A stretch of 31,052 nt of DNA, taken from Macrostomum lignano (lineage: Eukaryota). The notes below the pieces were generated by a model. The model saw only the letters and a list, made by a program, of their open reading frames with translations, had not been told where the DNA came from and searched no databases. The translations under genes were made by a program, and so were the position numbers. Positions 1 through 31,052 of this stretch are shown here, in pieces. Every line of letters starts with the position of its first letter. Position 1 is the stretch's first letter. The stretch is taken from the NCBI GenBank assembly GCA_002269645.1, contig NIVC01002134.1, positions 1 to 31,052 on the forward strand, given 5' to 3'.

Positions 1-625
1 CCATCGAGGTAAATTTTTTGCTCGAAAGTATCGTAATAGACGTTCCTTTAACGAGCGGATAAATCGTTCAGCCATGCTTGCCTTGTAATTGCTTTGGCCT
101 AACAAAAAATCGAACTCCTTCCTGTTTCAGCATTTGACGTGTAGCTCTTCGAGAAACTCCATACCAGCATCACCTTGTAAATAAACAGGCTTAAAACCAC
201 TTCGAAAAATCTCTAGTAATACTTGACTAACTTCTGAAGGCTTCTTTGTACGCAATGGTCTTAGTCGTACAACTCTAGTAAAACAGTCGATAAGAACAAG
301 TATGTAACGATAACCTCGATTTTCCGTCTTGTATTGAGGTAAATCTGCCAAATCGATTTGAAACTGAAACTTTGCAACTGGTGGCACACTAATTTTTGGA
401 GTTGGAAAGTTTCGTCGTGTTTTTCGAAATAAATGATGCTCATTTGTTGATCGCACCCAATTATCAACTTCGCGCTTTGCAACTTTGTTCGTAATCTGTG
501 GAAACTTTTTACGTACTTCACGAACAAGTATAGTCTTGTTACCACTAAATGAAGTAGGCCTGTTCAAGTTAAAAAAAGCATCCGTCAAAAAATTCTTCAA
601 TTTCCTTACGCACTCGCTTCATCAT
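1..625 (-). pseudogene. Polinton-type DDE (rve) integrase, three frameshifts, runs off the window edge
   Basis: ORF 127-600 has FQIDLADL (D1) and LQGDAGMEF (D2). The shifted downstream frames read RQMLKQEGVRF and then SNYKASMAERFIRSLKERLLRYFRAKNLPRW (catalytic E). The shifted upstream frame from ATG 625/622 reads MMKRVRKEIEEF. Shifts map to A-runs at 587-592, 154-156 and 104-109. Confidence 0.88.
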
Positions 626-850
626 CAGTTAGATTGATGCTAGTCGTTTGACAGTTGCAACAAAAGAACGAAGCCTCGATCGAATCTCCGTCAGTATCCT
701 CGTTGTGCTCCTTTCCAGAAACGGCACACATTCAGATTTTATGCAAAAAAACTCACAGAGACGAATCAAAAGTTTTTGGAAGATAGATGACATGGTTTGT
801 CTTATTAAACTATATATTTTTCATAAACAAAAAATTAACCTTTTTAAAAA

Positions 851-857
851 GCTTATA
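851..857 (-). promoter_or_regulatory. TATAAGC motif (candidate element late promoter), copy 1
   Basis: GCTTATA on + strand, in the gap between ORF 905-1594 and the small ORF/integrase. Confidence 0.5.
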
Positions 858-904
858 GTGCTCGAATCAATTTTTTAAAACGTAATCTGTAATTTTAAAA
901 CAAC

Positions 905-1594
905 TTAATTCAGTGTTTGATAATTTTCAAACAGACTAAGATCCTCCTTTGCAACAGTTTTTGGAGCAGACATTAGCTCGTTTCGTACATGACGCCCGAT
1001 TTGGTTTGCTGCGATTCCACGTTTTCGAAGAAAGTCTAAAAATGTTTTTAGTCCACTAGGCGGTTGAGTCTCGTGTCGCTTAAGCGGTCTGTCTCGAACA
1101 ACATATTCCATGAGATCTTGTATCTCGGCATCAGTCAAATTAGCCAGCATTGGTTCTGCATTCTTGTCCATGTCCGAAAATAGGTTTTGAGCGAGAGCTT
1201 CGAAACGTGGTAAAAAAACTTTAGGAATTTCCCTTGATTCGCTGGCATATGAACTTCTTACAGTAGTCCCTTTGCGAACAAGTGACAGATTGTCCTCGTC
1301 TCCAGTGCGATAGACTTTGCGCAATTTTAAAAGTTTGTCTTCCAATCTGCTTCGTTTCAATTGAGCTGTGTAATTTGGCTCCTTTTCCATTTCCTTGTCC
1401 AAGTTATCCATTTGGTCTCTCATTTCCACCATATTTTTTGCCAGAGCATCTTGCGGTGCGTCTAAAACTTCAGTTTTTCGAGGTGTCTCAGCAGTTGGTG
1501 ACGATCCTTGCTCTGCACCTTGACATGCAGATTGATACACAGATTCAGGTACTAGATACATTCGTTGAAAACTACTACTCTCGTTAGTTCGCAT
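905..1594 (-). CDS. Polinton hypothetical protein (229 aa, predicted coiled-coil; N-terminal RMYLVPE resembles the KMVLVP motif of Polinton ORFs at this position)
   Basis: Long ORF starting 8 nt after the stop of the upstream core-like ORF; conserved syntenic position; charged helical centre. An alternative start is at 1561. Confidence 0.65.
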   Translation of the reverse strand: MRTNESSSFQRMYLVPESVYQSACQGAEQGSSPTAETPRKTEVLDAPQDALAKNMVEMRDQMDNLDKEMEKEPNYTAQLKRSRLEDKLLKLRKVYRTGDEDNLSLVRKGTTVRSSYASESREIPKVFLPRFEALAQNLFSDMDKNAEPMLANLTDAEIQDLMEYVVRDRPLKRHETQPPSGLKTFLDFLRKRGIAANQIGRHVRNELMSAPKTVAKEDLSLFENYQTLN

Positions 1595-1602
1595 TATTCC
1601 TA

Positions 1603-2031
1603 CTACTTTCGTTGAATTGATCGTATTAAATTCGCTGCTCCCGCGGCGGTACCAACTACTCCAGACGTTATCCCAAGCGCAGTGCTTATAGCAGGTAGAG
1701 CGGCAATAATTGGAGCCAAAAAAGGTAAAAATCCTCCGTGTTGGACAAGTATTTTCCTTTTTGCAGTAATTGGAGTCTTCTGTTCCAAAAGCTGGCGTAT
1801 ATATCTGCGATGCTTCTCAAGTCGTCTTTTGTTACAGTTACTAATTTTAATACGTCCACTAATAATATTAAACAGAAAGTCTACTAGACATCGTATCTCC
1901 GACTCTGAAAGTGTTTGTAAAAAACTTTTTCTCTGCTTTGGATGCTTTAGCCGATAAACAATTTGTAGTAAAAAAGCACACTGACACAATGAGCGAGCAT
2001 TTTGTTTTCCTTTTTCTGTTAGTTCGCTCAT
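1603..2031 (-). CDS. Adintovirus/Polinton virion core-like protein with an adenain-type cleavage site followed by a hydrophobic helix
   Basis: Basic N-terminal half (RCLVDFLFNIISGRI, RRLEKHRRYIR) followed by ILVQHGG/FLPFLAPIIAALPAI, matching the LxQxGG-FLP pattern of Polinton core proteins. ATG at 2031. Confidence 0.75.
   Translation of the reverse strand: MSELTEKGKQNARSLCQCAFLLQIVYRLKHPKQRKSFLQTLSESEIRCLVDFLFNIISGRIKISNCNKRRLEKHRRYIRQLLEQKTPITAKRKILVQHGGFLPFLAPIIAALPAISTALGITSGVVGTAAGAANLIRSIQRK
1684..1690 (-). promoter_or_regulatory. TATAAGC motif, copy 2 (inside the upstream ORF, about 95 nt before ORF 905-1594)
   Basis: GCTTATA at 1684-1690 on + strand. Confidence 0.4.
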
Positions 2032-2075
2032 TCTTAAAAACAAATTCACAAAATTTTCTATTACACAATTAATCT

Positions 2076-2084
2076 TTGCTTATA
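2076..2084 (-). promoter_or_regulatory. TATAAGCAA motif, copy 3
   Basis: Just after the penton stop, 53 nt upstream of ATG 2031. Confidence 0.55.
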
Positions 2085-2086
2085 AA

Positions 2087-3076
2087 TTAGTCCGACCTAT
2101 GTTTAAAATGCAGTACGACAACAACGTGTGCTCCCGGATCAAAATTAAACGGTTTTCCGCGCTGGTCCGATAGTCGAATCGAAATCTCGTGAATTTGTTG
2201 TCGATTTGTTTTCAAGTAGTAGGGTGTTTGCAATGCACTGCTATCGCGTATAAGTTCTCCGTTTTTCTTTTGTTGGAGTTCCACAACTCGAAGCAACGGT
2301 ACTGATGTACTTCCCACTGCTTGATACTCGATTATATCTGTGTAACAGTACATGTAAACCGTTTTACTAGGCATCGGAGAAGGTAGCACAGCATCCAAGT
2401 AGGTTTTGTTAATGCGCCAAACACGATTTCTCAACCAATATTGGTGTACTTTGATGTACACTTCTCCTTCCGTTTTTCGAAGATAGTCTCCATGCGAAAC
2501 AAGTCGTATAGCTTCACCAGGCGATAGAACACAATAAAAAACATAATAGTTCTCAGGTACTAGCGCTAGAGTATTGTCGAGACTTTTTATCAAATCCAAG
2601 TATGAACCATCCGGTGGTTGTACACTACCAGCGGCAGGTTTTGATAATTTTTCCGAGACAAGTCCAGAAAGTTTCTTCCAAGAGTCAAATTTGAAAGCGT
2701 CCATAAATGTAACTGGTAGTTCTAATCCAATAGTTTTTTCGCCTGAATTTCGTAAAAGCCAGGCAAATTTTTCATCTGTACCAGACGGTTGCCAGGAAAC
2801 GTAAGCATCCAAGTCTGCCTCTGCCCAAACACGACCCCAATAGTTTTTCTTTAATCGTATTATTGAGTCAATGTCCGCAAAATATGGAACTTCAAATCGA
2901 CGCTCACGATGAGCATTTGGCGTCGTAATTGCTCCATGGCACAGTAATTCAACTAGTGCAACCTCGAAGAATCCGTTCAATAAATTTATTGGTTCAGTTA
3001 GTCGCACTCGAAATTCATTAGGCGAGTTGGTTTCGTAACTGATATCGTTTGACGGCAAAAAAACGTAAAAACTCAT
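2087..3076 (-). CDS. Minor capsid protein (penton, single jelly-roll) of Polinton/adintovirus
   Basis: N-terminal FYVFLPSN..NSPNEFRVRL..PINL..FEVALVEL and C-terminal MYCYTDII...VPLLRVV...IHEISIRLSDQRGKPF..VVVVLHFK are characteristic of Polinton pentons. ATG at 3076. Confidence 0.85.
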   Translation of the reverse strand: MSFYVFLPSNDISYETNSPNEFRVRLTEPINLLNGFFEVALVELLCHGAITTPNAHRERRFEVPYFADIDSIIRLKKNYWGRVWAEADLDAYVSWQPSGTDEKFAWLLRNSGEKTIGLELPVTFMDAFKFDSWKKLSGLVSEKLSKPAAGSVQPPDGSYLDLIKSLDNTLALVPENYYVFYCVLSPGEAIRLVSHGDYLRKTEGEVYIKVHQYWLRNRVWRINKTYLDAVLPSPMPSKTVYMYCYTDIIEYQAVGSTSVPLLRVVELQQKKNGELIRDSSALQTPYYLKTNRQQIHEISIRLSDQRGKPFNFDPGAHVVVVLHFKHRSD

Positions 3077-3118
3077 TTTGAAATAAAACACAAACTAATA
3101 TTGACAACAGTTTATAAT

Positions 3119-3127
3119 TTGCTTATA
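3119..3127 (-). promoter_or_regulatory. TATAAGCAA motif, copy 4
   Basis: Just after the ATPase stop, 51 nt upstream of the penton ATG 3076. Confidence 0.55.
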
Positions 3128-3133
3128 ATAATA

Positions 3134-3823
3134 TTACACAAACTTTGCATCACATTCACGAGTATAGACAACTTGTTCATCACCAGAAAATATTCCTGTT
3201 CTCAATCGTAAAAAATCTGGTGTCACTTGCCGCAGGTCAATGAATAAATATGAAAAAGGTTTGTTATTTGTTGCGTCTTCATACACATTCACTAGAAACC
3301 TACTATTACGCGGATACATTTGTCGACCGAGATGTTCAACTGTGGTTCGATCGCGCACACTACGAGTTAGACAAATATAACTAGCTGATAAACTTCGCAT
3401 GCGTGCTTCTGGATCAGACTTGTTAAAAAGACCTTGACAAAGGTACAGACAAGTCAAAGGGATATGATGCGCATGCTTTGTAAACATACTAGTAAATTCT
3501 GGCAACTTAGCAATCTCGCTTTGCAAGTCGTCAACAACAACCAAATCGTGTGGTAAAAAACGATTAATCATCTGTGGTGTGAATTCGGGTACAAAAACAA
3601 TAGGGTCAAGACCGCTTTTTTGCCAGCATGTTCTAATTCGTTGTTGATCGTCTGGTTTCAAACTTGATCCATGGCACCAAACAAGACGGCACGGTTTTTT
3701 ATCAAATAATTCTTTTCGTTCAGTCAACAAACGCAACGTCCATTCAGTTTTACCCGAGTTTGAAGGTCCAGCAATAATAAATGTAGAATCGTGAGCTAGT
3801 TGCATATTGTATGGCTGCTGCAT
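3134..3823 (-). CDS. A32/FtsK-family genome-packaging ATPase
   Basis: Walker A IIAGPSNSGKT, Walker B VVVDDLQ, plus RHH-like KHAHH, LCQGLF and YLFIDL..TPDFLRLRT motifs typical of Polinton ATPases. The ATG is 2 nt after the PLA2X stop. Confidence 0.93.
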   Translation of the reverse strand: MQQPYNMQLAHDSTFIIAGPSNSGKTEWTLRLLTERKELFDKKPCRLVWCHGSSLKPDDQQRIRTCWQKSGLDPIVFVPEFTPQMINRFLPHDLVVVDDLQSEIAKLPEFTSMFTKHAHHIPLTCLYLCQGLFNKSDPEARMRSLSASYICLTRSVRDRTTVEHLGRQMYPRNSRFLVNVYEDATNNKPFSYLFIDLRQVTPDFLRLRTGIFSGDEQVVYTRECDAKFV

Positions 3824-3825
3824 TT

Positions 3826-4269
3826 TCAAGCACCAAAGCGTTGCTTAACTTGCATAACCTTGGTAACCAACTTCGCAGCTAGTTTTTCTTTCCAACCAGT
3901 AGACGGATCGTGGGCAATCTCTCGTGCACCAGATTCTAATAGCTTATCAGCTTTTAACCTCTCTTGCACGTCAGAATTTTTATCATAGGCCACGTCGTGA
4001 AGCATGCACAAATTGTCAAGCCGATTAATTCCTCGTTGTCCTTTTGCTAGCCTAGCTTGCAGTTGCGTACCTGGACCACAAAACTGATATCCGCCGGGTA
4101 AATGTGCTTCAAATGGTAAATGATTAATTAACCAATTTACGACACCATAACCTTGTTGCTTTTTATTAATCTTTCTAATAGATTTCTTCTTTTTACGAAT
4201 GCTCTTCTTTTTCTTTTTAAAACCTCGATCTTTCGCTGGAGACATTTTTACAACATATATTTTAGGCAT
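3826..4269 (-). CDS. PLA2X: parvovirus VP1u-like phospholipase A2 domain virion protein
   Basis: LPGGYQFCGPGT Ca-binding loop and GINRLDNLCMLHDVAY with the HD dyad; Lys-rich N-terminus. An alternative start is ATG 4245. Confidence 0.88.
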   Translation of the reverse strand: MPKIYVVKMSPAKDRGFKKKKKSIRKKKKSIRKINKKQQGYGVVNWLINHLPFEAHLPGGYQFCGPGTQLQARLAKGQRGINRLDNLCMLHDVAYDKNSDVQERLKADKLLESGAREIAHDPSTGWKEKLAAKLVTKVMQVKQRFGA

Positions 4270-4281
4270 AAATTTTTAAAA

Positions 4282-4290
4282 TTGCTTATA
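4282..4290 (-). promoter_or_regulatory. TATAAGCAA motif, copy 5
   Basis: In the dUTPase-PLA2X gap; 21 nt upstream of ATG 4269 and 45 nt upstream of ATG 4245. Confidence 0.55.
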
Positions 4291-4341
4291 GTATTTACAA
4301 AGCTCTCGCATAGTGCACCAATCACCAAAGAAAAAAATCAG

Positions 4342-4347
4342 TTTATT
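4342..4347 (-). terminator. Polyadenylation signal for dUTPase
   Basis: AATAAA on the minus strand, 13 nt after the dUTPase stop. Confidence 0.5.
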
Positions 4348-4360
4348 ATTATTATTATAC

Positions 4361-4843
4361 TTATTGGCCAGTGCTGCCAAAGCCGCCAAAGCCGCGCCGC
4401 TTGGTCGGCGGCTCAATCATCCGAATCGAATTGTCTGCTTCAGTCACATAGACTGAAGCAAGCACGGCCTGCTCCAGAACCAGTTGTGCAATACTGAGCC
4501 CGGCATAGTACTCAAAGTCTTCCGGACTGTAATTAAACAAGACTATACAGATTTCACCAGTATAGTCGGGGTCGATTACGCCACCGCCAACAAATAAGCT
4601 GTGCAGAGCCATGCTGGAACGTCCCGCTATCCTGCCATAGGTACCAGGCGGTAAGCGAATTTTGAGTCCGGTTCGCACACTCCGGGACTCGTAGGCCGGA
4701 ATGGTACCATCGACGCCAGCGCAAAGATCATACCCGATCGACCCGACAGTTTTTCGGGTCGGAATCGTTGCCGAATCGTATAGACGTTCAACTAAAAGCT
4801 TACGATCAGTTAGTTGTTGTTGCTGCTGCTGCTCGGGATTCAT
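4361..4843 (-). CDS. dut: Trimeric-type dUTPase
   Basis: All five motifs present: GYDL, IAGRSS, GVIDPDYTG, IAQLV, RRGFGGFGSTG. The likely start is ATG 4843 (MNPEQQQQQQ), preceded by a strong ttttaaactttcag acceptor at 4858. Confidence 0.95.
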   Translation of the reverse strand: MNPEQQQQQQLTDRKLLVERLYDSATIPTRKTVGSIGYDLCAGVDGTIPAYESRSVRTGLKIRLPPGTYGRIAGRSSMALHSLFVGGGVIDPDYTGEICIVLFNYSPEDFEYYAGLSIAQLVLEQAVLASVYVTEADNSIRMIEPPTKRRGFGGFGSTGQ

Positions 4844-5029
4844 GTCGATTCTTGTAGCTGAAAGTTTAAAAAAAAGTTTTTTTTCTTGAAACATGAACGA
4901 TAGCACTACATTTACGTCTACTACAAACACAAGCTTAGTCTTGAGAATCTAACTATAAAAAATATACTTTTTCAAATAATTAAACACAAAAAAGTGCTAA
5001 AATTATAATTTAAACGAATGCCGGTATCA

Positions 5030-5039
5030 TTTATTTATT
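5030..5039 (-). terminator. Tandem polyadenylation signals after polB
   Basis: AATAAATAAA on the minus strand, about 100 nt after the polB stop at 5136. Confidence 0.5.
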
Positions 5040-5135
5040 GTAAATAATGATCAATGAAAAAATTAATGATGGGTTACAGTCTTCTATAGCATGCTATTAC
5101 TTTGTACAACAAAAGAGATCAGAGCATATTGTTAA

Positions 5136-5466
5136 TTAATTAGCCAAGTGCCAGTGTCCAAAGGGTAGCGAATTAATTGAACTTGTCCAGGATCGCTTCG
5201 TATCGAAGAAGCTTAGTGCAAGTTTTCTTTGTTGCATCAAAAAAAACTTTCTGTTTTCGAGAACGAATGGACTGCATGCGCGAAAACACAAGTTGTCGCT
5301 TGTGTAAGACTCTTAAATAGTCTTGATGCTTTAAACTGCTCTGTGCGGCTTTAGAAGCAGTACTGCTCCAGCTTTGCGACCGATTGAGACTGGAACTTTA
5401 AACGATTGCTGCTTAACTAGACCGGACCGGACTGGACCGGACCGGACTGGACCGGACTCCCCGCGC

Positions 5467-5498
<32 letters not shown>

Positions 5499-6230
5499 AC
5501 CACCACCGCCGCCACCACCACCACCACCACCGCCACCACCACCACTGCCGCCGCCCGCCCCCACACCACCGTGGGACGTATTTGTTGACAGTGTGCTTGC
5601 ATGGCTTTTGCGATAAACGCAGAGCATCAAGTCTAGCTGCTCGATTGCTCTATATTGCCAATTACTACCTCGAGATTGAAAATTGTCAATTTTTATTAAC
5701 AACTGATTAATAACGCGTGCGAACCAGTCATTGTAGGCCTCGGGAGATAACAGCATGTCACTGTTTGCAATCGTCTCATCAAATGATATTGTCGCAATGT
5801 TGGTATTAAAATAGACCGAAATGATCTCTTCGCTGCTCGAGCCATCGTTGTCGTCTGCTGCTGTTTTCGGTCGAAATAGTGTCACTTTCAAGTGAAAGCA
5901 GACTCTTATTAATAAACTGGGTGAGCCAATTTTTTCCAATATTTTAAATATTGGTTCTCTTAAAGACGCAATCAACTCGCCAGGAAGTAACTCGCCAGAG
6001 CTGTTGCCTTGTTGCTCAAGAGTGGGAGTAAATTCGACAAAATTTACCCGACCACGATGAGCTGACTCGCGCAAAGCGATGGACCACCCATCTGGTGGGT
6101 TTTCGATCAGGTTTTGCAGCGATCCGGTCAGTAATCGTTGCGGTGAAAAACAAGCACCATGCGAGTGAGCATGCAGCTCGGCTTGATTACTGAACTTTTT
6201 TCTGCAGATTTGGCATTGTGCACGCGGCAT
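5136..6230 (-). pseudogene. polB: Protein-primed family B DNA polymerase remnant: N-terminal region and extreme C-terminus only, catalytic core missing
   Basis: N-terminal part has a C2H2 finger (CQICRKKF..LHAHSH), ESAHRGR and IDNFQSRGSNWQYRAIEQLDL. The C-terminal part, read across frameshifts, is QDYLRVL..RMQSIRSRKQKVFLMQQRKLALSFFDTKRSWTSSINSLPFGHW*, matching the Polinton PolB tail K.ALS.FDDKR...LP.GH. No exonuclease or YxDTDS motifs are present. Confidence 0.82.
5420..5570. repeat. GC-rich microsatellite: 8x GACCG/GACTG pentamer followed by a (CCG/CCA)n tract
   Basis: Directly visible; translates as poly-Gly in the polB frame. Confidence 0.95.
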
Positions 6231-6453
6231 TGTGTGCACCTAGCTCGACAACGAGCGTATCGAGCATAATATTAATAGATGATCCGGTTTGTCATTTGCG
6301 GCTGTAAGAAAAATGATGATTTGGTTAGTTATAGGTATAGCTGACACGTTTACTATTAGAGAAAACAATTGGTAAATAAATAAAAAAAGACAAAATGTTT
6401 GTAAAAGAATGCATCGCAACTGCGATTTGACAGCAATTGTTTACTTGTTAAGT

Positions 6454-7011
6454 TTAGTTATTAACAGAGATTAAAAAATCCTTGACATGGTTAAGAATAT
6501 TATTCAATTCATGAGTGTTTTGAACGCCCATAATAACAAACTTTTTCGAAAAAAATATGTTACAAAAAAGCCTTGGTTTTGATGCTGATCTAACAGAAAC
6601 TGCTTGTGGGAAATTTTCTGCATCGTATCCAACCAGATAATTCGAATAGTAGCCTGCATATCTTTTTAGACTAGAGAAACCGAATTTTGGCCAAAGATGA
6701 CCAATAAAGCCGACATAGGTACTGCTCTGAATTTTTACTGAATCAAAATCTACACAATTAATAGTGTCGTTGATAAATCGTAAAACTGAGACTATCTGAG
6801 AATTTGATTTACAGCCATATATAGTTAGTTTTCCTGCTGGATAAAGTTGGATTTTAGCATTTGAATAAATTGTCTTTAGCATTGTTGGTCGGCTTAGGAA
6901 TAGTTTGCAAAACCGGTTTCTGGTCTGTAGCTTCTGTTTGGTCTGCTTTAAATCAAATTTTTCAAACGGGTGCAGCTTCAGACTCGCAGTAACTATTAAT
7001 AGGACAAGTCG
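6454..7011 (-). CDS. Divergent TATA-binding-protein-like protein (both TBP repeats); 5' end lacks an in-frame ATG and begins at a splice acceptor
   Basis: The frame is open from 7011 to 6454 (185 aa plus stop), longer than the tracked ORF. It aligns by eye to the TBP core: IVTASLKL..FDLK ~ NIVATVTL..LDLK; RNRFCKL ~ PKRFAAV; IQLYPAGKLTIYGCKS ~ ALIFASGKMVVTGAKS; VKIQS ~ FKIQN; YDAENFP ~ YEPELFP; KPRLFCNIFFSKKFVIMGVQ ~ KPKIVLLIFVSGKIVLTGAK. Confidence 0.85.
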   Translation of the reverse strand, partial: RLVLLIVTASLKLHPFEKFDLKQTKQKLQTRNRFCKLFLSRPTMLKTIYSNAKIQLYPAGKLTIYGCKSNSQIVSVLRFINDTINCVDFDSVKIQSSTYVGFIGHLWPKFGFSSLKRYAGYYSNYLVGYDAENFPQAVSVRSASKPRLFCNIFFSKKFVIMGVQNTHELNNILNHVKDFLISVNN

Positions 7012-7220
7012 CTAAAACGGAAAATAAATAATAAGAAAAGTTAAACATGACTATACTATCGTAAATTCTAATATTAAATTACAAAACCTGGTTAGCGTAC
7101 AAGGAGTAGCAAACAATGTTTTGAGCTTTTCCCTAAAAAATAATATTTCCCTAGCCAAAAATTTGATAAATATAGTGGAATAAGTTAGTTAAAATTGGAT
7201 AAAATTAGTCAAAAATTTTG

Positions 7221-8419
7221 TTACTCATCATCAGAGCTGCTGTACGAGTCGTCCGATGAAGACACGCTAGCTGTAGTAGCGTCCGCAGCAGCACGCTTTA
7301 AAAATGCTGTCTCCTTGGACGCTACCCTGGTTCCAGAGGCAGGTGTACTCACCAAGATCTTTGCTGGTGGAGCCTCCACCCAGTCTGTGCCATCTGCACC
7401 AGCTTCGGCAGAATTGTTTTGCTGTTTTGCACCGCTGCGTTTTCGAACTTGCTTTTTAGGCGGTGGTTCAATAGAGGCTGGCGCTGCATTCGATGTAGTC
7501 GACTTCTTCGATACGGTGGTGGTAGACCGACGCTTTGCAGGTGACTTGGCAGGTGTCACCTGGCTTGAATTCTGCAGGCTTTGTTCATTTGCTTCTTCTT
7601 GCTCACAGGTAGATGTTGGGGACGGACTCCTGCTTCTAATTGCTGACTTGGTCGCGGGTAGGTGTGCAAGCACTCCCTTGAACATGTCGAGGCGCTGCAA
7701 CATGTTGTCGGAAGATTCTATGAGTGTCAGAGAGCGCACAGCGAATGTAATGCGCCAGACGAGGCAGCCTTTTGGACAATACAAGCTCGTTGCTTGCACT
7801 GTCATTTGGTAGGTACCGCTGACACCTTTGAAATCGGAAATGGACACCTCCTTCCCGTGTGGATGATCGTTGCTGATCCTGATTGTGGCACAAGGGTAAG
7901 CAGGCTTTATAGCCAGCCATTGTTGAGGCACAAACTCGAGGACGTCGTTAGCATGCTGATGAGCTGGTTTTGTTAGTCGTGCCAAGGGTCGAGCATCTTG
8001 AATCTCGTTCAACTTGACCGATAGACCTTTTTCGACTTGACTGCAAAACATTATATAAATTATGAATATAGTTTCCTAAAATTAATTGTATAAATTTAAT
8101 ATGGTGCTCACCGGAGAGAGTGGAAGAGTTCCTTATCGCAGCTGTCTGGATGAAATTGGACACTTACTGCGTCGCGAGAGTCGTGTCTGCAAGACGGATG
8201 ATCGAGCTCTGGCCTTTCTGCGATTCCACGAAAAAGCTCCATTGGAGCCTTGGTTTGCAATATAATTGGGTACCATTTTGTACACTCGATTGATGGTTTC
8301 CACGCAATAGATCGAAACTGGCAGGACGAACCAGTCGTGGTTGTAGACTGCTCTCCAACGTAAAAAATCGGACTCGAGTCGGAGCGTACAATTGACTCCG
8401 TCTTGATGCAAGCTGCCAT
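7221..8419 (-). CDS. Two-exon orphan gene, 375 aa (exons 8419-8112 and 8040-7221), with a Ser/Lys-rich, acidic low-complexity C-terminal tail
   Basis: A 71-nt AT-rich GTGAGC...TTTTGCAG intron (8111-8041) joins tracked ORFs 8108-8419 and 7221-8051 in phase 2. ATG is in gacATGG context with an upstream TATA box. Confidence 0.75.
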
Positions 8420-8497
8420 GTCTTACAAGCAATTGAATATAGTATTTCTTTTGCTGTAATGATTGAGCTCATGAAAAATTGACTATTTCGGGTCTTG

Positions 8498-8505
8498 TAT
8501 TTATA
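8498..8505 (-). promoter_or_regulatory. Canonical TATA box (TATAAATA) of the 375-aa gene
   Basis: TATTTATA on + strand, about 80 nt upstream of ATG 8419. Confidence 0.55.
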
Positions 8506-9109
8506 GCAAGCATTGCATGCTGTTTGTGAACTAGTAAACAAATTTAATTGTTGCGTGCTGATTAAGACATTGTTGCGTGCCAAAGGTGGCATAAGTTTCT
8601 AGGGTGGGTTGCATGATTAGGTCTAATTTTACGCAAATGTAGGTTGATATTTTATACAATAAAATTAATGAATCTTAGGCACACTAGTTATAAATTTGCA
8701 AGAGTAACACGATGGCAAGCGTTTAATAAGAAGACTGCTGGTTGCTGCTTCATTAGATTGGTTTTGTTCTCAAGTAGAATGTAATTAAAATATTTTGCGA
8801 CTTGAAAAATTAGCAATCTTGGATTTTAGAGTAAAAATAAGCTGCACGCGGTGCTATGAAATTAATTTATTGAAAGTTTTGCTTGCATGTTGGAATTTTT
8901 TAGCTCGCACGGTGACAAGAGATTGCTTGAGTAACCTATATATAGAGTGTTACTTTTCAAACAGAAAAATGTATAGTTGTAACTCAGCTTTTGCAGTCCT
9001 ATATTGAGCAGAAGCTATATAGAGTTACACTATAATGCTGCGACACGCAGCTTGTTGGGACTATAATGACTGCCGCTGCTATAACCGCATGCAGTCAGTG
9101 CAGTTGACA

Positions 9110-9920
9110 CACAAATGCTGTTTGGACTAAGCTAAATTACTGTGTTGAGACAGTTAAGCTGGACCACGGCTAAATCACTATTGATACGGTTAATTGCTAC
9201 TAGACCCATGGCTAAATCACTGTACGTTGAGACGGTTAAGCTGGACCACGACTAAATCGCTGTACGTTGAGACGGTGGTTAAGCTGGACCATGGTTATAA
9301 AACTGGACGGGTGGTTAAGCTGGACGACTACAGCTAAAATTACTGTTGAGTCAGTTATGCTAGACCACAGCAGCCAAATCACAGTTGAGGTAAAGCTGAC
9401 CATAGCTAATTCTCACTGTTGAGACGGGTGCTGCTGCTTGGCTCACAGCTAAATAACTGGACAGTTAAGCTAATCGGACTACAGCTAAATCCCTGTTGAG
9501 ACAGTTGCCTGGACCACAGCTAAAATCACTGTTGAGGCAGTTAAGTCTGGACAACAGCTAAAATTACTGTTGAGACAGTTAAGCCTTGACTATAGCTAAA
9601 TCATCGTTGAGGTAGTTAAGCCTGGACTATAGCTAAATCACTGTTGATGCAGTTTTAAGCTAGACCACAGCTAAATCATACTGCTGAGGCAAAAAAGCCG
9701 GACCACGGCTAAAAACTGTTGGGGCAAAAGCTGGACCACAGCTAAATCATACTGTTGAGGCAAAAGCTGGACCACAGCTAAATCATACTGTTGAGGCAAA
9801 AGCTGGACCACAGCTAAATCATACTGTTGAGGCAAAAGCTGGACCACAGCTAAATCATACTGTTGAGGCAAAAGCTGGACCACAGCTAAATCATACTGTT
9901 GTGGCAAAAGCCAGACCATG
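9110..9920. repeat. 36-bp tandem repeat array (GGCAAAAGCTGGACCACAGCTAAATCATACTGTTGA)
   Basis: Five nearly perfect copies at 9723-9902, progressively degenerate copies leftward to about 9110. Confidence 0.9.
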
Positions 9921-10175
9921 GCTAAAGAAACGTATGAAAAAAAATTATTTGCATGGATTAATAATTTTTGTTTAATGATGACTGTACAAGATATTGACTT
10001 TATATTGAATTAAATAATTTCAATGAATGGTGAATAAAATTGAAAGATTTTTTTAGAATAATGAATTTATAGAGATTATATTATTGATTACAGACTTGTT
10101 TGATATATACTAAAAGAGCAATTACTTGGACACATTGCTGGCAAAATTTTATGAAGAGTTAGAAAAAATGTCTTT

Positions 10176-11037
10176 TTAAGATAGGTCCCAATATTCAAAT
10201 ACTTGAGTTGTATTACAGGTCTTTGCTAATTCTACTTGGTAGAAGCCTGTGCTCATTTGAGAGACTTTTACAGACTTGATGTCCTTCTGTACAATAATTG
10301 GCGAGTTTAGCAGCGGTTGAACTTGGCTAGAAATAGCAATTGATGATGATGGTGTTTCAGTTGCTGTCGTTGGTTTGGTACTTGTAGGCTTACTGCAAGT
10401 TTGCTTTGTTGGGTCATTGTAGCTGGTTGGTGATGGTGGTGGTGGTGCATACTGCAGTTGGTCAGTTGGTCGTGGGTTCGATTGCTGCCTAATTGACTGA
10501 ATAACATCAGTTCTTGTGTAAATGCGATCTAGCTCAGTTGTCTGTCTCTCGACATGAATCGAGGTTACTCTGGCGAGAGATGTAGAATATGATGCTCTTG
10601 CAGCAGAATTGGATGTGGTGGTGTCGTGGCAAATGCGTTTGCACTGATCTGGAGGTGGCCGCGTGAAGAAACCATTCTTGAATGCTATAATAATGGATAA
10701 GATGAGGGAAATTTGGTATAGGTGCATGTATACAATGTATATAGAAACTGAACTAGCAGAGAATCAGTCTAAACAGAAACCGAACTAGCAGACAATCAAT
10801 CTAGAAATTCTGAACTAGCAGAGTATTAGTCTAAACAGAAACCGAACTAGCAGACAATCAATCTAGAGACTGAACAAACAGAGGATCGGTCTAAACAGAA
10901 ACCGAACTAACAATCAATCTAGAAACTAAACTATAGCGAACAGTCAATCTAAAAAAGAAAACTGAACTAGAGTAGGTGATTATCTTACCTTGTTTAACAT
11001 AGCGCTCGGCCAATTCCTGCTGACGTGATCGCTTCAT
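10176..11037 (-). CDS. Two-exon orphan gene, 185 aa (exons 11037-10989 and 10684-10176), Thr/Pro/Ser-rich
   Basis: ATG 11037 (MKRSRQQELAERYVKQ), strong donor AAG|GTAAGA and acceptor ccattattatag join in phase 1 into tracked ORF 10176-10727. A (TA)n TATA-like tract lies at about 11125-11136. Confidence 0.55.
10745..10970. repeat. Degenerate ~60-bp tandem repeats (AGAAACCGAACTAGCAGACAATCAATCT-containing) inside the predicted intron
   Basis: Three to four recurring units are visible. Confidence 0.8.
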
Positions 11038-11447
11038 TTCACTTAAGATGTAAGTATAGTTGAACAAGTAGTATAATGTAAACTTGGTTTAAGTTATTTA
11101 ATATTTTCTGTGTCAGTGTGTTCGTATATATATATAGTATAAAGAAGAAGCATGTTGACGCAGTTGTTGACATAGTATCTGTAAACCATCTGCTCAAGTT
11201 GGTGCAAAAATTCTATAGGCACTCAAGAATAGATCATTTACTATCTTTCTTCAAAAGGGTGATAATATTCACAAGTTTTCAATATTTCAATAACACTTGA
11301 AATGTGTGAATAGCTTTGGAGTAAATTTGTCTTGAATGGAATCCTTTGAAGTGTGTTTGTGTCACCATTGCTAGAATCGGTTACTTGTATTTTGGACAGG
11401 TGGATATGCAATTCGTCTGAATAATCACGTTGCGTAAAAGATATTTA

Positions 11448-11516
11448 GCGTGCACTTGGAATTTCAGACTGCGTGCACATGGAATTTCAGACTGCGTGCA
11501 CATGAAATTTCGGACT
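11448..11516. repeat. Three 23-bp tandem units GCGTGCACATGGAATTTCAGACT (candidate subterminal repeat)
   Basis: Units at 11448, 11471 and 11494. Confidence 0.9.
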
Positions 11517-12064
11517 CTGCCATTTTTTTGGGCCTGTACTTACTATGTATTTCGCCATAAGGAAATCGGCTTTGTGTCAAAAAAACGTATACTACTAGCA
11601 GGATATGGCGGATGCATGTGGGGAGGTGAGCTGGTTTGCCTTTTTCACAGGTCAGTTCAAATCTCCCTGCCGCCTGGTTGAGGGCTTGAATTTTCCGATT
11701 CGAGAACTCTTTGAGAAGCGGCCTAGAGCTGTATAGAGCTCTCCGCTCCGCTGGATGGCAACTTTCCCGTCCCATTTCCATTCCTAGCTTGCCTTCCCAC
11801 CGTTCGTCTTTCCCTTCTCTCCAACGGACTGCTCGTAGCTCCGAAGCGATAATCAGACACAATATGATAGACTACTCAGAGGCAAGACTTTTCTCACAAT
11901 TGCTGTAGAGTCAAGACTTACATTAAAGTGTGTGTAAAGCATTAGCGATCTCTCAAAAGTGTTGTTTTAAGAGGAAAGCACTAACCAATTAGCTTATAGC
12001 AAAGTTGTTTCACCCCCCCCCCCCACAATCTATCTGTGATGACGTCGAAGATTGCTTAGTTATT

Positions 12065-12663
12065 GATAGATTGTCTATGGTTTTGGAGGCAGACAATGGT
12101 AGATTGTGTCTATGGTTTTGGAGGCAGACAATGGTAGATTGTGTCTATGGTTTTGGAGGCAGACAATGGTAGATTGTGTCTACGGTTTTGGAGGCAGACA
12201 ATGGTAGATTGTGTCTACGGTTTTGGAGGCAGACAATGGTAGATTGTGTCTAGGGTTTGGAGAAAGACTATGGTAGATTGTGTCTACGGTTTTGGAGGCA
12301 GACAATGGTAGATTGTGTCTAGGGTTTGGAGAAAGACTATGGTAGATTGTGTCTACGGTTTTGGAGGCAGACAATGTTAGATTGTGTCTAGGGTTTGGAG
12401 AAAGACTATGGTAGATTGTGTCTACGGTTTTGGAGGCAGACAATGTTAGATTGTGTCTACGGTTTTCGAGAAAGACCATGATAGATTGTGTCTACGGTTT
12501 TGGAGGCAGACAATGATAGATTGTGTCTAGAGTTTGGAGAAAGACTATGGTAGGTTTTGTCTATGGTTTTGGAGGCAGACAATGTTAGATTGTATCTAGG
12601 GTTTTCGAAAAAGACAATGATAGATTGTGTCTAGGGTTTTCGAGAAAGACAATGATAGATTGT
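12065..12663. repeat. 35-bp satellite/minisatellite, left array (GGTTTTGGAGGCAGACAATGGTAGATTGTGTCTAC), with a variant unit giving a ~69-bp dimer
   Basis: Roughly 17 tandem units are visible. Confidence 0.95.
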
Positions 12664-12665
12664 TA

Positions 12666-13502
12666 TGTCACGTTATTGGCGTAGTGGCTAGGACCCTTAA
12701 AAGGGCCGTTTAACGGGAATCGTCGTAAGTCGTTGTAGTCCCAAAATGAATCGAAGTCAACTCTTGTAAAGTGGATTGTGTAGCGGAGCACTTGGCGTAT
12801 AAGGGCAGGAAACTGCCGTAGTTAATTTATTTTTGAGATCAATATTCAAACGGGTTAATGTCAATACAGAACTTATCGCACTTTGGGACACTGGCGGCTG
12901 CAACAATGGTTTTAAAGGTAATTTAGAATGACGAAGTCGAGTAGCAGGCGAAGGATACAATGGCGACGCAACGTAGTGAGTGATGGCGATGAGCACAGTG
13001 GAGGCAGTGAGTAGTAAGTAAACAGGCAGATACCTGGTAAGTAACGGTGAGAGTGGCGTTAGCCGTGGCAGTACACAGTGGAGTACGGAGTGTAGACAGG
13101 CTGGCCCAGACAGAGGAGCCGTGGCGAGAGATAAGGAGGCTCGAGGCAGCCAAGAGAGAGAGAAGGAAAACGAGAGCCAGACGCCCGAAGCCAGAAGTGA
13201 GGAGGGGGCCCCAGCCCGCCGCCAGGCGGGGGGTTAATAAAGAGCGCAGAAGGGTTAGCATAAAACACGGAGAGTTTTCATTGGCTGGCGAGAGAACTTG
13301 AAATCATCGATCGTGGTAAAATTTACAGACGAACGCAAGGCCTACCAAATACACAGTGAATTAGCAATTGATACAGATTATTTGCACGCTACTACAAGTA
13401 ATCGTTAAAATAAACTATTGGAGAAACTTAGATGAGACATTGCGAGGGAAACTATAGTCCAACGGCCCTTTTGCGGGACCACCTTAAACTAGCAACGTCA
13501 CA
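12666..13502. mobile_element. 837-bp insertion with TG...CA ends and imperfect inverted termini (solo LTR or non-autonomous TIR element)
   Basis: Interrupts the 35-bp satellite mid-unit. TGTCACGTT versus the reverse complement of AACGTCACA match 8/9. A perfect subterminal inverted 12-mer AAAAGGGCCGTT / AACGGCCCTTTT is present. AATAAA at 13236. No clean TSD. Confidence 0.6.
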
Positions 13503-14180
13503 GTGTCTACGGTTTTCGAGGCAGACAATGGTAGATTGTGCCTATGGTTTTGGAGGCAGACAATGGTAGATTGTGCCTATGGTTTTGGAGGCAGACAATG
13601 TTAGATTGTGTCTACGGTTTTCGAGAAAGACAATGATAGATTGTGTCTACGGTTTTGGAGGCAGACAATGGTAGATTGTGTCTAGAGTTTGGAGAAAGAC
13701 TATGGTAGGTTTTGAAGGCAGACAATGTTAGATTGTATCTAGGGTTTTCGAAAAAGACAATGATAGATTGTGTCTAGGGTTTTCGAGAAAGACAATGATA
13801 GATTGTGTCTACGGTTTTCGAGGCAGACAATGGTAGATTGTGCCTATGGTTTTGGAGGCAGACAATGGTAGATTGTGCCTAGGGTTTTGGAGGCAGACAA
13901 TGGTAGATTGTATCTAGGGTTTGGAGAAAGACAATGGTAGATTGTGCCTATGGTTTTGGAGGCAGACAATGGTAGATTGTGCCTATGGTTTTGGAGGCAG
14001 ACAATGGTAGATTGTGCCTAGGGTTTTGGAGGCAGACAATGGTAGATTGTGCCTAGGGTTTTGGAGGCAGACAATGGTAGATTGTATCTAGGGTTTTGAA
14101 GAAAGACAATGGCAGCTTGTTTCTATGCTTTTGGAGGCAGACAATAGTAGATTATGTCTATGGCTTTGGAGGCAGACAAT
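13503..14180. repeat. 35-bp satellite, right array
   Basis: The same unit resumes immediately after the insertion; roughly 19-20 units. Confidence 0.95.
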
Positions 14181-14990
14181 GAGCCAACGATTGGCGAAGC
14201 CAGAGAGACCAGAGAGATATGTCAGGCCCCTATGACCGGCTGGCGGTCAGCAAAGCTGGTGGGAGGTGCCAGTCGGTCCCGCAAGGCAATGGAGGGGGTG
14301 GGCAGTGTGAAAAGGTGGCTCGTGCAGATGAGTTACACCGCAGAGGAGGTGCGATGGTCGCCTGCAGTGCGCGCGCGGTGTGGGCTATTGTACATTGAGG
14401 GGTGGACAGTGAAAACTCGGACAGCTCGGACAGTGTGTAGCCAGGACAACTCGGCCCAGCTTTCACGGCTGGCGTCCACGACGGCCTTGGGGACTTTACG
14501 AGCGTAAAGCGTAGCACTTTCCTGATCCCAACTTTTGGTGCCGCTGCTGCAGCTGGCGCCTTTACAATACCGAAGTTCGCTAAATCTTTATTCAAAATCT
14601 TACTCAATAAAGGAAGCAAACAAGACTTGAGTTGTTTATCAACTTTTCTTGGAGTACAATGTATTCTTCGATATATTATTCAAAGCAAGTATGTTTTCGA
14701 AATTTATTATATTTGAACATTAAAGTTTATTATAGAAATTTTCATCCACCAAAATTCGCCTCAAAGTCAAAAATTAAACAAACTTAATAGCAGTTTAAAC
14801 GCTTGAAAAAGTTTAGAAAAACGGTATTGGACAGAAATTTAGTTTTTAAAAAAATACATGAGTTCTTCAGTTATTTATATTATTGCAATAAAGACGTTTC
14901 ATTGAAAGCGATAAAAAGTTCAGTAAAGTTAAACAATTCCCAAAGTTAATTCAGTTTTTAAGACCTTTCTTTGCTCTTCTTGTAAAAAAT

Positions 14991-17284
14991 TCACTTTCTT
15001 GGTAGCGTTGCTGGCAGTTTGGACTGAAATTCATTTTAATATTGGTGAATTGAGAAAGTATGTTTGATAATGTAGTGCACAGATTTTTTATCTATCTGTT
15101 CACTTTAAAAATTAAAAAAATACATCAGAATAAGCTAATAGCTACCTTCTGTATTGACGAATGAAATCGTTTCGTTGACTTGCGCAGAATCTGAAAAGCA
15201 CAGAAGAAACGATGGAAGCAAATAATATTGAATGATTTAGTGGATTTTACGTTTTAAAGTGAAACATATCCAAAGAATGATGGGTTGTAGCCTACAGGTT
15301 AAGAGCGTCGGTCTCACGACTGAAAGGTCGGGAGTTCGATTCTCGACCCACTCCTTGAGTAAGACCGAGCTGTACAATAGGTGCCAGCATTAGCTGGGTA
15401 ATTGAGGGTGTGTGGAGCCCCCCAGTCCTTGGTCTGAACAGCCGTACGCAGCCTTCAGATGCGCCATGCAATAGCTGTGTCTGAGCTTTCGGTTACACAT
15501 CTGCCTATTAGTGTGTAATCAATCAGTATTCAATTAAAAATGATTATAATGACCATTGTCGTTATTGTGGTTATTGTCGAGAAAAATGATGACAATAAAC
15601 TGAAAATGAAAAAAAGATGCAACCAAAGAGCCAGAAAATTACCAGCATGTTTCTCTCCACAATGAGTCGCCTAACAGCTGCCACATCGCTGTACCGATCG
15701 TCTTCAACGCTGACGCTGCTGCCCCACGGCAAGGTGCGCGACGTCTCCGGATGCGGAGCTCCGATGACGGCCAGCGGTGATGGCAGCACCCGCTGACCCG
15801 GCTGCGGTGCCTGCTGCTGCTGCTGCAGCTGCTGCTGAATCGGCAGCAGGAATTGGTGCACAGCGATGCCGAAGCGTTGCAGATCGGCAGCCACGGCACT
15901 TTTACGATCATTGAGCTCGTCAGCCGTGTAACTGTCCGCTTTAGCCAACACAGGGACCAAGTTCACCTGCGCGAGGTTTTAGTTTTATGGATTGCACTAA
16001 CAGTCGCAATAAATCAGAAACAAACTTGGAGCTCACTTTAAGACAGTCATCGCATTAGTAGTCCTATTAGTGCACAACCATTTGGCACACTGTATATATT
16101 ATTAGATTATGCTTTTCTTGCTACTCCTAGTAGAGAATTAAAACGAGCTAGATTTCCGATACCTAAATGTGCACCAATACTTTAGATTAGCTGACGCACT
16201 TTAAAATTTTTATACAACCGGCGAGAGGCATTACTGCCCATTCCAGATACGTACGCGGTCATACGTGTACGCACAGGCACACACTCACACAGGAGTGTAC
16301 AGCGGCCCTAACTTTACCTATCGTTAGGCATGTACAATTCACTGTGCCTTGGGGGTCGGCTCAAGGCCGTTAATTGCTCGAGCAGAGCCAAGCCGAGATT
16401 CCAATTCAGCTCGTAGCTCCGAATTAATGTGACTGCACTTGGAATCGAGCCTGGTCCGAGTGCATATCCTATAAGAACGCCGCGATAGACCACTAGGCTA
16501 CGCGGCCACCTTTTCTGAGCATTGCTTGCTAGAATAAGTAAACTACATGTAGCAGAACGAGTTAAAAGCTTTCTACCTTGTCCTCGAGGTACTTTAAAGC
16601 CAAAGCGTCGCATCTGCGCAGGCCCCGGCCTCCAATTGGCGGCAGAAAGTACAAACAGCAGTGGACTCGTTCGTCCTCTTCCGGACGAAAATCGAATTGA
16701 TTGACGGCTCTGGTGTTGACATAGCTGGTCACCTGTAGGTTTTTAGAATTTACAGTACTCATATTTATATTAATTTTAACTTTTTAATGATTCGAACAAA
16801 TACGAACCTGTTTGGCTAAGAAATCAGCAACCGAAGTCCATGGGCTTCGGTTGCTTTCGCCAACAGTGTAATTAACTGTACTCATCAGTCGGACCGTCAG
16901 TCTACGATTGTTGCCGCTTAGAAACGACTGTTGTTGCTGCTGCTGCTGTTGCTGAGTTTGTGATTCGTTTAGTGACTCAATTGTTGAGCTGGAGTCACCT
17001 AAGCAGAGCTTCTCTTTCAGCACGCTGACGGGAAACTCTCTGGATGGGTCGGCCCCGGCAGTGACAGCCACCGCGCGATCTTTGTCTTCCCGTAGGCCTG
17101 CGGCTCTCACTCCGAACAGAGTCTCAAGGAAGGTCACCTTTCCTAAGCCGTCCTCGCCAATTGCGAGCAGGTTGAAGCAGGCCGGCTTGCTTAGCAGGTA
17201 GTCGATGGTCTGCGACTCGAGGCACTGGCGCAGGTAGGCAGCTTCTTGCTGGCCAGTTTGTTGCGTTTTCGTACCGGATTCCAT
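14991..17284 (-). CDS. Divergent septin (SEPT6-group-like), 344 aa; exons 17284-16808, 16732-16577, 15966-15643, 15190-15146, 15023-14991
   Basis: FNLLAIGEDGLGKVT (P-loop), RVHCCLYFLPP, VNLVPVLAKAD (G4), LAVIG..RTLPWG..VED (septin unique element). All GT-AG junctions are phase 0. The last two short exons are less certain. Confidence 0.85.
15282..15540 (+). mobile_element. tRNA-derived SINE-like insert in septin intron 3
   Basis: A box TAGCCTACAGG (15288-15298), B box GTTCGATTC (15334-15342), degenerate cloverleaf with a 6-nt anticodon loop, then an unrelated body and A-rich end. The 3' boundary is approximate. Confidence 0.6.
16200..16507 (-). mobile_element. Second tRNA-derived SINE-like insert in septin intron 2
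   Basis: Minus strand begins GGCCGCGTAGCCTAGTGG (A box), with a variant B box GGCTCGATTCC and a CCCAAGGCAC core-like motif. The 3' boundary is approximate. Confidence 0.5.
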
Positions 17285-17862
17285 CTCTTTAGTAACAACT
17301 ATAGGGTGAAGAATTTCGCTCTGTCTTAGGCAAGGACACTCAACAAAGGAGGTTTCAGCTGCGTTAATATTTAACACAAAATCTCAGTTTGTTTGTTTTA
17401 GCGACTTCTTTTTCGGCCTATACTAATCTGTTCGGTCTTTCTGGCTTCTCTGCTCCTTGCTTCTGAAGCCTGGTACTAGCGTAGTTTAATCTGAATCATC
17501 GTTTTTTTCACAGTTCCCACGATATTTTTCTTTTTATTCGCAGCAGCAACTGCAGCATACGATAGGTCTTAAATACAAATGTAAACCCACTAACGCACAA
17601 GTTGCAAGTGGCTGCGTATTGGCTTTCGTAAGCAACTCTAGTATGCAAGATTTATTATTAGATGGTCTAAAGACTCTGCTTGTAGGCAGTCACGGTGGGA
17701 AAATGCTACAGGCTGAAAAAACTTCAAGACCTTTTTTAACGTATTGTAGCTAAATACTCGTAATTAGCCTGTAAATTATCCATGAGCGAATTAACCTGAT
17801 AAGGAATGTAAAAAATCAAAATGAAAAACAATTAAATCGAAGATATGACTTCTGTACTTTAG

Positions 17863-17868
17863 TTTATT
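17863..17868 (-). terminator. Polyadenylation signal of the WSC gene
   Basis: AATAAA about 100 nt downstream of the stop at 17971. Confidence 0.5.
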
Positions 17869-17970
17869 GGCTTATGAAATCCGGAAAATCATTGAATCAT
17901 TTAGGAGCATTTTAATTATCTTTCCAACACCATTAGTGAGTTATTTGAATCAAAGTTTCACAATGCCGAT

Positions 17971-20900
17971 TCACTTCACCTCGAAGACGCTATTGTTGGA
18001 GTTCCCGCCGCACTTCTCGCCCGGGTTGCCGCCGCAAGCCACGTTGCAGTTGGCATTGGCGGTGTCGCCGCTGTTTCCATACTGATTGCCGCAGCCGCAG
18101 ATTTTGCCGTTCTTGACGCCGAAGTAGGAAAACTTCTTGGCCTTGCAGATTTTATTGCACTTCCACACAGTCATGCGGTTGGACACCATGGCGACGGTGA
18201 AGTCCGGATACTCCGGGTCGTCCAGGTAACAGCCGAGGAATCCTTTAATGATCGAATGGGCGATGTATGTAAAGGTTCGATACAACTACTTATAGTAGTA
18301 GCTGTGCGGTAACAACGTCTTTCTATATTGCTGGCAAATGGGTACTTAAATGAGCGTGCATTAAACAATCGTTCAGTCGCCGTACGCCTTCCATATTTGT
18401 CAGTGTACTTTAAAAACTAGCCATTTGCCAGCGATGTCCATTTACGTCAAGTCACATGAAGCAATGATTATCTCGTATAAAAAATTAAATTTTATCGTTA
18501 AGCTATCTAAATTAAACAAACAAAAAACAATCTTACCTGGATGCGGCTTCACACAAATTCGACGAGTAACAGTTCGACAAGGGCATTCTGAAAATTTTAA
18601 GTTGTTTGCAGCCAAAATTGAGGTTTTATTTAGCGCTTCAGTATCTATAATCTTACTCAATGATACTTTATCATCTTGACTTTAGCTCCTTGAAAAGGCT
18701 GGCTTCCGAAGTAGGTAAGGTACATGTGACTGTCTACTTGTGAGTCAAACTTCGATTACCCATTTCGATAAACACCGCTTGAGAAATTTTTCAAGTCGTT
18801 AAAAATGTCTGCTACCTGGTATATTGATAAGTCAAAAGAGTACTCACTTCCTTTCAGCACTCTGGTCAGACCGCCACGGCTTGAGGGGAAGGCACTGAAG
18901 CTTAAATCGCCTCGGACACCTCGTCTGATGAGCTCCATGACCTGGGCGGAGAGTTTCATTAAGTAATTATTTGACTACATAATCTGAAATCAACCCTGCG
19001 GTCTCTCTACAAGCTCATAGAAAATCAATTTTACCTTATTGCTGACTTTGGAGTGAAGCCTAGAAAACTGTCCGTAGGTGACTTTGGCCAACTTAGCAAA
19101 GTTCTTTCCGTTCGTGCCGCACTGCCTGCCGCTGGCTACCGTGAAGAATCGGATTCTCTTGGCCTTCAGCTTGGCCTCCACGGCGCCCATCTTGCGCCTG
19201 TCCTTGGCTGAGGCGTCCGTGAACAGAATCATGACGGAGTTCGGCTCGGCAGCCTCGGCAGCGTCCAGAGCGCCCGACATCGCGAACTCGGGACAGTCGC
19301 CACCTCCTCTGGCCTTCAGCTTGTTGAGGAACCGATAGATCTTCGATGCGCTGGTTGTCTTCATCAGCTTCTTCTTGTAGGGATCGCCGAATGTGGCAAC
19401 GACGAAGTCGTCGAATCGCTTATTGGCAGCGATGATTTTGCGGATGTTGTTCTTCACGGACTTGATGACTCTGCCCATGCTGCCCGTAGTGTCAATGACG
19501 AACACCAGGGAGCCGAGGCTGCGATGGTCTGGCGCCGGCTTGCAAGAGCAGGTGCGGTAGGGCACGAACTTCTCCTTGGTGCCGAGCCGGCAAGCTGAGA
19601 ACGGATAGGATGCCAGATTTGATGCATAAACTATCGACGCTACTTAACTATTCTCGTTTATCTATCTTTATTCCAAACTATAAAATTCCATAAGTTCCCT
19701 AATTCCCTACAATGCTAACCGGTTATGCTTCAAATTCTATAAGAGCTGCTCGTAAGTGTGTTACAAGTATATACACTGTACAATAAATGTTATATCGTAT
19801 GTATCTCTCCTCACTTCCATTCATACAAACGTATATTAGACAGACGGATAATTGAATCCAATGGCGTCGCCATGGATTTTATGGTGGGGGGGGGAGACAA
19901 AGCCAAGAATTTTATTGATACATCTACATGTACGACCTACATGACTAAATTCCTACGTGTACATTATTTTCTGAGTCGGTGTTGCCGGCGCTCCTTTTTA
20001 GCGCCGCAGGCACTCATTTTAGCGCCGCAGGCACTCATTTTGGTACCGCAGAGACTCATTTTAGCGCCGCAGGCACTAATTTTGGCGCCGCAGGCACTAA
20101 TTTTAGCGCCGCAGGCACTCATTTTAGCGCCGCAGGCACTCATTTTAGCGCCGTAGGCACTAATTTTGGCGCCGCAGGCACTAATTTTAGCGCCGCAGGC
20201 ACTCATTTTAGCGCCGCAGGCACTCATTTTAGCGCCGCAGGCACTCATTTTAGCGCCGTAGGCACTTATTTTGGCGCCGCAGGCACTTATTTTGGCACCG
20301 TGCTTTCTCACCCTGCAGCAAAATTATTGATTTCCATACAAGGTTGGGGGGACAAAGCATTGGCATGACCCCCCCCCCCTTATCTTTTACTGGGGGGCAT
20401 GCCCCCCTTGTCCCCCCCGGTGGCGATGCCCCTGCATGAATCTTTTATTTATCAAAAATGCATTCTAAACGTTGCTTTACTGTATTACAGGACTTGCAAG
20501 CTGAAAGAATTACTTTAAAGACGACACGGAAAAACTTTCGAAAAATGGGCAGTGGAAAGAATACTCACTGGACGCTTCCAGCTCAATCCCCGTAGAGTAG
20601 ATGTCGTTTCTCCAGCTATTTCCGCAGTAGTTGGCCTTGTCGCCGGTGCACTGCATCCTGCACTCGATCTGGCTTCTCTTGCCGTGCTTACCGTAGCTGT
20701 TGCCGCACCAGCACTGCTTGGCAAATTGTACACCAAAGTACCTATAGCCGAGTCGTTTGCACTTTAAGCGGCACTTCAGGACAGACATGTCGCCAGTGGC
20801 AGCAAGCTTAGGCAGGTCGCGTTTGCGAGAATCGACAAAGCAGCCCATGTGCTTCATGCCCGGAGCTGGAGTGGGTGAAAGGTTCCGAAAAAATTGAATT

Positions 20901-23900
20901 TTAACCAACGATCGTTTGTATTAAACCACCCGATCTGTAGTAATCTCACCCGATGGCCGCTCAAGCTCAATTCCGGTTGTGAACACTTCGTTTCTGTAGG
21001 CTCCACCGCATTTCGACCTCTTGTCTCCCCGACAGGGTTTGCGACACGAGCTCTTCTTGGCTCGACCGAAAGCTCCGTAGTTATTGCCGCACGTGCAATG
21101 ATTTCCATTCTGCAGACCAAAGTAAACGTAGCCTCGGCTCTTGCAGAATTTCCAGCAGTATGGCTTGCTTGCCTTATGACCGGCATTGTGTACTAAAGGC
21201 AGGTCTCGCTTGGCATTGTCAACAAAACATCCAAGACGTCTGACACCCTTGGCTATAAAAAATGAATGCGTTGAAGATAATTTTCTGTGTTTAATCTCAT
21301 TTTATATGCGATGTCCAGAGGCTTAAAAAACTCAATAAAAATGCACATTTACCAATTGTAGCCACCTCCAAGCCTGTCGTGTAAACATTGTTTCTCCAGC
21401 CTCCTCCGCAGTAAGTGGTCTTGTCGCCGCTGCACTGCATTTTGCACTCGGTGTTCGGTCTGATTCCGAATCGGCCATAGTGATTGCCGCAGAAGCAATG
21501 GTTGGAATATTGCACTCCGAAAAACTTGTACTTGTGCTTTCGACAGAACCTGTAGCACTTGGGCACGCTCATGTGGCCTCTTGGAGCTTCGCGTCTCAGA
21601 TCTCGTTTCGAACTATCGACAAAGCAGCCGAGGTATTTCATTCCCGGCGCTAAACATTGTCAAAAAAATGAAATGAAAATTATATAGTACCAATATATCG
21701 TGAAAAAAGTGTTTTTCGAGCTTTCTTTTACTCAATCACTTACTCGAAGCTTTTCTGGTCTTGAGTCCGGTGCTGTAGACGGAGTTCCTCCACGGTCCGC
21801 CGCACTTCTCTCGCCTGTCGCCCTTGCACGTCATTTTACATTGCTTGTTGCTGACTCGACCCAGAGAGCCGTAGCTATTGCCGCAGGTGCAGTAACTGGC
21901 GTATTGCAAACCGGCGTACTTGTAGCCAGCACGCTTGCACAGCTTGATGCAGTAGTGGCTGTTGGCTTTCACTCCAGCGTTCACCACCTTGGGCAGGTCG
22001 CGGGCTGCGTTGTCAATGAAGCAGCCAAGATAAGCCGAGTCTGTGGACAAAAATCATAGTTGCTGTCGTAAATGATAGCTCGTTTCAGTAATCGATATAA
22101 ATTATAGGCATTGCAACACTAAGTAATCTTACCTTTTGGCCTGGCCGAAAGACCAGTTGTGAAGATGTCGTTTCTCCAGCCTGCACCGCAGTAAGTGGTC
22201 TTGTCGCCGCTGCACTGCATGCGGCACTCGTTCTTGTCGCGAAGACCGTACCGTCCGTAGTGGTTACCGCACCAGCACTGACTTGCGTACTGCACTCCAA
22301 AGAATCTGTACTTGAGCTTTCTGCACAAGTTGTAGCACTTTCCGACAGTCATGCGGCCCTTGCCAGCTAATTTGGGTAGGTCGCGAGCTTTAGAGTCGAC
22401 GAAGCAGCCGAGATGTAGCATTCCTGGTGCTAAAAGAGAGCGATATAGTTCAAAGCTATCATCTGTTTGTTTTTTTACGAGAGTTTGACAAGTACATCAC
22501 CGTGTAATTTCACATTTTGCAAGTTTTTAACAAAGCAGCATTAAATTTGTTCGATGTATGATAAAGTATTGAATAACAACTGCGAGGGTTTAGTTTTTCT
22601 ATATGCCTTAGATACGAGCGTATTTGTAATTTAGTGTTGTGATTTATAAGCTGAGCGTGAAAATAAAGATTGAGAATACATTGGCAGCTCATGCTACAAC
22701 GTAAGAAGAAAGCTAACAATGGCGACGAGGCTTTCCCCACTGGACACACTAGAAGATGGTGAAGATTCGAATAGGTAGATTTGAAGAGTCGAAATTCACT
22801 GCAAATTTCACGACTTCAAGGAGGAAAAGCAGAAAGACGCATTTCTAGCGCTTATTGGCAAGCGCATGTGTAACCTTCTCGCAGATGCAGCCGTGCCAGA
22901 CGATACTGAGAAGAAGTCCTACGATGACATGAAGACCTTGCTGAGTGACAAGATAAAATCACTGAAATCTGTAATCGCCTACCGATACGTATTTCGCAGG
23001 ACAGGGCAGGAGCCCAACGAGGATACCTTGTCGAACAGTCGTAGACTGAATCAACAGGCCGACGACTGCGATTCCAACGACGTCAAGGACCGTCTTCGCG
23101 ACCAGTTTATATTTGAACTTTCGAACAAAGATAAGATATTCTACGCAAGCTATTGGCCGAGAAACGTGCGAGACTAACTCTGGAAAAGGTCACTGCTGTT
23201 GCAACAGCGTGCGCATCTGTGTAAAGAGGTGAGGACATGGCGGACTCAGGCCTATTACAGATGCGCCAGTCAGGGGGAAATCGACCCCGTCACCAGAATT
23301 GGGCAATGAAAGCAGCCTGAAAGAGCCTACCGTTGAGAAGCAAGAAAACAGATATCTTGCTTCTGCTGTGGAAAGCAAGTAAACATGAAGAGGGAATGTC
23401 GAGACAAGCTGCTCAAGTGTGGATATTGTAGAAAAGTGGGACATCTCAAAGCCGTCTGTAAAGCACTAAACCCCCAGACATCTTCGCAAAGATGTAAGCC
23501 CACAAGCGGGTCATTTTCTATCAGACTTATGTTATGCATGGGGAAGTTCGGAACGATGTCGATAAGCAGCTAGGGGACGATGGAGATCAAGTGTTCTTAT
23601 TTCAAGGGTACAGTCAGAGAATCTACAGAAAGTTGCGCATTAACGGGACCGATTTCAAGACGGTTTTCAATACCGGGGCAAATCCAGATGCCTCGCTAAT
23701 TTCTAGAAAACTGTTCGATGGTCTAACAGAGAAAACCGGAAGTCTAATACCGGACAGAAATTTCAACGATTACCAAGGAAGAGTTGTTCCGATATGTGGA
23801 CAGTCGATTGTGAACGTGCAATTTCAAGGCAAGACGGCAGCCTCCCAATATTCATGGTAGACAATCTAAACGCTCCCAGTATCTTTAATGGCCTCGAGTG

Positions 23901-26900
23901 GATGCACGCACTGGAGCCTCATCTGAACATCTTTTAAGTTGCTCAATTTTGAGCGCACCTCACGTTAAAGGATGGTGCTACACCATTGTTTTTTTTAAAC
24001 AACGACTAATACCAGACAGCTACGGCATGTGTGATGCTGTTAAGCTGGAACTGGAACGGTTGGTGGCGGAGAAGATCTTAATGCCCGTGGATCAGAGCGA
24101 ATGGTCTACTCCATTCGTGACTGTAAGAAACCCGAATAGAAAGATTTGTTTGCGTGGGGATTATAAAGTGACAGTAAATAATTGGTTAAACGACATGGTC
24201 TCTACCACACCAAGCAACGAGGACGTCCTAAGCCAGTTGGACGGGGCAATGTTTTTGCCGTCATCGACTTCACCAATGCTTACCTGCAAATTCCGTTGGA
24301 TGAAGCCTCTGCAGTGATACTAACTTTGACAACAATATTCTTTTATTGAGAGAACTGAGACTCAACACTCTTATGTTCTTTTTCTGTATCGAATGGAAAA
24401 CCGATATGAACCTGTAAATTTACCTAAGAGGAGTGCGAGGGTTTAATTTGTCTATGTTCTTTGTCCCAGGCTTTTGTAAAGTAGTGCTGTGTTCTAAAAG
24501 CTGAGCTACAGTCAGAGGACGCCCAAGAACGTTAAAATAAAAGTTGAGCCTACATTAAGCAGCTCATGCTAAAACGTAGGAAAGCTAACAATAACTCACT
24601 ATTAGCCTTCTTGGACCTCAGTCCGGTTGTGAAAATCTCGTTTCTCCAAGTGCCGCCGCACTTTCTTCGTCGGTCGCCTTTGCACACTGCTGAGCATGAC
24701 GACGCCTTTGCTCTACCATATCGACCGTACGTGTTTCCGCATGTACAGTGGTTGCCGAACTGCAGTCCAAAGTACTTGTAACCCTTGCCTCTGCAGTACC
24801 TCCAGCAGAAGGCTTTGTTAGTCTTGTGTCCAGCAGCGTACAGGTGGGGCAAGTCTCGCTTAGCTGTGTCGACGTAGCAGCCGAGCTTGCGAACTCCAGC
24901 TCCTGAAAGGTGGTGTTGCTTTGAATTTTATTCAAAATTCAATGGATGTCAGCACGTGCTCAAATGTCTAGCACTCATCACATTAATAAAAACAGTTTTA
25001 TATTTTATTGATATTATGTACAAATTGAAATTTCAGTGTTGGTAGACTTTTTATTAAAAAATATTTACCTGTGGTAGCCAGCTCCAAGCCGGTAGCGTAC
25101 ACACTGTTTCTCCAGCCTGCACCGCAGTAAGTAGTCTTATCGCCACTGCACTGCATTCTGCACTCCGTGTTCGGTCTGATTCCGAATCGGCCATAGTGAT
25201 TGCCGCAGAAGCAATGGTTGCCATATTGCACTCCGAAGAACTTGTACTTGTGCTTTCGACAGAACCTGTAGCACTTGGGCACACTCATGTGGCCTTTTGG
25301 AGCTTCGCGTCTCAGATCTCTGGTGGCTTTGTCGACGAAGCAGCCGAGGTACTTCAGTCCCGGAGCTGTTAAAAACAACGATATTAATTGGAATTTATCT
25401 CAAAGATCATTTAAAATTAACAATCTAAAAGTTCATTATGTTAGTTTTGTGTAAAAGAAGACTTACTTGACACCTTTCTAGTCTTGAGTCCGGTGCTGTA
25501 GATGGAGTTCCTCCACGGTCCGCCGCACTTCTCTCGCCTGTCGCCCTTGCACGTCATTTTACATTGCTTGTTGCTGACTCGACCCAGAGAGCCGTAGCTA
25601 TTGCCGCAGGTGCAGTAACTGGCGTATTGCAAACCGGCGTACTTGTAGCCAGCACGCTTGCACAGTTTGATGCAGTAGTGGCTGTTGGCCTTCACTCCAG
25701 CGTTCACCACCTTGGGCAGATCGCGGGCTGCGTTGTCAATGAAGCAGCCAAGATAAGCCGAGTCTGTGGACAAAAATCATAGTTGCTGTCGTAAATGATA
25801 GCTCGTTTCAGTAATCGATGTAAATTATAGTCATTGCAACACTAAATAATCTTACCTTTTGGCCTGGCCGAAAGACCAGTTGTGAAGATGTCGTTTCTCC
25901 AGCCTGCACCGCAGTAAGTGGTCTTGTCGCCGCTGCACTGCATGCGGCACTCGTTCTTGTCGCGAAGACCGTACCGTCCGTAGTGGTTACCGCACCAGCA
26001 CTGACTTGCGTACTGCACTCCAAAGAATCTGTACTTGAGCTTTCTGCACAAGTTGTAGCACTTTCCGACAGTCATGCGGCCCTTGCCAGCCAATTTGGGC
26101 AGATCGCGAGCCTTAGCGTCAACAAAGCAACCCAGATGGAGCATGCCAGGTGCTGCAAGTGAATTAACTTATTTAGATTAGCGCGTTCGACTTTTATAGT
26201 ACGCGATGTTGTTTTTACTTTGGTTTAAAATCTTAGTGGGTAAAGCTGGAGAATCTCACTTTTGTATCGTCTGGACCTGAGTCCGGTTGTGAAAATCTCG
26301 TTTCTCCAAGCACCGCCGCACTTTCTTCTCCGATCGCCTTTGCACACGGAGGAGCAGGTAGACGATTTAGCCTTTCCGTACCGACCGTACGTGTTTCCGC
26401 ATGTACAGTGATTGCCAAACTGCAGACCAAAGTACTTGTAGCCCCTATTTTTGCAGTACCTCCAGCAGAAGGCTTTGTTAGTTCTGTGTCCAGCAGCGTA
26501 CAGATGAGGCAGGTCTCGCTTAGCTCTGTCGACGAAGCAACCGAGTTTTCGGACCCCAACGCCTAAATAAAGCATTATAGATAATGCGAGAGCGATGTAA
26601 TTCTCTTTTTCTCTTCGGTCAAAGTATGCGTATGTGTAATTCATTTATGAGAAATATTCCTCCTTACTAGAAGTAGCAAGATCCAGTCCAGTAGTGTAGA
26701 TCATATTTCTCCAGGATGCACCGCAGTAGGCAGTTTTGTCTCCTGTGCACTGCTTTCTGCATTCGATTTGTGAACGCCTACCATAGCGACCGTAGTGATT
26801 GCCGCACCTGCACTCGTTGCCATTCTGAATGCCAAAGAATCGCTTTTTCTTGCCTCTGCAAAGCTTATAGCACTTGGCGGCGCTCATGGAGCCTGAGCCA

Positions 26901-29900
26901 CCCAGCACTGGAAGGTCGCGAGCAGTCTTGTCGATGAAACATCCTAACTTTGTCATGCCCGGCGCTGAAATGAAGTGTTATGAAAATAGAGGTGAGATCA
27001 GGGATAGAATATTGGATTTAGCGACGATGAGTCTAGCTTCTAAGCTAGACTTCTTGACACGAGCTGGTAGAATAGTTGCGGATAGTTGATCTATAATAAA
27101 ACCACATATAAAAGCTTCGTGACCAAGACGTTTTATCATTCAAAAACCCTACCAACTATCTCTCAATTTAGAAGCTTTGATTGGCATAAGATCATCATTC
27201 CCTCTCTTATCTGAAAGAGAAGTTGATGATGATTTTAGGCGCTTGATATTTTGGTGACTCAAAATGAATTAAAAAGCTGAAATATATGGTTTTTTTAATG
27301 CTTTTGAATTCAATTTTCACTGGCTCATATTGAAATATAACTTTAACGACGTTAGCTATTGTCATGAATTTAATGGCAAGCCACATATCTTTTCTTTTGT
27401 GGCGCCGTGACTTAAGTTATTAAGAAAAATCAATCTTACTTGAAGCAAGCGGTCTGCTGACTCCGGTTGTGTAGACGGCGTTTCTCCATGGACCTCCGCA
27501 GTAGGTGCTCTTCTCGCCCTGACAGAGCGATCGGCAGCTCTTCTCTGAAGCGCGACCAAACAGGCCGTACGAGTTGCCGCACGTGCAGTGGTTGCCGTTC
27601 TGCACACCAAAATAGCGATAACCACGTGCTTTGCAGGATTTGTAACAGTAATTGCGGGTAGTCTTTGAACGAGAGTTCAATAGTAAAGGCAGGTCTCGCT
27701 TTTTGTTGTCAACGTAGCAACCAAGATACCTGACTCCTTTAGCTGAAAAGATGTTAAGTACGAGCTATAATCGGTGGTCTATGTTCGACTAAGTTTAGAT
27801 CCATTAGATCCATTACACCAAATGGTACTGCATAAAACGCTTATAAAATAATTTTTCAGATCTTTCCTGTTTTGATAATACACTAATAGACTAATCATTC
27901 AATTCTCGGAAATAGCTTGTTATATGTATGAGATATATATATATATTCTCTTGAGCTTACCCGGAGGCCAGGCTCTCGCTACGACATAGTGTCCAAAGAC
28001 TTGCACTTCGCACAGAGTTAGCGGCACCTTATTTCTAGTCTCAATTCGAACGACCCGTCCAATCAGATGGCACGAGAAAGTTCGCACGGAGAAAGCTGCC
28101 GACGACCGGTACGAGGCGCACTCGCGACCGTCTACCTTCACAACGAAATTATTGAGTCGCTTCGCACAACAGTCCTGTCTGTTGTGAATGGTGATCTCGG
28201 TGATTCTGGCGAGCTTTTTAGTCTTAGCCTGCCACCAGGCGCCTTTGGCAGTTTTAGTGTGGGTGCAGGAGTGCTTGAAGAAGTGCTGGTTAGTGTTACC
28301 GTCAATGGCTCTAATGCAAGGGGCCTTCCATGTTGTGGAGTGCTGCGAGCAGTGAGACAGTGGCAGCTTGGCTGAAAGGATTTTTAAGTATTTTTTACTT
28401 ACTTAGTCTATGAAAATACAAGCGTAATTTAGTATAAAGGAGTTATCATCTTACTTTCTCCCTGATTTCCAAGTCCAGTAGTGTAGACGCTGTTTCTCCA
28501 AGAAGCGCCGCATTTCTGTTTGCTGTCTCCAGAGCACCTCTTGTTGCACTCCGATGCCCTCCTACCTCCGTGTTTCCCATACTCATTGCCGCACCAGCAC
28601 TGGTTGCCGTACTGCAGTCCGAAGTAGGCCATGTTCTTCTGTCTGCAAAGCTGGTAGCACTTCTGAATTCTCATCTTGCCTTTGCCGGCAAGCTTAGGCA
28701 GATCTCTGTTGGCGCTGTCAAGGAAGCAGCCGATGTAGCGAAGCCCTGGCACTGCAATTAAACAGCAAAACATAAAATAAATGGCATAAGTGCAAATAGG
28801 ATGCGATTAGTACAGAGATTACTGGCAGAAAGTCTTACTAATATCGTTCATTGTTAGGCCAGTGGCATAGACGCTGTTCCTCCAGGACGAGCCGCAATAC
28901 GTCGATCCGTCACCTCGGCACCGCATACGGCACTCTTTCTTTGGCCTAACGCCGTACCGTCCGTAAGTGTTGCCGCACCAGCATTGGTTAGAATGTTGCA
29001 CTCCAAAGTACAAGTATTTCTTGGCACGGCACAGCCTATAGCAGACGGGTATCCGCATCGAGCTGCCCCTGCCAGCCAAAACTGGAAGATCTCGGGCCTT
29101 TCGATCGATGTAGCATCCGAGAGATCGAAGTCCTGGTGCTGGAAAAAGTCAAAAATGAAAATATACTCGTATAAGTTGACACAGAATCCAAATTAGTTGG
29201 CATTATAGATAGCATCGCAGAAACCTACTTAGGATTTTTGGAGGAGTTACACCGGTAGCGTAGACGCTGTTTCTCCAAGAGGCTCCGCAATAAGTCGACT
29301 TGTCGCCGCTGCAACGCTTTCTGCACTCAGTGATGCGTCTGACACCGTATCGACCGTAACTATTGCCGCAGAAGCATTGGTTGCCATTTTGAACACCAAA
29401 GTACATGTAGCTCTTGCCTCGACAGAGTTTGTAACACTTTGACACTGTCATGCGACCAGATCCAGCATATTTACGCAAGTCTCTGCTGCCTTTGTCAAGA
29501 AAGCAGCCAAGATGCCTGATACCCGGCACTGAAATCGATTTTCAAATTTTTGAAGCAAATAACACAGTGAAAAAACATCAAATTAAGACAGAATATTTTA
29601 CAACTTGAATTACATTGCCTCGAAGACCTCAGTCCCGTAGAGTAGACAATGTTTCGCCAATTTCCACCGCAAAAAGTTTTGCGATTGCCGCTACAGCGCT
29701 GCTTGCACTGCGACATTGGTTTCGCTCCGTAGCGACCGTAGCTGTTGCCGCACCAGCACTGCTTTGAGTGCTGCACGCCAAAATATGCGTACTTGGCCCG
29801 CTTGCAGAGCTGATAGCACCTCGGCACGGTCATGACGCCCGAGCCCACCAACTTAGGCAGATCGCGGATGGCGTTATCAACAAAGCAGCCAATCTTTCTT

Positions 29901-30984
29901 AAGCCGGGAGCTATAACATTTTGTTGTTCGATTAGATGTCAAATTTGATTTTGCCTAGCTTTTACTAGATAATTGCTTTACGAGATCATAAACGTACCAA
30001 AAAGATGTCTGCCTAATATTTTATGAGTATACACTCGTCAAACAGCAAATGCTAATGAATCTGCTTGCTAATGAGTCATCGATTAGGCACGAGAACTGTT
30101 CAATGTAATTTCTCTTCCGGATTTGTTAAAAAAATCCAGCAACAAACTCACTAGCAATAGCGGGAGCGCGAAGTCCAGTCGCATAGATCCTATTTCTCCA
30201 GCTGGAACCGCAGAACTTGGACCAGTCGCCGCTGCAGCGCATCTTGCACTCTCTGGCAGCCCTCACGCCGTACCGGCCATATCTGTTGCCGCACCAGCAC
30301 TGGTTGGAGTACTGAACGCCGAAATACGGGTACTTCTTTGCTCGACAGAGTTTGTAGCATTTAGCAACGCTCATGGATCCTCGGCCAGCAAGCACTGGCA
30401 GGTCGCGACTAGCTCGGTCGATGTAGCAACCGATGTATTTTAAACCTGGGGCTGTTAGGATTTAAAGTAAAAGATGATTAGCAAAATGCGTTCCAAGAAT
30501 TTTATCTATCCACAAAAAAGAGTAGCCTGAAAAATCAGTTTATTAATATTACTTTTAATAGCTCTATAAGGAATTCCAGTGGTGTAGACTGTGTTTCTCC
30601 AGCTAGAGCCGCAGAACGCGGACTTGTCGCCGGAGCACCTCATTCTGCATTCGCGAGCCGGCCTGGATCCGTATCGACCGTAGCGATTGCCGCACCAGCA
30701 CTGCTTGGAGAACTGTACGCCAAAATAAGAATACTTCTTCGCCCTGCACAGTTTGTAGCATTTGTAGACACTCATTGAGCCAGATCCAGCCAGAACAGGT
30801 AGATCTCTAGATTTCGCATCGACAAAAGCAGCCAACTTTTCTCAATCCGGGAGCTAAGAGAGATTAACCGAAGCGCTTTTAAGTAAATCATGTTTTACAA
30901 AAATTGTATTTCAAAACACTGATAATAGAATGCTCTTACTCTTTCGGACACAGATCGAGCGGTTAATGTTGCGACAACGGCAAC
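17971..30984 (-). CDS. Giant modular lectin-like protein, 5'-partial: 19 WSC domains, one F-type lectin domain and one hemicentin-type VWA domain
   Basis: Exons: 30984-30940 (Cys mini-exon); WSC 30853-30553, 30451-30152, 29910-29614, 29528-29229, 29138-28839, 28751-28455; F-lectin 28371-27961; WSC 27742-27440, 26964-26668, 26562-26260, 26152-25856, 25763-25467, 25365-25069, 24902-24600, 22429-22133, 22040-21744, 21649-21353, 21252-20950, 20865-20569; VWA 19594-19035; 18941-~18760; 18587-18537; terminal WSC 18242-17971. Each WSC exon has YLGCF.D..RDL...C...C...YFG.Q....C.CG..Y....C...C.GD....CGG.WRN..Y. The junction near 18760 is unresolved. Confidence 0.9.
19035..19594 (-). other. Exon encoding a hemicentin/VWA7-type von Willebrand A domain
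   Basis: SLVFVIDTTGSM (DxTxS MIDAS variant), GGGDCPEFAMSG and ILFTDASAKD. Confidence 0.9.
19859..20434. mobile_element. hAT-like MITE with an internal minisatellite, in a WSC-gene intron
   Basis: Imperfect TIRs: CAATGGCGTCGCCA versus the reverse-complement end CAGGGGCATCGCCA (11/14). Flanks ATTGAATC / CATGAATC are a degenerate 8-bp TSD (6/8). Confidence 0.6.
19996..20300. repeat. 21-bp minisatellite TTTTAGCGCCGCAGGCACTCA, about 14 copies
   Basis: Directly visible. Confidence 0.95.
22581..24590 (+). mobile_element. Decayed, internally deleted Ty3/Gypsy LTR retrotransposon (Mag-like)
   Basis: Diverged LTRs 22581-22718 and 24434-24590 (both TGCGAGGG...AAAGCTAACA with AATAAA). PBS TGGCGACGAGG at 22720-22730, complementary to the tRNA-Ser(GCU) 3' end. 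PPT-like AAGAGGAG before the 3' LTR. TSD ACAAC/ATAAC. Fragmented gag (LRDQF, CGYCRKVGHLKAVC), protease (FNTGA) and RT N-terminus (EWSTPFV..RGDYKVTVN). Confidence 0.88.
27961..28371 (-). other. Exon encoding an F-type (fucolectin/FTP) lectin domain
   Basis: RAIDGN..SCTHT..WW..IHNRQDCCAKRL..GRVVRI..LTLCEVQV, with an exact HX26RXDX4R fucose-binding motif. Confidence 0.9.
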
Positions 30985-31052
30985 CTAAAAGTGTCAGAAT
31001 TTATCAATATGAAAATTTTTTTATTAGCTGGTAATTTGGTAATTTCAAAAAA

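Follow-up and report, generated by a model that had tools for sequence, protein, structure and literature searches.

Late genes of beta- and gammaherpesviruses carry TATTWAA some 30 bp ahead of the start, in a system that includes KSHV ORF24 and EBV BcRF1 (excerpts of PMC12529657 and PMC6541308). As far as these excerpts go, the Maverick element described below is alike in combining a viral TBP-fold protein that has a more polar DNA-binding face with a TATA-like but non-canonical word ahead of the structural genes, in having ordinary promoters at early genes and, as we propose for the Maverick, in using host RNA polymerase II. It is unlike the herpesvirus system in that a bare 185-aa TBP core stands in a 15–18 kb element with no sign of the five other herpesvirus activators. 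The word is changed at positions 6–7 rather than at position 4, the acidic TFIIB stirrup absent from ORF24 is kept, and one of the four phenylalanines, all of which ORF24 needs, has become proline. Neither the TATTWAA motif nor the six-protein complex was found, and none of the 15 ORFs of a full copy was recognised as such an activator.

Virophages that share late promoters with giant viruses (mavirus/EMALE and CroV; PMC10945749, in part) are likewise small integrating viruses with one motif before many genes and motifs that differ among co-resident types. They borrow the cytoplasmic machinery of the giant virus, whereas the Maverick has its own TBP, a canonical early TATA box and likely introns, which point to the nucleus. 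Large dsDNA viruses with TBP/TFIIB pairs also have a divergent TBP, for which independence from host regulation has been proposed (excerpts of PMC7221094); in contrast to them, no TFIIB-like ORF was recognised in the Mavericks, and the acidic residues that contact TFIIB are kept. For Mavericks, Polintons and adintoviruses, the available part of Starrett et al. (PMC8502044) names TBP once, in the figure legend of related elements, and does not describe lineage-specific promoter words; neither there nor in the other papers searched by term was a promoter analysis found. No published report of such a motif and TBP system in Mavericks was found in the literature searched.

The window, the whole 31,052-nt stretch of Macrostomum lignano DNA analysed here, contains a Maverick/Polinton. 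The element shares with those of Starrett et al. (PMC8502044, in excerpt) the terminal inverted repeats, 6-bp target duplication, integrase, pPolB and PLA2X, and putatively the ATPase, protease and capsid genes. A terminal inverted repeat of about 100 bp marks the element end at 11493..11596 (95–96% match to the opposite end in copies C424 and C753); the same end recurs in seven more copies, and GACCGC flanks copy C3727 as a 6-bp target-site duplication, both flanks being readable in this one of seven copies tried. The window genes given below all lie on the minus strand. A small ORF and the 5' part of the integrase (1..793) have interrupted frames in the window copy near the contig end; in C424 the integrase shows rve (E 4.5e-8) and chromo domains. 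There follow the conserved ORF229 (905..1594; no usable ESM Atlas match), a core-protein ORF (1603..2031; Pfam Adeno_PX, E 2e-6), a penton-like (minor capsid) ORF (2087..3076), a packaging ATPase-like ORF (3134..3823; Walker A, position and weak Pfam P-loop matches only), a PLA2X-like ORF (3826..4269; Pfam Phospholip_A2_4, E 3e-9), a dUTPase (4361..4894; Pfam E 1.5e-29) and an N-terminal remnant of the polymerase gene, then a GGC/GGT repeat (5331..6230). The remainder of the polymerase is deleted: the window copy lacks about 3 kb present in the 96%-identical copy C84, where the protein-primed polymerase ORF stands (DNA_pol_B_2, E 4.6e-20). Capsid, penton and protease gave no Pfam matches. The capsid module was assigned by gene order and a 33% match to a capsid-like ORF of another element, and the penton-like ORF by position and by what we take to be a likeness to Maverick minor capsids; the capsid, protease and ATPase names likewise follow features that we presume to be those of Maverick genes.

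An earlier note on this DNA had reported five exact copies of TATAAGC ahead of the virion-module ORFs, and this observation is confirmed: the copies lie on the minus (coding) strand at 851, 1684, 2078, 3121 and 4284, those at 2078, 3121 and 4284 extend to TATAAGCAA, and four are intergenic as described. These four precede the PLA2X ORF (4284..4290), the penton-like ORF (3121..3127; 51 nt to the ATG), the core-protein ORF (2078..2084; 53 nt, or 53–54 as measured from the first T) and a conserved small ORF preceding the integrase (851..857; ATG at 793, 64 nt). The spacing of 45–53 nt given in the note stands for penton and core; at PLA2X, the 45 nt leads to the second in-frame ATG, which matches relatives, and the first lies at 21 nt. 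The placement ahead of virion genes is correct but too narrow, as boxes also occur before the small-ORF/integrase unit and, in three of five families, before the dUTPase. The fifth copy (1684..1690) falls within the core ORF and precedes ORF229 by 96 nt. The word is rare by chance, as had been claimed: the mean expectation is 0.26, and none of 1000 dinucleotide shuffles of window positions 1–4400 reached five. Across the whole window TATAAGC occurs 9 times against 4.4 expected, a count reached in 3 of 100 shuffles. Since the word was picked post hoc and some 7-mer with at least two G/C occurs five times in 77% of 200 shuffles, the window alone is no proof; the proof of the motif rests on DNA outside it.

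That DNA comes from five families of the same lineage (lineage A), whose fourfold sites agree at only 24–33%, which is synonymous saturation. TATAAG is exact in 30 of 35 orthologous slots, so that conservation in orthologous elements, the check named in the note, is borne out. The slots are fixed before the PLA2X, penton, core, small ORF/integrase, pVII-like, major capsid and protease genes, and three further motif sites precede genes outside the window. The penton and core boxes are kept in all five families, the PLA2X box in four (TATATGC in the C889 group) and the small-ORF box in four (TATAAAA in C4619). Depending on the family, the penton box is intergenic, within the ATPase C-terminus or across the ATPase stop codon. 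The motif also survives within coding frames: the pVII-embedded site reads xxT ATA AGC in 5/5 families (codon probability product 1.7e-7). TATAAG[CT] occurs 35 times in sense and once in antisense in 41.6 kb of late clusters, and not at all in 49.5 kb of early and polymerase regions from seven copies. Among 31 curated sites, position 6 is G in all (by selection) and position 7 is C in 23; the G at position 6 departs from the Pol II consensus TATAWAW. In all five families the 300 nt preceding the early ORF include a canonical TATAWAW box. Three of the seven sites first proposed are not conserved. The 1684 copy is exact in one of five families, reads TATAGCG in the C889 group and is absent from C4619, C3758 and C362; it is family-specific and may be of recent or chance origin. 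The near-matches proposed for the ATPase, GATAAGC and TTAAGCAA, are kept in none of the four other families, and neither the ATPase nor ORF229 has a conserved box of its own.

The candidate reader of the box is a TBP-like, probably spliced coding exon of 185 codons (6454..7011, minus strand; Pfam TBP, E 2e-7). It begins at a splice-acceptor-like AG (7012–7013) with no ATG of its own ahead of the first strand, and an acceptor-like site stands at this exon in six families. Structure prediction gives the protein a full two-repeat TBP saddle with an altered DNA-binding face (model pLDDT 96; Foldseek E 1e-9; TM 0.62–0.77 to cellular and archaeal TBP). Residue equivalences to yeast TBP are those we take to hold for the window protein. 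Of the four intercalating Phe and two Asn of TBP, F134 and F153 are kept, the repeat-1 pair is Pro42 and Tyr57, and both Asn are replaced; F134, P135, F153, D130 and E132 are invariant. The Phe-to-Pro change in repeat 1 is common to lineages with other words and to many database relatives, and so fails to explain the GC of the word. A profile search returned 144 proteins at E 0.001 or better, of which 10 were looked up. Upstream lies the early gene, probably of two exons (8108–8419 and 7221–8051; 7221..8419, minus strand), preceded by a canonical TATAAAA (8650..8656, minus strand) whose counterpart is canonical in 5/5 families. Its product is likely a single-stranded DNA-binding protein, a lead from the ESM Atlas only (viral clusters at 0.93, 10% of whose members have DUF2738; a Pox_I3 row at 0.89).

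TATAAG(C) is a conserved cis-element before the late-type genes of this Maverick lineage. On balance we consider it somewhat more likely than not that the element is a variant TATA box, to which the Maverick's own divergent TBP would bind so that host RNA polymerase II starts about 30–37 nt downstream. Host TBP would transcribe the early SSB-like gene from its canonical box, and the TBP exon would be spliced onto that transcript. The viral TBP would then give each late gene its own short-leader mRNA, its kept acidic stirrup (D130/E132) allowing it to use host TFIIB, and the ATPase and ORF229, having no conserved box, would be read from the mRNA of the upstream gene. Lineages B, C and D may follow the same scheme, each with its own TBP and its own word. 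The two-tier cascade put forward in the note is supported in part, by a conserved strand-specific late-gene element, a canonical TATA at the early gene and a TBP-fold protein in the same element. Its strict order of host TBP first and viral TBP second is not general, because the TBP genes of lineages B and C are themselves preceded by the word of their lineage or by one close to it.

In the same genome, three more lineages carry other words at the same places, namely CTTAAGAA, TATAAGAA or TATAAATA, and in each of them a TBP-like gene of its own stands nearby. The words are mutually exclusive among the four lineages of this one host; TAAG is the common core in A, B and C, CTTAAGAA is far from TATAWAW, and lineage D has canonical TATAAA in the same slots. 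Loci L081–L084 likewise have TATAAA there. A first reading that distant families lack TBP was wrong. A TBP-like ORF is present in all four lineages examined. The viral contig collection scanned held no relative; a metagenome scan gave four loci, three of 1.6–2.2 kb and one partial element, which has no TBP ORF in its 12.8 kb of sequence and is incomplete. We suggest, tentatively and as a possibility short of even chances, that the co-resident lineages each have an orthogonal TBP–promoter pair (TATAAGC, CTTAAGAA, TATAAGAA, TATAAATA). Such a pair would be a late-gene switch made of one protein; its DNA specificity would have been re-coded several times, insulating the capsid genes of each lineage from the host and from the other lineages. 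Few DNA-binding proteins are as conserved as TBP. If several natural variants are indeed paired with different boxes within a single host, they would be a ready set for studying change of TBP specificity, in a system far smaller than the six-protein herpesvirus complex. The late box and its candidate reader make the timing of capsid genes and the helper-virus need of Mavericks testable with one protein and one oligonucleotide.

The TATAAA of lineage D and L081–L084 counts against our preferred reading, as a viral TBP is not needed there. It favours instead the alternative that the host's TBP/TFIID, or a paralogue in the host, reads the word as a weak TATA box. Late specificity would then stem from amplification of the template or from a further activator, and the viral TBP would have some other role (decoy, repressor or early helper). 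The host genome has both TBP and a TRF-like paralogue, and, by their titles, PDB entries show wild-type TBP in complex with TATA variants carrying G(-26) or C(-25); taken one at a time, both changes are thus tolerated by host TBP. We nevertheless regard this alternative as unlikely: one host holds four lineage-exclusive words, CTTAAGAA among them, and G6 is kept in late slots of saturated families whose early promoters are canonical; had the host been reading the box, one would expect it to revert gradually to TATAAA.

Spacing bears on the other reading named in the note, that TAAG is an initiator. The cognate ATG lies 41–165 nt from the motif in 31 sites (21 of them at 41–64) and never closer than 41. 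Together with the TATAAA that other Mavericks have in these slots, this makes a TATA-type box likelier than a TAAG initiator, as judged from sequence; Mavericks from other sources have TATAAA or TATAAG in like slots, 43–90 nt before ORFs. Extra ATGs are denser before offset 33 (15 in 806 positions) than beyond it (9 in 1374; p 0.017), although out-of-frame ATGs alone number 7 near and 8 far, and the sharp ATG boundary at 38 (23/961 vs 1/1219) was picked post hoc. An initiator profile showed no peak at +22 to +41 downstream of the motif. Four runs that match window positions 1–5400 consist of contigs, which show neither joints nor start sites, and no matching record is classed as RNA. An initiator could be read by the RNA polymerase that a large helper virus supplies, in the manner of virophages, which share the late promoter of their helper, with starts inside TAAG. 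The core common to lineages A, B and C fits this, as do the virophage types whose distinct motifs are tied to different giant viruses (PMC10945749, in part) and baculovirus late transcription, which begins in TAAG through the virus's own RNA polymerase (excerpts of PMC9786725). The Maverick, in contrast, has no RNA polymerase ORF in copies C424 and C84, and its spacing suits a box that precedes the start by about 30 nt; a genome search for the RNA polymerase family gave 23 matches, unsorted. Starts inside TAAG are quite improbable, given the TATAAA slots, the cognate ATG at 40 nt or less in 0 of 31 sites, the ATGs common at +9 to +30 that would put upstream starts in many mRNAs, the TBP-like gene and canonical early TATA of every element, and the full copy without an RNA polymerase ORF.

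Still less probable is an RNA-processing signal (a splice or trans-splice acceptor, or a cleavage site) that divides one long late transcript into gene-sized mRNAs. Several sites do overlap or follow the upstream stop codon, the late-cluster gaps of C424 contain no AATAAA and splicing is probably used elsewhere in the element; but the word has no pyrimidine tract ahead of it, unlike the TBP acceptor, the lineage D word lacks AG, out-of-frame ATGs occur within 30 nt after the word, and the words match TATA boxes of other Mavericks. That the word arose by chance, or as a side effect of protein constraint (Tyr-Lys, Ile-Ser, stop codons), is hardly credible; it is refuted for the four intergenic window sites and may still hold for 1684 and the protease slot. 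The post hoc choice of word, the unconserved 1684 site and a capsid-embedded site that encodes conserved Tyr-Lys and is lost in two of five families speak for it, but the word is kept in different frames and in intergenic DNA at saturated synonymous divergence, with a strand bias of 35 to 1 and none in early regions. Outside the slots, TAT comes before AAG in 2 of 19 cases and before other A-codons in 40 of 114 (p 0.035), a weak sign of motif purging.

The TATAAGC word on the minus (coding) strand is almost certainly a real conserved element. Its five copies (851, 1684, 2078, 3121 and 4284) are exact, and in window 1–4400 they stand against 0.26 expected by chance. As some comparable 7-mer reaches five copies in 77% of shuffles of that interval, the window alone is no proof. 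Outside it, the same family carries TATAAGT 50 nt ahead of pVII, TATAAGC 158 nt ahead of the capsid gene and TATAAGG 134 nt ahead of the protease. Four TATAAGC copies lie in 19 kb of host flank (11992, 22645, 26863 and 27839), about the chance level.

Five families of the window's Maverick lineage, lineage A, were compared (C424, C889, C4619, C3758 and C362; ATPase 62–67% identical). C2529 and C3589, which give the same picture as C889, add no further family to the count; the comparison excludes C1390, C1975, C2285, C1391 and C272, which are near-duplicates or rearranged copies. Fourfold-degenerate sites show just 24–33% agreement among the five, and neutral sequence is therefore saturated. 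Exact TATAAG occupies 30 of 35 slots, the orthologous sites ahead of seven genes: penton, core and capsid in all five families, PLA2X, the small ORF and pVII in four, and protease in three. The copy at 1684 is exact in one family of five, and the near-matches proposed for the ATPase are kept in none of the other four families; C4619 does have a TATAAGC, but at another place. The penton box falls between genes in one family and within the ATPase tail in three others; in the fifth it provides the stop codon. The capsid box is embedded in the pVII-like ORF, at its basic tail, and is always read as xxT ATA AGC; multiplying the codon probabilities gives 1.7e-7. Late clusters (41.6 kb) hold TATAAG[CT] 35 times in sense versus once in antisense, and the early and polymerase regions of seven copies (49.5 kb) hold none; elsewhere the word is only weakly avoided (p 0.035).

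The element is a Maverick/Polinton of an animal genome, whose right part is window 1–11596, with genes on the minus strand. A 1.2-kb probe gave 40 matches in the genome (G000), 22 of them full-length at top score. C424, a whole natural copy, runs for 14.7 kb from one TIR (about 100 bp) to the other and is ordered as early ORFs, TBP, polymerase remnant, dUTPase, PLA2X, ATPase, penton, core, ORF229, small ORF, integrase, pVII-like, major capsid and protease. The penton, capsid, protease and pVII-like names rest on position and on features of Maverick genes, without Pfam hits. A 6-bp target duplication lies on both sides of copy C3727. About 3 kb of polymerase gene present in C84 is missing from the window copy, C424 and C753. 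The high-copy family is a recent burst of a polymerase-less derivative. Most of its polymerase gene is missing (window 5331–6230), yet G000 holds 22 near-identical probe matches, and the TBP and virion ORFs are open in the copies examined. Subterminal tandem repeats with units of 36 nt and about 30 nt occur at 9130–9960 and 10716–10930. Elsewhere, a 3.8-kb insertion with 240-bp inverted repeats lies within a penton gene (L020, G000:C105:570682-574517); its ORFs of 260 and 287 aa look capsid-like by eye.

The word quite probably occupies a TATA-type position, judging from sequence. At 31 curated sites the homology-supported ATG lies 41–165 nt from the first T, at 41–64 nt in 21 and never closer. 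Extra ATGs are commoner before offset 33 than after (15/806 versus 9/1374, p 0.017) and nearly gone beyond offset 37 (1/1219, a boundary picked after looking); out-of-frame ATGs alone gave similar counts, 7 before and 8 after. In Mavericks from other sources the equivalent slots hold TATAAA or TATAAG, 43 nt ahead of core, 52 ahead of penton and 90 ahead of capsid in L084, and 45–48 nt ahead of capsid in L081–L083. The alternative is a TAAG initiator as in baculoviruses, where, according to PMC9786725, a viral polymerase starts transcription within the motif; herpesvirus TATTWAA, according to PMC6541308, lies some 30 nt ahead of the start. The spacing here fits the herpesvirus-like box better, and this spacing and the words of the other Mavericks favor a TATA-type box over an initiator.

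As to its reader, we lean slightly towards the element's own TBP. The 185-codon TBP exon begins at an AG that resembles a splice acceptor and is conserved in six families, and no ATG precedes its first strand, from which we infer splicing to an upstream exon. The predicted model (pLDDT 96) has a TM of 0.62–0.77 to cellular and archaeal TBP. Aligned with host TBP, the protein retains F134, P135, F153 and acidic D130/E132 in its second repeat; in the first repeat Pro42 and Tyr57 replace the Phe pair and the Asn is absent. The 5' TATA is contacted by repeat 2 in TBP–DNA structures and the 3' half by repeat 1, in line with a word whose 3' end is the altered part. Since Phe-to-Pro also occurs in lineages with other words, as in most of 24 aligned database relatives, it is a family trait and not proof. 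By their titles, PDB entries include complexes of wild-type TBP with G(-26) and C(-25) variants, which we take to be word positions 6 and 7. The relatives P0005–P0037, from a profile search, form a broad group of short, divergent TBPs that have the same Arg-Pro signature and lie on short contigs; they probably come from related elements. A deoxynucleoside kinase ORF lies after the TBP exon or overlaps it at L022:4587-5250 (-) and in like places in C2529, C4619, C3758 and C362, sharing one open frame with TBP in C362; the window's family has none.

Distant Mavericks of the same genome (ATPase 31–39% identical) also have TBP-like ORFs, with Pfam E of 1e-22 in lineage B and 6e-20 in lineage C; that of lineage D, lacking a Pfam hit, was assigned via alignment. 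Their words are [CT]TTAAGAA, 6–8 times per late cluster in 5/5 copies of B, TATAAGAA, three times in 2/2 copies of C, and TATAAATA, six times in 2/2 copies of D; as copies within a lineage are related, each lineage amounts to about one to two observations. The lineage words cross-occur 0–1 times. Early genes of these lineages have TATATAA or TATAAAA, and the lineage word or a close variant stands 53–80 nt ahead of the TBP gene itself in lineages B and C. A PC4-like ORF of lineage B (L041:5129-5857; Pfam E 8e-5, below cut-off), behind a canonical TATA box, occupies the place of the lineage A SSB-like gene.

The beta/gammaherpes vTBP system, as described in PMC12529657, would be alike in working; the window's element is not a member and differs in its word, in having no accessory activators and in keeping the TFIIB stirrup. 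Term searches of a library from which most subscription papers are absent, and of the main text of Maverick papers, yielded no promoter analysis of the elements, and mentions of TBP solely in the figure legends that accompany the adintovirus paper and its preprint. The window contributes conservation at the DNA level between saturated families, and four distinct words in a single host.

The host flank carries a 35-nt tandem array (12044–14155), interrupted by about 850 nt that contain short inverted repeats, and a septin-like exon (16784–17284). A host gene at 17971–30900 has numerous exons for WSC domains as well as a VWA domain; retroelement-like fragments interrupt it at 22866–24317.

Follow-up and report, generated by a model that had tools for sequence, protein, structure and literature searches.

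The window analysed here is a stretch of 31,052 nucleotides from Macrostomum lignano, and its bases 1 to about 11,600 are, judged from their gene content, a Maverick/Polinton-type element, the window's copy of which is cut off by the contig start. The start of a retrovirus-like integrase was found at 130-618, and the integrase with its chromodomain was recognized in a related locus (L074; PF00665, E 4.5e-8). A protein-primed family B polymerase was identified in a sister copy (PF03175, E 4.2e-20); the window's copy is without most of this gene, with a junction near 5334-5337. The polymerase-loss junction belongs to the window's own subfamily, which is abundant, and RNA contigs have loose ends there. 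Terminal inverted repeats of ~105 bp, 96% alike and starting with AGTAGTA, lie at both ends of another copy (C753). A P-loop ATPase-like ORF had no family match, adenain gave a weak match (PF00770, E 0.04), and no Pfam match to a capsid was obtained in the element copies. The coordinates of the main features are summarized in the table.

Tandem repeat arrays occupy 9100-9930 and 10730-10930 in the right arm, between the putative SSB promoter and the terminal repeat, and a short insert with an open frame interrupts the satellite array adjoining the element at 12690-13490. Further on, exons at 15570-17380 are presumably septin-like, and the minus strand of 17900-31052 carries one or more host genes with many short Cys-rich repeat exons, which we take to be WSC-like, and a vWA-like exon.

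Table. Features of the element copy in the window (a slash marks a splice boundary; SL, spliced leader)
Feature	Position	Strand	Basis
Zinc-finger N-terminal part of the protein-primed polymerase gene	5334..6230	-	Pfam; sister copies
Acceptor before the polymerase gene, SL-joined in run X7	6302..6325	-	RNA contig; sequence
TBP-like exon/ORF, 185 codons + TAA, without start codon	6454..7011	-	frame analysis, Pfam, profile
Splice acceptor, pyrimidine tract + AG at 7013-7012, phase 0	7012..7045	-	sequence, conservation
Predicted alternative intron 2, 341 nt: SSB tail, stop, 209 nt intergenic	7012..7352	-	conservation
Out-of-frame ATG, TTG in 5/29 copies	7046..7048	-	copy comparison
SSB exon 2 in the read-through form, ending with TAA 7223-7221; acidic tail	7221..8040	-	annotation, predicted structure
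Phase-0 donor TTG/GTGAGT (7353/7352), invariant K-x-L/V-S	7347..7355	-	conservation; gene model P0156
Intron 1, 71 nt, GT-AG	8041..8111	-	spliced in 3/4 runs
SSB exon 1, coding from ATG 8419	8112..8419	-	sequence
TATA-like box TATAAAT, ~80 nt before the SSB ATG	8498..8504	-	sequence; similar motif in sister subfamilies
Terminal inverted repeat, begins AGTAGTA	11493..11598	-	sequence

The TBP-like frame and the gene upstream of it

On the minus strand, the sequence at the TBP-like start reads TTTCCGTTTTAG and then CGA CTT GTC, the first codon being at 7011 and the stop TAA at 6456-6454. The TAG formed with the AG of the acceptor is an in-frame stop, pyrimidines make up 24 of the 30 bases 5' of this AG, and TTTAAC near 7045-7040 resembles a branch point. 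The initial annotation had described a frame that has no start codon, opens in phase 0 directly after an acceptor and has its first in-frame ATG at 6882, all of which was confirmed by our frame analysis, with 6531 as the only other in-frame ATG. ATG 7048 lies in a different frame and opens just 28 codons.

The frame matched PF00352 at 31 bits (E 2.2e-7; cut-off 22.9 bits), and a profile of nine TBP-like copies matched solved TBPs (yeast, human) over positions 16-177, including both repeats. Aromatics are retained at four Phe-like positions and both Asn positions are altered, these six being what we take to be the TATA-binding residues of TBP; TATA-binding activity of the TBP-like protein is putative. 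Translation has to begin at 7011 or upstream of it, since the 43 codons preceding Met 6882 have been conserved between subfamilies. Homologue searches with the frame as query gave no match. The distant TBP-likes are stand-alone proteins of 184-190 aa, whose Met sits 2-3 residues before the same strand as in the TBP-like frame, and upstream Mets are also present in the TBP-likes P0001 and P0002. The annotation is without the element's genes that lack a start codon (0 of 10 looked up were present in the protein collection), and scans of the loci gave no usable result, with one weak match (L091).

The gene upstream is likely a gp2.5/CP312R-like SSB with an OB-fold core, whose tail can be exchanged for TBP, as indicated by its fold matches and by the acidic tail that follows the donor; single-stranded-DNA binding is predicted from the structural model. 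The model had a mean pLDDT of 55.7, with the core mostly at 70-90 (a model of exon 2 only was poor, pLDDT 44), and the top 11 Foldseek matches were CP312R, gp2.5, Enc34 SSB and two related phage proteins (best fold matches: E 1.7e-6; Z 12.0, rmsd 4.5, 185 aligned). Pfam and PDB sequence searches gave no name for this protein, and the Atlas leads, DUF2738/DUF5871 at 0.92-0.93, were carried by 10-15% of cluster members. The TATA-like box probably marks the SSB promoter.

Conservation of the acceptor and of an in-frame donor

At least 40 element matches were obtained in a DNA search of the genome, and a protein search with the TBP-like frame gave 83 matches, 26 of which span all 185 codons with no stop. 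Six subfamilies with ~40-46% identity were distinguished, all having the same layout at the TBP start; they are mutually related and represent about five deep lineages, and the distant set, 20 loci retrieved, forms the five subfamilies other than that of the window. Bases 6990-7050 were identical in 20 of the 20 closest loci, window included, and in 19 of the 20 distant loci the TBP start shows an Arg codon behind a pyrimidine tract and YAG, the 20th being without this region. As a motif by itself the acceptor is not beyond chance (a generic pyrimidine plus YAG pattern had 29 matches vs 21 ± 4.4 expected, the TBP acceptor not among them), whereas its conservation is.

These comparisons bear on another suggestion of the initial annotation, that a 2-nt deletion near 6995-7005 had disconnected ATG 7048 from the frame. 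The idea fails because all six subfamilies share the acceptor layout, and the identity of the closest loci is likewise against it. In 5 of the 29 distinct copies, some of which keep the 185-codon frame open, TTG replaces ATG 7048, whose spacing also varies. In L019, an early-exon frameshift connects ATG 7048 to the remaining frame at the cost of the first strand, and a second frameshift follows. Intact copies with an ordinary in-frame ATG, which had also been envisaged, are not the general case; an ATG 11 codons upstream of the TBP start was found in L055, L056 and L081, and at this position it is in frame in L055 and L081 but out of frame in two further members of the subfamily, L060 and L065.

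We then considered the donors in the SSB gene. Donor 8112/8111 is joined to 8040 in three of four runs, and since it is in phase 2 and thus out of frame with 7011, as had been noted initially, it was rejected as a partner of the TBP acceptor. Donor 8168/8167 is in frame with 7011, yet it was dropped because no matching donor exists in the distant loci. The phase-0 donor at 7353/7352 is conserved in all six subfamilies: this donor and the TBP acceptor were kept in 29 of 29 distinct copies covering both (33 of 35 loci, four of them being repeats of a place), and GTRAGY occurred at the same L/V-S position in 13 of 13 distant loci, namely those of the 20 with an unshifted acceptor, 259-619 nt before it. 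K-x-L-V-S is invariant within a poorly aligned region, and donor-type codons were used there in 6/6 representatives vs 1/14 other Val-Ser pairs; the chance of this is 5e-6 by a naive codon-frequency product and ~1e-3 by hand with the Ser class counted once, the lineages being related.

Joining 7353 to 7011 would produce an in-frame SSB-TBP protein of 332+185 = 517 aa. Gene model P0156 uses donor 7353, spliced to a nearer site in the SSB tail, and the annotated SSB form (P0153, 375 aa), which was also seen in RNA contigs, reads through it; no SSB-TBP fusion was present among 4 protein matches and 9 cluster members. The SSB tail past the donor is 42-50 residues long with an acidic end in the subfamilies aligned, and stop-to-acceptor gaps measure 124-490 nt. 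The unrecognised cis exon that the initial annotation listed as an alternative thus exists, with a donor which that annotation had overlooked and which is kept in six subfamilies; a 7353-7011 join was not seen.

Spliced leader joining and the starts of the polymerase and kinase genes

The SL of Macrostomum lignano, the species to which a protein 100% identical to the SSB gene product is also assigned, ends in AUG. The host is thus a flatworm with an AUG-ending SL (PMC8629364), which the model of the initial annotation had set as its condition, and five of the 18 SL-like genomic loci that we read continue with G/GTAAG (ending GCATG/GTAAG) and a U-rich stretch, the arrangement expected of SL RNA genes. 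Rfam gave no SL RNA in three loci, which were later shown not to be SL genes. Many other genomic SL matches (L032-L036, L042, L044 and L048) are SL-like pieces in recurring flanks and not SL RNA genes, perhaps another mobile family or retrocopies.

RNA contigs of four runs were mapped to 5200-8800, and eight runs in all were inspected at 7011, with a depth of about 3-35; the runs were taken as RNA by guess, none being recorded as RNA, and X1 had no intron joint. In run X7 a 23-base loose end was observed at 6302, which, reverse-complemented and extended by the shared G, is identical to the 3'-terminal 24 bases of the SL as published (PMC8629364). This 23-mer has 58 exact genomic matches, none of them beside a polymerase start. 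Since the loose end is the SL tip, the element family is SL trans-spliced at 6302/6301, the acceptor following TBP, as observed in a single contig of a single run from a sister subfamily (18/18 alleles of the C84/C2373 subfamily vs 1/18 of the window's subfamily). The SL AUG at this acceptor is out of frame, and ATG 6230, 71 nt further, is the gene's own start.

At 7011, neither an SL join nor a cis join was found in the low-depth contigs of the 8 runs. Contigs in X1, X2, X6 and X10 run unspliced through 7011, and donor 7353 is traversed unspliced by contigs in X2 and X7; the second batch of runs stopped short of donor 7353, within a range where a loose end at 7011 would have shown. Because contigs drop rare variants, the lack of a join at 7011 is weak evidence, which probably counts somewhat more against an abundant cis product than against the SL. 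Contig ends at 7023, considered as a sign of the SL, instead reflect that copies have either T or C at 7024. Loose ends were also present at 8433 and 8486-8528 in X1, X2 and X6, and the similarity of the 8433 end to the 3' end of the dUTPase points to either a chimeric contig or a rearranged copy.

The clearest candidate for an SL-donated AUG is not TBP but the polymerase gene of the sister subfamilies. In two subfamilies this gene opens with a genomic ATG (M-P-R-x-Q-C), which an out-of-frame acceptor precedes by 71 nt in one and 14 nt in the other. In the other four, a phase-0 TTCCAG/CC is located exactly at the ATG codon (three subfamilies) or a few codons upstream of it (the fourth), so that ATG-less loci (L079, L087, L088 and L089) stand against those with ATG (window 6230, L081 and L082). 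The SL AUG on the ATG-less acceptor would yield the same M-P start. In L079 a stop directly precedes the polymerase acceptor, the next Met lies 107 residues beyond the first Cys, and a GTRAG donor was not found within 1,500 nt of the acceptor. Among the four ATG-less subfamilies, two carry a Met 15 or 36 codons upstream that is not conserved; the polymerase acceptor might also be reached from the SSB donor by a long cis join. Trees did not resolve the number of ATG/acceptor swaps (p-AU 0.11).

The deoxynucleoside kinase gene, absent from the window's copy, is a separate gene in four subfamilies, and an acceptor-like site lies 2-36 nt before its ATG, in mixed phases, in 5/5 subfamilies carrying the kinase. 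In L057 (740-2119, minus strand) and L058 the TBP-like frame continues in frame into the kinase, giving 460 aa. Another acceptor-like site, at window 4858-4885 on the minus strand and 14 nt before the dUTPase ATG, is possibly a further SL site.

A proposed dual-use acceptor and its relation to known systems

The initial annotation had proposed that the SL donates the start codon of the TBP-like frame. This model is partly supported: it yields an in-frame product of 186 aa and the SL is joined at the next acceptor, so that it is plausible; it is unproven at 7011, where 8 runs gave no SL join, and incomplete. Since the conserved donor at 7353/7352 is in frame, the SL is not the sole in-frame route to TBP.

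We tentatively favour, with a confidence slightly short of even, a dual-use acceptor at 7011 within an SL-resolved operon, in which an SL route and a cis route are both in frame. A single transcript initiated at the TATA promoter of the SSB gene would extend across TBP in the direction of the polymerase. If cleaved behind the SSB stop, giving the 375-aa form, it would leave a downstream piece with an acceptor and without a donor; this piece would take the SL, whose AUG would start a stand-alone TBP-like protein of 186 aa. In the uncut transcript, donor 7353 would be joined to 7011, and the acidic SSB tail would be replaced by the TBP domain. The model builds on the observed sequence layout and its conservation, the splicing of intron 1 and the SL at 6302; from these we infer both junctions at 7011, the cleavage site, translation of the products and a role in the element's own transcription. 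Acceptors common to cis- and trans-splicing are frequent in parasitic flatworms (PMC12582326); however, according to the same source cis-splicing is rare at operon-resolving acceptors, which counts against dual use, as do the negative contig results at 7011, the SL at 6302 being seen in a single contig, the failure to find an SSB-TBP fusion, the nearer splice of P0156 and the upstream ATGs or Mets of some copies. To the broader proposition, that these elements have SL-resolved operons, that starts of core genes have been handed to the SL (TBP-like in six subfamilies, polymerase in four) and that a cleave-or-splice choice switches the SSB tail, we give an even chance.

We regard as unlikely a cis-only reading, in which the SSB gene is alternatively spliced and the TBP frame is simply its final exon, with the SL at 7011 absent or noise. 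The conserved in-frame donor would fully account for phase 0, the conserved P-x-K-x-L before it aligns with the start of the first TBP strand, an upstream cis donor normally blocks trans-splicing (as cited in PMC8629364), and in adenovirus two coding exons are joined by splicing to give pTP (PMC11304566). However, the read-through SSB form, annotated and found in RNA contigs, leaves the downstream acceptor without a donor, and the SL did appear at 6302; moreover, no cis junction was seen, although it should survive contig cleaning better than an SL tip. We consider it quite unlikely that only the SL acts at 7011, with TBP as the second gene of the operon and the donor serving a mini-intron in the tail, as in P0156 where donor 7353 is paired with an acceptor there, or U1 binding that limits cleavage. 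The operon-like series of acceptors along the element, the SL at 6302, the ATG-to-acceptor swap of the polymerase and the size of the stand-alone TBP homologues agree with it, but every subfamily has the donor in frame with 7011, tail acceptors vary in position, and the tail motif is kept as protein in most subfamilies. A broken gene, cut off from ATG 7048 by a deletion, or a start at Met 6882 or a non-AUG codon is very improbable, since L019 and the similar 14-185 matches of C1154 and C2271 in its favour are opposed by the lost strand and second frameshift of L019, the variable ATG 7048, the conserved residues before Met 6882, the stop-free matches over 185 codons and the acceptor conserved in all six subfamilies.

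SL-donated start codons are already known in flatworm host genes; no report of an SL-donated start codon or of SL use by a virus or Maverick was found in the open-access literature. If true, a mobile viral element would depend on host-specific RNA processing for its polymerase and a transcription factor, which would limit its host range, as the start-less genes would be expressible only in hosts with an AUG-ending leader. The exchange of ATG and acceptor in the polymerase gene would offer a natural experiment on the retention of the AUG in the flatworm SL, and replication would be linked to transcription by an SSB that acquires a TBP domain through splicing.

The element resembles Mavericks/Polintons (adintoviruses; PMC8502044) in its chromodomain integrase, protein-primed PolB, PLA2-like and pX-like genes, P-loop ATPase, weak adenain match and terminal inverted repeats; unlike them, it encodes a TBP-like protein and an SSB whose gene is spliced, and most subfamilies add a deoxynucleoside kinase. 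In the accessible text of PMC8502044 splicing is not mentioned and the single mention of TBP is in a legend that concerns elements from hosts other than animals, and the corresponding parts of the Polinton papers (PMC8502044, PMC11161782 and 10.1101/2023.08.22.554363) contain nothing on SL or such genes. As in adenovirus E2 (PMC7851563, PMC11304566), an SSB and the terminal protein/polymerase belong to one unit, whose downstream frames are reached via splicing. Adenovirus uses cis leader exons for this, whereas in the element the unit would be resolved by the SL and contains an SSB of the gp2.5-like kind. The adenovirus DBP belongs to a different protein family from gp2.5-like SSBs. African swine fever virus CP312R and phage T7 gp2.5, the top fold matches, share the acidic C-terminal tail with the element's SSB at only ~10% identity, and to our knowledge neither has a TBP isoform. 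In the alternative operons of C. elegans, one transcript gives either a cis-spliced fusion or, by cleavage and trans-splicing, two mRNAs; the nematode SL is not known to end in AUG, so that the downstream gene depends on a start codon of its own. Schistosoma has documented cases of genes started by the SL AUG (PMC9851317, citing Cheng et al. 2006). With such flatworm host genes the TBP-like and polymerase frames share the AUG-ending SL, the phase-0 acceptor and the lack of a genomic start codon, and they differ in being genes of a virus-like element and, for TBP, in the conserved cis donor that is also available to the acceptor.

Follow-up and report, generated by a model that had tools for sequence, protein, structure and literature searches.

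Homologues of the TATA-binding protein (TBP) are known from giant viruses and, in heavily disguised form, from herpesviruses. Cellular TBPs (Pfam PF00352; yeast structures 1tbp and 1ytb, E. cuniculi structures 4wzs and 3eik) are built of two tandem alpha/beta repeats, which together form a saddle; animals also have the divergent paralogues TRF2/TLF, characterized by an altered promoter choice. TRF2 has lost the DNA-kinking phenylalanines and does not bind TATA. Among the Nucleocytoviricota, divergent TBP folds are virus-encoded, as in Heterosigma akashiwo virus, Terrestrivirus and the asfarvirus protein B263R, but giant viruses come with a multisubunit RNA polymerase and TFIIB-like factors of their own, their transcription taking place in viral factories or in the cytoplasm.

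The beta- and gamma-herpesviruses, nuclear DNA viruses without an RNA polymerase of their own, encode a TBP mimic (KSHV ORF24, HCMV UL87). In KSHV ORF24, a large protein of several domains, the TBP-like part can be recognised by structure only; the protein binds Pol II directly, not TFIIB. It requires TBP-like phenylalanines and a polar-rich DNA face, drives late promoters with the host Pol II, and recognises a TATA-type box, of non-canonical sequence, which is restricted to late genes (PMC12529657). As to mid-size elements, a gene labelled 'TBP' appears on the maps of non-animal MELD viruses, linear dsDNA elements with an adintovirus-like PolB, published by Starrett et al. 2021 (PMC8502044, Fig. 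5; bioRxiv 10.1101/697771, Figs 5-6); it appears there in figure legends alone, unaccompanied by sequence analysis or by any discussion of residues or promoters, and can be compared by its label only.

Here, we describe a TBP-like gene found in a stretch of 31,052 nucleotides from Macrostomum lignano (contig NIVC01002134.1 of assembly GCA_002269645.1), hereafter the window. The initial annotation of this DNA, made from the sequence, had suggested that such a gene may be undescribed; this was overstated, given the 'TBP' label visible on the MELD virus maps and the known giant-virus TBPs. Because of that label, a TBP in a mid-size element is, as a general idea, not unprecedented.

The TBP-like frame and its fold

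The gene is a stop-to-stop frame of 185 codons on the minus strand (7011-6457, with the stop codon at 6456-6454), containing no internal stops and no frameshifts. It encodes a complete, highly divergent two-repeat TBP fold, as had been proposed from its alignment to both TBP repeats, and profile and structure searches agree in retrieving TBPs. Pfam PF00352 matches two stretches of the frame, with an E value of 2.2e-7 and a score of 31 bits against a gathering cutoff of 22.9. Three relatives, P0002-P0004, also lie above this cutoff, and a fourth, P0005, reaches 22.8. Nine NCBIfam TBP models match the frame as well, every score being under the cutoff of its family. When the PDB was searched with a profile of the five-member family, all 35 sequences found at E<=0.003 were TBPs; positions 9-177 of the profile align to residues 32-191 of the E. 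cuniculi TBP (E 3.1e-7), covering both repeats.

AlphaFold prediction from the single sequence was uninformative (pLDDT 47.5), and the model used was obtained by AlphaFold2 from the alignment of the five sequences (pLDDT 92.1, pTM 0.77). In this model the order S1-H1-S2-S3-S4-S5-H2 occurs twice. Compared to the PDB by Foldseek, it gave 44 matches at E<=0.001, again all TBPs, the best being 2z8u_B (E 4.6e-10, TMq 0.76); TM values to TBPs range from 0.65 to 0.76 over about 187 columns. The best viral structural matches, searched in BFVD, are NCLDV TBP-like proteins, with E values from 1.3e-9 to 1e-6. Sequence identity is low throughout, about 17-23% to cellular TBPs and 8-18% to those of giant viruses. 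BLASTP found no significant match between the two repeats of the window protein; the internal duplication is visible by profile or structure only.

Repeat 1 (residues 1-86, positions 6754..7011, minus strand) contains S1, H1, S2-S5 and H2, as delimited by the secondary structure of the model and by the alignments to yeast and E. cuniculi TBPs, and carries the aromatic positions F38 and Y57. Repeat 2 (residues 87-185, positions 6457..6753, minus strand), delimited by Pfam, the model and the alignment, carries F134, F153, the stirrup D130-A-E132-N133 and M161. The protein consists of a bare TBP core and, differently from cellular TBPs, has no N-terminal tail.

The first in-frame ATG is codon 44. 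An ORF starting there would encode 142 amino acids (6882-6454) and would be without half of repeat 1; in two of the relatives, P0002 and P0004, homologous coding sequence matches the window codons located 5' of this ATG.

The element and its relatives

The window joins the TBP-like gene and its two neighbours to dUTPase, phospholipase A2 (PLA2), pX, ATPase-like and rve genes, all on the minus strand. Directly upstream of the TBP-like gene lies a conserved orphan (7221..8051), for which a length of 375 amino acids had been given initially; the ORF measures 276 amino acids when counted from the ATG, and 284 codons between stops. It features a C-terminal motif, DWVEAPPxKxLVS...SGxR, followed by a Ser/Asp-rich tail, and its homologues occupy the same position in two related loci, L001 and L005. 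The orphan has no match in Pfam or in the PDB, and is therefore not a recognisable TFIIB-like partner.

On the other side, the neighbour originally called polB is an N-terminal fragment of 302 amino acids (5331..6239), which aligns to residues 1-277 of a >649-aa ORF of L002 and L003 containing an Endonuclease_7 motif. The fragment results from one truncation, the rest of the gene being gone, and includes one in-frame expansion of a glycine-codon repeat. An Endonuclease VII domain occurs in Maverick POLBs (PMC5803895), and by its architecture the large ORF would be of the polB type; a polymerase domain is found nowhere in the window. The large ORF of L003 likewise has no PDB match and no match to a Pfam polymerase family, and a six-frame reading of 8076-12899 yielded short ORFs and tandem repeats only, with no hidden polB.

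Further along, the dUTPase gene (4361..4930; PF00692, E 1.8e-29) is followed by a gene for a PLA2 of the parvovirus VP1 type (3826..4269; PF08398, E 3.4e-9), which belongs to the virion module; PLA2 is a hallmark gene of this module in the Alpha adintoviruses (PMC8502044). The next gene (3134..3829) encodes a putative packaging ATPase, with a Walker A motif GPSNSGKT and a Walker B motif LVVVDD read from the sequence; as it gave no significant HMM or PDB match, the assignment is made from these motifs and from position. A 334-aa virion-module gene (2087..3091) has two homologues, P0007 (E 2.7e-12) and P0008 (E 2.5e-9), the former having, in L007, an rve integrase and a DJR-like ORF for neighbours. 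It is followed by a gene for an adenovirus protein X (pX/mu)-like core protein (1603..2049; PF05829, E 2.6e-6, above cutoff), by a 229-aa ORF identified by ORF reading (905..1594), and by a broken integrase gene of the retroviral type (1..857). The latter is frameshifted at least once in its core, where the sequence can be followed in a different frame, is interrupted at least once more in its N-terminal part, and exits the left edge of the window. Its rve match, obtained on a 157-aa piece (E 1.1e-4), is below the Pfam cutoff owing to this fragmentation. Neither capsid (DJR) nor protease genes were recognised in the window, and no long inverted repeats were found within 1-14000, the element running past the left edge. 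A little past the orphan gene, at 9131-9926, short tandem repeats form arrays. This virus-like mobile element, sitting in a eukaryotic chromosome, is a decayed one, Polinton/adintovirus-like in character; its decay, and the missing start codon ahead of repeat 1, had not been noticed in the initial annotation.

Homologues about 40% identical to the TBP-like protein were found on four independent metagenome/SRA contigs, where gene order is shared: L001-L005, from four samples, feature the conserved orphan, the TBP-like gene, in some cases followed by a dNK gene, and the large Endonuclease_7 ORF. The contigs of the relatives are compact and intron-free, with all genes on a single strand, and in them the dNK gene adjoins the TBP-like one. 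Within the family, pN ranges from 0.20 to 0.44 and pS from 0.70 to 0.88 in all pairs, showing, on the evidence of these coding sequences, that the family is under purifying selection.

This conserved synteny in four independent contigs supports the assignment of the gene to a Polinton/adintovirus-like element, not to the host, in agreement with what had been proposed initially. A host gene, or a decaying retrocopy of a host TBP or TRF, might be envisaged merely beside the element, considering that the first 43 codons are without an ATG and that the surrounding element is decayed. However, four contigs of other samples, all of them compact, free of introns and coding on a single strand, carry this gene flanked by these two neighbours; in the window it is placed between two element genes and not at the element's edge. 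Moreover, at 17-23% identity to cellular TBPs, and with pN well below pS within the family, it is far too divergent for a decaying copy of the host TBP. The probability that we assign to a host origin is next to nil, and synteny refutes it for practical purposes.

The family is also very rare: out of some 15 billion proteins, four clusters belong to it. Exact-sequence look-ups of the TBP and PLA2 ORFs of the window matched no record. A word-indexed homologue search gave no matches with the single protein and only known members with the family profile; no relatives were retrieved from IMG/VR and JGI metagenomes scanned with the TBP-like profile, the large ORF and the ATPase as queries. At the top of an exhaustive search stood a 7048-aa protein of Ixodes scapularis, KAM7312507, with 62 matching stretches and an E value of 2e-84. 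It is composed of a 107-aa tandem repeat, each unit of which matches weakly and has no Pfam TBP match, and it was rejected as inflated by repeats.

Whatever the role of the family, the window gene itself could be an inactive remnant inside a dead insertion, and this we regard as fairly likely. The polB-type gene is cut to its first 302 amino acids, the integrase is frameshifted, capsid and protease genes are not seen in the window, and no in-frame ATG precedes repeat 1. Some features point the other way: 185 codons stay open in a stretch of 37.5% G+C, where stops are frequent, and the start of the open frame immediately follows a pyrimidine-rich ...TTTTAG, so that the gene may have a spliced 5' exon. 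Since the element is decayed and there is no start codon ahead of repeat 1, the window copy is probably no longer active.

Residues of the saddle and of the stirrup

Residues were mapped by HMMER alignment to the yeast TBP chain 1tbp_A, yeast numbers being the chain index plus 60. The family alignment contains 39 invariant columns, among them Y57, F134, F153, E132, R141 and G162. All four positions that kink DNA in cellular TBPs are aromatic in the window protein, with F, Y, F and F exactly as first read: F38 corresponds to yeast F99, and is F or Y across the family, while Y57, F134 and F153, corresponding to F116, F190 and F207, are invariant. R141, at the position of yeast R196, is invariant as well, V159 is kept or invariant, and the equivalents of yeast V213 and G216 are kept. 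The family, being element-borne and retaining all four aromatics, differs in both respects from TRF2/TLF.

In contrast with cellular TBPs, the canonical Asn and Thr residues that read bases are absent at all four positions. Yeast T124 is replaced by Y65 (F or L in the relatives), T215 by M161, invariant in the family, and N159 by S96 (T in the relatives). These three replacements are as initially listed; the fourth had been given as N to L, but the N69 position, which is outside the 1tbp_A alignment and was located by extending the E. cuniculi one without gaps, is occupied by I6, still a hydrophobic residue other than Asn. The positions of yeast L114 and L205 are also changed, to Q and N. The pattern of retained kinking aromatics and replaced base-reading residues is real.

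The stirrup contacting TFIIB had been described as acidic. This holds for the window protein, in which yeast E186 and E188 correspond to D130 and E132, and for the E188 position, which is an invariant Glu across the family; it does not hold for the E186 position, which is N or S in the relatives. The position of L189, a further TFIIB contact, is N, S, L or T across the family. The contact triad appears, in sequence, to be partly kept, with E188 conserved and E186 and L189 not, and for this reason recruitment through TFIIB is uncertain.

Such a combination might also be expected of a decoy or competitor, which, rather than activating promoters of the element, would titrate the partners of the host TBP (TFIIB, TFIIA, TAFs, NC2, Mot1) or occupy host TATA boxes. 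Host Pol II/III transcription would be damped or redirected while the element replicates. Some residues of the convex side and of the stirrup are kept, the equivalent of E188 being invariant, and the changes in DNA-reading residues are what would be expected if precise TATA reading were unneeded; the gene, moreover, is in the early block and could be made before the virion genes. However, the four kinking aromatics, R141 and V159 are kept or invariant, which points to selection on DNA binding itself, and the private box upstream of late genes, described below, would be a natural target. We consider a decoy function improbable.

The TATAAGC box and the proposed role

The sequence TATAAGC, extended to TATAAGC(AA) in the first three cases, is found on the minus strand upstream of the PLA2 gene (4284..4290), of the 334-aa gene (3121..3127), of the pX-like gene (2078..2084) and of the integrase gene (851..857). 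A fifth copy (1684..1690, minus strand) falls within the pX-like ORF, with the 229-aa ORF about 90 nt downstream, and may be an internal promoter or a chance occurrence. Over the 8.6 kb of the element, the gene strand has 5 copies against 0.55 expected (P(>=5) about 2e-4), a figure to be read together with those of simulated sequence, where chance brings about 26 other 7-mers, mostly A/T-rich, to the same count. In the one element on which the argument is built, TATAAGC is the only non-homopolymeric 7-mer common to all four virion/integrase spacers, and it occurs in none of the four early ones. It is not enriched in the related loci, whose contigs are either without virion genes or of a more distant lineage. 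In the case of the PLA2 ORF, just 14 nt separate the box from the first ATG, a spacing more in keeping with an initiator-type element than with a TATA box at -30, provided that translation does not start from a later ATG. The distribution of the box, in this sequence, suggests a putative late-promoter factor similar to the herpesvirus vTBP.

Considering all observations jointly, the best explanation, which we hold with moderate confidence, is that the gene encodes a divergent but complete TBP paralogue, a conserved accessory gene of a small Polinton/adintovirus-like clade, which would serve for promoter recognition with the host Pol II. No RNA polymerase of the element's own is found in the sequence seen and, differently from giant viruses, the element shows no polymerase subunit and would have to rely on the host Pol II; a promoter-recognition factor partnering this enzyme would for this reason be the most likely role of the protein. 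Its saddle, while keeping the four aromatics that kink DNA, would read a different box, since the base-reading Asn/Thr positions are replaced and new polar residues (Q55, N151, T63 and T98) are present on the DNA face. The most likely targets would be the element's own genes, the best candidate box being TATAAGC(AA) ahead of the virion-module and integrase genes, and its recognition may provide an early-to-late switch, as in the case of the herpesvirus TBP mimic. DNA binding, target box and contacts with TFIIB or Pol II are all to be taken as predictions; so are the DNA bending, the recruitment of TFIIB/Pol II and the retuned specificity proposed initially, which were deduced from the identity of residues.

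The TBP-like gene sits in the replication, or early, block, between the conserved orphan and the large polB-type gene. This location would suit a role in replication too. By bending A/T-rich DNA at the element termini or origin, the TBP fold could act as a replication accessory, with no part in transcription, much as host factors aid the protein-primed replication of adenovirus; the constant vicinity of nucleotide-metabolism genes (dNK in the relatives) and of the large polB-type ORF, and the tandem-repeat arrays just past the orphan gene, are in line with this possibility. The complete two-repeat architecture, with its conserved stirrup Glu, is instead a signature of transcription-factor TBPs, and to our knowledge no TBP paralogue acts in replication; furthermore, no terminal target site can be named, termini not having been identified in the window. 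A replication accessory seems to us quite improbable.

For the promoter-recognition factor that we favour, the best functional analogy would be the herpesvirus TBP mimic, found, like the present gene, in a DNA genome without its own RNA polymerase, and similar to it in retaining TBP-like aromatics beside polar residues on the DNA face and, if the late-promoter reading holds, in a non-canonical box confined to late genes. The two also differ: in place of a large multidomain protein, the window encodes a bare 185-aa TBP core, scoring above the Pfam TBP threshold and accompanied by no known partner genes. With respect to the MELD virus 'TBP', known here by its label, the present family goes together with a virion module that contains PLA2 and pX and is Alpha-adintovirus-like. 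A more specific proposal, that of a Pol II-dependent, mid-size Polinton/adintovirus-like clade with a re-tuned TBP reading a private late-promoter box, TATAAGCAA, is advanced tentatively, and we regard it as rather doubtful as a whole.

The value of these observations is tempered by the 'TBP' label already present on the published MELD maps and by a function that is here a prediction. Should the specific proposal be true, a TBP reading TATAAGCAA would constitute a self-encoded early-to-late switch, so far found only in herpesviruses, as the TBP mimic, and in giant viruses, and would offer, in minimal natural form, a TBP whose box specificity is altered. A natural TBP re-specified in this way, with kinking residues kept and base-reading ones swapped, would help to explain how the saddle reads sequence. 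Being very rare and unannotated, the family would mark an undescribed adintovirus-like lineage. If the reading is correct, the presence of a 185-residue TBP core in an integrating element of 15-25 kb, dependent on the host Pol II, would mean that mid-size elements can privatise core promoter recognition.

Identity and extent of the TBP-like protein

The 185-codon minus-strand frame at 7011-6457 (stop codon 6456-6454) encodes a TBP, an identification reached by four independent routes, which bear out the two-repeat TBP proposed in the initial annotation. Two stretches of the protein match Pfam PF00352 (E 2.2e-7 and 31 bits, the gathering score being 22.9), and nine NCBIfam archaeal TBP models also match it, all under their own family cutoffs. 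Used alone as a phmmer query against PDB sequences, the window protein retrieved only TBPs, the best being 1mp9 (3e-4), with the E. cuniculi TBP at 5e-3. A profile built from the window protein and its four relatives gave 35 PDB matches at E<=0.003, all of them TBPs, in alignments spanning the two repeats (with E. cuniculi TBP, profile positions 9-177 pair with residues 32-191 at E 3.1e-7). The AlphaFold2 model based on the same five-sequence alignment (mean pLDDT 92.1, pTM 0.77) features the canonical S1-H1-S2-S3-S4-S5-H2 order, twice; all 44 Foldseek matches in the PDB at E<=0.001 are TBPs (best 2z8u_B, E 4.6e-10, TMq 0.76), followed by unrelated folds with TM of about 0.3. Among predicted viral structures, the closest are giant-virus TBP-like proteins, from Heterosigma akashiwo virus and Terrestrivirus, and asfarvirus B263R homologues. 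The single window sequence produced a poor AlphaFold2 model, and BLASTP between the two halves of the protein found no significant similarity of repeat 1 to repeat 2: both results indicate extreme divergence.

When ORFs are listed by start codon, the frame is reduced to 142 aa (6882-6454), no ATG, GTG or TTG being present ahead of codon 44. The preceding 43 codons are nevertheless coding, since they align with the N-terminal parts of the relatives and account in the model for the S1 strand and H1 helix of repeat 1; the frame has no internal break. A pyrimidine-rich ...TTTTAG directly precedes its opening, being at once a stop codon and a plausible splice acceptor; the start codon may either have been lost or lie in an upstream exon. 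The same pyrimidine-rich string is found exactly before two frames, the TBP-like one (7012-7014) and the stop-to-stop frame of the orphan, the conserved gene upstream of it (8076-8078): these may point to splice acceptors and spliced leaders, as in adenoviruses, or be a coincidence.

Relatives, gene order and selection

Searched exhaustively with HMMER, 1.84 billion cluster representatives yielded just four real relatives (P0002-P0005; 39-41% identity, E 1e-32 to 2e-21). They correspond to four clusters in a total of about 15 billion proteins and form a family without annotation, which is absent from the scanned IMG/VR and JGI metagenomes. The top of the HMMER list was taken by an annotated 7048-aa protein of Ixodes scapularis (P0001, KAM7312507.1), rejected as repeat-inflated: it contains about 62 copies of a 107-aa tandem unit, whose weak individual matches sum up, and has no Pfam TBP signal.

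The relatives come from short contigs of two ENA metagenome assemblies and three SRA runs, where genes are compact, intron-free and mostly on a single strand, and tblastx reveals a gene order common to these contigs and the window. Upstream of the TBP-like gene, contigs L001 and L005 carry a homologue of the window orphan (276 aa, 8051-7221, minus strand), sharing the motif DWVEAPPxKxLVS...SGxR and a Ser/Asp-rich tail. Downstream, the relatives feature a deoxynucleoside kinase gene (L001 2026-2490; L002 1356-2012; L003 981-1637; L004 957-1661), followed by a large ORF. In the window no such kinase separates the TBP-like gene from the large-ORF fragment, and a dUTPase is found further along; nucleotide-metabolism genes appear to have been swapped between lineages.

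The large ORF exceeds 649 aa in the relatives, where it is ended by the contig edge; its residues 1-277 align with the 302-aa window ORF (6239-5331, minus strand) at 45% identity, and a Pfam Endonuclease_7 motif lies near residue 600. A pairing of recombination endonuclease VII and PolB2 domains is reported for Maverick POLB proteins (PMC5803895), and the architecture of the large ORF fits polB. As PDB and Pfam searches of the large ORF returned no polymerase match, we call it polB-type, a putative identity. The neighbor initially described as polB is the 302-aa fragment of this ORF. In the window, the polB-type gene has been truncated once, with loss of all beyond the first 300 residues or so, and has undergone one in-frame glycine-repeat expansion. 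A long tract of GGN codons, encoding poly-Gly, is present in the 5331-6239 fragment, and is far shorter in L002 and L003.

The initial annotation had itself raised the possibilities of a host gene lying outside the element and of a decaying retrocopy of host TBP. Both are ruled out by the conserved synteny and by substitution patterns: in all pairs within the family pN (0.20-0.44) is well under pS (0.70-0.88, saturated), the gene having long evolved under purifying selection.

The element copy in the window

All element genes lie on the minus strand. Beyond the polB-type fragment are found the dUTPase (4930-4361; PF00692, 1.8e-29), a parvovirus-type PLA2 (4269-3826; PF08398, 3.4e-9), an ATPase-like ORF with Walker A/B but no HMM match (3829-3134), a 334-aa gene (3091-2087), an adenovirus pX-like gene (2049-1603; PF05829, 2.6e-6), a 229-aa ORF (1594-905) and an rve integrase running past the left window edge. 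For the virion module of Alpha (Mayetiola-class) adintoviruses, PLA2 and pX are hallmark genes (PMC8502044). The homologue of the 334-aa protein, P0007, adjoins an rve integrase and a DJR-like ORF in its contig, L007. A distant relative of the virion module, L006, contains a BIR (inhibitor-of-apoptosis) domain gene at 3679-4149.

The integrase is frameshifted at least once in its core and interrupted at least once more upstream, and the window yielded no recognisable capsid, protease or polymerase domain. Only short ORFs and tandem arrays occupy the region from 8.1 to 12.9 kb. Arrays just past the orphan gene, at 9131-9926 and 10742-10933, have units of 36-40 nt and 32/62 nt, and could represent subterminal element repeats or else satellite DNA of the host. 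Two further arrays of one 35-nt unit, about 0.8 kb apart (12064-12663, 17 copies; 13503-14181, about 20 copies), give rise to spurious repetitive minus-strand ORFs. From about 14 kb, ordinary intron-split host genes are found: exons for septin (15574-15978, 16787-17383) and one for a VWA domain (18993-19643) separate the element from a minus-strand run of about 20 exon-sized ORFs (20500-30850), each with one WSC domain (PF01822 E 1.3e-20 for the single one tested), which together make up a large tandem-WSC host gene. Its decay and the intron-split genes alongside identify the element as an endogenous, defective copy within a eukaryotic chromosome, and the TBP-like copy in the window is probably inactive.

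DNA face, candidate box and proposed role

Residues were mapped through HMMER alignment with chain 1tbp_A of yeast TBP, whose index plus 60 gives the yeast number. The roles of the corresponding yeast residues come from the TBP-TATA and TBP-TFIIB-DNA crystal structures of the 1990s. The pattern originally noted, of retained kink aromatics and replaced base-reading Asn/Thr, is real. The aromatics F99, F116, F190 and F207 correspond to F38 (F or Y in the family), Y57, F134 and F153 (the last three invariant). Among the other positions, T124 becomes Y65 (F or L in relatives), T215 an invariant M161, and N159 S96 (T in relatives), while N69, previously placed on Leu, is matched to I6 when the E. 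cuniculi alignment is extended without gaps, an immaterial difference. V122, V213, R196 and L205 correspond to invariant T63, V159, R141 and N151, and L114 to Q55 (Gln in all five members except P0005, which has Leu). The DNA face has gained polar residues (Q55, N151, T63 and T98).

A complete saddle with the four kink aromatics retained and base-reading residues exchanged is best read as a promoter-recognition factor of altered box preference, which would work with host Pol II; as the element sequence covered contains no RNA polymerase subunit gene, the element must use the host enzyme. The protein may recruit TFIIB: E188 corresponds to an invariant Glu (E132), but E186 (D130; N or S in relatives) and L189 (N133, variable) are not conserved, leaving one of three contact positions conserved family-wide. 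Less probably, the protein may serve as a decoy that binds partners of host TBP, or may bend DNA during replication.

TATAAGC, suggested initially as a probe, proved informative: the gene strand of the 8.6-kb element holds five copies (851-857, 1684-1690, 2078-2084, 3121-3127 and 4284-4290, minus strand) where 0.55 would be expected (P about 2e-4 for at least five copies in first-order Markov simulations). In simulated sequence, however, about 26 7-mers, mostly A/T-rich, attain that number by chance. Four of the five copies lie in the short spacers that immediately precede the PLA2, 334-aa, pX-like and integrase genes, TATAAGC being the sole non-homopolymeric 7-mer that these four spacers have in common. 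Three of these four copies read TATAAGCAA; as a caveat, one box is separated from the first ATG of the ORF it precedes by just 14 nt. The motif is missing from the spacers of the four early genes (orphan, TBP-like, polB-type and dUTPase), and those of the orphan and TBP-like genes feature ordinary TATA-like strings instead. In this one element, the related contigs compared being devoid of the virion module, TATAAGC(AA) is a candidate late-promoter or initiator box. Its location at virion and integrase genes, in contrast to ordinary TATA at the orphan and TBP-like genes, suggests a role of the TBP-like protein in driving late genes through it.

Giant DNA viruses carry TBP homologues as a standard feature, and herpesviruses possess a disguised mimic. 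The closest functional analogue would be this mimic, KSHV ORF24, which requires TBP-like phenylalanines and a polar-rich DNA face, and works together with host Pol II at a late box of non-canonical type (PMC12529657). A full-text literature search for TBP or TATA with Polinton, Maverick, adintovirus or polinton-like returned a sole mention, by Starrett et al.: "TBP" appears in the legend of their Fig. 5, for MELD viruses with adintovirus-like PolB from non-animal datasets (PMC8502044), and also in the Fig. 6 legend of the bioRxiv version, neither version analysing it. The suggestion that TBP in mid-size Polintons might be undescribed is overstated in view of that label, whose gene may or may not be related to the present, unannotated family. 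The TBP-like genes are a real and well-supported family, for which the mechanism proposed here would be an attractive one.
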